A stretch of DNA of 56,981 nt from a virus (Duplodnaviria > Caudoviricetes), in the IMG/VR virus record IMGVR_UViG_3300023184_002488, positions 1 through 56,981 of that record, one strand, 5' to 3'. The first letter of the stretch is position 1. Every line of letters starts with the position of its first letter. The translations under genes and the position numbers were made by a program. Shown here one piece after another: positions 1 to 56,981 of the stretch. The notes under the pieces were generated by a model. It saw only the letters and a program-made list of their open reading frames with translations. It did no database searches and was not told where the DNA came from.

Positions 1-11
1 CCCACATAATA

Positions 12-170
12 CTACTCCTTAATTATTAAGTTGATAACGTCTACCATCATCCAGCCCACGGCAAAAGTGCCTAGAGCTGTTTGAACTACTGTTGGTAGAA
101 ACACCAGATAAGTTATGAATGCCAGGAGTAACAATGTTATTCTCAGCATCAAACTTCCGTTATTCCACAT
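12..170 (-). CDS. Small membrane protein, 52 aa (not in ORF track)
   Basis: Translated by hand: MWNNGSLMLRITLLLLAFITYLVFLPTVVQTALGTFAVGWMMVDVINLIIKE*. GGAGGA RBS at 175-180; two hydrophobic segments; directly follows the AAA gene. Confidence 0.7.
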   Translation of the reverse strand: MWNNGSLMLRITLLLLAFITYLVFLPTVVQTALGTFAVGWMMVDVINLIIKE

Positions 171-171
171 A

Positions 172-1176
172 TTATCCTCCTGCTTTCATACAAGTTGTTG
201 AAGCCAGCGCAGACCATTTCAATGGAAAGCTCTTGCGTAACTGAGCGATCTTGATAGCCATACGCAGACTAACTTCACGTAACTTGTTTTGGTTAGCGAC
301 CATGAAGTCAATGATTTCATCCTGTTGGATCTGATCAAAGTCATAGTCTTCAAATAATACACCTGTGCGAGCGATCTGTTTGATACGCAAGATCTTATCG
401 TGCATGGTGTCTAAAGTCAGATCCAAATAGTGACAACGTGATTGAATGGCATCCAAGTGATCACGTGTTTTTTGCGATTTCATTTGATCAAACTTTAGGT
501 TTGTGATAAAGATAACTCCGCCTTTGAAATCGAACTGGTCTGGAATACCTTCGTTGCGTAGGCTATGGCTATCTGCTAACCATGAGATCCTACGTTTTTT
601 ACCTGAGTCAAGTGCGCCTTTAAGCAAGTTAAGACATACGTCATCAAGTAAGATGCTGTCACAGTCGTCGAATACCACAACTGAGTTCGAATCACTATAC
701 TTGTAAAGCGCCTTATACATACCTAATGCGCTGGCCGTACCTTTGATCATCTCTGACTTAACACGACGTCCTGAGATCTGATCAAAGAGGTTTGCCTTTT
801 CTAACTGTGCTTCGATACCAAAGCTCTTACCAACCCCCGGAGGGCCTGCAACGATCATGGCACGGATATCTCCGTTCAATACTGCCTTGGTCATGTCATC
901 TAAGATGTCAAAACGTTCAGCTATTTCACCGATACGTTTTTCTTCTACAGCTGGATCCACAGCTTCGACTGCGGCGGCAGGTGCGTCTACTAGTTCATAA
1001 TCTGTAAGACTAGATACATTAACACGAATCTTGTCTTTGCCAAAACGACCAGTGCCGTCTACGGTGATGTAACCACCTTTGCTACCTAATTGGAATTGTT
1101 TGATGAGCGGAAACACTTCATCTCGAACTTCCTGATTGCGATAACTGCCGTTCTTAATTTTTACGAATGCCTGCAT
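172..1176 (-). CDS. AAA+ family ATPase (phage early protein, function unknown)
   Basis: Walker A GPPGVGKS, Walker B VVVFDDCD, sensor-1 IFITN, arginine-finger-like QSRC; AAGGA RBS. Confidence 0.85.
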   Translation of the reverse strand: MQAFVKIKNGSYRNQEVRDEVFPLIKQFQLGSKGGYITVDGTGRFGKDKIRVNVSSLTDYELVDAPAAAVEAVDPAVEEKRIGEIAERFDILDDMTKAVLNGDIRAMIVAGPPGVGKSFGIEAQLEKANLFDQISGRRVKSEMIKGTASALGMYKALYKYSDSNSVVVFDDCDSILLDDVCLNLLKGALDSGKKRRISWLADSHSLRNEGIPDQFDFKGGVIFITNLKFDQMKSQKTRDHLDAIQSRCHYLDLTLDTMHDKILRIKQIARTGVLFEDYDFDQIQQDEIIDFMVANQNKLREVSLRMAIKIAQLRKSFPLKWSALASTTCMKAGG

Positions 1177-1243
1177 TTGTCTAGTCCTTTATATTAGTTA
1201 AAATATTGTGAAGCAGTTGTCTGCTTTCTTATTTTATAATACT

Positions 1244-1272
1244 ATTATAGCACCAAAAAGTGGTTTTGTCAA
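1244..1272 (-). promoter_or_regulatory. sigma70-type early promoter TTGACA-N17-TATAAT
   Basis: -35 at 1272-1267, -10 at 1249-1244, exact consensus. Confidence 0.9.
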
Positions 1273-1286
1273 CCACTTTTGGGCTA

Positions 1287-1301
1287 TGTAAGTCATTGAT
1301 T
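1287..1301 (-). promoter_or_regulatory. IHF-consensus-like site AATCAATGACTTACA (copy 1)
   Basis: Matches WATCAANNNNTTR; identical 15-mer at 1781-1795; both lie 14 nt upstream of a -35 box. Confidence 0.6.
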
Positions 1302-1309
1302 ATTCTTGA

Positions 1310-1666
1310 TTATCTCCAGGATAATACTTCATCAGCTGTTATTACTCCGGCATCAATAGCTGATGCTACTACTTGCTCATAACAACTTTGTCGTTTGCTT
1401 TTTTTCAGATCATATGGTGCACGTAATAAAAAGTTTAGTTGAAGTCTAAGAGCTGTTTGATCAGGATCTTTAAGTCCGCTTAAATAAGCAGAATAAGGCA
1501 TTGGTTGTTTATAAATTAACCTATGTGCCAATTCTTCAACTTTATCTCTATCTGGGTGATCTGACCACTTAGTACGGTCTTCCCCTAAGATTGTTTTACA
1601 CATTTTGAAAAACCGTGTGCGATTGATTTCGGTAAAACCTGGTTGAACTACTGCATGTTTATACAT
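1310..1666 (-). CDS. Hypothetical protein
   Basis: ORF downstream of an early promoter; ATG at 1666 follows GGAAGG (ORF track starts at 1684). Confidence 0.65.
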   Translation of the reverse strand: MYKHAVVQPGFTEINRTRFFKMCKTILGEDRTKWSDHPDRDKVEELAHRLIYKQPMPYSAYLSGLKDPDQTALRLQLNFLLRAPYDLKKSKRQSCYEQVVASAIDAGVITADEVLSWR

Positions 1667-1737
1667 ATTTTTCCTTCCGAGCACTTAGCTCTAATTGTTA
1701 AAAAGTAGGAGAGCACGTTTGCTTCTCCAGTATTAGT

Positions 1738-1766
1738 ATTATACGATCTTTTAGGTGTTTTGTCAA
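1738..1766 (-). promoter_or_regulatory. sigma70-type early promoter TTGACA-N17-TATAAT
   Basis: -35 at 1766-1761, -10 at 1743-1738. Confidence 0.9.
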
Positions 1767-1780
1767 GCTCTTTTTGGTCT

Positions 1781-1795
1781 TGTAAGTCATTGATT
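1781..1795 (-). promoter_or_regulatory. IHF-consensus-like site AATCAATGACTTACA (copy 2)
   Basis: Identical to 1287-1301 with the same spacing to the -35 box. Confidence 0.6.
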
Positions 1796-1798
1796 TTA

Positions 1799-1990
1799 TT
1801 ACAAAGTTGGCCATCGATTAGCTATGGTTTTATCTCTGTAGTCTGGATCTTGCCATAATGCCTTGCTTAACTTACTTCGAGCTTTTCTCCATTTGGGGTC
1901 AAAGTTAGCTCTTAGCTTCATGTTGCCCCAAAGAACAACTTCATCTACTAAATACTCTTTACCATTTAATGCTGTTGCATACTTTTTCAT
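1799..1990 (-). CDS. Hypothetical protein, 63 aa
   Basis: ATG with AGGAG RBS. Confidence 0.7.
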   Translation of the reverse strand: MKKYATALNGKEYLVDEVVLWGNMKLRANFDPKWRKARSKLSKALWQDPDYRDKTIANRWPTL

Positions 1991-2026
1991 GAGATTTCTC
2001 CTAATAAATGTTTTAATAATATTTTG

Positions 2027-2236
2027 TTATACAAAATCGTAGGCAAATTCGCCGGTATCACCAATAGGGCTAATTTGGACTTTACCTAAGCCCAAGCTCT
2101 TGCTTAGTGCATGGAATACACTGCGGGCTTGGTCTTCAGTGATAGTGCTGACAAACAAGGTGCCGTTATAGAACTCCGTAGTCACGGGCTTGTCTAGGGT
2201 AATTGTTACTAGTTGTTTTGCACAGGTTTCAAACAT
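2027..2236 (-). CDS. Hypothetical protein, 69 aa
   Basis: ATG with AAAGGA RBS, behind the promoter at 2271-2299. Confidence 0.75.
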   Translation of the reverse strand: MFETCAKQLVTITLDKPVTTEFYNGTLFVSTITEDQARSVFHALSKSLGLGKVQISPIGDTGEFAYDFV

Positions 2237-2270
2237 TGTTTAGTTCCTTTTCTTATTGTCTATGTGTAAC

Positions 2271-2299
2271 ATTATACACTCAGACAACCAAAAAGTCAA
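2271..2299 (-). promoter_or_regulatory. sigma70-type promoter TTGACT-N17-TATAAT
   Basis: -35 at 2299-2294, -10 at 2276-2271. Confidence 0.85.
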
Positions 2300-2305
2300 C
2301 CAAAA

Positions 2306-3397
2306 TTATGCTAAAAAGTGCTTGGAAAAATACTCTCGTGGATGGTGGTTTTTTAGGCCAAATTCTATGCCGTAACACTTCATGGGAACATGGGTCGCCA
2401 CCAACATAGCAGTATCACGGGCTTGACGCATAGCTTCTTTATCATACTCTGGGCAGTGTGTAACCTTACCCAATCTTGACTTCCAGAATAAGGGAATATC
2501 TTCTTCTACCCAACGGTAATCTGTGCCACTAGGTTTGGCATTGTATAACCATTCTGCCGCTGGATTAAAATTAACCCAACTATCATCACGCTCATAGAAT
2601 CCTATAGCGATCTTTAAATCACCTTCAAAGAATCCCGGTGGAATGAACATGGGCGGAACGATGTTTTCTAAGGTCTGTGCCATATTATCATTGACATGAC
2701 TGTAGCCTTCATAATGACGCACTATTTCTTTGGTTGGTGCGTAGACCGGTCCTGGACATACATATCCATGGTGTGCACCTAGGTAGTCTACTTTAAACAT
2801 CAGTGCATCACCGTAGTCACGCTCCCAATATTTCTTAAGACGCTCAGCTTTGAGCATCATGATGCCATCATAGGTTTCCCAGTTGTAACGGATAAAGTCA
2901 CCATCACTGGTAAGTTCACCATTGTAGTGCTTGCTCATGCGCATCTGTTCTGGCCAATGGCTATAATACATCACAGCATTGGGATCTGGATCCAGCTCTA
3001 ACCAATTGATCGCACTTTCAACCATGTCCAAATTACTATCAATAAAGATATGATCATCATTACAGGCCAGCCAAACTATCTCTTCGGGGTCATCTAAATA
3101 CCGATCGCAGATTACTTTCCAATCGCGACCGTAGTCACAGCGTTGCCATATCAACTCTAGTTTATCAGCAGGGAATAGTTCCTTCATATAGGTTTCTAAT
3201 TCTTGCTGGCGATGTGCTAGTTCTGGTGCCAACGTAACGCAGAACACGAACTTACTGACTAGGGGCTCCAGCACTGCGGTGCTGGCAAGACAATAACGGA
3301 ATACATCGTAACGTTCTGGGTTAGGCATCCATGCCGCACGACGATAAGGATAGCCCATACGGATGTCTGTGATCTTTACATTGAATAAAACGATCAT
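2306..3397 (-). CDS. Putative GT-A fold glycosyltransferase-like protein
   Basis: Hydrophobic strand followed by NDDHIFID (DxD-like); last gene of a sugar-enzyme operon, translationally coupled. Confidence 0.5.
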   Translation of the reverse strand: MIVLFNVKITDIRMGYPYRRAAWMPNPERYDVFRYCLASTAVLEPLVSKFVFCVTLAPELAHRQQELETYMKELFPADKLELIWQRCDYGRDWKVICDRYLDDPEEIVWLACNDDHIFIDSNLDMVESAINWLELDPDPNAVMYYSHWPEQMRMSKHYNGELTSDGDFIRYNWETYDGIMMLKAERLKKYWERDYGDALMFKVDYLGAHHGYVCPGPVYAPTKEIVRHYEGYSHVNDNMAQTLENIVPPMFIPPGFFEGDLKIAIGFYERDDSWVNFNPAAEWLYNAKPSGTDYRWVEEDIPLFWKSRLGKVTHCPEYDKEAMRQARDTAMLVATHVPMKCYGIEFGLKNHHPREYFSKHFLA

Positions 3398-4380
3398 TAG
3401 GCTAGATTATCTGTATAGGTATTAAAGATCTGATACATGGCTTGATTGACTTCATTGGTCCAATCACCATGCTGGCTAAGTTGCTCAAGGATTGCCTGAT
3501 ACTCTGGACTATTGAAACAGTAGTGTCCAGCGACGATGACTTTTTGTTCATCGGCATCACTATCAGTCCATTTCTTCCAACGACCGCTGGCTAGGACAAC
3601 TCGACTAAAGGCGTCCCATTGTGCTTCACCACCGCGGGCAAGTGCCATTTCTTTTAATAGCTTGGTCTGCACTACACCTAGTTGTGGGGCGATATTCATA
3701 GCATGGACACCTGCGGCTTTACGTAATTGGATCTGTTCAGCTGTTAGATAATCGGCATTGTGTTCTTTTAGCTTAACACCATTTTCATTAGCGACCCTCA
3801 CCAAGTCTCGGACTGTATCAATCTCAAATGTGCCTGCTTGATGATCTTCGTGACACAGACTACCTGTCTGTGCTACTACGAATTCCAAGTTAGGTATGTT
3901 CTTAGCAAATGCTACATCATTCTTATACTTGATAGCACCTGCGGCTACACCTACGTTTTCTTCTGTGCCAAATTCAAAGCGGATATTAGGATTTAGATCG
4001 ATACAGAATTTAAATAATTCTTCAGCGATACCATAGGTATCATCTACACGACTAGTATCAATATGGATTAAGTTATACCCTTGTTCAATATCATAGGCGA
4101 TAGTCTTTTTAGTTGCTTCTACTGCGTCTTTTAAACTAAGACCTTTTTCTGCATCTAAGAAGTATGGACCACAATGGTCACGGCACATCCAAACATGGTC
4201 AGTTGGTAGCGTGTTTAATAGAGCTCGTAGTTCTGGTGTGGTCATCACATAACCCGTTTCTGCATCTACTTGATTACGGCTTGCGATAATCATCAAAGGT
4301 CGTTTTGTATCGTGTGTGTAGTTACAGATTGCTGTAATCACTTCACGGCTCATTGGTCCAAATCCTAGTCTAAAATCCAT
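3397..4380 (-). CDS. Class II tagatose-bisphosphate aldolase (GatZ/KbaZ-like TIM barrel)
   Basis: Motifs GFGPMS, IASRNQVD, CRDHCGP, IHIDTS, EFGTEE, KEHNADY, NIAPQLG; likely start MDFRLG at 4380. Confidence 0.75.
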   Translation of the reverse strand: MDFRLGFGPMSREVITAICNYTHDTKRPLMIIASRNQVDAETGYVMTTPELRALLNTLPTDHVWMCRDHCGPYFLDAEKGLSLKDAVEATKKTIAYDIEQGYNLIHIDTSRVDDTYGIAEELFKFCIDLNPNIRFEFGTEENVGVAAGAIKYKNDVAFAKNIPNLEFVVAQTGSLCHEDHQAGTFEIDTVRDLVRVANENGVKLKEHNADYLTAEQIQLRKAAGVHAMNIAPQLGVVQTKLLKEMALARGGEAQWDAFSRVVLASGRWKKWTDSDADEQKVIVAGHYCFNSPEYQAILEQLSQHGDWTNEVNQAMYQIFNTYTDNLA

Positions 4381-4840
4381 GTTCAATCCCCATCTTATCC
4401 ATAATAATAATACAAGCGTCCATAACTGCACCTTTGCCGCCTTCACGTTCTGTTACGTGGGTGGCATTAGCTCTTGCTGTTCTCCAGGCCTGTGCTGGGG
4501 CAAAACTTAAACCCACATGTGGGAATATCTTTGCATCAAAAGGTCCGTCACCCATAAAGATAGTTTCACTTGGATCTCCTTTGCTCAAGACCCAGTTAAG
4601 TCTATCCTTTTCTTTAACCATGGTCACAGGAAACTTCATATGTGTTGTGATACGGTTATAGGTGATAGGCCAGCCATTTTCATCAGCACTAACAAACTCT
4701 ATATCTAAGTGGTCACGCAGGAGTTTAAGTCCATCGTGATCATAGTTACCAAAGGCCTTGAATGGTTTTCCATCCACACCCCAATAGAGCATGCCGTCGT
4801 TTAATACACCATCTACATCCATGATAAAACGTTTATACAT
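4370..4840 (-). CDS. HAD phosphatase, KdsC/YrbI (KDO8P phosphatase)-like
   Basis: DVDGVLNDG motif I, K-x-F-x(3)-D-x-DG, MGDGPFD, GGKGAV. Confidence 0.85.
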   Translation of the reverse strand: MYKRFIMDVDGVLNDGMLYWGVDGKPFKAFGNYDHDGLKLLRDHLDIEFVSADENGWPITYNRITTHMKFPVTMVKEKDRLNWVLSKGDPSETIFMGDGPFDAKIFPHVGLSFAPAQAWRTARANATHVTEREGGKGAVMDACIIIMDKMGIEHGF

Positions 4841-6444
4841 TATCCTAATACCTTGCTAAAGTGTAATTGAGCAAGTGCTATCAAGAACTTGTCAAATGGT
4901 GCTTCATGTAGTGGGCTCATGTTCAAGTAGATGATCGGCACTAAAGTCTTAACCTTCTTCCAATCTAATCCTTGTTTAACTACCCATTTTTGTAAAATTT
5001 CTTCGTAGACTTTAACATCATTTACGCTAGGAACTTCTAGTGTAACATAATCATTACGTTCTGTATAGCTGTAACGTTCATGTTTGATGTCTTTATAACT
5101 AAGATGTAAACCACCTAACATTTTTGCTAGATCGTAATATTGATCACCGTATAGTGCACCACCAAAGTCAGTGCGCCAATCGATAGCAGTGAATTGATCT
5201 GAGAAATGTTTTTTGTGTTCTTCATAGTTGGTCAATGGACCTAGATACTGCCCATGTTGATAAATGGTATTATCAAAGTGTAGATCACCGTGGATAAACT
5301 TCCATGATGTTTCTGTAGTTAACCAAGTAAAGTCAATCTTGCTTAGGTATGTATCAATGGTATCTACTTCGACTCCGTTAACCACACATGGCTCACTCCA
5401 GTTAGCATACTTGGCACGGAACATTTCAACACGTTCCATGGTCTTTTCATAGTAAAACTTATTACAGATATTGAGATGATCAATGTCAGCATCGTTTTCA
5501 GCTGGAGCATCTTTCCATAATGTTGTTTCACACCAAGCTAACATACTTTCAAATATCTCTGGGGTGTATTGATTATAAACAATATCACCCTTGGCAAAGT
5601 CGTGTATCAAGAAGTTACCCGAAACTTCAACATTACTAGGCATGGCTTCTGGATTACATTCAGCACGACGAACACGCATCTCTGCTTGTCGAGGATTGGT
5701 CCAGAACTTGATGATCTTTTTATTATCATTGTAGAATAGTTCATCTGGTTTAGGAAAACTCACATCAGTGAATTCACTTGATAATTCTTCCCACTTTTCA
5801 TATGTGCCAAAGTCTTTCCAACCACGCACTGTATGTGCTCGTAATTTTAATCCATCAAATCCTTCTGGAGTTTCTTTGGCTTTACGATTGATTAGATTGT
5901 TTAGGTAGTTGTCATCTTTAGCATACATCAAACCAATGAACGCATCAACTGCGGTCTTGCTAGACTCTTTATTCTTTACGCTGATGATCTTATCAGCTTC
6001 ACGTTCGATCCAACAATAGTCTTGTGCAATAGCACTGTCTACAGGATGGACTCCGATCCAATCGTGATCTAGTTTGTCACGATATTCAAAATCAAACAGT
6101 GTGTCGCAGGCTAACCACATGAATCCACCATGTAGGTATTTGGCACAGGCCTGTATGCTGGTTGCTGGACCTGTATCACCTTCTGCATAGTTAGGGATAT
6201 CGACAAACACTACATCTTTATCGCTGTGGACTACGCCGACATAATCTTTGATATACTGTCCCATATGACCACAGGCAACAACGAAACGTGTACCTATGTC
6301 AAACTTTTCCATGATGTGACTGATCAATGGTTTGTTGTCATAGGGTATAAGTGCCTTAGGTACCATGCGACTAAATGGACCCATTCTTCGTCCATAGCCC
6401 GCGGCTAGGATTAATACTGTGAGTTTATTGTTGGTGTTCGGCAT
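4840..6444 (-). CDS. Nucleotidyltransferase fused to an APH/choline-kinase-like domain
   Basis: N-terminal LAAGYGRRM...PKAL; C-terminal HGDLHFDN, IDWR, YYDLAK; likely start MPNTNNK at 6444. Confidence 0.85.
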   Translation of the reverse strand: MPNTNNKLTVLILAAGYGRRMGPFSRMVPKALIPYDNKPLISHIMEKFDIGTRFVVACGHMGQYIKDYVGVVHSDKDVVFVDIPNYAEGDTGPATSIQACAKYLHGGFMWLACDTLFDFEYRDKLDHDWIGVHPVDSAIAQDYCWIEREADKIISVKNKESSKTAVDAFIGLMYAKDDNYLNNLINRKAKETPEGFDGLKLRAHTVRGWKDFGTYEKWEELSSEFTDVSFPKPDELFYNDNKKIIKFWTNPRQAEMRVRRAECNPEAMPSNVEVSGNFLIHDFAKGDIVYNQYTPEIFESMLAWCETTLWKDAPAENDADIDHLNICNKFYYEKTMERVEMFRAKYANWSEPCVVNGVEVDTIDTYLSKIDFTWLTTETSWKFIHGDLHFDNTIYQHGQYLGPLTNYEEHKKHFSDQFTAIDWRTDFGGALYGDQYYDLAKMLGGLHLSYKDIKHERYSYTERNDYVTLEVPSVNDVKVYEEILQKWVVKQGLDWKKVKTLVPIIYLNMSPLHEAPFDKFLIALAQLHFSKVLG

Positions 6445-6898
6445 CGATTCTTCCATGTCCTCTGTTTGCAGAGTCTTCAAGACGTATAACGTCATCTAAT
6501 TGAGTAGTGCTGGCTTCTGTGTAATGCAGATCATCATGTGCAACCATACGATGTATAGTGCAGGGTGGTGTGTGGAATACAGCACCTGGTGCTAGTTCTT
6601 CAGTGATCAATTCACTTTTGATCTGAGCTATTTCTTCAGCTGAATATCCGCCAGCTAGATAACGCTCGCAATCAAACGGCTTGGGATGATAGATCAGCGC
6701 ACCATTGCCCACATGTAAATGGATACTTTCAGATTTGTATTGGTGGACTTGTAGGCTAGTAACAAAGCCTGCTTTTAAGATTAATTCTTTTAGTGCGAAT
6801 GGGTAAACATCATTACCTGGCATTAGCCAAGTTTCGGTTCCCCAAGGTTTATGAACTACGTGACAGTTCTCTATTCTTTGAAAATCTACAGTCATCAT
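6425..6898 (-). CDS. Cupin, mannose-6-phosphate isomerase C-terminal-like
   Basis: KPWGxE, SLQVHQYKSE, IHRM, EAST...DDVIRLED. Confidence 0.85.
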   Translation of the reverse strand: MMTVDFQRIENCHVVHKPWGTETWLMPGNDVYPFALKELILKAGFVTSLQVHQYKSESIHLHVGNGALIYHPKPFDCERYLAGGYSAEEIAQIKSELITEELAPGAVFHTPPCTIHRMVAHDDLHYTEASTTQLDDVIRLEDSANRGHGRIDAEHQQ

Positions 6899-6927
6899 TG
6901 ACCCCTAGTTGATAATACATTTTACAA

Positions 6928-6935
6928 TATTTATC
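6928..6935 (-). promoter_or_regulatory. T4-late-like promoter GATAAATA
   Basis: Same motif precedes the structural genes of this window; sits upstream of the cupin operon. Confidence 0.65.
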
Positions 6936-6977
6936 GACCAGTGTCAACGGCTATTTAAAACTTGATTTTACTTTTGA

Positions 6978-7133
6978 TTAACAACAATCGCTAAATGCAT
7001 CAATCCAACGTCTGTTACAAGCTGTGTCTTTATCAGCACATGGTGTTTCTGCTTGTGGTTGAACTGGTTTAGCAGGAATACTTGCGACCATAGCTTCTGT
7101 GGCTAGGTCAGATAAGTCTGCTTGTTTCGTCAT
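6978..7133 (-). CDS. Small Cys-containing peptide, 51 aa
   Basis: ATG at 7133 with AAAGGAAG RBS; ends CADKDTACNRRWIDAFSDCC. Confidence 0.65.
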   Translation of the reverse strand: MTKQADLSDLATEAMVASIPAKPVQPQAETPCADKDTACNRRWIDAFSDCC

Positions 7134-7202
7134 TTTACTTCCTTTCGCCTTTTGGGCATTGTTAAAATATAGTGATTTTGTCACTATACCATTATTTAGT
7201 TG

Positions 7203-7490
7203 TTATGGTAGTTTAGGTGCACCTAATGCGTCTAACATACTGTCTACACCAGCATACCAATTTTCAGTAACATTGATACCATAGAATACAATACCACGGG
7301 CGGTATCACTGAATCCTCCGAGTAATATTAAAAATAAAATTATCCAAACTACGATCCAAGGACTGGTTTTATAATTATAGGAACCGCTATCAAAATCTGA
7401 ATGTTGGTAATTACGGGTGTAGTGATACCATTCACTACGATTTGGGTTACCGCGTGGCCCCCAATTTGGATCATCATATCTATTGTTCAT
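7203..7490 (-). CDS. Small membrane protein
   Basis: One TM segment (WIVVWIILFLILLGG); probable start ATG 7490 just below the -10 box. Confidence 0.65.
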   Translation of the reverse strand: MNNRYDDPNWGPRGNPNRSEWYHYTRNYQHSDFDSGSYNYKTSPWIVVWIILFLILLGGFSDTARGIVFYGINVTENWYAGVDSMLDALGAPKLP

Positions 7491-7496
7491 GCAAGT

Positions 7497-7525
7497 ATTA
7501 TACACGAACAATAGACTGATGTCAA
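7497..7525 (-). promoter_or_regulatory. sigma70-type promoter TTGACA-N17-TATAAT
   Basis: -35 at 7525-7520, -10 at 7502-7497. Confidence 0.85.
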
Positions 7526-7528
7526 AGA

Positions 7529-8089
7529 TTATTTTTGTCTTTTGTAGAACACATGGTTACCAATTTGGGTAGCAACCTTGTGTGGCCAACGTGGGTTGAC
7601 CTTTATTGATGTTTCGTGGAACCACATGACATCTTTATCAATCTTGGCAACCTTTTGACCTTCTACGAAAACTCGCTTGGCGGCGATGTAACTTGGGTCA
7701 CTTGGTTTAAGAGTTTTTAATTTATTTCGATCAGCGTTACAGTACCAACTAAATTGGCAAACACGATCACCTCCTACTATAGTAGTTTGTGATACTACTG
7801 CACATAAGTCTCGTGGAAACAATCCACTACGGGCACGATTGACTGTGACCTGGGCCACTGCCATCTGTCCTGACATGGGTTCACCATTGGCTTCGTAAAA
7901 TACATTACGAGCCAAACAAGCCAATTGTCTTTCTAATATCTTGGTTTGCTGTTGATGTGCTTTGGCCATCTTAAAACCAAATGCACGATCTTCAGTGGCA
8001 TTGGCTATCGATGTTACTGTTACTGCTAAAACTGCTGTGGACATTATTGTCCAGGTTAGTATTTTTTTGAGGCGCGAAACTGCACTCAT
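7529..8089 (-). CDS. Cell wall hydrolase, SleB/Hydrolase_2 family
   Basis: CLARNVFYEANGE, MAVAQVTVNR, CQFSW, IGNHVFY; N-terminal signal/TM segment. Confidence 0.9.
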   Translation of the reverse strand: MSAVSRLKKILTWTIMSTAVLAVTVTSIANATEDRAFGFKMAKAHQQQTKILERQLACLARNVFYEANGEPMSGQMAVAQVTVNRARSGLFPRDLCAVVSQTTIVGGDRVCQFSWYCNADRNKLKTLKPSDPSYIAAKRVFVEGQKVAKIDKDVMWFHETSIKVNPRWPHKVATQIGNHVFYKRQK

Positions 8090-8129
8090 ATCTTTCCCTC
8101 CTGTTAGTCTTGTCTTAAGGCAAATCTTC

Positions 8130-8354
8130 CTAAGAATTTATACCGGTCGTAGAACGTGGCCAAACTTGGTTGACGCTGTTACGATCGATATAATGTTGGC
8201 ATGGTTTAGTTGGCGTCTTCATTGCCAATAAATCATAATCATTAAATGGAGCTAAATTAACTCCCGTGCTTGATGTGTGTCTGTGACACTGTTCTCTCAC
8301 TGTGCAATATCTCCCTGCGCAATAGTATCTTGATTCGGTTTCTATATTACTCAT
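8130..8354 (-). CDS. Small Cys/His-rich hypothetical protein
   Basis: C-x4-C-x5-C-HRH...C pattern; GGAGG RBS. Confidence 0.65.
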   Translation of the reverse strand: MSNIETESRYYCAGRYCTVREQCHRHTSSTGVNLAPFNDYDLLAMKTPTKPCQHYIDRNSVNQVWPRSTTGINS

Positions 8355-8441
8355 CGTGAATCCTCCGAACGTAGTATTATGTAGCCATATGAATATGGAC
8401 TTTTATGCGTATATTACTCGGGTTTGATTTAGATAACTAAA

Positions 8442-9275
8442 CTACTCTAGGTGTAGAGCACTTGGATTATTCTGTAAAAACTTGTGTCTGTATAAATTCC
8501 AAATGTCATATAATTCGTCGCTAGAATGCCGATTTATCAGCACTTTTAGGTCACTTAATGCCATGATTTCGTCGATAACGGCCTGGTATTTCATAGGCAC
8601 TGTGTCGGGTGTGTGTTTGTATCCGATGCTCTTGATACCTTCTAATTCGAGATATGTTGGAATCAATCTTTCAATTAGGAAGGTAAAATTTGGTAAACTT
8701 CGATCGTGTGCATAGTTACTCAATCCTTGACCAAATACCTGATGTTTGAATTCTGGATCCTTGTCAGCTTCAGAGAATAGCTTGCGAGTAAACTCCATGA
8801 ACTTGGCCCAGAATTCTCGGCTACCTACGATATAGTTTGCGAAAACAGTAGTGTGACGATCTAATACCATACCTTTGACGTCTATGTCACCGTAGCCAAT
8901 TTTCTTTAAGAACGTATTGCCAATGACACTGATGTTTGGATGATGGATATCACCTTGTTCCCAACTGTTGGCAAATACCGCTTCATTGACGATGCAGGGA
9001 TTAAACAGGTAAACATCTTGTCCAGGATTGGCATTGATAAAATCAAATACCTGTTGACCTGTTAAGCCAGTTTTTTCTTTAAACTTCCAACTGACAAATC
9101 CCCAGTAGTCTAGATCTTGTTTGACTATATTTTCATATTCTTTGTCCCATACATACCACTCACGCAGTTCTGGCTTGGGATTCTCAGTATTATCTAAAGG
9201 TGTGAATGCAGGATCGCAGTGCACCTTTAGTTCTGGTTTAAAGTATATTTGAAAAACTTTTATGTTTGTTGACAT
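8442..9275 (-). CDS. Glycosyltransferase-like protein
   Basis: VFQIYF start, YWGFVSWKFKEKT, FLIERL; last gene of the RmlB operon. Confidence 0.55.
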   Translation of the reverse strand: MSTNIKVFQIYFKPELKVHCDPAFTPLDNTENPKPELREWYVWDKEYENIVKQDLDYWGFVSWKFKEKTGLTGQQVFDFINANPGQDVYLFNPCIVNEAVFANSWEQGDIHHPNISVIGNTFLKKIGYGDIDVKGMVLDRHTTVFANYIVGSREFWAKFMEFTRKLFSEADKDPEFKHQVFGQGLSNYAHDRSLPNFTFLIERLIPTYLELEGIKSIGYKHTPDTVPMKYQAVIDEIMALSDLKVLINRHSSDELYDIWNLYRHKFLQNNPSALHLE

Positions 9276-10014
9276 AGCGATTGACGTCCTCAGTTAAATT
9301 TCTACTTCTTGGAATAAATTCATGTTCCAATCTATGTGTTAATGTTTCTTTGTTGGTGATATGATGGAATCCCCAGTTGCGTTGACGATCCACTAAAGGT
9401 ATTTGCGTTTGTATCTGTAGTTTACGGGCCAGGGTTTGTTCATCAAACGGACACCAACCATAGTAAAATATCACCAATTGGTCTGTGGTATACGATTCAT
9501 AGTGGCGGCCGGGGATCGGATATTGCACAGGAACATTATGTATGCTACGGGCACGACGTTCACGGAAGTTACTGGTCTCTCTGGCTGTGGTGTAACTACC
9601 CCAGAAATCAAATCCATTAAACTTTTGTTCATACAACGGCAGATCTTGTGTTACTGATCTGTCTCTATCGCAGTCAACAAAGAACATACTAGGTAATAGG
9701 TGCTGTCCCAGATTGTTATCTAAGATACTATAGTCGCCAATCATCAGTTCTGTCACGTTAAGACAGATGCGCCAACCCTCTAAGCTCTTTTCAATATCCA
9801 TGACTTCGTAATCGATCTGATCAGCTTGGAAGTTGGGATTCCGAGACATCACTATATCCCAAGTAGGACAGATTTCTTTGATTATTTCTCGACTACGATC
9901 AGTTGAATGATAATCAATCATCACTCCATGATCAAATATCTGCTTGTGATGGTTAAGGAACCATGGTAGCATGTATTCTTCATTGTAGAAATGACATAAT
10001 ATCGTTTTTTTCAT
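9238..10014 (-). CDS. GT2-like glycosyltransferase (paralog of 10687-11499)
   Basis: HFYNEEYMLPWFLNHH, IDYHSTDRS; start at 10014 overlaps the upstream stop (ATGA). Confidence 0.8.
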   Translation of the reverse strand: MKKTILCHFYNEEYMLPWFLNHHKQIFDHGVMIDYHSTDRSREIIKEICPTWDIVMSRNPNFQADQIDYEVMDIEKSLEGWRICLNVTELMIGDYSILDNNLGQHLLPSMFFVDCDRDRSVTQDLPLYEQKFNGFDFWGSYTTARETSNFRERRARSIHNVPVQYPIPGRHYESYTTDQLVIFYYGWCPFDEQTLARKLQIQTQIPLVDRQRNWGFHHITNKETLTHRLEHEFIPRSRNLTEDVNRYVNKHKSFSNIL

Positions 10015-10685
10015 TTTAATGGATTCTTTAGTATTAACCAATCTTCTTGTGGGAAAAATATTTCTCCGGCTTTGGTATCTATCTTCCAAGGTTGAGGTTT
10101 TGGTCCTGGTATAAAGATCACCTGCTCAAATCTATCCTTGAAGATATCGGGACCATAGTTTTCATGTCTAGTGCCAAATATCATAGTGCCGGTTGGTTTA
10201 GCTATGCTGATCAAACGATCAATATAACGTTCAATACTAACATGCATACCAAAAGCACACAAACTAAAAATCAAATCAACTTCAGGCAACGTTGCCCAAT
10301 CATCAGATTCCGTATCAAAAGTCCTAAATTTCTTTAAGCCGTTGAGCTCACAAAAATCAGCGGTTAATGCTAGGTCATTATAAAAGTCTTCATTTTCGGG
10401 ATCACAGTTTGGAGCTTTGTTCCATTGCCATCCAGTCCTATCAGCTAGTATATACTCTACACTATCATCAGTCAATAGGTGATTTAAGAAAACACTACCG
10501 CGGCCTACACCTGCGCCAGCTTCAAATACTAGTTTTGGATTGCCTATATGATCTTTAAATTGATTGAACTCATGCATGGATAGATCTGCATACATTTTAA
10601 GGTCTTGGGATACTTGGACTTCGTGTTGCTGTTCAAAGATGTATTTTAAATGTTCTTGTTTATATTTGTATTCATATTGATCCAT
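10011..10685 (-). CDS. Putative class I SAM-dependent methyltransferase
   Basis: VFEAGAGVGR motif I, VDLIFSL, KPTGTMIF. Confidence 0.65.
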   Translation of the reverse strand: MDQYEYKYKQEHLKYIFEQQHEVQVSQDLKMYADLSMHEFNQFKDHIGNPKLVFEAGAGVGRGSVFLNHLLTDDSVEYILADRTGWQWNKAPNCDPENEDFYNDLALTADFCELNGLKKFRTFDTESDDWATLPEVDLIFSLCAFGMHVSIERYIDRLISIAKPTGTMIFGTRHENYGPDIFKDRFEQVIFIPGPKPQPWKIDTKAGEIFFPQEDWLILKNPLK

Positions 10686-10686
10686 G

Positions 10687-11499
10687 TTAAAAGTATTGTC
10701 CTGTTATCCTATGATTATGTTCTAGTATCGGTCGCATGGTTTCTCTGAGATCTACTGCCTGTGGCTGTTGATCTACTCTGTATTGTTCAAACATTTGTTC
10801 TCGAGTTCTGTCATGGTGACAGCCCACAAACTGTCCACCAAGTTTAGCTTTGACCTGTAGTTTCCTTTTTAACCCTAGTTCACTGATATCAGCCCAACCG
10901 TAGTAGAAAATCACAAGATCATCAAAGTCGGGTTTAGTGTCTGGAAAATGCCGACCATAGTCAGGATATTTCCTTGGATAGTTGTGTATGCTGCGTGGTA
11001 ATCGTCTGGTGCTGCCAGGAAGTGATATACTTCCGGCCGAACTAGTCTCAACATATCCCCAATACCTTTGTTCGTGCAGTGGTCGATCGTGATATACATG
11101 TGGAGGATGTTTGGTTGTATCTTCCATGTCTACAAACACATAGTTACCTATATGGAAATGGAAGTTCTCGGGGTATTCAACGTCTTGTATTTCGTGTTGT
11201 TCATGATCTATATGATCAGTGTTACCATATAAAAATTCAGGAACATTCAAGGACATGCGCCACCCTGAAATTTGCTGTTCGTAATCCATGACTTCAAGGT
11301 CTATTTTTTCTGCATGGAAATCTATATTGCGGCTATAGCGTATTTCCCACGTGGGGCATAACTCTCTGATGATTTCTACGCTACGGTCAGTCGAATGATA
11401 GTTGATCATTATACCGTGATCAAATATAGATCTATGATGGTTCAGCCACCAGGGCAATAAAAATTCTTCGTTGTAGAAATGGCAAATTACTGTTTTCAT
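10687..11499 (-). CDS. GT2-like glycosyltransferase
   Basis: HFYNEEFLLPWWLNHH, INYHSTDRS; shares RSIHN and VIFYYGW with 9238-10014. Confidence 0.8.
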   Translation of the reverse strand: MKTVICHFYNEEFLLPWWLNHHRSIFDHGIMINYHSTDRSVEIIRELCPTWEIRYSRNIDFHAEKIDLEVMDYEQQISGWRMSLNVPEFLYGNTDHIDHEQHEIQDVEYPENFHFHIGNYVFVDMEDTTKHPPHVYHDRPLHEQRYWGYVETSSAGSISLPGSTRRLPRSIHNYPRKYPDYGRHFPDTKPDFDDLVIFYYGWADISELGLKRKLQVKAKLGGQFVGCHHDRTREQMFEQYRVDQQPQAVDLRETMRPILEHNHRITGQYF

Positions 11500-11507
11500 A
11501 CATATAT

Positions 11508-12716
11508 TTACTCAACGTTAATAGTTGGAAAATATCTAATAAACACATCACCTTCACGATCACGTTTGTTTTTAATATTCTTACGGATTTCTGTAAAGAA
11601 ATTCCAAGCCAATGGCACGAATGCTACTTTAACGTCGGCATATTCATCTAGTTTAGCGATAGGCACAACAGGTGTGCTCATGCCTGGGCTATATAATCCT
11701 TGTTTAAGTGGATTATCATCGATAATATAATCAAGATGTATTTCACCAAAGTTCAATAAGGTATTGCCTTTGGCAGCCGCGCCGTAGCCCACGATCAGAT
11801 AATCTAATGTGCGATAGTGCATGATAGTCTGTTTAAGATCTTCTACGATAGTAGCGGCACGATCAGCATAGGCCAGATAGGTATTCATATCTTGTAGGCC
11901 TAGAGCATGTTCTTCTGCTAGCACTGCATCAACCTTACTAGTATCTTCAGCTGTTTTCTTAAACACAAACATATAGCTGTTACCATGGATCGGTGTCTTA
12001 CGGATATCTACTAAGAATAGCCCAGCACGCTGAGCCAATGCGCTCATACTACTAGCATTAAAGAAACTTAGATGCTCATGATAGATAGTGTCAAACTCAT
12101 TATTCTTTACCATGTCTGCTTGACTAGTCTGGATAAACAACACACTAGTATCATGCATGATCTCTTTACACTGTTTAAGGAATTCTAGTGGGTAACTATT
12201 ATGAGCAAAAACGTTTTGTGCAGTGATGATATCTAAATTCTTACTACCATAGTGATAGGCATATTTGTCTGTGAAGTAATCACATACCACATCATGATTA
12301 GCTGAACTCAATGGATGTAGATTTTCAGCGGGGTCAACACCATAGGTCTTCAAGCCCAATGCTTTGAAACTGTTAAGTTGACTACCATCATTACATGCGA
12401 TGTCTAATACTGACGTAGCATCTGGCACATAAGTTAATGTTTCTCGAGCGAACCAATCAAAGTAGTCACGCAGTGTTTGACTTGTGCCACTCACATATAG
12501 ATAGTTCTTAAACAATAAATCTGGATCTACTGCATGACTTAGTTGTAGGTGTGTGCAGTCTTCGCAGATATTTAAGCGTAATGGGAATGTTGGTTCATCT
12601 TCCTCTGCTGTTTTTTTAAAGCTGTTAGCTAGTGGTTGCTCGTTTAAGTCTAGGACTAATTTTAGTCGTCCACTGCCACAGCATAAGCATTCGTCGAGTT
12701 GTTTAGCGTCTTGCAT
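11508..12716 (-). CDS. NDP-sugar C-methyltransferase (TylCIII/EryBIII/NovU family)
   Basis: Zn-binding CLCC...CEDC, QPLAN, DIACNDG, NVFAH, DTIYHEH, YGAAAKGNTLLN, DDNPLKQG, LAWNF. Confidence 0.9.
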   Translation of the reverse strand: MQDAKQLDECLCCGSGRLKLVLDLNEQPLANSFKKTAEEDEPTFPLRLNICEDCTHLQLSHAVDPDLLFKNYLYVSGTSQTLRDYFDWFARETLTYVPDATSVLDIACNDGSQLNSFKALGLKTYGVDPAENLHPLSSANHDVVCDYFTDKYAYHYGSKNLDIITAQNVFAHNSYPLEFLKQCKEIMHDTSVLFIQTSQADMVKNNEFDTIYHEHLSFFNASSMSALAQRAGLFLVDIRKTPIHGNSYMFVFKKTAEDTSKVDAVLAEEHALGLQDMNTYLAYADRAATIVEDLKQTIMHYRTLDYLIVGYGAAAKGNTLLNFGEIHLDYIIDDNPLKQGLYSPGMSTPVVPIAKLDEYADVKVAFVPLAWNFFTEIRKNIKNKRDREGDVFIRYFPTINVE

Positions 12717-13632
12717 GTTCGGGTTCCCAATTATAAATTATATATTTGTCTCTCCACTGTGGCTGACTTTCTCCATAGTGTTCTATCAATCCATTTAATA
12801 TCGTATCTGTTGTTTCTTTAAATTCAAAATTAAATGTCTGTTCAAACAAAGTTGTATCTAATGCAAAGTCATAGGCATTGGCAGTGTTACCCTTGTCTAC
12901 GATGTCGGCACCAAGTTTCCTGCTAACTGCTTGGGCTATCTCACCGACCGTGGCATTAAAACTGCTTAGGTTATAGATACCTGGCACTGGTTGTTCAATA
13001 CAACGTTCTACCGCACGGCATAGATCTTCTATACCTAACATAGCACGACTGATTTGCTTGTTACTTACCTGTATACCTGTGCCATTCTGCACACTGTGAT
13101 ACATACTATTGATCATCACATCAACACGTAGGTTAGCACTATATCCATTGACTGTGCCAAATCTTAATCCTATTACTTTCTTGCCTACTAGGTTTGCTAT
13201 TGTTGCCTGTTGGTCTAGCGCATACTTGGTAACATCATAGTTGTTTACAGGCACAAATATCTTGTTAGTTTCTTTGTGTCGCTCACCTGGCGCACTGTTA
13301 CCATATACACTAGCACTACTAGCATAGATTACCAATTGACTGATATCTAGTTTGTCTAGTAGGTTAGTAAAGTTAGTGACATTGTTTAACCAAGGTCCGG
13401 GCAGTGCGCCATTACAACTTGGTACACTCGAGTGTCCGGCTAGGACTACGACCACTTCAAACTCTGCTAGTTCTTTACGAGAAAGTTTTTGATAGTCTCT
13501 ACGGTCACTGGTCTCATCATAGTTAAACCAACAGATGTCATTAGTCTTGACAAAATGATTTTTCCTTAGGACTTCTCTGAGTCTAGTTCCAATGTAGCCT
13601 GCACCACCTAGGATCAATACTTTTTTCATCAA
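12703..13632 (-). CDS. NAD-dependent epimerase/dehydratase/reductase (extended SDR)
   Basis: GGAGYIG, YASSASVYG, YDVTK, LRFGTVNG. Confidence 0.9.
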   Translation of the reverse strand: MMKKVLILGGAGYIGTRLREVLRKNHFVKTNDICWFNYDETSDRRDYQKLSRKELAEFEVVVVLAGHSSVPSCNGALPGPWLNNVTNFTNLLDKLDISQLVIYASSASVYGNSAPGERHKETNKIFVPVNNYDVTKYALDQQATIANLVGKKVIGLRFGTVNGYSANLRVDVMINSMYHSVQNGTGIQVSNKQISRAMLGIEDLCRAVERCIEQPVPGIYNLSSFNATVGEIAQAVSRKLGADIVDKGNTANAYDFALDTTLFEQTFNFEFKETTDTILNGLIEHYGESQPQWRDKYIIYNWEPEHARR

Positions 13633-14366
13633 TCAATGATCATCATGCCATTGGGAGCGATATTACCCTGCAGACCTACTGTTTCAACTTCAACTAGCAT
13701 GTCTCTTGGAATGAATTTGCTCATAGCATGCTCATTGTCGATATACTTGCCTTCGTTAAACAATCTAACCATGGTTTCGATGATATCTTTATACAACTGC
13801 ATGGCGTTTAATAGCATGGCAGGAGTAAATGACCATAGACGAGTTTGTAACAGCGTGTTTACACCAGTGTCAGCTGGGTTGATCCAACTTGGTTGAGCCT
13901 TCTTAAACACATATTTGTCTTTGGTATTCTCATTGCTGAACTTGGCGATATCAAACTTGTCAGTGACTTGATACCTACCGCTGAGTTTAAAAACTCGATC
14001 AGCATCTTTGATCTCATCTTTAAGTTTGTCGTCACCAGCGATAAATGTCAGGGCCTTCATCATACCTAGAGCCTCCATGGCGTTCTTACCAATATCATAG
14101 TTGGTAACATTGTTGTGGAAGTATTTGATATCATTGTCGTCACTGTTGTCAATATAATAGTCAACGGTATCGATCAGTTCTTCAAACTCTGCGCTGGTAT
14201 CATTCTGCACATCAACTTTGCTGTTGTCTACAAGAATGATCACTGCACCAGGAATATATTTCTTAGCACTCTTGGCTGTTTCTAATGTCTGCTTGATACG
14301 ATCCTGTGGATTGTAGATTCCATAGTTGGTATAAACTGCTGATGTTAGTAATACGATATTTTTCAT
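13629..14366 (-). CDS. Glycosyltransferase-like hypothetical protein
   Basis: LLTSAV, R-x2-QT, ILVDNS, FKLSGRY; located within the sugar operon. Confidence 0.5.
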   Translation of the reverse strand: MKNIVLLTSAVYTNYGIYNPQDRIKQTLETAKSAKKYIPGAVIILVDNSKVDVQNDTSAEFEELIDTVDYYIDNSDDNDIKYFHNNVTNYDIGKNAMEALGMMKALTFIAGDDKLKDEIKDADRVFKLSGRYQVTDKFDIAKFSNENTKDKYVFKKAQPSWINPADTGVNTLLQTRLWSFTPAMLLNAMQLYKDIIETMVRLFNEGKYIDNEHAMSKFIPRDMLVEVETVGLQGNIAPNGMMIID

Positions 14367-14375
14367 AGTCGTCCT

Positions 14376-15407
14376 TTATTCGCAACGTAGCCAACGGTCA
14401 TTTTTTAATGTCCAGTCTACTACTTCACCGATACGTTCTGTTAAACTAACCTTAGGTTCCCAACCTAAACTGCGCATGTAGTCACCGCTGAGAGCATAAC
14501 GCAAGTCATGTCCCGGGCGTGAGCTATGGAAGTCTACCATTTCATACTTCAATTCTTTTCCTTGCGCATCAGCGATAATCTGTGCTAGTTGTAAATTATT
14601 AATTTCTTGTTTGCCTACTAGATTGAACTTAGGACATTTAGCATCACCGTAGTCTGCTTCTAGTTTAGTTGAGTCTAATCCCAGCAAGAACATCATAGCG
14701 TCTGCTACATCTGCCGCATGGATATAGAAACGACTACCCGGAATAGTGCGTGTGCTGTCACTGTGGATGGTGATAGCATCGCCATCGTTAACCTTACGGA
14801 TACACATGGGGATAAACTTTTCTGGGTGTTGTCTTTGACCAAACACGTTCATAGTGTGTGTGATGTAGATAGGCATCTTGTAGGTGTTTTCAAATGCCAC
14901 AGCAAGTTCTTCACCGCCGGCTTTGGTCGCTGAATATGGATTGCTAGAATTATAACGATCACGTTCAGCATAGTTAACACCGTTGGGTGCTGGGCCAAAT
15001 ACTTCATCTGTTGAGAAGTAGATGAAACGTTCTAGATTTTTTAGTTTACGGCTAAACTCTAAGATATGACCTGTGCCTACTACGTTGTCCCAGACAAACT
15101 CCATGGGGAATTCAATACTGCGATCAACGTGGCTACCAGCGGCTAGATGTAGGACATAATTCACATCACCGATATCTCTGGCTACCATTGGATTAAGTTC
15201 TGCACGTAGATCATGGAATACGATCTTCACACGCTTTTTGGTTTCTGCATCAAAATCAGCCATCATATCTGATAGTCGATTTAGATTGCCCGAGAAGTCT
15301 AGTCTGTCTAAGCTGACTACGTTCCAATCGGTATTTCTTAAAATGTTTTCAATAACGTGGTGTGCGATAAAACCCGCACCGCCAGTCACTAAGACGGTTT
15401 TTGACAT
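14376..15407 (-). CDS. rmlB: dTDP-glucose 4,6-dehydratase
   Basis: TGGAGFI, HLAAGSHVDRS, STDEVFG, YSATK, QHPEKFIP, RPGHDLRYAL. Confidence 0.92.
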   Translation of the reverse strand: MSKTVLVTGGAGFIAHHVIENILRNTDWNVVSLDRLDFSGNLNRLSDMMADFDAETKKRVKIVFHDLRAELNPMVARDIGDVNYVLHLAAGSHVDRSIEFPMEFVWDNVVGTGHILEFSRKLKNLERFIYFSTDEVFGPAPNGVNYAERDRYNSSNPYSATKAGGEELAVAFENTYKMPIYITHTMNVFGQRQHPEKFIPMCIRKVNDGDAITIHSDSTRTIPGSRFYIHAADVADAMMFLLGLDSTKLEADYGDAKCPKFNLVGKQEINNLQLAQIIADAQGKELKYEMVDFHSSRPGHDLRYALSGDYMRSLGWEPKVSLTERIGEVVDWTLKNDRWLRCE

Positions 15408-15446
15408 TGATTTCTCCAGTTTTCGTTGAATTTTACTGCTTTTTGA

Positions 15447-15453
15447 TATTTAT
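15447..15453 (-). promoter_or_regulatory. T4-late-like promoter ATAAATA
   Basis: 40 nt upstream of the rmlB start. Confidence 0.6.
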
Positions 15454-15476
15454 TCATATCAAAATAGGCATAAAAA

Positions 15477-15650
15477 TTATGCTTCTACTCGGTCTGCTAC
15501 TGTGCGTGCAACCTTGGTTTCTACGTATTCTTTGATAAACTTGATAGCTTTGCGGCTAGTATCAAAAACATACTCACTGGTTTCATCTTCTTGTGTTAGG
15601 ATCACTACGAATCCATTTGTTACTTTACGAATTTCAATTGAATCAAACAT
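15477..15650 (-). CDS. Hypothetical protein, 57 aa (not in ORF track)
   Basis: MFDSIEIRKVTNGFVVILTQEDETSEYVFDTSRKAIKFIKEYVETKVARTVADRVEA*; GAGGAA RBS; has its own promoter. Confidence 0.8.
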   Translation of the reverse strand: MFDSIEIRKVTNGFVVILTQEDETSEYVFDTSRKAIKFIKEYVETKVARTVADRVEA

Positions 15651-15682
15651 GTTGTTTCCTCTTATAAGATTATTACCTTATA

Positions 15683-15711
15683 ATAGTAGCAGGTTTAGAT
15701 AAAAAAGTCAA
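15683..15711 (-). promoter_or_regulatory. sigma70-type promoter TTGACT-N17-TACTAT
   Basis: -35 at 15711-15706, -10 at 15688-15683. Confidence 0.7.
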
Positions 15712-15712
15712 C

Positions 15713-15740
15713 AAAAAAGGCTACCTAAATAGCCTTTTTT
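15713..15740 (-). terminator. Intrinsic terminator (bidirectional form)
   Basis: AAAAAAGGCTA-cctaaa-TAGCCTTTTTT, downstream of the porin gene. Confidence 0.85.
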
Positions 15741-15757
15741 ATCATCCAAATATTGGA

Positions 15758-16324
15758 TTAGAAACGAATACCAACACCACCTTGGATGCTTGTGTATTCT
15801 GAATCACCAGTTGTGCGACCAATACTACCTGTTAGGTAAGTAGTTTTGTTTAGATCATAATCAGCACCTACTTTGTAAGTGTTTGTGCGATCTGCATGGC
15901 TGTCGCTAAATGCATCACGATATCTGTATGATGCTTTAACTTTCAATGCGTCATTGATTGCATATGAAAGACCTGGTTCTACAGTATAGTAACCATAGTT
16001 TGTGTCATCGGCATATTTCTCGCCGATTGAACCACGAACGCTAGCACTTAGTTTGTCCCATACTCGAGCTTCGTATGTTGCGCCAAGTTCTAACCGGTTT
16101 GATGATTTGTGTGAGTTTTCTTCAACACGGAATTCATTCTTAGCATCTAACTTAACGCCATAGCCAACATCAGTACCAATTTGTAAATTGAAACCGTTTT
16201 TGTCGTTTGGTTTGTTAGTGTAATTGTAGTGAACACCTTCTAATTTTACATAGCTACCTTCAGCCATTACTACACCGCTGAATGCTAGGCCAGCGATAAG
16301 TGTTGCGATTAAACTTTTTTTCAT
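15758..16324 (-). CDS. Outer-membrane beta-barrel protein (small porin-like)
   Basis: Sec signal MKKSLIATLIAGLAFSGVVMA, alternating amphipathic strands, C-terminal GVGIRF beta-signal. Confidence 0.85.
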   Translation of the reverse strand: MKKSLIATLIAGLAFSGVVMAEGSYVKLEGVHYNYTNKPNDKNGFNLQIGTDVGYGVKLDAKNEFRVEENSHKSSNRLELGATYEARVWDKLSASVRGSIGEKYADDTNYGYYTVEPGLSYAINDALKVKASYRYRDAFSDSHADRTNTYKVGADYDLNKTTYLTGSIGRTTGDSEYTSIQGGVGIRF

Positions 16325-16435
16325 TGTGTTTCCTCAGTTATTAAATTGTTGCAAAAATGCCACAGAATTAAATTCAGATGCATAAAAGCCACGTTTTTAT
16401 TTAGCGATCTAAGATTGCAGTTATATTACTATAGA

Positions 16436-17110
16436 TTATTCTATCTTGATACCGTGTTGATAAATTTTGATACTGTCTTTGGTTAGTCTCACCTGCTCGT
16501 CTTCAGCAACATCACGGGCAACATATAAACTAGGATTGATAATTGCACGATTGCCTATTTTTAACAGTCCTGGCTTATAGGCTTTGACCCACATGCCAAT
16601 ATATACATCATCACCAATATCTGCATGTAACCCTGCTTGACGTTGGATGATAGTATTTTTTCCTACTATGGTTCCGTGTGCCAATCCTACAAAATCATGC
16701 ACCTGGCAAAAATCTTTAAGGGTAGTTCCGGGTTCGATCATAGCACAGTAAGCAATATAAACTCCCTGACCAACTATTGTTCCGGTACCTATGTAGCTAG
16801 TCGGGTCAATGATATTGATACATGATATACCTTGTTCACGCACGAGATTAATAAACATTTTACGTTTACCGGTATCGCGCAGATGATTAGGATCAATGCT
16901 CCAGTTAGTTGCTATAAAGAAATCGTGCGTGTCTTTATATTTGAGTATATTAGTTTCAGAGTCTAGTATGGGGATACCTTGGAACTCTTGTTTATTTCCA
17001 TACCAGTCGCTGTCTAATATGCCCGCAACTGTTAGGCCTTGGCGCTCGGCAGCATCTTTATAACGTATGATGTTGGCACAAGTGCCTAAGAAGATTAAAG
17101 GATTTGACAT
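16436..17110 (-). CDS. Sugar O/N-acyltransferase, NeuD/PglD-like (hexapeptide repeats)
   Basis: N-terminal Rossmann-like domain (VAGILD, GIPIL), then NIIDP-SYIG and left-handed beta-helix repeats; likely start at 17110. Confidence 0.75.
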   Translation of the reverse strand: MSNPLIFLGTCANIIRYKDAAERQGLTVAGILDSDWYGNKQEFQGIPILDSETNILKYKDTHDFFIATNWSIDPNHLRDTGKRKMFINLVREQGISCINIIDPTSYIGTGTIVGQGVYIAYCAMIEPGTTLKDFCQVHDFVGLAHGTIVGKNTIIQRQAGLHADIGDDVYIGMWVKAYKPGLLKIGNRAIINPSLYVARDVAEDEQVRLTKDSIKIYQHGIKIE

Positions 17111-17117
17111 AGTTCTA

Positions 17118-17146
17118 ATTATATAGTAGAATAAACGTATAGTCAA
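17118..17146 (-). promoter_or_regulatory. sigma70-type promoter TTGACT-N17-TATAAT
   Basis: -35 at 17146-17141, -10 at 17123-17118. Confidence 0.8.
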
Positions 17147-17157
17147 CCATCTATTGA

Positions 17158-17165
17158 TATAAATA
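17158..17165 (+). promoter_or_regulatory. T4-late consensus promoter TATAAATA
   Basis: Exact T4 late -10 sequence upstream of the oxygenase operon. Confidence 0.7.
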
Positions 17166-17270
17166 ATATTGCAACGCCGATCTTCAGTATCGACGTCGAA
17201 TTAACCGACCTCTATGTCTTAAATGCGTGGGCCCGTTAATGTCGTATGTGAGTTCTTCACTAGCAATATT
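17165..17270 (+). ncRNA. Candidate structured 5' leader RNA
   Basis: Closing stem AATATTGC/GCAATATT encloses internal hairpins; GC-richer than flanking intergenic DNA. Confidence 0.45.
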
Positions 17271-17312
17271 ATTTTGATTAGTATATAATATAGTTTAATA
17301 GGAGAACTTTAA

Positions 17313-18362
17313 ATGAAAGTCAGTAAGATCCCTGGTCTAGGACGCTTTGGTGTTTATATCGATGACGTAGACCTAGCAAATATTTCACACGAAGAATGGA
17401 TGGAAATTGGTAAAATCCATTTAGAATCATTGGTTACAATTATACGCGGTAATGATTTAAATTACGATACATATTACGATCTATTCAAACAATGGGGCAC
17501 ACCACGTTATAGCCGCCCGCTGAACTTTTACCTAAAATATGGCAAACCTGTTAAAGAACTAGTCATGAATAATCTATTAGATGACGGTGACAAGAACGAA
17601 ATGCGTCTAGGTCGATTATGGCAGATAGATAAACGTCGTCCTGGTATGGTGCGTGTTACAGGTAAACTAAATGACAAAGGCGAACCATTGGGTATTTTTG
17701 ATAATGGCGAACTCAAATGGCACAGCAATGAATGTGCTGATCCAGCGTTCACTCCCGGTGTAGCATTAATGGGTTGGGAATCGATGCAAGGTAGTTGCAC
17801 AGGGTTCGCTACCACAGTTGATTGGTATGAGAAACAGTCAGAAGCATTCCGTAGCGAACTAGATGAATTGATCACTGTTAATAACTATCGACCGTTAAGC
17901 CTTAATCCTGTGCTTAAAGAAGAACAAGAGCAATTCTATAATAATAATCAATGTCCGATTCCAAACGGTGAAGTTCCATTGGTAATCAATAGCCCGGGTG
18001 GTATCAAAGGTCTACACTTACCAGCTACTACGTTTGACTATTTTAAAGGTATGAGCAAAGAAGAATCTACTAAACTATACGATCGTATCTGGGGTGAAGT
18101 CATACAACCAGAATATATGTATGAACATTGGTATCAACGTGATAAAGATATCTTAATCTTTGACAACAGTATCACTGTCCACAATCGCAAGATTGAAAAT
18201 GATGGCATCAGTCCAAATCGTGTAGGACTACGTATACAATTTGATTATGATATTATTGCAGGTAACTATACCCCATTCTATCAAGAGCCGTATAATATCC
18301 AACGTCAAGAACGCATGACTATGATGAAGATCGCTACTGAAGGGTTGGCATTAGCCGCTTAA
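17313..18362 (+). CDS. TauD/TfdA-family dioxygenase (H-x-N variant)
   Basis: GxxIxDVDL start, LKWHSNE, TGFATT, YEHWY..DILIFDNSITVHNR; AGGAG RBS. Confidence 0.85.
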   Translation: MKVSKIPGLGRFGVYIDDVDLANISHEEWMEIGKIHLESLVTIIRGNDLNYDTYYDLFKQWGTPRYSRPLNFYLKYGKPVKELVMNNLLDDGDKNEMRLGRLWQIDKRRPGMVRVTGKLNDKGEPLGIFDNGELKWHSNECADPAFTPGVALMGWESMQGSCTGFATTVDWYEKQSEAFRSELDELITVNNYRPLSLNPVLKEEQEQFYNNNQCPIPNGEVPLVINSPGGIKGLHLPATTFDYFKGMSKEESTKLYDRIWGEVIQPEYMYEHWYQRDKDILIFDNSITVHNRKIENDGISPNRVGLRIQFDYDIIAGNYTPFYQEPYNIQRQERMTMMKIATEGLALAA

Positions 18363-18363
18363 T

Positions 18364-19218
18364 ATGAAATACACTTTACATGAAAATGGGTGGACTGTCA
18401 TTCTCGAAGACTATGACTTTGCTACTGCTACTCAAGAAGACATCAATATACTCGGTAATCTATTAGCGACTAATACTGTTATCATCGCCAAGAATCAAGC
18501 GCATTTAACAGTTGAAGACGAAGTGCGCATTTGTCATATGTTTGGTAATGTAGAAAATACATTATTCGCAGTTGACCAAGCGCCGTGGAAACATTTCTTT
18601 GTCCCCGGTAGTGACACGGAAGTATTGCGTGTCACAGGTGAATTAGATGAACACGGTGAACCTGGACTATTTGGTCATGTCAGTGATTTGGATTGGCACT
18701 GTAATCGCCCTGGCATGGAACATCGTATGCCTATCGTATGGTTATTTGGTGTTAAAGGTACTGTCGGATCTAGAACTAGTTGGATTAATAATATCATGAG
18801 TTATGATGATTTAGATCCTGCGTTTAAAGAAGAAATTAAAGAGCTTAAAATGGTATGTGGGTTCCGTCAAGGTAGTTATTCTGAAATTAATTTTGGCAAG
18901 CCAGAAGATTTTAATGAATATTATAATCCTAGTTTAGTGCATACTAACATCGGACGTAAGACCGGATTATTTTTTCCATTCTTACAGTTCCGTAACTTTG
19001 TAGGATTAACAGAAGAACAAAGCCTACCAATTTTAATAAAATTACGTGATCATATGTTACAAGAAAAATATATGTATCATCATGATTGGTCTGATGGTGA
19101 TGTTGTTATATCTGAGCAATGGCTAGGTATTCATAAACGCTGGCGGTTTGATGGTATGCCCGGACGAGTATTACATCGTGCCTGCTGTGATTTTTCTAAT
19201 ATAGTATTCAATGATTGA
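18364..19218 (+). CDS. TauD/TfdA-family dioxygenase (H-x-N variant)
   Basis: RVTG, LDWHCNR, TSWIN, YHHDWSDGDVVISEQWLGIHKR, RVLHR. Confidence 0.85.
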   Translation: MKYTLHENGWTVILEDYDFATATQEDINILGNLLATNTVIIAKNQAHLTVEDEVRICHMFGNVENTLFAVDQAPWKHFFVPGSDTEVLRVTGELDEHGEPGLFGHVSDLDWHCNRPGMEHRMPIVWLFGVKGTVGSRTSWINNIMSYDDLDPAFKEEIKELKMVCGFRQGSYSEINFGKPEDFNEYYNPSLVHTNIGRKTGLFFPFLQFRNFVGLTEEQSLPILIKLRDHMLQEKYMYHHDWSDGDVVISEQWLGIHKRWRFDGMPGRVLHRACCDFSNIVFND

Positions 19219-19828
19219 TCGCCAGACAATTAAGTTCTTCCAGCACTTACCTAAATTAGAGGAATCCGATAATCATTTCTTTGAGTCGGTGTTTAGCATT
19301 AACTCCAATGATCTCAAGGTCATGCACGATCTAGCAAAAACCATAGATATCCCCCCTCGTATACGAAAGAAATATCGCTGGTATATTGATGACCATACAG
19401 GTAAATTATATTCTAAAGACCTATGTAATGTCAATGGCGTTCCAGCACATGATCATTATCAAAAGATGTTTCCCGGAGCTATCATAGAAAATCCTATATT
19501 AGAGTGGTTGCCAGAATACGAACCATTTAAGAATGTATTGGCACCAATTGGTAAACAATGGCGTTGGGTCATGTTGGTGCGAATTGACCCCATGGGTTAT
19601 TGGGGACCACATTTCAACATACCCGGATCAATGGATCAGGAAGATTATACATTATATTGGATTCCATTGAATCAAGTTAAAAATAGATTTTTTGCTGCTG
19701 CCAATGTTGGATATTTTGAACCTCAAGTAGGCAAAGCCTATATACAACGAGGGCATATATATCAGTATTCTACAATTAATCTCGGCAACGAGCCAATGTA
19801 TAATATCACTGGGGTTTGTATTAAATGA
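19211..19828 (+). CDS. Degenerate 2OG-Fe(II)/AspH-like cupin
   Basis: VRIDPMGYWGPHFN, YWIPL, GKAY, INLGNEP follow the AspH-like strand pattern, but the distal His/Arg appear replaced. Confidence 0.5.
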   Translation: MIDRQTIKFFQHLPKLEESDNHFFESVFSINSNDLKVMHDLAKTIDIPPRIRKKYRWYIDDHTGKLYSKDLCNVNGVPAHDHYQKMFPGAIIENPILEWLPEYEPFKNVLAPIGKQWRWVMLVRIDPMGYWGPHFNIPGSMDQEDYTLYWIPLNQVKNRFFAAANVGYFEPQVGKAYIQRGHIYQYSTINLGNEPMYNITGVCIK

Positions 19829-20271
19829 TCACCCCTATTAGGATCATGTTAAAATCAATAGAAAAAATAACCACTGTTGATTGTAAAATTTTCTGTAATA
19901 AGATACAATATCCATTCGAAATAGTCAATCATGGAGAACATTTTGACATTTATAAAAATGAAACTATGTTTTTTATATCTATTGACACTGTAGTTGATTG
20001 TATCGATTCTAACGAATTATCGATACTATGGAGGAATAAACCTCTAATAGATAGTGAAATTGACGATATTGAAATAAATTACCTATATATTGATAAAAAT
20101 AATCTATTCAAGGCAAGCAGATTTTATCATATTCATTCTAACGATCTGGTTGATCCACCGAAAGAATTTGATAATAACTATTGGAATCCAGGGACACAAA
20201 TTGATAATCCTGGAATATTTTATTTAGATTTTAATTTACCCATCGAATCTTGGTGTTTTAAGGTGTGCTAA
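19825..20271 (+). CDS. Hypothetical protein
   Basis: ATGA-coupled to the previous gene; AT-rich. Confidence 0.6.
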   Translation: MITPIRIMLKSIEKITTVDCKIFCNKIQYPFEIVNHGEHFDIYKNETMFFISIDTVVDCIDSNELSILWRNKPLIDSEIDDIEINYLYIDKNNLFKASRFYHIHSNDLVDPPKEFDNNYWNPGTQIDNPGIFYLDFNLPIESWCFKVC

Positions 20272-21048
20272 TACTTTTAATGCGTCAATTAAATTTATAT
20301 ATTTCAATGGTTGGGTAAGGAATTTTACCGTATCTTGTTCAGACCAATCAATAGCATAAAAATCTTCCCAGGTATTGATAGCTGGTTGCGGGACAGCATT
20401 GTAGTAGGTCCAACCGGAGGGTTGGTTGGTTTTATATATACCCAATAGTTCAAATTCACTAAACCATTTAGGTTCACCTAATTCTCTTATATTAGGAATA
20501 GCATCTAACCAACTGCATTGACTACGTTCTTCTAATAGTTGTTTTAATTCATTCCAATCTTGTTTACTGTAGGGCATGAGTTCGTTTACAAGACTGTAAT
20601 TTAATACCCGTGTTAACCCTGTAAGTTTCTCTACCATCTCAGCATACAATTCCTGATACGGGTTCCAAAGATTTTCTGCTTTAAAGTTTAACTTACTATC
20701 TACAAAAAAATCAAATTGTTTAAGAGGGACCTGGTCGCAGTCTTGTAGCAAAAAATAATCACTGTCAAAATGATCAAATGCACAGAGTTTCAATGCCTGT
20801 TGATAATACCAATTATTGTGTTTATAACGACTTAGATCATAATAGTTTTCAAAATAAAGATCATCTAATAAAATATACTTAGACGGATCTAAATCAAATT
20901 CAGCGAATACGCTGTCGATTTTATGTTGCGGATAGGGACTGATTATATAAGTCTTATCGGGATATGGCTTGAGATTGTGATCAAAATTTAAAGTAATTGC
21001 AGCCTCATTGATCCGACTGGGGCCAATGGGAAATATGCGTGTAATCAT
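20236..21048 (-). CDS. Glycosyltransferase-like protein (DUF6492-like)
   Basis: WYYQQALKL, FLLQDCD (DxD), FSEFELLG. Confidence 0.65.
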   Translation of the reverse strand: MITRIFPIGPSRINEAAITLNFDHNLKPYPDKTYIISPYPQHKIDSVFAEFDLDPSKYILLDDLYFENYYDLSRYKHNNWYYQQALKLCAFDHFDSDYFLLQDCDQVPLKQFDFFVDSKLNFKAENLWNPYQELYAEMVEKLTGLTRVLNYSLVNELMPYSKQDWNELKQLLEERSQCSWLDAIPNIRELGEPKWFSEFELLGIYKTNQPSGWTYYNAVPQPAINTWEDFYAIDWSEQDTVKFLTQPLKYINLIDALKVLAHLKTPRFDG

Positions 21049-21518
21049 TCAGCTGTCTTAAAGACAGCGTTAATTAAATCTGGTAATCCCCAAGTGATAC
21101 TCATACCGGGGCTAATATCAGGAATACCGCACCAACCAGGATAAGATGTGTCTCTTATATATGGATTAGTAATAGTTATATTAGATTGTCCACCAAAACG
21201 TGCGGGTTTACCTTTAATCGCTGTTTGCCAATTTAAATACACCTGTTGATCATCTAAATAAAAATCCACATGATAAGTTTGTATTGGGCCAATGGTTTCC
21301 GGTCTATTAATAACCGTTAATGTAACATAATCATTAGTGTCATAATCAACAGTAAATTCTATAGGATCCGGAGTTACTTGATTAGGGTCTACATTAAATC
21401 GAGCTGTAATTTCTGCACGTTCTACCACTGTAGTGCCACCAAACAATAAGTCTACCCAGGCCGATCCAGTTAATAAGCTACCTTTACTGATATTTGCTAC
21501 TACTCGTAATTGTGACAT
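21045..21518 (-). CDS. Hypothetical beta-rich protein
   Basis: AAGGA RBS; late promoter at 21541-21548. Confidence 0.7.
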   Translation of the reverse strand: MSQLRVVANISKGSLLTGSAWVDLLFGGTTVVERAEITARFNVDPNQVTPDPIEFTVDYDTNDYVTLTVINRPETIGPIQTYHVDFYLDDQQVYLNWQTAIKGKPARFGGQSNITITNPYIRDTSYPGWCGIPDISPGMSITWGLPDLINAVFKTAE

Positions 21519-21540
21519 AATTGACTATCCTTATTTTGTG

Positions 21541-21548
21541 TATTTATA
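21541..21548 (-). promoter_or_regulatory. T4-late consensus promoter TATAAATA
   Basis: Exact motif. Confidence 0.7.
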
Positions 21549-21550
21549 TG

Positions 21551-22900
21551 CTATTTGAACCCAAAGGCAAATTTACTAGGCTTCATTGTTGCGTAATAAC
21601 TCTTACCAGCATCGATTAGCATCGTGCCTTCAAAGTTTGGTGGGTAGACTGAACGGAATCCAGTAACCACTGCATCTTGACCTTGGACTTTCATATCGAG
21701 GTAGATTTGAACGATACTAGATTGATTCATGAATGCCTGCATACCTTTGCTCATCTTTGGCATGGCATTTAATCGATCAGCTACGTATTTGGCCACGCTA
21801 CTTAATAGGTGTAGACCAGCATTGTAGTTCTTGTTAGTTGTATCTGCGGCATAGTTACTGCATAATTTAGCATATCTGCTAGGCAATTTATTAGTACCAA
21901 CATTAATCATATTACGGCAATCTTCCGCGGTACGTGCATCAATAATGCCAAATGTTACACCTAGTTCAAGTGGTGCATCTATAGCCGTCAATGAGTTGAT
22001 AATATTAATCATGCTGACTACTTGTTTATAAGTTTTTATTAGATCTGGACTGGTAGTTCTTGCTTTTTCGATAGCATCATAGATATTCTTAGCACTGGCT
22101 TTAGCACCGTTGCCGCCTTTACTACTGATGCCGAGATCTGCACCTTTGGCTGATTGGAATACGCTGTCGACCAAGTTGTGTGTTTTACTCATTGGCCAAC
22201 GCACTTTACATTTTGCATATGGTGAACCTAATACGTCTTTACGTGCTAGATCAGCGTCACCACCAATAACACCACTGGCTAGAGCAACAGGAGTTAATAT
22301 CTCACCAAAGTAATCACGCAGTGCTGGCATCTGGCTAGCCATACCCTGGAATACTGGTAATTGCCCTTGACGGACTGCATCTAAGGCCTGTGTTAATTGT
22401 TGTTCATGTTGAACGTTTGTTAGTTTGCCTTTGATAGTAACCAAGGCTTGATCAATATTAGGAAAGCTAGTACCTACACCCACTAAGGTTTGTGGGTCAT
22501 AGCCTGTGGCTAGTTTTTGTGATGTTGCCGTGTTTAGTTTCCAACCTGAGGGTATTTCATTATTAGCCCATTTACCTGTTAGCACACCTTGTGTGGTGTT
22601 AATATAACGACCCCAATAAACAGCATCACCATCGCTGGTCTGTAATTGTGCTACTGCAAATGCTTTGTTATTACCTGGATTATTAACCCATTGTATCTTA
22701 TCTTTAAGCACTTTCTTTTCTAGATTAGCGATATTCTGATCGCGTTCTTCTGCGCTAGAATATGCGGCTTGACCTGGGGGAGGAAAAGGGGTTACCTGCT
22801 TGAATTCAGCAGTAATACCATCGGTATGCACATATGGATCGCCTGGGCGACGACCAAAAAATCCCTTGGCTTCTTGTAGTTTTAATTCGCTAATTTTCAT
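21551..22900 (-). CDS. Probable head-packaged protein with a PD-(D/E)xK-like motif
   Basis: N-terminus MKISELKLQE-A resembles a capsid-targeting sequence; DYFGE...LVDS...ISSK; late promoter GATAAATA at 22908-22915. Confidence 0.5.
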   Translation of the reverse strand: MKISELKLQEAKGFFGRRPGDPYVHTDGITAEFKQVTPFPPPGQAAYSSAEERDQNIANLEKKVLKDKIQWVNNPGNNKAFAVAQLQTSDGDAVYWGRYINTTQGVLTGKWANNEIPSGWKLNTATSQKLATGYDPQTLVGVGTSFPNIDQALVTIKGKLTNVQHEQQLTQALDAVRQGQLPVFQGMASQMPALRDYFGEILTPVALASGVIGGDADLARKDVLGSPYAKCKVRWPMSKTHNLVDSVFQSAKGADLGISSKGGNGAKASAKNIYDAIEKARTTSPDLIKTYKQVVSMINIINSLTAIDAPLELGVTFGIIDARTAEDCRNMINVGTNKLPSRYAKLCSNYAADTTNKNYNAGLHLLSSVAKYVADRLNAMPKMSKGMQAFMNQSSIVQIYLDMKVQGQDAVVTGFRSVYPPNFEGTMLIDAGKSYYATMKPSKFAFGFK

Positions 22901-22910
22901 GATATAGTAT

Positions 22911-23669
22911 TTATCTACGTTCTATATCATCTTCGTTGCAGTCTATTCCGTATTGTATTTCAACTATTTTGCAAGGCATATCGTAGGGATTAAACAATCT
23001 ATGCCATTGTTCGACGCTGATGTGATGTGTTTGATGTTTAACCAACGGTTTTTGAATTAATTGGTTTGACGGCAATGTATATTGTTCAACCATACAACGC
23101 CCATCAGCGATCATCCATTCTTCTGTGCGATCATAATGTCGTTGCATGGTTAAACTCTGCCCGGATTCTATAGTCAACTCTTTAACTTTAGTGCCAGGTA
23201 CTTCATGCAAGACACGATAGTAGCCCCATGGACGTATAGTCTTAGGTGCTTTCCATTCTTCTAATATCCAACTACTTGAATTCTTTTTATTTTCGCCACC
23301 AACCCCAAACGCAAACTCCACATCTTTGATCGCCATCTCTGGAATGTTATCTTGTGTGCGATCGCCACCATTGGCAAATATGATCTGGCTATTGGGATAT
23401 AGATCTTTAACATTGTGTATGGCTTCTAAGGCAGTGTCATCGTCGTCATTAAACAAGATGACTCCGTCAACAAACTTAAGATTCTCGAGGATAGTAACAC
23501 GTTCCGGACCGGGCATAAACGCACGACCTTTCTTACGTGTTAACCAAGCATCACTGTTGACTCCTACTATCAGAACATTACCTAAAGACTTAGCAGATTT
23601 TAAGTATTCTATATGTCCTGAATGCAATGGGTCAAACCCACCGGTACATAATACTACTCGATTGATCAT
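22911..23669 (-). CDS. Cytidylyl/adenylyltransferase (RfaE/TagD-like) fused to an MPI-type cupin
   Basis: GGFDPLHSGH, VGVNSD, FANGGDR, NSSS; then RPWG, SLTMQRH..RTEEW, IVEIQYG..EDDIER. Confidence 0.9.
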   Translation of the reverse strand: MINRVVLCTGGFDPLHSGHIEYLKSAKSLGNVLIVGVNSDAWLTRKKGRAFMPGPERVTILENLKFVDGVILFNDDDDTALEAIHNVKDLYPNSQIIFANGGDRTQDNIPEMAIKDVEFAFGVGGENKKNSSSWILEEWKAPKTIRPWGYYRVLHEVPGTKVKELTIESGQSLTMQRHYDRTEEWMIADGRCMVEQYTLPSNQLIQKPLVKHQTHHISVEQWHRLFNPYDMPCKIVEIQYGIDCNEDDIERR

Positions 23670-24586
23670 TTTGATTTATAGCTTTTTCTTGGAGGGGGGG
23701 TAGAATTAACTTTTAAAGGTTTAAGTAACTGTGTTTCTTTAGTCACTGCGGCTCTTTGCTTGATAGTAATTTCAGTCGACTGCGTTGTTTCGTTGAACAC
23801 CCCATCAACTGTAGGAGTAAGATTTTCAGTTCCTGGTGCAGGTGCCCATTGGCTAACATAGTCAATGAAATAGTTTTCTTTGTCTAACCACGGCATGACG
23901 ATCTCTTCTTGTTTCAAATACCCGTGTGTGTTGATACTAGATACTATGCTAGGATGTAGCAAATTTTTGTCTGCTAGGTCATACCAGTTAGTAGTTTCTG
24001 GATCCATTACCGGCACGTCTGATTTATACACTGCCATCTGTATCCATGGGTCACCAAATTTCTTTAGTAGATAAGCATCTCGGCAGTCGAATCCATTGAC
24101 GGTTAACATATAAATCAAACTAGTAGGAGTGTAGTTAAAATAGCAACCATTATAAGTCCTGCTGTAGTATCTATTATACTCAACTCCGTTATATTGCGGG
24201 ATAGATATCAGCAACATACCGTTGGTAGTCATATAGCTGTTCCACATACGCAGAGTTTTTAATGGATCTGTGCTGTAGTTTAGACTATCGTGTGCCCACA
24301 TTAGGTCTATGCTAATAGGAAATAGATTTTCTTTATCATATATATCACATATTTTATTGATATTTTTAAGGGTAGGAACTTGAGCTATTTTAGCCGGGTC
24401 CTTGTCTACTGCAAACACATTAAAATTATATGGCTGGGGAGGATCTTCATAATTTTCTAAGGTTGCCCACCAATGAACGTCCTCACCAACTCCGCAACCC
24501 ATGTCGGCGACCGTGCGTAGGCTTTCTAAGAACGTATCGTATTGGCGAATTGTTTCTAATATATGTGTTGCGTGCCTGTTAGCCAA
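23666..24586 (-). CDS. Class I SAM-dependent methyltransferase
   Basis: VADMGCGVGED, FAVD, DLMWAHD, NGMLLI. Confidence 0.75.
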   Translation of the reverse strand: MANRHATHILETIRQYDTFLESLRTVADMGCGVGEDVHWWATLENYEDPPQPYNFNVFAVDKDPAKIAQVPTLKNINKICDIYDKENLFPISIDLMWAHDSLNYSTDPLKTLRMWNSYMTTNGMLLISIPQYNGVEYNRYYSRTYNGCYFNYTPTSLIYMLTVNGFDCRDAYLLKKFGDPWIQMAVYKSDVPVMDPETTNWYDLADKNLLHPSIVSSINTHGYLKQEEIVMPWLDKENYFIDYVSQWAPAPGTENLTPTVDGVFNETTQSTEITIKQRAAVTKETQLLKPLKVNSTPPPRKSYKSK

Positions 24587-25034
24587 TTGATGCGTCCTCC
24601 ATACCTGCTGTTCTCAAGCGTGTAACGTGCCCAAGCATAAAGTTCTTGCTTTCCAGACCTTTCATGATACCTAACCATTTGTTACGTAGCAGGGCTACTT
24701 CATTGATGATGGTCTCAAAGTCGATAACTTCATCTTCACCATCAACATATTTTTCTACGTCACGTGACGTCAATGCTCTTTGATAGTTTTCTAGATATTT
24801 TTGGAAGTGTGTCCTACGTATCTTACGCAGTTTAATATTAAGATAATTGAGCACCGCCTCAACCTCTTGTAGTTGATTAAAGCGACGCTCAGTTATACCG
24901 GGCAGGCCAGCGAGATTTTTCTCTATGTTACCATAGACAGCAACTTCTCGTCGTGCTTCTTCTAATTCCTGTTCATAGTGTTGAATGAAATCAGGTATTG
25001 AATTAAGACTAGCTACTACTTTTGAATACCACAT
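24579..25034 (-). CDS. uvsY: Recombination mediator UvsY
   Basis: Helical protein with LTSRDVEKYVDGE and C-terminal RLRTAG; downstream of recA and gp32. Confidence 0.75.
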   Translation of the reverse strand: MWYSKVVASLNSIPDFIQHYEQELEEARREVAVYGNIEKNLAGLPGITERRFNQLQEVEAVLNYLNIKLRKIRRTHFQKYLENYQRALTSRDVEKYVDGEDEVIDFETIINEVALLRNKWLGIMKGLESKNFMLGHVTRLRTAGMEDASIG

Positions 25035-26269
25035 AATGCCTCATATTTAATTAACCACGGAAACGTTTGTTGCCAATTGGTGTTTCTTCTTCTATCTTTC
25101 TCATTGAGATATACTAATAATTTTGTGATCTCTTCTAAATTCTGTTCTGTTGCTAATATTTGTTTTAAGATTCCGTCCATATATTGATACGCTGATTTAT
25201 CTTCGTCAGTAACCATTTGCATTAATTTTAATATCTCTTCTGCTGTATCTACAAATTCTTCTTTGCCAAAGATCTCTCCTTTGAGATAACTTGGGCCAGG
25301 AGTAACGCCGCTAAACCAATGGCCAATTTTCCTATCTTTTCGCCAAGTAGCAAGTTTATTTAATAATGTTGGCATAGTTTTAATAGTTAGTGCAGATATA
25401 GTCTGATTGATATTTAAATACAACCATTTATTATCTAATAACAATTTAAAATTTTCTTCCCACGGATCAAGTTTAATCCCCCACCTAACATATTCTTGTT
25501 CAGGCCCCCAACAATCAATACTACAGGTAATATCCACTCGTTTAAGTTTTCTTGCTGTTAACAATTTTTTAAATCTATTGATAAATTCTTCAATGCGTTT
25601 TTTTGGAACCATCAAATTTGTAACTATATTAAGTTCACATTCGGGATTGGGATTTTCCTCAATCATATCTAATAATTTATCAAATTCTTTCTGATAAAAT
25701 GGTTCTCCTCCTAGCACATGCAGTCTTTTAACTTTTGGAAAGCCCTCAGGGAACCATTGCCAAAAAAGAGGAACTAAATCTTTAAAATGATCAGGTGACG
25801 GGATAATTTTAATTCCATGACTTTCAAAATTACCAAATTCTCTATTCTCGGTTTCGATTGTTGAACTAAAACTCGCATCGCAATATAAGCACCCTAGATT
25901 ACAAGCGTTATTAAAATATACTTCAACTATACTAGGTGAAGTTAATATAGCCCCCGGATCCATTTCAATCTCTACAGGAGTTAAATTTGGAATAGTCTGT
26001 TGACGCATCCTATCACTAAATCCGCCGGCTTCTTCGATCTCTCGACAGTAACTACAACTTGTTTCAGGCCACTCACCATCTAACATATTTTTTCGATCAG
26101 ATAATTTTAAAGGTGTATTATGGAAATTAAAAAAGTTTTCAGATGTTAGTTCAGATTCTGCAGTTCTATGGCAACTTCTGGTAACTCCGCTATTAAGAAA
26201 AATAGTGCTCCAGGCCCATTTTAATTGGCACGATGTAGCAGTCCTAATAGGGAAATACTTATCAGACAT
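25016..26269 (-). CDS. Radical SAM protein with N-terminal twitch-like Cys cluster
   Basis: CNLGCLYC, GGEPF, VTNL, SIDC; N-terminal CQLKW...SCHR...CSYC. Confidence 0.9.
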   Translation of the reverse strand: MSDKYFPIRTATSCQLKWAWSTIFLNSGVTRSCHRTAESELTSENFFNFHNTPLKLSDRKNMLDGEWPETSCSYCREIEEAGGFSDRMRQQTIPNLTPVEIEMDPGAILTSPSIVEVYFNNACNLGCLYCDASFSSTIETENREFGNFESHGIKIIPSPDHFKDLVPLFWQWFPEGFPKVKRLHVLGGEPFYQKEFDKLLDMIEENPNPECELNIVTNLMVPKKRIEEFINRFKKLLTARKLKRVDITCSIDCWGPEQEYVRWGIKLDPWEENFKLLLDNKWLYLNINQTISALTIKTMPTLLNKLATWRKDRKIGHWFSGVTPGPSYLKGEIFGKEEFVDTAEEILKLMQMVTDEDKSAYQYMDGILKQILATEQNLEEITKLLVYLNEKDRRRNTNWQQTFPWLIKYEALCGIQK

Positions 26270-26514
26270 TAATAGTCATCACCGTCATTTTCTTCATCGG
26301 CGATCGCTTCATCTTCCTCATCACCAAGATACTCTTTAACAGCACGACCTAGATAAGCATCAGTTCCACCAAAGGTTTTAAGCTCACTTTCAGTGATATT
26401 GTGATCAGCGGCAACACTGATAACATGATCAGCGGCTGCTTGGCGATCCTTGGGATTGATATACTCTTTACAAGTAAGCCAAACTTCACTAGCAATATCT
26501 AATTCAACACTCAT
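26269..26514 (-). CDS. Small acidic hypothetical protein
   Basis: ATGA-coupled to recA; acidic C-terminal tail. Confidence 0.75.
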   Translation of the reverse strand: MSVELDIASEVWLTCKEYINPKDRQAAADHVISVAADHNITESELKTFGGTDAYLGRAVKEYLGDEEDEAIADEENDGDDY

Positions 26515-27590
26515 TCTGCTATCTCCTCTTCTGTTTCTTCGACTACTTTTGACTCAGTGCTTAGTAAGGTTACATTAGATGATAATTCTTTCATAACTTT
26601 ATCTAAACAACCATCTTCATTACGTTCCCATGCTTTGCGGAATTGTTTAATAGTTGTTTTATTAGCAAAGGTATAAACTAAACTGTTACCTTCTTTTGTC
26701 AACAAGCTCTTAGCTTCCAACATGTCTGTCAATCCGCTGTATGGACTCATACCAGTTTCATATGGAATCTCAACTTGTACTGACTCAAAAGGTTTAGCAT
26801 AACGTGTTTTCATGATCTTACAAGCAGCACGGATACCGTTGACTGTCGTAGTCTTGTTACCATCAGCGTCTGTTTTAAGTTTAAGTTTACGCATAGCTAC
26901 TACAATACTTGAAGCGTAGATAAAGCCTTGACCACCTGAAATCTTATCGTCTGGATCAAACATATCTTGGCTAGCGTAGGTGTGATTGGTACAAACTAAT
27001 CCAAGATTCAATGTACCGAACATGTTTACACAGTTACGAACAAGTGCTGTAAGTGCTTTAGGTTTACGGCCCATGTCACCTTTCATCTCACCTGCTTCAA
27101 ATTGATTAACGTCTGTTGGAGTTAACATCATACCTAGACTGTCTAATACAAACAGGACCTTAGGACGGTCTTCTTCTGGTAAGGTGCGATACTCTTTAAC
27201 AAAGTCACTGATAACTTTTGCCACATCATCGATCATAGCCATATTAAGTTTAAGTAGTTTGTCTTCTGTAGTATCTACACCAAGTGCGTGTAACCATGCT
27301 TCATCAAGTGCGTTTTCTGTATCGATTAAGATTACATAAATGCCTTGCTCTTGTGCGTGTCTTACGATATTACCACTACAGATAAATGATTTACCTGCGC
27401 CCGACTCACCTGCAAACACAGTAACTTTACCCATCGGAATACCTCTTTCAAAGTTACCAGATAGTAAGTAGTTTAATGTGTAGTTGCCAGTGCTGATCCA
27501 ATCTGTAGGATCGTTAAAGCCAATACCCAAGCCATCAATGCTTTTGGTGATTGACTTCCTAAATTTTGATATATCAAATGGTTTTGCCAT
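26511..27590 (-). CDS. uvsX: RecA/UvsX recombinase
   Basis: ISTG, GESGAGKS, IDTENA, VLDSL, TNHTY, SGG, KTRY. Confidence 0.95.
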   Translation of the reverse strand: MAKPFDISKFRKSITKSIDGLGIGFNDPTDWISTGNYTLNYLLSGNFERGIPMGKVTVFAGESGAGKSFICSGNIVRHAQEQGIYVILIDTENALDEAWLHALGVDTTEDKLLKLNMAMIDDVAKVISDFVKEYRTLPEEDRPKVLFVLDSLGMMLTPTDVNQFEAGEMKGDMGRKPKALTALVRNCVNMFGTLNLGLVCTNHTYASQDMFDPDDKISGGQGFIYASSIVVAMRKLKLKTDADGNKTTTVNGIRAACKIMKTRYAKPFESVQVEIPYETGMSPYSGLTDMLEAKSLLTKEGNSLVYTFANKTTIKQFRKAWERNEDGCLDKVMKELSSNVTLLSTESKVVEETEEEIAE

Positions 27591-27602
27591 GACGTTTTTC
27601 CT

Positions 27603-28901
27603 TTAATTTAAAATCCAATCAGACATTTCAGAACTAAAAATGTCTTTAATACTATGCTTGTGTCTTACTGCATATTCTTTATAAAATTGTTTTGCGCTCG
27701 TCCTTAATACATCTACATCAACGTTATTATATATTATACAGTCATCATTTAAGATTGTCACTATATTTTTAATTTGTTCGCTCAGATGAGGTGAAGTTTT
27801 ACTACCTTGAGGATTCAAGGTTATCCAACGATCTAATATTTGACCATAATGTTTTTTCAAATTAGATGGTAATACCTGCGGCGCTTGGAAAATGGGATAT
27901 CGTAATCTAAACATATCCAATTTTATTCTAGTATCATATATTTTATACCAATTTAAAAAATCATTTAATCCGTCTAATGCTAGTAATCCCACTGTGCTTA
28001 ATAATTTTATTTCTACATCAGATCCCAATAATAAGTGTAAATTACTTTCAAATACCTGCCAATCTAACCCAGACCTAACAAATTCTGCACGATCTCCGAT
28101 ATTTTCTATACTTACATTAAATTCGATACTTTTAAATTTTGAGCGATAATTTAATATCTTTTTAATACGACTAGTATCACTCAAATTGGTAACTATGATT
28201 AGATTTAATTGAGAACAGTCTTGCTGACATATCGTATCTAAGAATTTCCAAAAGTTTTGGCTGAACAGCGGCTCGCCGCCCAAACACCTAATATATTCAA
28301 TATCTGACATATTGGCCATTACATAATCTGTAAATTTGTTTAATATAAAATTATATTCTAAATTAGATAATTTATCTTTTTTTCCTAGCCGCTGATAGGT
28401 ATTTCTACTGTCTCCTACTATTCCTTTAAAAGGACCATTAATTTTTAAATCAGTTGCCCAACTTGAACTTGATCCTGCATCACAGTATGAACATGTAAAA
28501 TTACACAAACTGTCAAACGCCACTGTGATAATCTTGGGGACTTGATCGACCGATAGATCTAATGTAGTAAAATCTCTATCGCTATAATTATCATAGCTGG
28601 TCACTATACGTTCAGTAATAGCTTCGGAGTTTTTTTCTTCAACTTGCCAACAATTAGAACACCCTTCGGGTTTTTTACCTTCGAGCATTTGAGATCTTTG
28701 ATTTATTTTTTCTTTAGTATTGTTAATTGTGTGTATATTGTTTGCAACACTATTAAGATCAATTTTGTGTGGCGGCGGAAGATGACAACTGCTAGTTGTT
28801 CCGGATTCTAACCAAAAATCTGCAGATAACCATTTAGCCGCACAAAATGTGGGACTAACCGGATCCAATCTTTCTATCTTGAATTTTTTATAATCGATCA
28901 T
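27603..28901 (-). CDS. Radical SAM protein with N-terminal twitch-like Cys cluster
   Basis: CNFTCSYC, SSSW, GGEPL, VTNL; N-terminal CAAKW...SCH...CSNCW; likely start MIDYKK at 28901. Confidence 0.9.
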   Translation of the reverse strand: MIDYKKFKIERLDPVSPTFCAAKWLSADFWLESGTTSSCHLPPPHKIDLNSVANNIHTINNTKEKINQRSQMLEGKKPEGCSNCWQVEEKNSEAITERIVTSYDNYSDRDFTTLDLSVDQVPKIITVAFDSLCNFTCSYCDAGSSSSWATDLKINGPFKGIVGDSRNTYQRLGKKDKLSNLEYNFILNKFTDYVMANMSDIEYIRCLGGEPLFSQNFWKFLDTICQQDCSQLNLIIVTNLSDTSRIKKILNYRSKFKSIEFNVSIENIGDRAEFVRSGLDWQVFESNLHLLLGSDVEIKLLSTVGLLALDGLNDFLNWYKIYDTRIKLDMFRLRYPIFQAPQVLPSNLKKHYGQILDRWITLNPQGSKTSPHLSEQIKNIVTILNDDCIIYNNVDVDVLRTSAKQFYKEYAVRHKHSIKDIFSSEMSDWILN

Positions 28902-28911
28902 AAAGACAACT

Positions 28912-28933
28912 AGGGCAGAACTAATCCTGCCCT
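28912..28933 (-). terminator. GC-rich hairpin after gp32 (weak terminator or processing stem)
   Basis: AGGGCAG/CTGCCCT 7-bp stem with an imperfect U tail. Confidence 0.5.
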
Positions 28934-28950
28934 GTGTTCTCAAGTATTTA

Positions 28951-29961
28951 TTAAGATGTCTTTTGACGGTTACGGATCATCGCTAGGATGTCTTCAGCTC
29001 TGGCTGTTCCACCTGCTGGAGGTGTTGCAACTGGTGCTGTAGGAGCCGCTGGAGCAGCTTCTGTAACCACTGGAGCAGCCACAGCCGGTGCAGTTTCAAA
29101 TTCTTCGTCTGCCACTGCTGGTGTTGCTGTTTGTGCTACGGGTGTAGCTGATTCAGCTGAGACGATTGTTACGCCTCTTGGTTTGTAGTAATTACCCCAA
29201 CGTTCTGCGTCATATGCTTGACCATCTACACTTGCTTCAAACATTTCTTTCATAACTTTTAATTCAACTTCGCTTGGTTTCTTAGGTAAGAAATCTTTCA
29301 AGTTGTATAAGCCATGAGCGTCGATAGCTGCCGCTTCTTCTGCTGTTAGTGCAGATTCTTTGCGTGACCATTTACTAGTTGAGTAATCAGCATAACCACC
29401 TTTTGATGTTTTAGTAACAGTAAAGTCTAAACCACCTTGGTAGTCTGTTGGTAAGTTTTCTAACTCTGGATCTAACAATGCTGATTTGATCAAGTTAAAA
29501 ATCTGTGGACTAATGATAAATCTACGAATTGGGTTAGCTGGTGTTTGATCGTCCGCGATAGGATTCTCACGCACAAAACCTTGGAACAAGTATGATCTTT
29601 TCTTCCAATACTTACGACCCATTTCTTCTAGACTAGTGTCTTTAAACCAAGTTCTGACTTCTGCTAAGATTGGACATGCTTCGCCCCACATCTCAACGCA
29701 TGGTACTTGAACTGTGACTGGTTTACTATCTGCTTGGCCTTTAACGCCAGCAAATGGTAAATTGATCATTGCTCGTTCTGCCCAAAAGAATGTGTTTTTT
29801 GTGTCTGCGTCTGGAAGGAATCTAATACGAGCGTTTGTGCCTTCTTGGATGTTCCAGTGTGCGTAGATAGCGTTGTCGCCACCACTTTGTGAATTACCGC
29901 CTGTGCCACGGTTTTCTGATGCTTGTAACTTTGCACGGATTTCTGCTAATGATGTTGCCAT
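28951..29961 (-). CDS. gp32: Single-stranded DNA-binding protein, T4 gp32-like
   Basis: IRFLP, C-x7-CP, YWKKRSY, ADYSTSKW, Ala/Pro-rich tail; adjacent to recA. Confidence 0.88.
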   Translation of the reverse strand: MATSLAEIRAKLQASENRGTGGNSQSGGDNAIYAHWNIQEGTNARIRFLPDADTKNTFFWAERAMINLPFAGVKGQADSKPVTVQVPCVEMWGEACPILAEVRTWFKDTSLEEMGRKYWKKRSYLFQGFVRENPIADDQTPANPIRRFIISPQIFNLIKSALLDPELENLPTDYQGGLDFTVTKTSKGGYADYSTSKWSRKESALTAEEAAAIDAHGLYNLKDFLPKKPSEVELKVMKEMFEASVDGQAYDAERWGNYYKPRGVTIVSAESATPVAQTATPAVADEEFETAPAVAAPVVTEAAPAAPTAPVATPPAGGTARAEDILAMIRNRQKTS

Positions 29962-30040
29962 GATGTTATTTCCTTTTTAATTTAAGTTGGTCTTTAATAT
30001 GCCTAAACGTGTTATGCATCTATACATAATACGCTATAAT

Positions 30041-30047
30041 TATTTAT
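30041..30047 (-). promoter_or_regulatory. ATAAATA promoter upstream of gp32
   Basis: Motif lies between the terminator and the gp32 leader. Confidence 0.6.
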
Positions 30048-30082
30048 TCCACAAGAGATATTTTCAGATATTTTAGCCAAAA

Positions 30083-30107
30083 CAAAAGGGCCCGACGGGC
30101 CCTTTTG
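30083..30107 (-). terminator. Intrinsic terminator
   Basis: CAAAAGGGCCC-gac-GGGCCCTTTTG perfect inverted repeat. Confidence 0.9.
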
Positions 30108-30126
30108 GTATTACTCTTATATTATC

Positions 30127-32538
30127 TTATTTTAAGCCTGCTAATCGTTTCATTTCAGCCATTGGATTTTTTGCTTGCAGTTTGTTATAATGTAGTAAAT
30201 CGTTTTCTGAGTCACCTTTTTTCATGGCCTGCATTTGACTTGGCATGATTTTAAATTTATCTGAGATACTTAATTCTTTTGCGCCCATGCGTTTCATTTT
30301 TACATCTTTATTAACGTGATCATCACCAGCGATAGATTCATTTTTTCTACTGCGTAGGTACGCGATAAAGTCAGCTAGTTTAGCGTCTGGGTGGTTTTCT
30401 TTATATTCTTCGTAGTTTTTAACAAAGTCTGGATGTTTTGGATCGTCTAATTCATATGCATCACGTGTGTCGTAGCCTTCGCCTAATGCCTTGTTAAATG
30501 CTTCGTGTAGGTCACTGTGTTCTTCTTCTGGATAGTCTACGCCTACTTCACGGTATACTTCACGGACCATGATGCTAACGTCGCTTGAGCCTATTTCTTC
30601 CATCGGTGCATGGAATGATGCTACATCAAGTGAAGCATTCATAACACCATCTGGTCCTGCTTTCTTAAGTAATTCGCTGTGTTGATTAATATTGTTTAAG
30701 ATTCTACGAATGATTGCTGATTGTATTGATTCGATATTGCTCAATTCATCTTCATCATTTTCGCTTACTTGATCTTTTGCCATTTTTTCTGTGCGTTTAC
30801 GGGCAACATCGCTCATGTGATGGATTTTGCCTACAGGGTCTTTACCTTTGGCTTTTTCCCAATCACCTTCGTGTTCCCAGCCTGTTAGTTTGCCTGTCTT
30901 AGGATCATATGTTACTTTATCTTTAGCTTCTTCAACTTGGCCATCCATACCGCCATCACCCGAACCGTATGTGTTGCCTTCTAACATTTCATGTGCTACC
31001 ATATTGATAACATCACCGTGCTTATCACTTAATTCATCTAATTCGTCGTCTGACAATGGTGTGCCATCTGTAAATTCTGCTGCTACAGCATAAGCATCAG
31101 CATAGTCTGGGCGGTCCCATGACTCTACACCGTCTAATTCAATACTGCTTAATTCAACTTGTTTACTGTTAATGATCACAGGTGCCGGATCGTATGCCTC
31201 ATCTAGGTCTCCACCTTCACTACCTGTCTCTGCTGGTTCTGGTGTGTCTTCATCACCGATGGCATCTAATATAGCCTGATACATAGTTGGGTTCTTATCC
31301 ATTAGATGATCCATGATCGTATCACGTGCATCTGCTTCAGGATCAACAGCCGCAAGTTCTTCTAGTGCATCAAATAGACTATCATCACCAAAGATATTAT
31401 ACAATACATTAGTTGCGTTCTGTGCATCAACACCTACCGGTAGCTCTTGGCTAAGGATGTCAATCAGTTTATCCTTGTCTTCATCTGTTTCTGGTAGTGC
31501 CCAGGTGCCTTCGCTGATAGCTGTAGCCCAAGTTTCAAATTGTTCTGTAAATTTATTTTCTTTTTTCATATTATAAGCCTTGTGCACCAAAGGTAGCGCA
31601 TCTGTCATTTTATCATTAAACACACGCTTGATGAAGCGTTCTTTCATTTCTTCTAGATTAACATCATCTTCTGGAATATAACCAGTAGATGTAGATGAGA
31701 ATTGTTCTTTGCAACGTGAATAACCTTTCTTACCACTCATGCGTTTGAGAGTATTGTTTAGCAGGCCGTGATATTCAAATGCCGACTCAACCATAGATTG
31801 TGTATCTGCATCTTCAAATGTTCTGCGGCGCACATTGTTTAGGAATGGTTTTAGTTTCGCACACTCTTGTGCCATTTCAGTGATATGTTGTCCAAGCTCA
31901 TCGTGTGGTGTGCCACCAGCACTAACATGACGTGCCATGGCACGAGCACCTGTTAGGCTCTTGAATGGCATCTTAAAGCGTTCACCTTGGTCATTCTCAA
32001 CATAAACACTGTTAATATTACGACTGCGTGCACCTGTCATTTCATCAACGATTGGTTTGTTGTGACGCACTATGATGCGCACTGGACCAAATTTTTCATA
32101 ACTGCTTTTGCTAGTACCATATAATTTGCTTTCAGCTACTACTTCATCTTTATTGTATGTGCTGTCTGCTTTGCTTTGTTGTTGGATATCACGATGTTTT
32201 AATGTTGAGCGTGTTATGTCGCGTGGCTCAAAGCTCAATAGGTTTCTGCGGGCGAATTCACGCAGTTCACGCAAGAAGCTGTACCATTCTTTTTTCTGTT
32301 CTTTATCTAGATCATCGCTGATGTTCTTGCTAAAATAGACTTTCAAGCTGGTCTCATCGATCAAGCTCATGGTAATGTTGCCGTGGTTATCACCATCTAC
32401 AACATAGTCAAAGTTGAAAAAACGTGCTTTTTCTGGATCACTACAGGCCTTGGCTTTATCGTCACCTAGGCTGACATCCTCAAAACGATCACGGATTTTC
32501 TCAAATAGACCTTCTGCAATTTTGTTAATTTCTCTCAT
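30127..32538 (-). CDS. Probable head/virion protein with a modular acidic C-terminal half
   Basis: Late promoter GATAAATA at 32544-32551; follows terminase; multiple [ILVM]-x-E boundaries; ends MKRLAGLK. Confidence 0.55.
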   Translation of the reverse strand: MREINKIAEGLFEKIRDRFEDVSLGDDKAKACSDPEKARFFNFDYVVDGDNHGNITMSLIDETSLKVYFSKNISDDLDKEQKKEWYSFLRELREFARRNLLSFEPRDITRSTLKHRDIQQQSKADSTYNKDEVVAESKLYGTSKSSYEKFGPVRIIVRHNKPIVDEMTGARSRNINSVYVENDQGERFKMPFKSLTGARAMARHVSAGGTPHDELGQHITEMAQECAKLKPFLNNVRRRTFEDADTQSMVESAFEYHGLLNNTLKRMSGKKGYSRCKEQFSSTSTGYIPEDDVNLEEMKERFIKRVFNDKMTDALPLVHKAYNMKKENKFTEQFETWATAISEGTWALPETDEDKDKLIDILSQELPVGVDAQNATNVLYNIFGDDSLFDALEELAAVDPEADARDTIMDHLMDKNPTMYQAILDAIGDEDTPEPAETGSEGGDLDEAYDPAPVIINSKQVELSSIELDGVESWDRPDYADAYAVAAEFTDGTPLSDDELDELSDKHGDVINMVAHEMLEGNTYGSGDGGMDGQVEEAKDKVTYDPKTGKLTGWEHEGDWEKAKGKDPVGKIHHMSDVARKRTEKMAKDQVSENDEDELSNIESIQSAIIRRILNNINQHSELLKKAGPDGVMNASLDVASFHAPMEEIGSSDVSIMVREVYREVGVDYPEEEHSDLHEAFNKALGEGYDTRDAYELDDPKHPDFVKNYEEYKENHPDAKLADFIAYLRSRKNESIAGDDHVNKDVKMKRMGAKELSISDKFKIMPSQMQAMKKGDSENDLLHYNKLQAKNPMAEMKRLAGLK

Positions 32539-32550
32539 AGTAATATTTAT

Positions 32551-34110
32551 CTAGGATATAAAGAAAGGCATAGGCTGGACTATGTCTTCCAGGCTGTCTT
32601 TCATTTTAAGGTCTACTTGGCTGTCAAAGCTCTGCATGATCTGTGCTATACGCACTATCAATACCAGGCTCATTACTAGGTCATCGCTTTCACCTGGTTT
32701 AGCCGCATAGCTAGCACCTGATGCTACGAATGTTTTAAGCTCTGATATCAACGGACGACTATAGATAGTCATGCGACGTGATTCTATTAGATTTTTAAGT
32801 TTGGCACAGGCTGATATCTTGCTTTTATTTGTAGTATTAAAGCCTTTGCGATATCTGCGACCACTGCCCATACTACGTGGTTCGCTGAGGAATATACCTC
32901 GGATGTTTTCTTCACCTATTTCACTGATACTGATCAATGCCGCTTCACCTACACTATTGTTCTCAACGCTGTAGTAAATGCTGGTATTTGGCACGGTTTC
33001 AGCTAGATATTTGGTGATTTCTGTCAGTATTCCCACCTGTTGCTGTATGGGTGTGCGATTATGTTGCCACTCGGCTACCTGTGTAAAGCTAGGCAGTTCA
33101 AACACCTGTATACCCGCGGGATCTCCACCAGTGCCCAGACTAGGGTCCAATGACACAGCATAAGTTCCGTTAGGTTGTGGCTTCTTATACCAACGCACTT
33201 GCCCTTGATTTTCTATAGGATCAACACCTTGCATTTCTACTAGATAACTAGGATTAATCAAGGTTTCGTCCCAGATGATAAATTCGCAGTCCATCTCACG
33301 ACGGAAACGTTCATCACCTAGCTGTGCTCGTTGTTGTATAGCCCATTGTTCATCACGATCCGGATGTTCATTCCAATAGCTACGGAATGATTTAAATCCA
33401 TTGACGCCTAGTTCTGTTGGATTACCGTATTCGTCAAAGCACTTGTTGGCACCTTTCCAAAGAGTAGCGAACTGATCTTCATCGCTGTTAGGTGTTGATG
33501 TAATGATACATTTACCACCAGTGGCTAAGGTTGGGCTGATAGAAGTCCAAAACTCACGACCAATAGTAGGGCGCACAAACGCAAACTCATCTGCGTATAG
33601 TAACGAAATACTCATACCTCGACCAGTGTTTTCTGTTGTAGTAGCACTCACTATGCGACTACCATTGTCAAAGTCAATGCTACCTTTGTTATAACTCACA
33701 GCACCAGCACGTATGTAGTCCGGCACGCTTTCATAAGCGTAGCGTATACGTTGCATGATTTCCTGTGAGCCTGTGTATTTGTGTGCGGCAATTAGGATAG
33801 TGCTGTCAGGCACGAACATAGCATACCAGAGTAGATATCCAGCGGCTGATGTTGATTTACCTGTTTGCCGAGGCATCAGTGAGATGCTGAATCGGTAAGC
33901 ATGGTATGAATGTATCAGGCGTTTCTGATACTCAAATGGCGCATACAACATACGTCCTTTAACAGGATGTTGTATATAGAAAAAGTTACTCATGAAGTAT
34001 TCTGGACCCGTGTCGGGGTCAGCACACTTGGCGAATTCTTTTATCTGATCTTCAGTGAAAGATTCTTTTTGGTGAGCTTTTTTAACTATTACATCGAAGG
34101 AGTTTGCCAT
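32551..34110 (-). CDS. terL: Terminase large subunit, T4 gp17-like
   Basis: YQK adenine motif, PRQTGKST, LLYADEFAFV, ITSTPN, SLDPSLGTGGD, VENN, DDLVMS. Confidence 0.95.
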   Translation of the reverse strand: MANSFDVIVKKAHQKESFTEDQIKEFAKCADPDTGPEYFMSNFFYIQHPVKGRMLYAPFEYQKRLIHSYHAYRFSISLMPRQTGKSTSAAGYLLWYAMFVPDSTILIAAHKYTGSQEIMQRIRYAYESVPDYIRAGAVSYNKGSIDFDNGSRIVSATTTENTGRGMSISLLYADEFAFVRPTIGREFWTSISPTLATGGKCIITSTPNSDEDQFATLWKGANKCFDEYGNPTELGVNGFKSFRSYWNEHPDRDEQWAIQQRAQLGDERFRREMDCEFIIWDETLINPSYLVEMQGVDPIENQGQVRWYKKPQPNGTYAVSLDPSLGTGGDPAGIQVFELPSFTQVAEWQHNRTPIQQQVGILTEITKYLAETVPNTSIYYSVENNSVGEAALISISEIGEENIRGIFLSEPRSMGSGRRYRKGFNTTNKSKISACAKLKNLIESRRMTIYSRPLISELKTFVASGASYAAKPGESDDLVMSLVLIVRIAQIMQSFDSQVDLKMKDSLEDIVQPMPFFIS

Positions 34111-34146
34111 ACTATTACTTATCTTAGTATGTTTAGGGTGTTACAA

Positions 34147-34377
34147 TTACCAGGGTTTTTCGCCGGTCATGAATGGTAAACTAAACCATAATTTAAACCA
34201 TTCGGGTGTTCCTGGTTTAATATCGTTTTCTTTTTGGTAGTTGATTTTTTCTGCAGCTGTGATGCTGGGATTGCTGCCTTCTAATCTAGTAGGAGTATCA
34301 TAGCCTGTATATTCAGCTAGTCTACCTAGATTGCCGTTTAACCCAGCAAGTTGTTTGATTTGATCTAGATCATCCAT
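34147..34377 (-). CDS. Small hypothetical (probable head) protein
   Basis: DQIKQLAGL N-terminus; IKPGTPEWFKLWF. Confidence 0.7.
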   Translation of the reverse strand: MDDLDQIKQLAGLNGNLGRLAEYTGYDTPTRLEGSNPSITAAEKINYQKENDIKPGTPEWFKLWFSLPFMTGEKPW

Positions 34378-34379
34378 GA

Positions 34380-34760
34380 TTATGATTTACGTTTGATTGG
34401 GCCTGTGCGACCAACTGGACTTACTTTATGCACATCATCTAATTCTACACTGCGATGATGAGGAATGCTATGTTTGGATTTACTTGATACGGTATTAAAA
34501 GCTGATTGCATCATCATGTGCTCGGCTTCTGTATAAGGGCGTGCCACGTTATGTTTTTCAACCCAACTAGCTTCATCCATATCAACAGCTTTGCTACTTG
34601 TGCCGTCTGCCATACCTGCGGCCATCATTACACGATTAAGATTATAAGCACGGTCAACTCCTTCATCACGGAATAACCATTCACCTGTGCTGGCATGTTT
34701 TGCTTGTTTATTAATTTTGCCTTGGCGTTTGCCTTCTGTGACTATTTCATTGATTTTCAT
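34380..34760 (-). CDS. Probable head-internal protein
   Basis: Likely start MKINEIVTE-G (capsid-targeting-like). Confidence 0.6.
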   Translation of the reverse strand: MKINEIVTEGKRQGKINKQAKHASTGEWLFRDEGVDRAYNLNRVMMAAGMADGTSSKAVDMDEASWVEKHNVARPYTEAEHMMMQSAFNTVSSKSKHSIPHHRSVELDDVHKVSPVGRTGPIKRKS

Positions 34761-35070
34761 AATCGTCTTCGTCTTCGTCACGATCATTTAAGATACTGCG
34801 TAGGCTAGGAATACTACCTGGTTGGCGACGATCACTTAACCAACTCTCTAAGTGTGGCTCTAAGTAACTACGGATTTGTCCACTGAATGGACCTGGAACT
34901 TCACGACCATAACGTGCTAGATCGTTGGCGAGACTAACGGCATGTCTTAATGTTTTATCAAGCTCATCTAACATATCGCTGATCTGTGCTAAGTCTACTG
35001 CTTCTTCTTGGATAGGTTGCCCTGCTTCAATAGCATCCATCATCTCAACAAATTCTTTTAGCTCTTTCAT
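34747..35070 (-). CDS. Probable head-internal protein
   Basis: MKELKEFVE N-terminus; IQE-E site. Confidence 0.55.
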   Translation of the reverse strand: MKELKEFVEMMDAIEAGQPIQEEAVDLAQISDMLDELDKTLRHAVSLANDLARYGREVPGPFSGQIRSYLEPHLESWLSDRRQPGSIPSLRSILNDRDEDEDDYENQ

Positions 35071-35071
35071 A

Positions 35072-38000
35072 TTATGCCTTGACGTCGTTGATCAATGATT
35101 GATAATCGTTCCATAGCATATTTTGGATAGCTTCCTTAACTGCCATTGGATTATCACCTGGATATTCTTTACGATATTGTTTTTTAGCACGATTTAGATC
35201 ACCACCACTTGGAATAGATGCATCTAAGCCTGCTGTTTCTTCACGTGGTGAGTTTGTATATTCTACGTCACGTTCTTTTGGTCCATCTTCAGCGACTGTT
35301 TCACAGCCACATGGTGAACTACCGCAAGCACCACATGCTTCTTCAGCTTGTGTAGCTTGGATAGCGATCACTGGCATGCCTGATAGTTTACGAATTAGGT
35401 TAACCGCATCCTCTTCACCACTGGCTGACACGTTGATGTTGATGTCTTCTTTAACAGTATATTTCTTGCCATCAACTTCAAAGTCTTTAGCACCTGAGGC
35501 TTTAGCAGCCGCTAGTGCGCCTGAGAACTCGTTACCTTCTCCCATATCCATATTTTCTTCAGCTACTTTTTTGCTTGGCGGATTATTTCTTGCTTGAGCC
35601 GCTTTTAATGCTTTTTCTTTTGAGTAAGTTTGTTGAACTTTATGTCCTATGTATCCACCAGCGGCGGCACCAATTGGACCTCCTGCAAGGGCTCCAAGTG
35701 TTCCTCCAATAGCTGCTCCAGTAATACCTTCATCGCATTTGCATGGTGCGCAATCACATGTTGAACATGTTTCACCTTCACCAACTATCACAGCTGATGG
35801 CATAGAACCGCATTCAGCTAGATCTACATGACATGCAGCTAAGAACATTTCACGTTTGAAACGTGGATTTTGTTCCTTAAAGAAATCAGCATAGTGTAGA
35901 GCGTGTTCTTTACGTTTTTCTAGATCTTCAATGTCTTTGATAGTATCAGCACATTGACGGAAATCTTTACGTGTTGCGGCTTCTTCTAAAGTATGTGTCA
36001 ATGGACTTGCTGAATCACTTGGAGCCATTGCTGCAAGATTTTCATTGCACTTACATGGAGCGCAATCACATGCTTCACAAGTCTTAACAGGTAATCCTGC
36101 AAGTTTAGCGATCTCATCTAGCTCTTGTTGAACATTGACCACTGGAGTTAATACTGCTTCATCCATAGCTTCTTGTTCTGCTAGCTCTTGAGAATAGTGA
36201 TCCCATGCTTCTTTTGTTGTATAGATTGGGTGATTGCGGATCGCATCTTTGCCCTCTTTAACTGTTACTTTAGTCATTTTACCTTTACTATTTTTAATAG
36301 TATCTCCAAAATTAGTAGCCTCTTCTACTTGGCCTTTGTTATGTGCTTTCCATGTTGTAGCGTAAGCGATCGCTTTATCTTTACCAGATAAATGTCCGTC
36401 TTTGCTTAAAGATTTTTTAATACCCTTAACCATACGTTCAGCTTTAGCGCCTGGGGGTGCTACTTCGTCCATTTTATCATGTTTAGCACGGATCATAGCC
36501 ATTTTCTCTTTGCTTGCGCCTTCACGACCTGCTTTCTGTAGAGCTTGCATACCTTCTTTACCATATTTCTTCTTACCTAGGTATGCTTGTAGTCCGCTTT
36601 CATCTACTTCGTCTTTGTCTTCATCATCTTTTTGTGCGGCACCACCGTAGGCACGACCTTTAACGAAACGGCTTGATGACTTATAGTCATCATCTTTCTC
36701 AGCACGCTCATCTTCTTGCTTGTCTTTAAGAGCTTGTAGGCGTTTGCGTTTAGCAACAGCATCTTTGTCTATATCAGCCGGCTCGTGTTTTTTAGCATCT
36801 TTAGCCGCTGATTTCATTGGCTCATCAGTGTCGCCGTCTTTGTCAAGATCTAAGAAGTCTGGCTTAGCCGCTTCCTTTAGTTTTTTATATTCTACAGATC
36901 TAACTGCTTCAATGATGCTAGTTGGTTTTGTCATGGTGTTTTTTCCTAAATTTTGTTCTGCTAATGGTAAATCTTCTTGTGTTCCAGCCGGAACATTTGT
37001 ATTCACTCTCGCAGTAATTCCTGGTTTTGCACCTTGTACTGCTTTTAGTGCTTTTTCTTTAACTTTTGGATATGCTGATAAGAATTCTTTAAACTTTCTT
37101 CCTCTGAAGAATATTTCTAAATCTTCTCTGCTAGACAACACAGTGTCAATAGTTGGATCACCACCTGCACTAAAATCAATTCCATTGGCTTTCCAAGTTG
37201 CTAATGCAGCATACATTTGTGCATCTGTCATCCTAAATGGTCTTACGCCAAAGTCAAGATCTATATACGGTAATTTATTTTTCCAAGCTCTAGCAAGTAG
37301 GCCCCAGTTATATTTGCCAGCTTCAGGTGTTCCTTCTGGGTATCTAGATTCTTCTGTTAGGCTTTCTGCCGCTATATCTAAATCATCAATATCTGTGTAT
37401 TTCTTACGAGAATGTTTTTTAGGTTCTTCTTTTGCTTTACCTGCATTTTTATTGATGCTAATAACATCAGCACCTTGACCGGCTTGTTTATCTTGTTTAG
37501 CATCTGCTTTTACTTCTGGCTCAGGCTTTTTATCTGCTGCCGGGACATTATTCCAAACGCTGGTATCTTGCGAAGCCTCAGGAGGTTCAGGAGCTGTAGT
37601 TGGTTGCTCTGGAGCTATTGCGCCTTTCTCTACTTCTGCTCTGGCCGTATCAGAATCTTTTTCAATCTGTTGTGCAGCCTGTGCGGCCTTTTGATCTTGC
37701 GGTGTGACCTGACCTGATGCTACTTTAGCATTTAGGGCACGGAATCTTTGATCAGTGTTGTCGATGACTTTGCGTAGTGCATCTTGGTTGGCTTGTGTTT
37801 TAGCCAACATACCTTGTGTTTGTTCAATCTTTTGACGATCGGCTTGCTCGGCTTGTTCTGCACGCTCTAGTTCTTTTTCTTGTTTATTAACGTAAGACAC
37901 AATAGCTTCAAAATCATTTTTAGCCTGTGGTTTAGCAAATCTTGCTTTGGTCGCTAGTTTAACCACATCAGGATCTGCGCTTCTAGTTAGGTCATCTGCA

Positions 38001-38200
38001 GGAACTTCTACACTGGGTTCTTTACGTTTGGCCTTGGCTTCTTTAAAGCCCATAAAACGTTCTTCAAGTTGGGTAACCGCCGACATGATATCACCTCGAG
38101 GATCTACACTTTCGTAGATGGGCTCAGCGGTTGAGACTGGGTTGGCTTTAGGTGTTAGACCGTCAAGTTTTCCCAAGATATCATAGATGTTGTTGCTCAT
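35072..38200 (-). CDS. Large modular charged protein (prohead core/internal polyprotein candidate)
   Basis: 1042 aa of short unrelated modules separated by [ILVMF]-x-E sites; includes coiled coil, EF-hand-like loop, Cys repeats and a glycine zipper. Confidence 0.6.
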   Translation of the reverse strand: MSNNIYDILGKLDGLTPKANPVSTAEPIYESVDPRGDIMSAVTQLEERFMGFKEAKAKRKEPSVEVPADDLTRSADPDVVKLATKARFAKPQAKNDFEAIVSYVNKQEKELERAEQAEQADRQKIEQTQGMLAKTQANQDALRKVIDNTDQRFRALNAKVASGQVTPQDQKAAQAAQQIEKDSDTARAEVEKGAIAPEQPTTAPEPPEASQDTSVWNNVPAADKKPEPEVKADAKQDKQAGQGADVISINKNAGKAKEEPKKHSRKKYTDIDDLDIAAESLTEESRYPEGTPEAGKYNWGLLARAWKNKLPYIDLDFGVRPFRMTDAQMYAALATWKANGIDFSAGGDPTIDTVLSSREDLEIFFRGRKFKEFLSAYPKVKEKALKAVQGAKPGITARVNTNVPAGTQEDLPLAEQNLGKNTMTKPTSIIEAVRSVEYKKLKEAAKPDFLDLDKDGDTDEPMKSAAKDAKKHEPADIDKDAVAKRKRLQALKDKQEDERAEKDDDYKSSSRFVKGRAYGGAAQKDDEDKDEVDESGLQAYLGKKKYGKEGMQALQKAGREGASKEKMAMIRAKHDKMDEVAPPGAKAERMVKGIKKSLSKDGHLSGKDKAIAYATTWKAHNKGQVEEATNFGDTIKNSKGKMTKVTVKEGKDAIRNHPIYTTKEAWDHYSQELAEQEAMDEAVLTPVVNVQQELDEIAKLAGLPVKTCEACDCAPCKCNENLAAMAPSDSASPLTHTLEEAATRKDFRQCADTIKDIEDLEKRKEHALHYADFFKEQNPRFKREMFLAACHVDLAECGSMPSAVIVGEGETCSTCDCAPCKCDEGITGAAIGGTLGALAGGPIGAAAGGYIGHKVQQTYSKEKALKAAQARNNPPSKKVAEENMDMGEGNEFSGALAAAKASGAKDFEVDGKKYTVKEDININVSASGEEDAVNLIRKLSGMPVIAIQATQAEEACGACGSSPCGCETVAEDGPKERDVEYTNSPREETAGLDASIPSGGDLNRAKKQYRKEYPGDNPMAVKEAIQNMLWNDYQSLINDVKA
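35303..36079 (-). repeat. Three 11-aa Cys-rich repeats (C-x2-C-x4-C-x-C)
   Basis: CEACDCAPCKC 36047-36079, CSTCDCAPCKC 35735-35767, CGACGSSPCGC 35303-35335. Confidence 0.85.
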
Positions 38201-38201
38201 G

Positions 38202-38834
38202 CTATCTGCCTTTTACTGGACTTGGTATTTTGTTTTTTGTGCTACCCATTGGGCTTAGATCACCTGTTGGTACACTATTAGTAGTCTTACCGTATGCTGG
38301 ATCTTTGTCGCCACCAACGGTAGTATCATTACCAGCCACGTCAAACTTGGCTGTTTTGTTTAATTCTTTAAGGATAGTTTCTGCACCAGCATAGGCTTTA
38401 CTTGCAGCTTTTTGATCTGCACTGGCTTCTGGAAGCGGTTTGGTTAATACATCTTCACCTTGTTTAAATTCTTTGACATCGTTACCTTCTAAATTCCAAC
38501 GACGCTGTTCTTCTGGATGATTAGCGGGAACTACTACAACGTTAGCTAATGGGCAACCTAAACGTTCAGCCACGATAGCACGTAATTTTGCATCATTTAC
38601 TGGATATTTTAACACAGCATCCATTAAAAATATTTCGCAATTTGGAATGCTTGGAAAGTCAATATCATTGGCTTTGATTGGTAAGCGTTTTGGAGCACCT
38701 ACGCTTTCTACTGCGTATTCTTCTAGACCAACTTTAAGTCCGTCTAGTTTATCCTTAGGATCACAGTTAGCGATCTTGATGCGGAATTCATAAGTTTTTT
38801 GGACTTCTGAAAGATATTTTAAAAAGTTCTTCAT
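38202..38834 (-). CDS. Probable head protein
   Basis: MKNFLKYLSE-V resembles the T4 IP targeting peptide MKTYQEFIAE; late promoter GATAAATA at 38856-38863; AGGA RBS. Confidence 0.6.
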   Translation of the reverse strand: MKNFLKYLSEVQKTYEFRIKIANCDPKDKLDGLKVGLEEYAVESVGAPKRLPIKANDIDFPSIPNCEIFLMDAVLKYPVNDAKLRAIVAERLGCPLANVVVVPANHPEEQRRWNLEGNDVKEFKQGEDVLTKPLPEASADQKAASKAYAGAETILKELNKTAKFDVAGNDTTVGGDKDPAYGKTTNSVPTGDLSPMGSTKNKIPSPVKGR

Positions 38835-38854
38835 GTTTTAGTATCCTATTAGTG

Positions 38855-39355
38855 TTATTTATCAGATTTACCCAAGATCTGCTTGAGCAATTCGTTGCGA
38901 TCTAGTATCACTGCCCGCCCATCTTCTGCATCTACTATCTTATCTCCATCTGATTTATTGCTATCTTTGGCTATTTGTGCATCTAAACGAGCTTTTTTCA
39001 GCTGTAGATCAACCATACGTAGCTTCTTATCCAGCTTGGCTTGCTTGGCTGTGATAGCGTGTCCTAGCAGGGTGCCTGCTGTGGCTAGGATGTGTCCGCT
39101 GAAGCGTGCTTCAACGTTCATGCCTAGGTCAATTAGGTCCTGGAATTTTTCTTTAGCAAGATCACTGAGATCATCCAGCTCTTTATCGCTGATGTCTAGA
39201 TCATTGACATAGGGCAAGGCCGCATCAATCTTATCGATAGCTAGATCAACTTCTTTGATGATGGCGCGATTTTCTTCTATGTTGGATTTGGCTTCTTCTG
39301 GGGTTGTAGAGTCAGCAGGTGGTAGGTTAAATAGTTCTTCTAGTTTCTGTGTCAT
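38855..39355 (-). CDS. Helical protein, possible terminase small subunit
   Basis: Long helical/coiled-coil character, C-terminal DRNELLKQI; lies between gp4 and terL. Function inferred from position only. Confidence 0.45.
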   Translation of the reverse strand: MTQKLEELFNLPPADSTTPEEAKSNIEENRAIIKEVDLAIDKIDAALPYVNDLDISDKELDDLSDLAKEKFQDLIDLGMNVEARFSGHILATAGTLLGHAITAKQAKLDKKLRMVDLQLKKARLDAQIAKDSNKSDGDKIVDAEDGRAVILDRNELLKQILGKSDK

Positions 39356-39366
39356 AGTAGAAGTAT

Positions 39367-39798
39367 TTACCGCTTCTGATTCTTGAAGATATCAAACTCG
39401 GTTACTACTCTAAAGCGCATATTATTGGCTCGACACCAACTGTCGGCGGCTGCCCACTTGGCCATGTTCATCGCTACCATGAGTTTATCACGATAGCTAC
39501 GAGCTGATTCCATGGTGGCTTCTTTACTAGGTTTGATTTCTACTAGTTCTGTGTGCTGTCTTTGGTTAGCATCTACGTAGACCACTAAGAAGTCTGGCAC
39601 ATATATAGTTTGTTTACCTGATACAGGGTTAAAATAAGGAATCTTAACTCCTTCACTGACCCAATTTAATACTGCGGGATTGTTATCACAGAAGCTCATA
39701 AATGTAAATTCCCATGAACTGCGATAGCTGGGCAAGCGTTTACCCATGTATTTCTCAGGATTCTTAACTTGATATTTGCCTTGTGCGTATTTGCTCAT
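39367..39798 (-). CDS. gp4: Head completion nuclease, T4 gp4-like (TnsA-N fold)
   Basis: NPEKY, YRSSWE, W-x-SE, YVPDF, VEIKP, NMAKWAAA, FRVVTE. Confidence 0.88.
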   Translation of the reverse strand: MSKYAQGKYQVKNPEKYMGKRLPSYRSSWEFTFMSFCDNNPAVLNWVSEGVKIPYFNPVSGKQTIYVPDFLVVYVDANQRQHTELVEIKPSKEATMESARSYRDKLMVAMNMAKWAAADSWCRANNMRFRVVTEFDIFKNQKR

Positions 39799-40502
39799 TA
39801 TGCTAGAATAGTGCGGGTGATATACTTGCTGGTAAGTGGGCTATTGCTTAATCCTAATAGACTAGTACCCGAACGATTAAGATTTAGGAACATAGTTAAA
39901 TATGCATTAACTTCGCTGATACTATTATATGCTACACTTGGTCCCGGCTTGGCATATGGATCATCAGCTGTTGCTGATGTGCGTTGTGAATATTTTCCAG
40001 CGGTGTAGCTTACAAAAGAAAAATTATAGACAACCGTTTGACCTTGTAATGCTTGCTTTTGGGCCTGATAACCCTCAGGTGATACTATAGTTCCGTTGTT
40101 TGACTTGTAAAAAATGTCAAGTTCAGGAAGATAAAATAACTGTCCTTCGGGATAACTGGTTAGATTTTCTAATACGTCTTGATAGTTATTATATTCTGTT
40201 ATAACTGTTTCTGTCAAGGGAGTGATCACTGGCAGATTGGCTAGATTCTTATCACTGAGTTTTTTTAATTCTTGGACCAGACCAACTGGGTCTAGATTCT
40301 GTTGAGTGGCTGTATAGATCACAGCGGCAGCTAGAGTCTTACCAGCATCTACATCACCTGTGATTGATTGGAAGTAGGCGACAACAGTGTCGTTAGTCGC
40401 GGCACTGACGCTAGGAGTTTGTGTGTAATAATTGTTAAAGAATGTGGTAGTGCTCTGTGGTTGCCCTACATCAGTTGGTAAATTACCTGGAACTACTGCC
40501 AT
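39798..40502 (-). CDS. Hypothetical virion/baseplate-region protein
   Basis: In the late operon between the tube-like gene and gp4; AGGA RBS. Confidence 0.6.
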   Translation of the reverse strand: MAVVPGNLPTDVGQPQSTTTFFNNYYTQTPSVSAATNDTVVAYFQSITGDVDAGKTLAAAVIYTATQQNLDPVGLVQELKKLSDKNLANLPVITPLTETVITEYNNYQDVLENLTSYPEGQLFYLPELDIFYKSNNGTIVSPEGYQAQKQALQGQTVVYNFSFVSYTAGKYSQRTSATADDPYAKPGPSVAYNSISEVNAYLTMFLNLNRSGTSLLGLSNSPLTSKYITRTILA

Positions 40503-40514
40503 AGTTGTTTTCCT

Positions 40515-41579
40515 TTAATTCGTGCCTTGACCGCTGTTGGGATTTTGATTTTCAGCGGCATTCATATTACCACCACTGCCAGCGAATCCTGGGAATGACG
40601 GACCCGATGCTGATAATCCAGCTTTCACTGTGCTGCTCGTTGGAACAAAGATACTGCTTAATGGATTCTTACCTTTCATGATGTCATTGCCGATGAATGA
40701 TAGATCTAAACTTGGTGTTTGTTTGAGCTGTGTATTACTACCAGTTAAGATATTAAATACATTGATTCCATTCTGCACTGTCGACCCTACATCTCCGTTT
40801 TCTATACTATTTAATAGGCTTTGACCTTGACCTATCAATCCACCAAGACTGCGCAACGGACTCGGAGTATCGTCATAATGTATTTCATCAAAACCTAACA
40901 CTGTACCTTTATTAACTGGACCAGCCTGATACAGGACTGATTCATAACCAATAGTCATAGCATGTTCCATTGGTTCATACCCGCCTGCTGCGTGATCTCC
41001 GTGTTGGAAACTTTGTATCATTGGACGCACTAATGTATAGCTACTAAAACGTTTCTGATGTAGACTATAGATACGTATAGCATTTAGATAAGGCAAGTTA
41101 CCTGCAGATGACTTAGGACTAAAGCCCCAGTTCTGCTGTTGACGTTGTTTATACTTGCTGTCATCTTTATAATTGTCCAATTGATAGTCGCTGTCTCTAT
41201 AGTAGTGACTAAAATAACCATACCAAAATTTACGCACTACATCTGCACTGTCATCATGGAATGTGATGCTGACTGGGTCGTAGTTAACACGTTCTTGTTG
41301 GATGGTCTTGCGATTATAAGCATTGTAGGTTTTATTCTGTATAGTAAATTTGGGCAGTTGCACACTCTTGGCCATGAGACCTGTTTCAATCTGACTTATT
41401 TGATCGATGCCGGACATCGCGGTGTTAACATCCATGAACACATGGAATAGATTGTTTAGTTTAGGACTTAGTCTATATAGTCCATCGACAAAGGTCCGTG
41501 TGGCATGTTTATAGTCCTTGATGTTTTGTTGAGGGGCTATAGATTGCAGCAGTTGGCCAAATATATTATTCTGAGACAT
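40515..41579 (-). CDS. Tail-tube-fold baseplate protein (gp48/gp54-like)
   Basis: KSVQLPKF, NYDPVSITFHDD, YTLVRPMI, TIGYE; late promoter GATAAATA at 41599-41606. Confidence 0.65.
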   Translation of the reverse strand: MSQNNIFGQLLQSIAPQQNIKDYKHATRTFVDGLYRLSPKLNNLFHVFMDVNTAMSGIDQISQIETGLMAKSVQLPKFTIQNKTYNAYNRKTIQQERVNYDPVSITFHDDSADVVRKFWYGYFSHYYRDSDYQLDNYKDDSKYKQRQQQNWGFSPKSSAGNLPYLNAIRIYSLHQKRFSSYTLVRPMIQSFQHGDHAAGGYEPMEHAMTIGYESVLYQAGPVNKGTVLGFDEIHYDDTPSPLRSLGGLIGQGQSLLNSIENGDVGSTVQNGINVFNILTGSNTQLKQTPSLDLSFIGNDIMKGKNPLSSIFVPTSSTVKAGLSASGPSFPGFAGSGGNMNAAENQNPNSGQGTN

Positions 41580-41608
41580 TATCTCTTCCTGTTTATATTA
41601 TTTATCGC

Positions 41609-41641
41609 CAAAAAAAAGCCCGGATTTTAACCGAGCTTTTT
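41609..41641 (-). terminator. Intrinsic terminator after the tail tube gene
   Basis: A-run-GCCCGG...CCGAGC-T-run imperfect inverted repeat. Confidence 0.8.
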
Positions 41642-41658
41642 GAGTTGAGTCGTCTGGA

Positions 41659-42279
41659 TTAACCAGTAATAACTGTACCTAGTGTTCTTGTGATTGATGA
41701 ACCGATACCACTTGAACCTACTGGAGTTTGTAGAGCGTTGTCAAAACGGATTGTTAATTGGATCGTTGCAGCTTCGTTAGTAGCATAGTTAACATCACCG
41801 TAGTCAGCCGCTGTTAAGAAGCAACCATCTAACTGCCATGTTTCTAAAACGTTAGGAGTATTAGCACCATTGCCGCCATCAAGGATTTCAAGAACAGTTG
41901 TGAATTTATAATCAATACCTGAACTTGCTGATGATTGTTCAAAGAAGTCAAATTGTTTTTGCATCTGTTCACCAACACGACGAGTAACTTCGCCACCCGC
42001 ATCATCACGTAGCATGCAAGTAACAGTTTCCCAAGTTGGCTTACCAGCTAGGTATACCTTGCTGTTGTAGATGTCAATGGTAATTGGTTCCATTGAGACT
42101 TGTGGACGTTTAAAATCCATTACCTGTTTTGTTAGTTCAGTTGTAGGTTGTGTAACACCAAAGTTTAAGAAAGTTACGCGAAAGCGGAACTTTAGTTTCG
42201 GCATTAACAAGCCCTGTGAACTAGCACTTTGACTTGTTGATAATGGTACTGTAAAGTTGGTTAATGACGCTGTTGCCAT
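41659..42279 (-). CDS. gp19: Tail tube protein, gp19-like
   Basis: PKLKFRFRV, YLAGKPTW, LDGGNG, WQLDGCF, IRFDNA; immediately downstream of the sheath gene. Confidence 0.85.
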   Translation of the reverse strand: MATASLTNFTVPLSTSQSASSQGLLMPKLKFRFRVTFLNFGVTQPTTELTKQVMDFKRPQVSMEPITIDIYNSKVYLAGKPTWETVTCMLRDDAGGEVTRRVGEQMQKQFDFFEQSSASSGIDYKFTTVLEILDGGNGANTPNVLETWQLDGCFLTAADYGDVNYATNEAATIQLTIRFDNALQTPVGSSGIGSSITRTLGTVITG

Positions 42280-42355
42280 TTTGTATATCCTTTTATATAT
42301 TTACCTTTTATTGCCTACGCTTTGGGAGGAGTTAACCTCCCATTAACTGCGTATA

Positions 42356-45300
42356 TTATTGTATTGTTAAAGCTGCACCAGTGTTTTGTAAACGAACTGG
42401 AATGTAAATGAACTCAATCGCTTTAACTGGTTGTATCGCGATATCAACCCATAACTCATTGCGATCAATACGATCACCTGTGTTATTTGTTTCATCGCAT
42501 ACTACCAAATAGTCATAGATTGCACGTTTAGCGATCAAATCATGGAATACTGCGTTGAACGCTGACTCCACTTGACCACGTGTAATAGCATCATTTGGTT
42601 CAAAAATGTATGGCGTCGCAACTCTAGCTAGAACAGTTCTTAAGTAGCAGACTAAACGTGCTACGTTAATACGATCCATCGCTGATGTTGTTGCTGAACG
42701 TGTTTTTTGACCGTATGCAACTATACCAACACCTGGTAAGATCGTTAATGGATTAACTCTACCTGAGTATAATACATCACGTAGACCTGTAGTAACACCA
42801 ATACTTACAAATGTGCTGTCATTATTACGATCAACATAACCAATCGCTGTAACATTGTCTACTAGACCACGACGAACACCTGCTGGTGCAAACCATGGAT
42901 AGCTGACTGAATCACTGCGGATGATTGTGCGTAACATGATATGGCTTGGCGGAACTGCCACAGCATTGCCAGCTAGATCAGTGCCAAGACCACTTGGATA
43001 GTAAACACCTAGGTATTCACTGTTGCTGACTAGGCCTTCTTCGCCATTGTCCACTGCCAAGTTAGTATTATTAGCCCATTGTTGTAATGTTGTGCTGTTT
43101 GCAGGTAAGTCGATCGGGCTGTCACCAATGATGAATGCTGTGTTAGTGCGATCATTGTTTAATGTGATCATGTCGCTGATCAACTCTGGATATCCTGGGC
43201 AAACGATTAAGTTATACTGTGTGCCTTCTTCACGTAGCTCTGTGCTGGTTGCTATAGCTGATTTCATAGCTTCTACCACTGTGTTACGTTGTGCTTTATG
43301 ACCAAAGTATGGAACATTGGTTGTAGGATCTACACCACTATAACTTACCCATGCATCAACCTCAGTTGGTGGGTTAGCATCATTTTCAAAATAACCTACA
43401 CGGAATTTTTTAACATTGTAACCAGTGCGACGTGTGTTGAATAATAATGTACCACGAGCATATAGTCTATAGTCCGGAGTATCTGAATCAATATAGTCAC
43501 TGGTTAATAGTGAGCTAATGCTTGGTAGATCATCAGTGATTGGATTAACTGTACCATCTGTGTCCCAACGTGCATCTGCAAATAAGATACCGTTCGCATC
43601 AACATCATCTGCATTGTCGATTAGACTCCATGTAAGACCGTTATAACGGTATAACACTGGATAATTTTCTAAGTCAGCTTGTGATGTTGAAATCCATAGA
43701 TCACCTGCTACTAATGGTGTAGTTCCATCACTTTGTTTTGATGGTTGGCTAGCACTTAGGATAGGACCATATGGATCAGTGTTAGTTAAGTCATAACCAC
43801 GTGCATCAGTGGAAACATTTCTATAACCTTTCCAAGCTGTACCATCGCTGATCATGATATCTACATCCAATGGATTGCTATAATACCACAGTGTTCCATC
43901 ATCTGGGTTGCTGTATGGAGCCGTCGTTGAGTAAGTATAAGTCAACGGAGTGAACGGACTTGCTAGGTATACTAGACCTGCTGATATTGTTTGGATATGT
44001 GTATCATTGATAATACCAGCTGTAGTTAATGGAGTACCTGTGAGATATGTAAACTGCATAGTTCCACCAGCTAGATGACTGATGTAAATCCTACCGCTGG
44101 AATCAAAGCCTGCTGTGATATTTGGCAAGTTAGCTGATAAAATGCTGGTTACCAAGTTAGTTGCTGTATTAGCTGATAGTGTAACTGTAGCGTTAGCTAG
44201 TGTTGCTGAACCAGGAACAGTAACTTCCATCAAGAAGCTGTTACCTGACACGTATGTCGCTGAACCACCTGCTACGTTACCTGTTACTGTAAGCACACCT
44301 GCTACATTCTTGATAAACGGTTTAAATTGTGTTGTTGAAGTGCTAGCACTGTCATACTTAACGTATAATGTGCCTGCTGCTAATGTAGCACCACCACCAA
44401 CTGGATCTAATCCTTGTATAGCTGCCGCATCTGTAGCGTATAATGAGCTAGTCAATGATTGGAAGCTACTTGTTGTTGTGCTGTATTCTTTAATAGCCCA
44501 ATCAGCACCATTACCAGTCGCAGTTGTTTTTAACCAAACGCTGCCATTTGGGCGTGGTGTTACGTCTGTGTCTCTCCATGCTGGAGGATTTGTGTAACCT
44601 GCAAATGTCAGTGTTGGACCATTGTATGTGTATGTGTTGCCACCATTTGAAATTGTAGCGATATTAGATTGTAAGATACCTAAATTAGCTGCAACGTCAA
44701 GGTTACCTGTTAATACACTACCTAGTGTAATTGCTAGTGTGTTTGGTGTAGCTACAGCAGTATTGATAACACCACGTGCATTACCTGCAGCATTACTGTA
44801 GATAATCGTGCCACTGTTTACATATAGTTGGATCTGTCCAACTGAGTTAAGTGAAGCACTAACACCTGGAATAGTTGCGGCATTGATGTTAGTAACTGCT
44901 GAACTAATAGTAGTTCCAGTCATGTTAACCGTATTACCGTTGATGATTAATTTGCTACCTGCTGAAATTGTTACACCGCTGGTTGTACCACGAACTGCGG
45001 CAACTTGTGATTTCCAACTGTCGCTACCTACTATTGACCAACTATTGTTATAACCTTTGTAATAGATTGGGTTATTGCTGTTTGTTGAGTTAACAGCATA
45101 GTCACCAATACTACCAAATGATGCTAAAGGAGCGCCTGTTGAAGCACTACCTACTAGGTAGCCAACATCTGTAATGATCGTCGGAGTTGTGTATAAAAAG
45201 CCTTCTTCACTGTCCCATACATAGATACCCCAGTTTGTATTAGTTAGATCTAACCAATATGTGCCATCTGCTGGTGTGCCTGTTGGACGGATACTTGTGC

Positions 45301-45661
45301 CTTCTAGCTGAGCTAGGTCAACATTGGCACGTTGGATATACATTGTATTAGTAACACCGAGTGCGCTATAAGCAGCTAATAAACCATACTCGTTTACTTC
45401 ACTGTCTTGCACTGGATTACCGTTAGCATCCATTTCAAAATATGGGTTTCCAAATATGTTAACTAGATCGCGTTGGCTGGTAATTGTAACTAGTTTTCCA
45501 GCATTGACCATAGTCGTTCCTGTCGCAACAGTTCCACTTGGGTTTTGTTTATTTGTTGCTGTGGCTAACAAGACATAAGCAACTGAACCAGCGGCTGTTG
45601 GTGTGTATTGGCTTTGGTCGATTATGGTGACCTGTACGCCTGGTGATGTTAATGATGGCAT
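42356..45661 (-). CDS. gp18: Contractile tail sheath protein, gp18-like
   Basis: SPGVQVTIIDQS start, PGYPEL, YYP, WFAPAG-RRG, RINVARL, FEPND, IQPVKAIEFIYIP. Confidence 0.95.
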   Translation of the reverse strand: MPSLTSPGVQVTIIDQSQYTPTAAGSVAYVLLATATNKQNPSGTVATGTTMVNAGKLVTITSQRDLVNIFGNPYFEMDANGNPVQDSEVNEYGLLAAYSALGVTNTMYIQRANVDLAQLEGTSIRPTGTPADGTYWLDLTNTNWGIYVWDSEEGFLYTTPTIITDVGYLVGSASTGAPLASFGSIGDYAVNSTNSNNPIYYKGYNNSWSIVGSDSWKSQVAAVRGTTSGVTISAGSKLIINGNTVNMTGTTISSAVTNINAATIPGVSASLNSVGQIQLYVNSGTIIYSNAAGNARGVINTAVATPNTLAITLGSVLTGNLDVAANLGILQSNIATISNGGNTYTYNGPTLTFAGYTNPPAWRDTDVTPRPNGSVWLKTTATGNGADWAIKEYSTTTSSFQSLTSSLYATDAAAIQGLDPVGGGATLAAGTLYVKYDSASTSTTQFKPFIKNVAGVLTVTGNVAGGSATYVSGNSFLMEVTVPGSATLANATVTLSANTATNLVTSILSANLPNITAGFDSSGRIYISHLAGGTMQFTYLTGTPLTTAGIINDTHIQTISAGLVYLASPFTPLTYTYSTTAPYSNPDDGTLWYYSNPLDVDIMISDGTAWKGYRNVSTDARGYDLTNTDPYGPILSASQPSKQSDGTTPLVAGDLWISTSQADLENYPVLYRYNGLTWSLIDNADDVDANGILFADARWDTDGTVNPITDDLPSISSLLTSDYIDSDTPDYRLYARGTLLFNTRRTGYNVKKFRVGYFENDANPPTEVDAWVSYSGVDPTTNVPYFGHKAQRNTVVEAMKSAIATSTELREEGTQYNLIVCPGYPELISDMITLNNDRTNTAFIIGDSPIDLPANSTTLQQWANNTNLAVDNGEEGLVSNSEYLGVYYPSGLGTDLAGNAVAVPPSHIMLRTIIRSDSVSYPWFAPAGVRRGLVDNVTAIGYVDRNNDSTFVSIGVTTGLRDVLYSGRVNPLTILPGVGIVAYGQKTRSATTSAMDRINVARLVCYLRTVLARVATPYIFEPNDAITRGQVESAFNAVFHDLIAKRAIYDYLVVCDETNNTGDRIDRNELWVDIAIQPVKAIEFIYIPVRLQNTGAALTIQ

Positions 45662-45693
45662 TATAATATTTCCTTTTAAATGATGCTTTAAAC

Positions 45694-45701
45694 TATTTAT
45701 A
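45694..45701 (-). promoter_or_regulatory. T4-late consensus promoter TATAAATA
   Basis: Upstream of the sheath gene; a divergent CATAAATA lies at 45748-45755 on the + strand. Confidence 0.8.
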
Positions 45702-45760
45702 ATTTTTTCTCATTTTTGGTAGCTTAGAGTGCCCTTTTAAAGGTTCGCATAAATAGGTAT

Positions 45761-46111
45761 ATGCAATGGCGAAAATTATGTGCTGTTTGTGGTAAAAAAC
45801 CCTGTGCAGTCAATTATAAACGTGGTGATGTCACCTATTATAGAAGTCGATGTGACGGTTGTATCCGTAAGAAAAATCACAAGCCTGTGCCTAAACCTCG
45901 TTGGCTATTAGAAGGTTATAAAAAGAAACCACACTGTGAAAAGTGTGGCTTTAAGGCTAAATTAAAAGAACAGTTATTTGTCTATCATGTTGATGGAAAT
46001 CTGAATAATAACAATCAACTTAACTTAAAAACAGTCTGTGCTAACTGTCAATACGAAATTGCCCGAGAGGGTTTAGGATGGCGTCAAGGCGATCTTGTAC
46101 CTGACTATTAA
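45761..46111 (+). CDS. Zn-finger/HNH-like small protein
   Basis: CAVC, CDGC, CEKC, YHVDGNLNNN...CANC. Confidence 0.75.
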   Translation: MQWRKLCAVCGKKPCAVNYKRGDVTYYRSRCDGCIRKKNHKPVPKPRWLLEGYKKKPHCEKCGFKAKLKEQLFVYHVDGNLNNNNQLNLKTVCANCQYEIAREGLGWRQGDLVPDY

Positions 46112-46742
46112 TAATATTTGCATCAATCTGTTGATACAGTTCTTCGATAGTTCCATTGTTGTTTAACACCACATCAAACTTTTGTCCTACCCATGCAGTT
46201 TCGCTAGCATGAACACCCAATTGTTCTATACGATGTTTGCTCAAAGCCCAACTAGTATTTCTAGTAGGACCCTTATTCATACTCTTAGCATCATCAAACC
46301 AAGTAGGTTCTGGTCCACGTTTAATACGCACCACCTGTCCACCCGCACCGCGTATGGCTTTAATTTCATTAGGGAATCGGCAGTCTGTGATGACGATATC
46401 ATCTAGGCCAGAGCGTAGGCGATTTTCCAAGCTGGCTACCCACATGTCATCATGGAATCCTTTGCGTATGACTTCAGTTCCCCAATATTGTAGGACCCAA
46501 CGCGGTGTTACATCACAGCCCAGGCGTTTACTCCACCATTCATCTCGGGTTTCGCGCCAGATTCTTGATTGATTAGTGCGGCCTTCTAATAGCTCGCGAT
46601 CCCACCCAAAAACTTGGCTTACAGCATCTTTAAGACTGTTGGCAAAGCTCTCACGTTTAAATCTATGAAAATTGACTAGATAGTCTGCGACAGTGTCTTT
46701 ACCAGATCCAATAAAGCCCACGATACCAATAATTTTAGCCAT
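46041..46742 (-). CDS. Deoxynucleoside monophosphate kinase (T4 gp1-like)
   Basis: GFIGSGKDT, FANSLKD, TPRWVLQYWGTE, ITDCRFPNE, HASE. Confidence 0.92.
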   Translation of the reverse strand: MAKIIGIVGFIGSGKDTVADYLVNFHRFKRESFANSLKDAVSQVFGWDRELLEGRTNQSRIWRETRDEWWSKRLGCDVTPRWVLQYWGTEVIRKGFHDDMWVASLENRLRSGLDDIVITDCRFPNEIKAIRGAGGQVVRIKRGPEPTWFDDAKSMNKGPTRNTSWALSKHRIEQLGVHASETAWVGQKFDVVLNNNGTIEELYQQIDANIINSQVQDRLDAILNPLGQFRIDS

Positions 46743-46744
46743 TA

Positions 46745-46781
46745 AAAAACTCCCTGTATATGTTTATTATACGGGAGTTTT
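46745..46781 (-). terminator. Terminator hairpin overlapping the promoter and RBS of dNMP kinase
   Basis: Minus strand AAAAACTCCC-GTATAATAAACATATAC-AGGGAGTTTTTT-AATG. Confidence 0.7.
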
Positions 46782-46801
46782 TGTCTACGGTCTAGACTTT
46801 T

Positions 46802-47725
46802 TTAACCAGTTATCCAAGTTAATGGCATACTACCATCAACATAGTTCTTGATATCTTCATCTAATCGATCTAATAGTGCTTGACCTTCTGATTTAAGTGC
46901 TGTACCATTTAATGTAGTACCGCCTTGTGGGCCTGCGATGGTAGCAAACTTTTCACGTGCTTGTCCTATGCTCATCATCACCAGTGCATAGGCATAGTCT
47001 TGGATCCACGGAAATGTGCCTGGGTCATTGAGTAGCATGATGTCTGGTTTATAATTGTCAAGATGTAGTAGCACGCTTTCATTATACGTTGGGTTTGGAC
47101 TCTTACCTTCCCAGGGCATCTTACGGACGATAGTGACTTTCTTAGTAACCTTATTCCAGGTAAAATTCATAAAGCCACCAAACATGGTCATGGCTAATTT
47201 TTGATAGTCTACAAATAATTCATAGCTGGCTAGGCCGCCAACTCGACCAGCTACTAACATATAGGTGTTTAAGTAACCACTTGCGAATGGTTCAAATTGA
47301 CTAGCAGTAGTTCCTGTTACACTACCAATACCTCTACGATAGATAGCACGTATATTCATGATATTATTAGGCAGGATATATTCTTGTGTTTCTGGTTGTA
47401 GATCTAAGAATCCATAGCTTTCTTCTACACTGTTGCTACTGCGTTGGCGATATCGTATAAGGGCTTGTTGGATACCCATGTCATAGTGTTCGCTGTCTGC
47501 TTCAACATCGATCATACCATCACCTAATCTTAGGCGAATGTAGTCTTTGATGATATTTTTTTGTGTGGCTACCGTGTCTAATTGTGCCTGTAGATTTGCA
47601 TCAAAGGCTATATGTCCAGCACCAGTACCTGTGTTCGCTACAAATAGCGAATCAGTTTTCAGACTTAGGTTAGCTGTTAAGGTACTAGAAGTAGAACTGA
47701 TATTTCCTGGTATTAAGTCAGACAT
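46802..47725 (-). CDS. gp13: Neck protein, T4 gp13-like
   Basis: YIRLRLG..IDVE, WIQDYA.A...IGQAR.KF, GPQGGTTLNG. Confidence 0.8.
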   Translation of the reverse strand: MSDLIPGNISSTSSTLTANLSLKTDSLFVANTGTGAGHIAFDANLQAQLDTVATQKNIIKDYIRLRLGDGMIDVEADSEHYDMGIQQALIRYRQRSSNSVEESYGFLDLQPETQEYILPNNIMNIRAIYRRGIGSVTGTTASQFEPFASGYLNTYMLVAGRVGGLASYELFVDYQKLAMTMFGGFMNFTWNKVTKKVTIVRKMPWEGKSPNPTYNESVLLHLDNYKPDIMLLNDPGTFPWIQDYAYALVMMSIGQAREKFATIAGPQGGTTLNGTALKSEGQALLDRLDEDIKNYVDGSMPLTWITG

Positions 47726-47729
47726 GTAA

Positions 47730-47769
47730 TTATCCTGTTATCATGTATTTATTACCGACAACAGGATAA
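47730..47769 (-). promoter_or_regulatory. RBS-occluding hairpin with a late promoter in its loop
   Basis: TTATCCTGTT/AACAGGATAA 10-bp inverted repeat; ATAAATA at 47746-47752. Confidence 0.7.
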
Positions 47770-47797
47770 GTTTGGCTTTACGCTACCTTGAGGGGGA

Positions 47798-48991
47798 TTA
47801 GATTACTTTAAGCAGGATCGTATCAGCGTTGATGCGTCCATTGAGTTTGATTTCTGTAGTCTTGATGTTTTCTAAGAACTTACGTAGTTCTACTTTACTA
47901 CTGCCTAGAAATGCTTTAACCTGTTCTTCAGGTTTACGCAGGGTTTTCTGTGTGCTCTTTGTTTCGTTAAAGCCTATGATCGTAGTGCCTTTAACACCTA
48001 ATGCGCCACCTTGGTCTTCTGCTACATACTTGCCTAGTTTACGATTCTTAACGTTGTAGACCCATAGCTGTTCAGCACCAACGATGTCCACAGGATTGAT
48101 CGATACCAGCTTCATTCCAGCATCTTGTTTAAGATATTTTAAACTCTTAACTATTTTTTCTTTAGCTGGTGGCTTACGCACTGCGGCTTTTTTAGTCGCT
48201 TTTTTAGTTTGATTGTAGGCAGTCAAGTCAGCGAATAGTTTATCATAAAAAGCATCATAGCGTTTATAGTCTGCGGCTTTCATATAGCTGTATGCGTCTT
48301 TAAGATCTTCATCTTTGGTTGTTCTTGCTTCACGCACTTCTGCACAGCGTGGTTCAAACACTGCCTGTATCTTGCTGATCAATACCTGTGGAACATTGTT
48401 CTTAGTCAGATATTCGTAGGCTTTGGGATCTACAGTTTCTCCCATATATAATGCATCTTCTAGCATTTCAAAATAAAGGATATGCTTTTTAGCCACTTCA
48501 TTCATACGATCCTGGATTGTTGGAACATAGACCTGTGTTTTTTTTACTTCTGGCTTGGCTTCAAAGTCCTCATCATTATCTGCTTTTAATGTCAGCACAC
48601 GTTTAACAGCATCGAGTATATATTCTACATGACGATCACGTAGAGGCATACCGCGTTCATGTGCTTTGATCAAGGCACACACAGTGAATGGTGTAAGACT
48701 GTCAGCTGAGCGTTGATAACGATCAATAGTAGTTTTATCTAACTTATGGAGCCCTTGCTCACCTTCATGTTGACGTAGCCAGGCCACAACATACTTCTTA
48801 AGATCTTTAGTAGTATAATAATAATTATAATAACGAAAACTATCACGTAGATGATGGTCAAATTCTTCATTTGAAAAAGTTAGGGCACGATCATAATCCC
48901 AAGTAGGTTCTTTGCCTGTGTATTTTTCATCGCTAAAGTTAATGTTACTAACTTTGGCTTTCTTTTTCATACCATCAATCTTGATTGTCAT
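47798..48991 (-). CDS. Phage hypothetical protein, 397 aa
   Basis: GAGGA RBS; TTGACA-N16-TATAAT promoter at 49016-49043; basic C-terminal domain. Confidence 0.8.
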   Translation of the reverse strand: MTIKIDGMKKKAKVSNINFSDEKYTGKEPTWDYDRALTFSNEEFDHHLRDSFRYYNYYYTTKDLKKYVVAWLRQHEGEQGLHKLDKTTIDRYQRSADSLTPFTVCALIKAHERGMPLRDRHVEYILDAVKRVLTLKADNDEDFEAKPEVKKTQVYVPTIQDRMNEVAKKHILYFEMLEDALYMGETVDPKAYEYLTKNNVPQVLISKIQAVFEPRCAEVREARTTKDEDLKDAYSYMKAADYKRYDAFYDKLFADLTAYNQTKKATKKAAVRKPPAKEKIVKSLKYLKQDAGMKLVSINPVDIVGAEQLWVYNVKNRKLGKYVAEDQGGALGVKGTTIIGFNETKSTQKTLRKPEEQVKAFLGSSKVELRKFLENIKTTEIKLNGRINADTILLKVI

Positions 48992-49028
48992 AATATCCTC
49001 TCTTGTTTATATTTAATTATACAGGATT

Positions 49029-49241
49029 TTATTCTGCTGTCAACTGTCCTACCATATCAATCACACCACTTAGACAAGTTGGACAAAAACTAGCTGGCAA
49101 TATACCAATGTCACCTTCAATTCCGCCTTCATCTGATGTGTAATTACAACTACATATTGAACATGTATGATGCTCTTCTTCCAACCATTGTTGCTGTTCT
49201 AGCTGTTGTTGGTATGCTTCTGCGCTAATCAATCTGACCAC
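49029..49241 (-). CDS. Small Zn-finger protein
   Basis: CSIC...CPTC. Confidence 0.65.
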   Translation of the reverse strand: MVRLISAEAYQQQLEQQQWLEEEHHTCSICSCNYTSDEGGIEGDIGILPASFCPTCLSGVIDMVGQLTAE

Positions 49242-49437
49242 CTTCGCTTTCTACCGCCGCTTTTTGTAATTCACGATTGACCATTTTATATGCCGCACGT
49301 TCCATACTGTCTAGATCGTCCCAAAGCTCTTCCATGCTGTTTAAGGCCCCGAAGAGATTGCTATGCCCATATTCTTCACCGTGCCATTGCACGATACTAT
49401 ATGCTTCACCTATGTCCATATATACTGGTGTTCCCAT
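49225..49437 (-). CDS. Hypothetical protein
   Basis: GGAG RBS; TAATG-coupled to the upstream gene. Confidence 0.7.
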   Translation of the reverse strand: MGTPVYMDIGEAYSIVQWHGEEYGHSNLFGALNSMEELWDDLDSMERAAYKMVNRELQKAAVESEGGQID

Positions 49438-49613
49438 TATTGTTCTCCAAGTTGGAATTTTTTAAGATATTCTCTCGCTTCGGTCAGGTCTGTCACAGGT
49501 TCAGCAGTGTCTAACAACATAGCGTGACGTGATAATTGTAGTATCCTTTGGGCTCGATATAAACGTTCATAACGGCTTTCTCCAGGATAGGGTTGGCTCC
49601 ATTTATAGTTCAT
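49437..49613 (-). CDS. Hypothetical protein, 58 aa (not in ORF track)
   Basis: MNYKWSQPYPGESRYERLYRAQRILQLSRHAMLLDTAEPVTDLTEAREYLKKFQLGEQ*; TAATG overlaps at both ends fill the gap exactly. Confidence 0.8.
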   Translation of the reverse strand: MNYKWSQPYPGESRYERLYRAQRILQLSRHAMLLDTAEPVTDLTEAREYLKKFQLGEQ

Positions 49614-49861
49614 TATTCACCTTCCTTGATTGGAGTGATCGATGAGTGGAATTCATTGTCCCACGGTGGATCTGATATAGCCGCGGGCGAATAGGTCATG
49701 ATCTCTTCTAGGCTTTTAGTGCCCGCAGTTTTATGAGATATTACCTGTTTAATTGGATTGTTGTTAGTGTATAAAAGATATGCCAGATAAGGCACTGTCA
49801 CTATACCTATTAGGATTAAAGTGCCGTTGCTATTTAATAATTTGGTAAGAGAATCGTTCAT
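49613..49861 (-). CDS. Small membrane protein
   Basis: One TM segment; AAGGAG RBS; promoter TTGACT-N17-TATAAT at 49885-49913. Confidence 0.75.
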   Translation of the reverse strand: MNDSLTKLLNSNGTLILIGIVTVPYLAYLLYTNNNPIKQVISHKTAGTKSLEEIMTYSPAAISDPPWDNEFHSSITPIKEGE

Positions 49862-49909
49862 TTAATCGCTCCTTTATTGTATGTATTATAGCATCTTTTG
49901 GTTAAAAAG

Positions 49910-50176
49910 TCAACCATTTAACAGCACACCAAAAGTCAAATATTGCTCATAATGGGCTATTTCTTGGTTGATTTGTTCTAATAATTCCTTGTGCTTACGG
50001 GTTTGACGACCCATTCTACGGCAGTTAATTTCTTCTTCTGATAATTTTTTAACCATGGCACCTATAGCATCGCTCATTTTCAGCATGTCATTGGTATGCT
50101 TTTTCATTTTATGTGCAGGTGCTTCTAGTTCAATTTGAACCTGTGCCCAGTCTAAACTTTGAGTAATTTCAGCCAT
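49910..50176 (-). CDS. Hypothetical coiled-coil protein
   Basis: Likely start MAEITQ at 50176, 6 nt below the -10 of TTGACA-N17-TATACT (50183-50211). Confidence 0.75.
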   Translation of the reverse strand: MAEITQSLDWAQVQIELEAPAHKMKKHTNDMLKMSDAIGAMVKKLSEEEINCRRMGRQTRKHKELLEQINQEIAHYEQYLTFGVLLNG

Positions 50177-50215
50177 GATACAAGTATAACACATTTTGGC
50201 TAGCTTGTCAATGTC

Positions 50216-50223
50216 GATAAATA
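50216..50223 (+). promoter_or_regulatory. T4-late-like promoter GATAAATA
   Basis: Upstream of the neck operon. Confidence 0.75.
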
Positions 50224-50243
50224 CTAGATAATAGGATTAGCTA

Positions 50244-51656
50244 ATGCCACGTCTAAGTTTATATCGTCCGGAAAAGGGCAACGACTACAAGTTCTTTGAT
50301 CGACGTATCAGTGAAATGTTCACAGTTGGTGGAGTTGATGTTCATATCCACAAATATCTCGGACCTTTAACACAGGGCAATGTCAGCATGACCGAACCCG
50401 GCGGTGCTACTACTCTACTAGGAATCCAAGATTTACTATTCTTAGAAAACCGTGATCGCAAATATGATACTAGTATCTATACCATGCGAACTATCTATCG
50501 CCTAAACGACAATGACTTTGATCTAACACAGTTTGGATTATTCTTGACTGGCGACACCATGTTTGCTGTGTTCCATCTGAACGATATGATCGATACTATT
50601 GGTCGTAAGATCATAGTGGGTGATGTCATGGAACTACCAAACTTAAAAGACTACTATCCATTGGATGATACTGTTCCTACAGCTCTTAAACGTTATTATG
50701 TAGTGCAAGATGCTACCCGTGCGGCAGAAGGATTTGCGCCAACTTGGTATCCACACCTATGGCGGGTTAAACTACAACCATTGGTAGACAGCCAAGAATA
50801 CAAAGATATCATTAATACTCTTGATGCTGGTGATAATACTGATAGTTCAATAGCAGATGTCCTAAGCACTTACCAAAAATACATTGATATCAATGATGCT
50901 ATCGTTAGCCGTGCTGAACAAGATGTTCCGGCTAGTGGTTATGATACCAGTGCGATCTATACTGAGCCAGTCAATCCAGATGGCACACCTGGTGATCCGG
51001 GTGGTTTAGATTCTAGCCAGGTCAGTGATGATGCCAGTGATGTCAATGATGATGCAAGTTCGGCTACACTAACATCAGCTAAGAAAGTAGAAGGATATTT
51101 AACTGGAGATGGCCTACCACCAAACGGTGCCGCAGTTGCCGCTGGTATCGCTTTCCCAAATGCTCCAGGCGTGGGAGATTTCTATTTACGTTTAGACTAT
51201 GTGCCTAATAGATTATTCCGTTATGACGGGCGTCGTTGGGTCAAGATAGAGGATGCTGTGAGAACTAACCTAACACCAGGATCAACCAATACTACACAAT
51301 TAAGTGGATTCGTCAATGACACTAACAAGTTCATGAGCAACAGCGTTGCTTGGGACGCTATACGCATCAGCAGTGGCACATATACACCTGCGGCCAATGC
51401 GTTTACTTTATCATTCAATGTCACCACTGGTAATATAGTTGTTAAAGTTCCATACGTCAGCGGTTATGGCGCTAAGACCTATATCAACAGTATCAAAGTC
51501 AACAACACCATCAGCAACTCAAGTGGCAATATTGGCATACACGTGGCCAATACCTATGTCAATGGTGACCTATTAGAATACACAGTTTACGAACACGTGA
51601 TCAATGAACGTCAGAGCTTATCACAAGCCTTGCGTCCTTCAGCGGATAACATATAA
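50244..51656 (+). CDS. Neck/head-closure protein, gp14-like, with C-terminal extension
   Basis: MPRLSLY, IQDLLFLENRDRKYD, DLTQFGLF, GDVMELP; upstream of the gp15-like gene. Confidence 0.6.
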   Translation: MPRLSLYRPEKGNDYKFFDRRISEMFTVGGVDVHIHKYLGPLTQGNVSMTEPGGATTLLGIQDLLFLENRDRKYDTSIYTMRTIYRLNDNDFDLTQFGLFLTGDTMFAVFHLNDMIDTIGRKIIVGDVMELPNLKDYYPLDDTVPTALKRYYVVQDATRAAEGFAPTWYPHLWRVKLQPLVDSQEYKDIINTLDAGDNTDSSIADVLSTYQKYIDINDAIVSRAEQDVPASGYDTSAIYTEPVNPDGTPGDPGGLDSSQVSDDASDVNDDASSATLTSAKKVEGYLTGDGLPPNGAAVAAGIAFPNAPGVGDFYLRLDYVPNRLFRYDGRRWVKIEDAVRTNLTPGSTNTTQLSGFVNDTNKFMSNSVAWDAIRISSGTYTPAANAFTLSFNVTTGNIVVKVPYVSGYGAKTYINSIKVNNTISNSSGNIGIHVANTYVNGDLLEYTVYEHVINERQSLSQALRPSADNI

Positions 51657-52513
51657 TGGTTACTTCTTATAATATAGATGATATAACCGCTAGTATGGCT
51701 AAATCTGGTTATGCTGTAATAAAAAACTTTTTAAATACAACAGAATTAAACTTAGCTTTAGAAGATTGTAAAAAAACTCCGCCAAATATACGTATCGAAG
51801 ATGGCTCCGGCACTGTTACAATGTTTCATGGCTCCGGCAGTCCTGTTGTAAACAAAGTATTTTATAAAAAAGCACTTGAATTATCAAAACAAATAGATCC
51901 TAGAATGGATACTGTCGCCGGAAATGGCATGTATTTTAGTGAACAGACGTTTGCATATTGTAATTGGGATTGGCATTTAGATCATGATGTATTCTATAGA
52001 TGGCAACAATTACATAGTTATTATAATTTTTTTATTCCTATCATTAAAGAAGATCCAAAATTATCAGGATTAAGTATTATCCCATTGGATGTTATAAAAA
52101 AAGAATTTCCACAATATTCTGACAGATTATATAATAATGGCGCATGTCGTTTTTATCCAAAAGGTAATATAACTACAGTCTACGACGACGAAATTGATGA
52201 AATTTTTGAACTGCCTGTTAATATAGAAAATATTAAAATTAGTCCAGAAATAGGACCCGGAGACTTATTACTTCTAAAAGGCTGCGTGATACATCACGCA
52301 CAAGATACGTTAACACATAGAGTAGCCTTATCGATGAGAGTAGTTCAAGGCTCTTATATATTATCTAGAAAAAAATTAGATTCTGGCGGATTATGGAAAA
52401 AGCATGTTATAAAATCTACTCCTGAATTATCAAAAATGTATGAAGTATTTGATGCATTAAACAAAGAAGAAATAACATCAGTTGAGTATACTGAATATTT
52501 AAAGTTAAATTAA
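51656..52513 (+). CDS. 2OG-Fe(II) dioxygenase, PhyH-like
   Basis: GYAVIKNFL, WHLD (HxD), FFIPI, PGDLLL...IHH, RVALSMR; AT-rich. Confidence 0.8.
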   Translation: MVTSYNIDDITASMAKSGYAVIKNFLNTTELNLALEDCKKTPPNIRIEDGSGTVTMFHGSGSPVVNKVFYKKALELSKQIDPRMDTVAGNGMYFSEQTFAYCNWDWHLDHDVFYRWQQLHSYYNFFIPIIKEDPKLSGLSIIPLDVIKKEFPQYSDRLYNNGACRFYPKGNITTVYDDEIDEIFELPVNIENIKISPEIGPGDLLLLKGCVIHHAQDTLTHRVALSMRVVQGSYILSRKKLDSGGLWKKHVIKSTPELSKMYEVFDALNKEEITSVEYTEYLKLN

Positions 52514-52528
52514 AAAGGTAAAGTTACA

Positions 52529-53935
52529 ATGGCAGCCTTACAACAATATTTTTATGATGCTCAGATTGAGCGTTTCCTAGCACAGTTTATCCGCATGGTA
52601 AGTGGCTTCCAAGTTGAATTTGGTCAAGACCGCAGTGGTAATAAAACTCTACAACGTGTGCCTGTTTACTATGGTGATGGCAGTCGACAAGTGGCCGCTA
52701 TCATTAATAACATGAGCGAAAACGCCTTACCAACTACACCAGCCATGACCGTTTATATCAACAACGTCACCTATGATCGTGATCGTGTGCAGGATCCTAC
52801 ATTCGTTGGCAAGATGAATATCCGCCAACGCTATTATAACGAAGACACACAGGAATTTGAAAATCGTCAAGGTAATGCTTTTACCATTGAACGTGCTATG
52901 CCTGTCCCATATACCTTAGATCTTAAATTAGATATCTGGACATCAAATACCAAACAAAAATTACAGCTATTAGAACAGATGATGGTCCTGTTTAATCCAG
53001 GTATGGAAATACAATCAACAGACAACTATATCGATTGGACTAGCCTGAGCGTGGTTTATTTAGAAAGCCCAACTTGGACTAGCCGTAGCGTGCCAATTGG
53101 TACAGAAAATCCCGTTGATGTCGCTACACTTACATTTAAACTACCTGTGTGGATCAGTCCACCGGCCAAGGTTAAAAAACTTGGCGTCATACAAAAAATC
53201 ATCGCCAGCATACATGATGCAGATGGCAATCTCAGTGATGCTGTTTATAATGATACCAATCTATTAGGTAATCGTCAATACTTTACACCATTGATGTATG
53301 GAGTATTGTTGATCGGCAACCAATTAACTTTATTAAAAATACAAGATGTTGAAACACCGCGTGAACCTACACTCAGCACACCAACTAAGATTGGCACCCG
53401 TGATGTTTGGCGCGATCTCATCAATGTCTATGGTGTATTAGAAAACGGTATTAGCCAGGTAAGATTATTACAAGAAGATGGTATCACTGAAGTCATCGGC
53501 ACTGTCAGCTATCACCCAACTGATGATAGTATATTGATCTTTAACGTAGACGTAGACACTACCCCTGGTAATACATTAGATCCAATCAATGCTATCATTG
53601 ATCCACGCAAGGTCACTGTCAACGGTGATATTACTACCCCCAGCACAGGCACTAGATATTTGATATTAGATGCTATTGGTAGTTTCGATACCAGCAATGG
53701 TGATGGACCATCAGCTTGGCACGGTGCAGATGGACAAGATTTAGTAGCTAATGCTAATGATATCATTCAATATAATGGCAGTCATTGGACGGTTTCATTT
53801 GACAGCCAGGCCCAAACGAGTTTACAATATGTAAGTAACTTAACGACCACTACTCAATATAAATGGAATGGCGCTCAATGGGTAAAAAGCTGGGAAGGCG
53901 AATACAAGGAAGGACTTTGGACACTGGTCATATAG
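52529..53935 (+). CDS. gp15: Tail sheath stabiliser/terminator, T4 gp15-like, with C-terminal extension
   Basis: YFYDAQI, RVPVYYG, MPVPYTL, QLLEQMMVLFNP, WISPP. Confidence 0.8.
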   Translation: MAALQQYFYDAQIERFLAQFIRMVSGFQVEFGQDRSGNKTLQRVPVYYGDGSRQVAAIINNMSENALPTTPAMTVYINNVTYDRDRVQDPTFVGKMNIRQRYYNEDTQEFENRQGNAFTIERAMPVPYTLDLKLDIWTSNTKQKLQLLEQMMVLFNPGMEIQSTDNYIDWTSLSVVYLESPTWTSRSVPIGTENPVDVATLTFKLPVWISPPAKVKKLGVIQKIIASIHDADGNLSDAVYNDTNLLGNRQYFTPLMYGVLLIGNQLTLLKIQDVETPREPTLSTPTKIGTRDVWRDLINVYGVLENGISQVRLLQEDGITEVIGTVSYHPTDDSILIFNVDVDTTPGNTLDPINAIIDPRKVTVNGDITTPSTGTRYLILDAIGSFDTSNGDGPSAWHGADGQDLVANANDIIQYNGSHWTVSFDSQAQTSLQYVSNLTTTTQYKWNGAQWVKSWEGEYKEGLWTLVI

Positions 53936-54345
53936 AAGGTGTCGGCACCTTTATCTACGCAACGTCAACTGGACGCTATCTATTCTTATTACGTGATACC
54001 AGCAAATACAGTGGAACTTGGGGCTTAGCTGGTGGTAAGATCGACACTGGTGAACACCTCCTAACATCACTGCATAGAGAACTCAATGAAGAACTTGGCT
54101 ACAATTTCATTGACGTCAAAGTTATCCCCATAGAAAAATTTACCAGTGACAACGGGCACTTTAGTTATAACACTTTCCTAATACCCATTGAAGAAGAATT
54201 TACCCCGGTATTAAACTATGAACATCGTGGATATTCGTGGGTGCGTTTAGAAGATCATCCTAAACCCCTACACCCAGGTGTATGGCGGACTATTAATTTT
54301 TCAGCTGTGGTAGATAAGATTCGAACTTTAGAAACGGTGTTATAG
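53917..54345 (+). CDS. Nudix hydrolase
   Basis: WGLAGGKIDTGE-x6-RELNEELG Nudix box; probable TTG start at 53917 after AAGGAAGG. Confidence 0.88.
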   Translation: MDTGHIEGVGTFIYATSTGRYLFLLRDTSKYSGTWGLAGGKIDTGEHLLTSLHRELNEELGYNFIDVKVIPIEKFTSDNGHFSYNTFLIPIEEEFTPVLNYEHRGYSWVRLEDHPKPLHPGVWRTINFSAVVDKIRTLETVL

Positions 54346-55074
54346 ATCAGTTTCTAAAACAAAGTCTCTATGACTGATCTGGCGGAAGTTTAGGCAATAT
54401 TTGTGACTTTCTGGAACTGTGCTACGTCCACACGGTGTAACCCAAATGAAGTCAACATCATCATATAGATTAAATAACTCAATCCTATTTGTCACCCATT
54501 TATCACTTAATATGTCAACATCAAGAGCATCATAGCCATTGGTGCCAGCATAGACGTTGAAGTTATAGCTTTCACTATCTTGCTCATCAAATCCCAATAG
54601 ATAGATACGTTTATGTCCATCAAATGCCGCGATATAAGCTGCGGTGGTGCCTGCATCAGCATAGGGATTGTAAGGGATTAGATAAAATTTTCCTGGATAT
54701 TCTAATAGATGCATAGCATTAGTATAGACTATATTGTTTTTAACGTATTCACTACCAGCTAGTTCTTCAACTATACCATCGCCACCGGCTACTAAAAAGT
54801 CTGGAGTAAAGTCTCTGTATAAGGCATTACATCCATAAGTCTGTAGAGTATCTGCACCAAGTAGTCCGCTAAACTTTTTAAGATTTTGTAGATCAAACTC
54901 TAATCTTGTAGGACTGTTGCCAACGACTACAGCACGGTTACTGATTTGATTATTGGTAACGGCATTAGGAACAGTTTCTACAGTTTCGTACCAACGTGTC
55001 CCTTCCTTCTTGCGTTCAACAATAATGTCTTCGCCGGTGTAGTCCTTGCGATAATTTTTAGCTACTTTTAACAT
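54340..55074 (-). CDS. Maf/MptE/CstII-like (sialyltransferase-fold) protein
   Basis: AVVVGNSPT, YGCNALY, PDFLV, AGTTAAYIA...G.KRIYLLGFD. Confidence 0.65.
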   Translation of the reverse strand: MLKVAKNYRKDYTGEDIIVERKKEGTRWYETVETVPNAVTNNQISNRAVVVGNSPTRLEFDLQNLKKFSGLLGADTLQTYGCNALYRDFTPDFLVAGGDGIVEELAGSEYVKNNIVYTNAMHLLEYPGKFYLIPYNPYADAGTTAAYIAAFDGHKRIYLLGFDEQDSESYNFNVYAGTNGYDALDVDILSDKWVTNRIELFNLYDDVDFIWVTPCGRSTVPESHKYCLNFRQISHRDFVLETDL

Positions 55075-55084
55075 TGATCACCTA

Positions 55085-56981
55085 TTATACTATGAATGTA
55101 CCAAATACTTTAACATTGGCTTGTACCACTGATGCAGCTATTGTACCTGTGTAGTAAACTTGGACGTTGCCTGCCAGCACGTTTGCACTTAAAACGCCCA
55201 TAGCATAACCGTTATTTATTACACCGTAGGTGTTGATCCAAGCATTACCTGCACCATCAGTAACTACTTGAGCAGTGTATGATTCTACATTACCTGTAGC
55301 ACCCGTGCCTCTCTTAGATGAAATTTGGAAAGTAGCACTGGTAAATGTTGTTTGGCTACGAGTAGCGATCACATATGGTGTATTATTAGCGGCAATATTA
55401 ACTGCTGTCTGTGTATAGACGATGTCTGTACCATTGAGCAAGTTAAAGTCGCCAGCTGTGTCAACACGTGTGCGGATAACCGTACCGCCATCACTAGTGC
55501 CTGACCATTGTTCTACACCAGTGTCACTGGTAATAAGTTGATTAAGACCATTACCGTTGGTGAGTGAGCTAACTGTTGCTGTTGTTGCTAATACGCGAAC
55601 GTCGATCACATCATCTGGTGCTGGTGGTTCTGTAAATGTCATCGTTGTACCGCTTACACTGTAGGCCAGTGTTGGGAACTGCATGACACCGTTAATGCTT
55701 ACGATCGTAGATGCAGTAGTAGCATTAGCTTGTAAGGTAAATGTTGTATTAGTTCCGTCAACATTACCATATCCACCTGCTGTGTTACCTGAATATTGGC
55801 GATCACTGATGACTGTGAACACTGAACCCGCAATATTCCAAGCAGTACCATCATAGAATTCAAGTGAGTTAGTTGTGCTGTTGAAACGTACCATACCTGC
55901 TACGTCATTGCCGCCTTGGCTACTTGGTCGTGCAGCAGTTGGACCAACTGGAACCATCATTGACGTCGCACCGCCGACTTTAAATATCGCACCTGGCTGG
56001 ACTGTTAGATTGCCACCACCAACTATCACTGTTTCTGTTATTCCTGCTACAGTATTACCTGTGGCTCCATATAATACAACATTGCCATTGAAGCTGTTAA
56101 CTCTGATTGCAGTGCCTTGACCATTTGTAAGATTAATATTTGCGCCATATCCAACAGTTAACGTCTTATTAATTGCAGCACCACCAGCAACAATTACTGC
56201 TCCAGTGGTTAATGAGGATGAATCTGTTGTTGAGTTAGCCCAAATAATGCCTGTAGCTTTTACTGTATCTGCGATCACGCCCGATGCGCTTACGTTACCA
56301 GTTGTATTAATAAGTCCGCTTGAGTTAACTGCCGCTACTGTTGAAGTTCCGGTTACATTTAATGCTCCAGCGTTGACTGTAGAGGCACTTACGTTTGCTG
56401 TGGTATTAATAAATCCACTTGAGTTGATCGCTGCCGCAGTAGTAGTGCTGTTAATTGTTAGGGTATTAAGTATGCCATTTACAGCTAATATGTTACCTGA
56501 TAAGTTAACACTCGCGCCAGTGAACGCAGTAGCTGCATTACCAATGAACCCAGCCGCCACATTACCAAATGTAGCATCATCTGATGTTACTAGTTGGGCT
56601 AATACCGTGGCTGCAACAACATTACCTGTTAGATTGATACTTGCACCAGTAAATGTTGTGCCAGTGTTACCAATAAAGCCTGAAGCAATATTGCCAACAG
56701 TAAGATCATCTGCTGTTACAAGCTGAGCCAACACCGTGGCTGCAACAACATTACCTGAAACGTTTAATGAACTACCAGTTATTGATGTAAATGCACCAGT
56801 GCTGGCTGTGGCGTTACCAATTGGAGTATTTTGTATACCTGAGCCTACATATAGTGCTCCAGTTATACCGGCACCACCTAGTACCTGTAGCGCACCTGAT
56901 GTAGCGTTGGTTGCTGGGTTACCATTGACTAGAGATAAGTTACCAGCTTTGATCGGATCCCACACAGTTCCTGCAGAAAAT
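55085..56981 (-). CDS. Tail fibre/long virion structural protein (5' truncated by the window edge)
   Basis: Frame is open to the window end; G/N/T/S/A-rich; SGALQVLGGAGI repeats, PVGPTAARP...GMVRFNSTTNSLEFYDG, VSINGVMQ.P...Y motifs. Confidence 0.8.
   Translation of the reverse strand, partial: FSAGTVWDPIKAGNLSLVNGNPATNATSGALQVLGGAGITGALYVGSGIQNTPIGNATASTGAFTSITGSSLNVSGNVVAATVLAQLVTADDLTVGNIASGFIGNTGTTFTGASINLTGNVVAATVLAQLVTSDDATFGNVAAGFIGNAATAFTGASVNLSGNILAVNGILNTLTINSTTTAAAINSSGFINTTANVSASTVNAGALNVTGTSTVAAVNSSGLINTTGNVSASGVIADTVKATGIIWANSTTDSSSLTTGAVIVAGGAAINKTLTVGYGANINLTNGQGTAIRVNSFNGNVVLYGATGNTVAGITETVIVGGGNLTVQPGAIFKVGGATSMMVPVGPTAARPSSQGGNDVAGMVRFNSTTNSLEFYDGTAWNIAGSVFTVISDRQYSGNTAGGYGNVDGTNTTFTLQANATTASTIVSINGVMQFPTLAYSVSGTTMTFTEPPAPDDVIDVRVLATTATVSSLTNGNGLNQLITSDTGVEQWSGTSDGGTVIRTRVDTAGDFNLLNGTDIVYTQTAVNIAANNTPYVIATRSQTTFTSATFQISSKRGTGATGNVESYTAQVVTDGAGNAWINTYGVINNGYAMGVLSANVLAGNVQVYYTGTIAASVVQANVKVFGTFIV
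56280..56765 (-). repeat. Internal protein repeats in the fibre gene (about 43 aa x2 and about 33 aa x2)
   Basis: GNVVAATVLAQLVT-DD-T-GN-A-GFIGN..T-FTGAS-NL twice; AA-NSSG-INTT-NVSAS twice. Confidence 0.75.

What the first reader, a model, noticed from the sequence alone, without database searches (positions are those of the whole stretch)
35072..38200. Candidate capsid polyprotein releasing many micro-proteins
Seen: the 1042-aa ORF is a chain of unrelated 20-140 aa modules whose borders repeatedly fall at hydrophobic-x-Glu: IYE-S, FKE-A, LTE-E, LAE-Q, IIE-A, LKE-A, VDE-S, MDE-V, VEE-A, VKE-G, MDE-A, LEE-A, LAE-C, VGE-G, VAE-E, MGE-G, VKE-D, VAE-D, VKE-A. Several modules look like compact basic mini-domains (SGLQAYLGKKKYG..., VAPPGAKAERMVK...AYATTWK, ATRKDFR...NPRFKREMFLAAC, GNEFSGALAAAK...FEVDGKKY). 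Known: T4 gp21 cuts after (I/L)-x-E and phiKZ gp175 after (S/A/G)-x-E. Inference: one gene acts as an exchangeable cassette array of peptides that are packaged, cut apart in the head and possibly injected as effectors. This is my best candidate for an undescribed system. The protein is Glu-rich, so some sites will be chance.
Basis: partly seen in the sequence, partly recalled or inferred. Interest (0 to 1): 0.8.

Follow-up and report, generated by a model that had tools for sequence, protein, structure and literature searches.

The report
Cassette-built phage head cargo protein
A giant-phage gene next to the DNA-packaging enzyme encodes a protein made of small, swappable segments. Each segment ends in the short signal that T4-type head proteases cut, so the protein probably delivers a changeable set of mini-proteins into the virus head, but cutting has not been shown.

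Summary
The 1042-aa ORF and all 19 listed hydrophobic-x-Glu sites are real. In the single sequence the site count is barely above chance (25 vs 17.4±3.6; TerL scores alike). The signal is comparative.

- **Family.** It is large and metagenomic: 663 proteins, and 349 IMG/VR stretches. The N- and C-termini are conserved. Internal cassettes are gained, lost, duplicated and reordered.
- **Junction motif.** In 171 unrelated upstream contexts, cassettes start after [ILVMF]-x-E in 140. P1 is Glu in 159 and Asp in 0.
- **Blind test.** Of 28 homology-breakpoint clusters, 18 lie within 5 residues of such a site (null 6.6±2.1).
- **Interiors.** The motif is depleted inside cassettes (41 vs about 95 expected).
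- **Protease.** Relatives carry a T4-like head module with an S77 (gp21-type) protease, in 4 of 5 large records and in PA5oct. T4 gp21 cuts after L/I-x-E.
- **Other carriers.** One cassette, with the same preceding site, sits in small cyanophage-type proteins whose 10-aa leader resembles the T4 internal-protein targeting sequence.

Best reading (0.55): a head-internal polyprotein cut at cassette borders.

Against: the window holds no protease or capsid gene. PA5oct's positional analogue ran at about full length in virions. Structure and complex predictions could not be run.

It is a new variant of the T4 internal-protein theme.

The parts
35072..38200 (-). Whole ORF, 1042 aa: modular head-cargo candidate ('polyprotein')
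   Evidence: ORF. No Pfam family. Family of 663 proteins. Syntenic slot between a 210-aa virion-protein homologue and TerL, both here and in G005.
38111..38200 (-). Leader, res 1-30: conserved MSNNIYDILGKLxGL ... IYE|S; candidate targeting propeptide
   Evidence: Nearly invariant I5 Y6 D7 I8 L9, Y29 E30. The next module is preceded by [ILVMF]xE in 138 of 149 hits. Distant members keep this N-terminus. PA5oct gp281 starts with a similar motif.
37352..38110 (-). Res 31-283: conserved part with invariant E98-A99, then Q/A/E/K-rich and P/A/Q-rich variable stretch
   Evidence: Alignment A1. The D-x-E|A site at residue 98 has Glu in 99 of 99 hits but no hydrophobic P3 (0 of 99).
36956..37351 (-). 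Res 284-415: optional larger module X1
   Evidence: Present in 66 of 134 proteins with both ends. No Pfam hit. Its start is not at a site (3 of 39).
36599..36871 (-). Res 444-534: 'PDF' cassette with invariant D-x-D-x-D-G acidic loop (PDFLDLDKDGD) and a K/R-rich helix-like stretch
   Evidence: Invariant columns 443-470. Preceded by [ILVMF]xE in 169 of 186 hits after at least 9 kinds of neighbour. phrog_24078 at E 6.9e-5, function unknown. Calcium binding is my inference from the motif only.
36464..36598 (-). Res 535-579: basic cassette 'SGLQ' (net +5)
   Evidence: Absent from P0012, P0045 and P0053 exactly between two sites. Preceded by [ILVMF]xE in 83 of 85 hits. Present in 65 of 134. Charge.
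36320..36463 (-). Res 580-627: basic cassette 'VAPP' (net +5), shared with small cyanophage-type proteins
   Evidence: Preceded by [ILVMF]xE in 148 of 152 hits, after SGLQ 45, PDF 24, VAPP 7, other 74. tblastn found it in 6 Synechococcus phage records. phrog_30733 at E 2.3e-8.
36254..36319 (-). Res 628-649: short basic cassette 'ATNF' (net +3)
   Evidence: Preceded by [ILVMF]xE in 93 of 96 hits. No interior site, against 4.0 expected.
36158..36253 (-). Res 650-681: acidic cassette 'GKDA'; an alternative, longer cassette replaces it in many relatives
   Evidence: Preceded by [ILVMF]xE in 102 of 102 hits. The alternative cassette is visible in A1 columns 1340-1440. Its own end (MDE, residue 681) is not conserved (1 of 24).
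35981..36157 (-). Res 682-740: helix-Gly 'LAGL' motif (LDEIAKLAGL, invariant) + CxxCxCxPCxC + spacer ending LEE|A
   Evidence: Invariant E693-L703. The motif occurs only 4 times in the six-frame window. The same motif ends the scaffold-like protein in 5 of 5 related genomes.
35813..35980 (-). Res 741-796: cassette 'ATRK'
   Evidence: Preceded by [ILVMF]xE in 133 of 139 hits. phrog_34257 at E 6.9e-4.
35537..35812 (-). Res 797-888: second Cys motif and a rare insert with a glycine-zipper-like hydrophobic stretch (res ~823-855), ending MGE|G
   Evidence: The insert has no aligned row in A1. P0214 matches at 90%. Gly-zipper Pfam hits are all below their cut-offs (E 0.0023-0.72).
35447..35536 (-). 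Res 889-918: 'GNEF' cassette, start of the conserved C-terminal core
   Evidence: Glu at P1 in 214 of 217 hits, [ILVMF]xE in 182 of 217. Present in 130 of 134. One interior site against 14.4 expected.
35288..35446 (-). Res 919-971: 'DINI' cassette with second LAGL-type motif (LIRKLSGM, invariant) and third Cys motif
   Evidence: Preceded by [ILVMF]xE in 179 of 181 hits. Invariant N934-M942.
35075..35287 (-). Res 972-1042: conserved C-terminal tail (…DLNRAKKQY…GDNPMA…VKA)
   Evidence: Invariant or nearly invariant columns 976-1042. Kept in distant members. The sites before it are weaker: 72 of 179 and 83 of 159.
34747..35070 (-). Neighbour, 107 aa, leader MKELKEFVE|…: candidate small head cargo with T4-IP-like leader
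   Evidence: Of 43 related loci, 17 have an ORF with this leader. T4 IPII and IPIII start MKTYQEFIAE.
34380..34760 (-). Neighbour, 126 aa from the inner ATG, leader MKINEIVTE|G: conserved 9-aa leader on variable cargo
   Evidence: Of 43 related loci, 30 have this leader, followed by 26 distinct 14-mers.
34147..34377 (-). Neighbour, 76 aa, N-terminal LAGL motif (MDDLDQIKQLAGL)
   Evidence: Of 43 related loci, 34 have such an ORF.
32551..34110 (-). Large terminase (context)
   Evidence: Terminase_6N at E 6.8e-18. 54.6% identical to PA5oct TerL.
30127..32538 (-). 803-aa virion-protein homologue ending …MKRLAGLK (context; same motif)
   Evidence: phrog_13484 at E 9e-18. Motif. The Phosso counterpart ends RLRKLAGI.
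38202..38834 (-). 210-aa homologue of PA5oct virion protein gp282 (context)
   Evidence: BLASTP E 2e-13. The PA5oct protein was found by ESI-MS/MS.

Best explanation
The ORF encodes a head-internal cargo polyprotein of a T4-like-headed jumbo myovirus (PA5oct/Atu_ph07 relatives). A fixed frame holds a variable string of 20-130-aa cassettes. The frame is a 30-aa N-terminal leader plus a roughly 150-aa C-terminal core. Every well-defined cassette is preceded by [V/L/M/I]-x-Glu.

**Proposed mechanism.**
1. The protein is made late and built into the prohead core. Entry uses its leader and the helix-Gly ('LAGL') motifs, which it shares with the C-terminus of the scaffold protein.
2. The gp21-type (S77) prohead protease cuts after the junction Glu residues. 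This frees the cassettes as separate mini-proteins.
3. Basic cassettes stay with the DNA. Some may leave the head with the DNA at infection.

**Shown.** The cassette structure, the junction motif, depletion of the motif inside cassettes, the conserved gene position, and an S77 protease with a T4-like head module in relatives.

**Inferred.** Packaging, cutting, and the fate and function of the pieces.
For: **Family and gene position.**
- 663 proteins at E<=1e-3 among 8000 scored candidates.
- 1707 representative proteins at E<=1e-3, 101 of them at <=1e-30.
- 349 of 430 IMG/VR stretches encode a relative.
- The order is the same here and in the complete 329-kb record G005: tube, head closure, 166/167 aa, 210/198 aa, target, small ORFs, TerL.

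**Cassette behaviour.**
- 229 distinct architectures in 253 proteins.
- Of 134 proteins with both ends, 32 have order inversions and 48 have duplications. Cassette presence ranges from 65 to 130 of 134.

**Junction motif.**
- [ILVMF]xE directly before the cassette start: N2 138/149, PDF 169/186, SGLQ 83/85, VAPP 148/152, ATNF 93/96, GKDA 102/102, ATRK 133/139, GNEF 182/217, DINI 179/181. The background is 2.8% per position.
- In 171 de-duplicated contexts with an unknown upstream neighbour: [ILVMF]xE 140, Glu at P1 159, Asp 0. P3 is V 62, L 29, M 26, I 18.

**Test made without prior knowledge of the sites.**
- 18 of 28 homology-breakpoint clusters lie within 5 residues of a site. The null is 6.6±2.1, and 0 of 20,000 random placements reach 18.
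- Controls are not enriched: [H]xK 4, [H]xD 1, [SAG]xE 6, [H]xA 6.

**Depletion inside cassettes.** Summed over 8 cassettes, 41 sites against about 95 expected.

**Site density.** 2.4 per 100 aa here. The G005 scaffold-like protein has 7.1 and T4 gp22 has 8.6.

**Protease and head module.**
- PF03420 is found above its cut-off in 4 of 5 large related records and in PA5oct.
- G005 has portal, an acidic core-like protein, S77 protease, a scaffold-like protein and a Gp23-family capsid protein in T4 order.
- Its capsid protein has 4 of its 5 [ILVMF]xE sites in the first 42 of 391 residues. These are conserved in 5 of 5 genomes.

**T4 rule.** Cutting after L/I-X-E, with Asp at P1 blocking processing (PMC9026906: section 10 read, passages of section 9).

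**The same cassette in another carrier.** In small proteins, 118 of 120 have the leader pattern MK[ST]F.. and 98 of 120 have their first [ILVMF]xE ending at residue 9. T4 IPII and IPIII start MKTYQEFIAE. In 27 of the 27 that match a module-start pattern (of 120), [ILV]xE sits directly before the cassette.

**Virion link.** PA5oct's gene in the same slot is a virion protein by MS.
Against: - No protease, scaffold or capsid gene lies in this 57-kb record (16% complete). Their presence is inferred from relatives.
- No cleavage data exist for any member.
- PA5oct's positional analogue is not demonstrably homologous: BLASTP best E 0.16, hhalign probability 3.9%.
- In PA5oct virions that analogue (EST35_0203, 55.9 kDa) was found in gel band 6, together with proteins predicted at 47-58 kDa. 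That is roughly full length, with 10 peptides and 26% coverage.
- PA5oct's capsid protein had 97.47% coverage in band 7. Its acidic core-like protein and its protease ran at about full size. Processing in that phage therefore looks limited.
- The site count in the single sequence is barely above chance and matches TerL.
- Overall motif retention in A1 (0.66) equals that of [H]xD (0.69) and [H]xK (0.63).
- At tolerances of 0 and 2 residues the breakpoint test gave only 7.3% vs 2.4% and 21.9% vs 12.0%. I chose the 5-residue tolerance after seeing that blocks include P4-P1.
- I set the cassette borders for the HMMs at the query's own sites.
- Some borders lack the motif: X1 3/39, LAGL 11/69, DGPK 72/179, CT 83/159.
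- P3 is mostly Val here, not Leu/Ile as in T4.
- No structure model was obtained.
Confidence: 0.55

Rival explanations
1. The protein is a packaged internal or ejection protein that stays essentially whole. It enters the head, and at most the 30-aa leader is removed. The junction [VLMI]-x-Glu would then be a structural linker feature of helical mini-domains, or redundant sites that are hardly used.
For: - PA5oct's gene in the same slot ran at about full-length size in virions, and PA5oct shows little sign of processing.
- T4 itself leaves many L/I-x-E unused; accessibility decides (my knowledge).
- One conserved 'site' (LDE at 694-696) is part of the helix-Gly motif itself.
- Overall motif retention is no higher than for [H]xD or [H]xK.
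Against: - A structural linker would tolerate Asp. Asp is at P1 in 0 of 171 contexts and 7 of 1155 starts, although it makes up 8.1% of residues.
- The motif is depleted inside cassettes.
- The same site precedes the same cassette in unrelated small proteins.
- PA5oct gp281 is not a demonstrable homologue.
Confidence: 0.2
2. The protein is a sacrificial prohead-core or scaffold accessory. It helps build or size the large head, is chopped by the protease like T4 gp22/gp67/gp68, and its pieces leave before DNA enters. The cassettes would be filler with no later role.
For: - T4 core proteins are cut into several fragments that mostly exit the head (PMC9026906 and PMC7411985, passages).
- The protein shares the LAGL-type motif with the scaffold C-terminus.
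- Its overall charge is acidic.
- Cassette number varies, as a spacer might.
Against: - Site density is about a third of the scaffold's: 2.4 against 7.1 and 8.6 per 100 aa.
- Sites are avoided inside cassettes.
- Cassettes are strongly conserved, with dozens of invariant columns. One is shared at 45-57% identity with cyanophage proteins.
- The PA5oct slot-mate is retained in virions.
Confidence: 0.15
3. The protein is not a head component. It is a modular protein of another function, such as a tail or DNA-injection accessory or an intracellular factor. Its junction motif would reflect how the cassettes recombine or fold.
For: - No direct evidence of packaging for any family member.
- No Pfam, PDB or named Atlas relative.
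Against: - The slot among head-completion and packaging genes is conserved.
- Neighbours on both sides are homologues of virion proteins.
- The motif is shared with the scaffold C-terminus.
- Three degenerate codons cannot guide recombination (inference).
Confidence: 0.07

Closest known systems
T4 internal proteins IPI/IPII/IPIII and Alt, with their capsid targeting sequence (CTS), processed by gp21
   Same: - Short N-terminal leader ending in hydrophobic-x-Glu.
- A gp21-type (S77) protease in the lineage.
- Variable cargo behind a conserved leader.
- The neighbouring small ORFs and the cyanophage-type carriers of the VAPP cassette have leaders much like T4's MKTYQEFIAE.
   Different: - Many cargos are fused in one ORF, separated by internal sites. 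T4 has one cargo per gene.
- The target's own leader (MSNNIYDILGKL…IYE) does not resemble the T4 CTS.
- No sequence homology to the T4 IPs.
- Packaging, cutting and ejection are untested.
T4 prohead core proteins gp22, gp67, gp68
   Same: Substrates cut at several L/I-x-E sites into fragments. Acidic. Part of the prohead core (PMC9026906, passages).
   Different: - Much lower site density, with the sites at cassette borders only.
- Not next to the protease gene.
- The clade has its own scaffold-like and acidic core-like genes.
- The cassettes are conserved.
phiKZ / 201phi2-1 / SPN3US inner-body and ejection proteins cut by gp175 / gp245
   Same: Jumbo-phage head proteins processed after Glu at a 3-residue motif. 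Propeptides are thought to target proteins into the prohead (PMC9026906 and PMC7411985, passages).
   Different: - Those use S/A-x-E, which is not enriched here.
- They lose long N-terminal propeptides rather than being cut into a string of cassettes.
- No homology was found.
Polyvalent proteins of phages and conjugative elements (Iyer et al. 2017, PMC5512222)
   Same: Many unrelated, shuffled modules in one virion-associated polypeptide. They are thought to be delivered with the DNA and released by proteolysis (passages).
   Different: - Those carry 2-15 recognisable, mostly enzymatic domains and often their own peptidase.
- Here no known domain passes a cut-off in the query.
- The modules are 20-130 aa.
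- The protease would act in trans.

Membership tests
Substrate of a T4 gp21-type (Peptidase_S77) prohead protease | The phage encodes an S77 protease | tested here: inconclusive
   Absent from this 57-kb fragment. Present above the Pfam cut-off in 4 of 5 large related records that encode a family member, and in PA5oct. Absent from 4 of 4 small related fragments.
Substrate of a T4 gp21-type (Peptidase_S77) prohead protease | Hydrophobic-x-Glu motifs at the points of cutting (L/I-X-E in T4) | tested here: met
   Motif at cassette borders in 140 of 171 independent contexts. Glu 159, Asp 0. P3 is V>L>M>I, broader than in T4.
Substrate of a T4 gp21-type (Peptidase_S77) prohead protease | Observed cleavage products | not testable with these tools
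   No proteomic data exist for any member. The PA5oct slot-mate ran at about full size.
T4-type internal protein with capsid targeting sequence | 10-19-aa N-terminal propeptide ending in a processing site | tested here: inconclusive
   A conserved 30-aa leader ends in I/V/L-Y-E (138 of 149). It is longer than the T4 CTS and unlike it in sequence. The neighbouring ORFs fit better.
T4-type internal protein with capsid targeting sequence | Found inside mature heads and ejected with the DNA | not testable with these tools
   Only indirect evidence: PA5oct gp281 in the same slot is a virion protein.
Polyvalent proteins (Iyer et al. 2017) | Several recognisable conflict-related domains in one polypeptide | tested here: not met
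   No Pfam family at E<=0.01 in the query. Its pieces give only sub-threshold glycine-zipper hits. DUF3008 passes its cut-off in one relative of the 17 proteins scanned in that call (15 family members plus 2 others): P0215, 30.3 bits against 24.
Polyvalent proteins (Iyer et al. 2017) | Embedded peptidase domain (common, not universal) | tested here: not met
   No peptidase family was found in the query or in 15 relatives.
Phage scaffolding / prohead core protein (gp22-like) | Homology or adjacency to the protease-scaffold-capsid gene block | tested here: not met
   G005 has its own scaffold-like gene beside the protease. The target orthologue lies elsewhere, beside TerL. No PHROG scaffold hit.

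The most novel reading that the evidence does not exclude
Environmental jumbo phages and T4-like cyanophages may share a pool of mini-protein cassettes. Each would be delimited by a prohead-protease site, and the phages would string them together in one gene or attach them singly to targeting leaders. The head protease would then turn one gene product into a changeable set of a dozen or more separate 20-130-aa peptides. These include basic, metal-binding-like and membrane-active-like types. They would travel in the capsid and enter the host with the DNA as first-minute effectors. The helix-Gly 'LAGL' motif, shared with the scaffold C-terminus, would be the docking tag. As recalled and not tested, it would work much as cargo-loading peptides do in encapsulins.
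Probability: 0.25. Interest if true: 0.85.

Novelty: new variant of a known kind. Interest (0 to 1): 0.65.

Why it matters
**What it would show.** If the junctions are cut, one gene yields a programmable set of packaged mini-proteins. Phages could then diversify what they carry into the cell by shuffling cassettes rather than evolving new genes. This extends the T4 internal-protein and targeting-sequence idea to a widespread, uncultured group of giant phages.

**Why it is testable.** The cut points are predicted residue by residue: E30, E443, E534, E579, E627, E649, E740, E888, E918, E971 and E1023.

**Other uses.** It points to small conserved peptides of unknown function as candidate early effectors or DNA-condensing agents. 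The junction rule could also be used to annotate head cargo in metagenomic phage genomes.

Tried and rejected
**Remote jobs that gave nothing.**
- Structure prediction of the whole protein with A1. It was polled up to and reported as interrupted. There is therefore no model and no fold search, and whether the junctions lie in exposed linkers stays open.
- Complex prediction of the G005 capsid protein (A2) with the LAGL segment of the G005 orthologue. No result exists.

**Searches that found nothing useful.**
- Pfam on the protein and its pieces.
- PDB sequence search with A1: only E 0.49.
- Protein Atlas: unnamed viral clusters at 0.76-0.77.
- Earlier findings of this scan: nothing.
- S77 in the window's own record: none, as the record is a fragment.

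**Analyses that were uninformative or weak.**
- Motif retention in A1 did not differ from the controls.
- Gapped BLAST breakpoints were too few.
- An insertion-only list had a bug in its site flag and was not used.
- Breakpoints at 0 and 2 residues tolerance gave only about 2-3-fold enrichment.
- Single-linkage clustering of 700 unassigned segments collapsed into one group of 501.

**PA5oct and other cultured phages.**
- PA5oct gp281 as a family member: rejected.
- PA5oct supplement 1 held only PhageTerm text. Gene names in the gpNNN form are not used in supplement 2.
- The Vibrio phage 2.275.O record starts at TerL, so its upstream gene could not be seen.

**Ideas rejected.**
- phiKZ-type S/A/G-x-E sites: not enriched.
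- A LAGL-type motif in the T4 core proteins: not found.

Full report
**What is there.** The window is a whole IMG/VR record of 56,981 bases. It is estimated to be 16% of a genome. It belongs to a jumbo myovirus.
- Its large terminase is 54.6% identical to that of Pseudomonas phage PA5oct. It is about 52-55% identical to those of Phosso and Atu_ph07.
- The gene order is sheath, two tube proteins, a 234-aa ORF, head closure, a 166-aa ORF, a 210-aa ORF, the target, three small ORFs, TerL and an 803-aa ORF. This matches PA5oct apart from the target and the small ORFs.
- The 210-aa protein is homologous to PA5oct virion protein gp282 (E 2e-13).
- The target (35072-38200, minus strand, 1042 aa) has no Pfam family. 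It has only three weak PHROG hits of unknown function.
- By tblastn against 50,697 phage records it matches six Synechococcus phage records, over residues ~567-656 only.

**The observation on this sequence alone.**
- Against 5000 shuffles, [ILVMF]-x-E occurs 25 times against 17.4±3.6 (p 0.029).
- [IL]-x-E occurs 10 times against 8.9.
- [SAG]-x-E occurs 18 times against 23.3.
- TerL and the 803-aa protein give similar z-scores (1.88 and 2.24), and the sheath gives none.
The count proves little.

**The family.**
- A word-indexed search gave 663 proteins at E<=1e-3 among 8000 scored candidates. Most are about 1000 aa, on contigs up to 333 kb.
- An exhaustive search of 50%-identity representatives gave 1707 proteins, 101 of them at E<=1e-30. 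Many match only one or two segments of the query, at quite different positions.
- In IMG/VR, 349 of 430 candidate stretches encode a relative. Relatives of 500-1200 aa match the query's first and last residues but skip parts of the middle.
- An alignment of 26 members (A1) shows blocks that are present or absent as units.
  - The 535-579 block is missing from P0012, P0045 and P0053.
  - The 580-627 block is missing from P0004.
  - In P0009 and P0056 that block is replaced by a different block, which scores weakly for DUF3008.

**Cassette analysis.** I cut the query at its conserved sites into 15 modules. I built an HMM for each and scanned 255 family proteins.
- Architectures are highly variable: 229 distinct ones in 253 proteins.
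- Among 134 proteins that have both ends, 32 show an order inversion relative to the query and 48 show a duplicated module.
- Module presence ranges from 65 of 134 (SGLQ) to 130 of 134 (GNEF).
- Distant members keep the N-terminal MSNNIY(D/N)IL.KL and the C-terminal tail but order the cassettes differently. One example is N1-VAPP-SGLQ-…; another is N1-SGLQ-GNEF-PDF-VAPP-LAGL-PDF-….

**The junction motif.** The three residues before a module start are [ILVMF]-x-E in:
- N2 138/149, PDF 169/186, SGLQ 83/85, VAPP 148/152, ATNF 93/96;
- GKDA 102/102, ATRK 133/139, GNEF 182/217 (Glu 214/217), DINI 179/181.

The motif is not found at N3 (0/99, though Glu is 99/99), X1 (3/39), LAGL (11/69), DGPK (72/179) or CT (83/159). 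The background is 2.8% per position.

The upstream neighbour differs from case to case. VAPP follows SGLQ 45 times, PDF 24 times, VAPP 7 times and something unassigned 74 times.

I then took only the starts with an unassigned neighbour. I clustered their upstream 12-mers so that representatives differ at more than 6 of 12 positions. This left 171 contexts.
- [ILVMF]-x-E is present in 140 of them.
- P1 is Glu in 159 and Asp in none. The family is 8.1% Asp and 9.8% Glu.
- P3 is V 62, L 29, M 26, I 18, F 6.
- P2 and P4-P6 carry little information (less than 0.55 bits, against 2.82 at P1 and 1.56 at P3).

Because I had placed the borders at the query's own sites, I ran a blind test.
- Ungapped BLAST of the query against the 255 proteins was chained. 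Discontinuities of 15 aa or more were collected, giving 1082 points in 28 clusters of at least 10 points.
- Of the 28 clusters, 18 lie within 5 residues of an [ILVMF]-x-E Glu. Random placement gives 6.6±2.1, and none of 20,000 trials reaches 18.
- The controls [H]xK (4), [H]xD (1), [SAG]xE (6) and [H]xA (6) are at or below their nulls.
- With tolerances of 0 and 2 residues the enrichment was only 7.3% against 2.4% and 21.9% against 12.0%.
- I chose the wider tolerance after seeing that aligned blocks usually begin at P4, so it is partly post hoc.

**Sites are avoided inside cassettes.** In non-redundant copies of eight cassettes, interior [ILVMF]-x-E counts are below shuffled expectation in seven.

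| Cassette | Observed | Expected |
|---|---|---|
| PDF | 6 | 17.2 |
| SGLQ | 1 | 3.0 |
| VAPP | 0 | 2.0 |
| ATNF | 0 | 4.0 |
| ATRK | 11 | 21.1 |
| GNEF | 1 | 14.4 |
| DINI | 13 | 29.1 |
| GKDA (exception) | 9 | 4.4 |

These copies are related, so the counts are not independent. The query's overall density is 2.4 per 100 aa. The G005 scaffold-like protein has 7.1 and T4 gp22 has 8.6. That pattern fits cutting into defined pieces better than wholesale degradation.

**The protease context.** The window has no protease.
- Of five large IMG/VR records that encode a family member, four have a Peptidase_S77 match above the Pfam cut-off (E 4e-28 to 4e-30). One of these is the single complete record, G005 (329,321 bp with terminal repeats). 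The fifth record is 56% complete.
- PA5oct has one too (E 7e-25). Four small fragments have none.
- In G005 the order is portal, a 279-aa very acidic protein, the protease, a 365-aa scaffold-like protein and a 391-aa capsid protein of the Gp23 family. This is the T4 order.
- The capsid protein has five [ILVMF]-x-E sites, four of them in the first 42 residues. These N-terminal sites are conserved in all five genomes compared.
- According to a review of T4 head assembly (PMC9026906), gp21 cuts after Glu in L/I-X-E. Internal proteins carry 10-19-aa targeting propeptides. Asp at the P1 position of the IPIII leader blocks processing. The core proteins are cut into fragments that mostly leave the head. 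I read section 10 in full and passages of sections 7, 9 and 14.

**A second carrier of the same cassette.**
- The Synechococcus phage S-H9-1 protein that matched the query is 179 aa.
- Its family has 1864 hits at E<=1e-5 among 2044 candidates.
- Of the best 120, I count 118 that start with a leader of the type MK[ST]F[KR]Q[FL]REE. In 98 of the 120 the first [ILVMF]-x-E ends at residue 9.
- T4 IPII and IPIII begin MKTYQEFIAE, and IPI begins MKTFKEF….
- In all 27 of the 120 that match a pattern for the cassette start, [ILV]-x-E lies directly before it, for example PDLIKE|KAPEGAKY. The other 93 did not match my pattern and were not scored.

**The neighbours look like cargo genes too.** Of 43 distinct related loci with at least 1.5 kb downstream of the target orthologue:
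- 30 have an ORF with the 9-aa leader MK[ILVF]x[EDQ][ILVF][ILVS]xE (commonest MKINEI[IV]xE). It is followed by 26 different 14-mers.
- 17 have an ORF starting MKELREF[IV]E.
- 34 have a ~75-aa ORF starting with the LAGL-type motif.

The window has all three. A conserved leader on variable cargo is the T4 internal-protein pattern.

**The LAGL-type motif.** The pattern [ILVMF]..[ILVM].[KRQ][LM][ASDN]G[LIVM] occurs four times in the six-frame translation of the whole window. All four lie in the target (twice), the 76-aa ORF and the last residues of the 803-aa protein.
- The scaffold-like protein ends in (K/R)RLAG(L/I)K in five of five genomes, including PA5oct. In four of the five, [ILVMF]-x-E lies two residues upstream.
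- Phosso's counterpart of the 803-aa protein ends RLRKLAGI, and its gene upstream of TerL has LHRMLDLAGV near the N-terminus.
- PA5oct gp281 starts MFNINDILRLAGV and has a second copy.
- T4 core proteins lack the motif.
- I read it as a prohead docking motif. This is inference, and the job that would have tested binding to the capsid protein was never accepted by the queue.

**Evidence against.**
- PA5oct gp281 occupies the same slot, but it is not a demonstrable homologue: BLASTP best E 0.16, hhalign probability 3.9% over 29 columns.
- In the PA5oct virion proteome (PMC7318152, supplement 2, sheet S5, read) it is EST35_0203. I matched it through the terminator listed at 128817, which is the gene's end.
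- It has 10 peptides and 25.95% coverage. It lies in gel band 6 with proteins predicted at 47-58 kDa, so it ran at about full size.
- The capsid protein had 97.47% coverage in band 7. The acidic core-like protein and the protease were found at about their predicted sizes. The scaffold-like protein is absent from the list.
- PA5oct therefore shows scaffold removal but little other processing.
- This lowers my confidence that every junction is cut. It does not explain away the junction motif in the target family.

**What I conclude.** The cassette array and its border motif are real and far beyond chance. Cutting by the S77 protease is the simplest explanation, for four reasons.
- P1 is strictly Glu and never Asp.
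- P3 is hydrophobic.
- The motif is depleted inside cassettes.
- The same site-plus-cassette unit recurs in leader-bearing small proteins of T4-like phages.

Packaging, cutting and the fate of the pieces remain inferred.

**Prior description.** I found none.
- The only family names are PHROGs of unknown function.
- A full-text search for 'prohead protease', 'polyprotein', 'jumbo phage' and 'internal proteins' (at least 3 of 4 terms) returned three papers. By their titles and abstracts, none concerns this protein.
- The polyvalent-protein paper (PMC5512222, passages) describes larger, enzyme-bearing proteins with their own peptidases.
- The jumbo-phage comparative review (PMC7824862, passages) mentions neither a prohead protease nor internal head proteins.
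- Supplements other than the two PA5oct files were not examined.

Noticed in passing
window 30127-30162 (-), 34338-34377 (-), 35389-35418 (-), 36106-36135 (-); L093-L096, L012: A helix-Gly motif (…I/L-x-x-I/L-K/R-K/R/Q-L-A-G-L/I) marks several head-locus proteins. It also forms the extreme C-terminus, (K/R)RLAG(L/I)K, of the scaffold-like protein in 5 of 5 related genomes, including PA5oct. It may be a docking tag for the prohead. T4 core proteins lack it.
   Followed up: partly
window 34147-35070 (-); loci L013-L092: Three small genes lie between the target and TerL. They carry conserved short leaders (MKELKEFVE…, MKINEIVTE…, MDDLDQIKQLAGL…) followed by variable sequence. Of 43 related loci, 30, 17 and 34 show them. 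They look like T4-style internal-protein genes with targeting leaders.
   Followed up: partly
window residues 707-717, 811-822, 956-966 of the ORF (about nt 36050-36082, 35735-35770, 35303-35335): A five-cysteine motif, CxxCxCxPCxC, occurs three times, twice just after a LAGL-type motif. It is optional among relatives. PA5oct gp281 has a looser C…C…C stretch right after its N-terminal motif. Metal binding is a guess: a relative scores E 0.018 for a metallothionein family, below the cut-off.
   Followed up: no
window about nt 35636-35734 (-), residues ~823-855: A rare insert has a glycine-zipper-like hydrophobic stretch. Pfam Gly-zipper and class II bacteriocin hits are all below their cut-offs. 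It is shared at 90% identity with one other 998-aa protein. It could be a membrane-active cassette.
   Followed up: partly
L097 12245-13420 (G005 capsid protein) and L100-L103: The Gp23-family capsid protein has 4 of its 5 hydrophobic-x-Glu sites in the first 42 of 391 residues, conserved in 5 genomes. This fits a short multi-site propeptide. Yet the PA5oct capsid protein had 97% peptide coverage in virions.
   Followed up: partly
L047 5473-7422 (G005): The terminase gene of G005 reads through only its first ~290 residues. It is then interrupted (…REMDCCNGDTIL…) and followed by a 343-aa ORF. This looks like an intein or a homing-endonuclease insertion. PA5oct also has Hef-like homing endonucleases in this region.
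   Followed up: no
window 25016-26269 (-), 27603-28943 (-), 17313-19218 (+), 12703-15407 (-), 22911-23669 (-): The window also carries two radical-SAM-like genes flanking UvsX, two taurine-dioxygenase-like genes, two nucleotide-sugar epimerase-like genes and a heptose kinase/adenylyltransferase-like gene (PHROG hits). These may be DNA or surface-sugar modification functions.
   Followed up: no
P0215 residues 672-725; P0009 647-701; P0391, P0456: DUF3008 (PF11450) occurs as one of the exchangeable cassettes in some family members, passing its cut-off in P0215. It is also annotated in some of the small leader-bearing proteins. This suggests the unexplained Pfam family may be phage head cargo.
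   Followed up: partly
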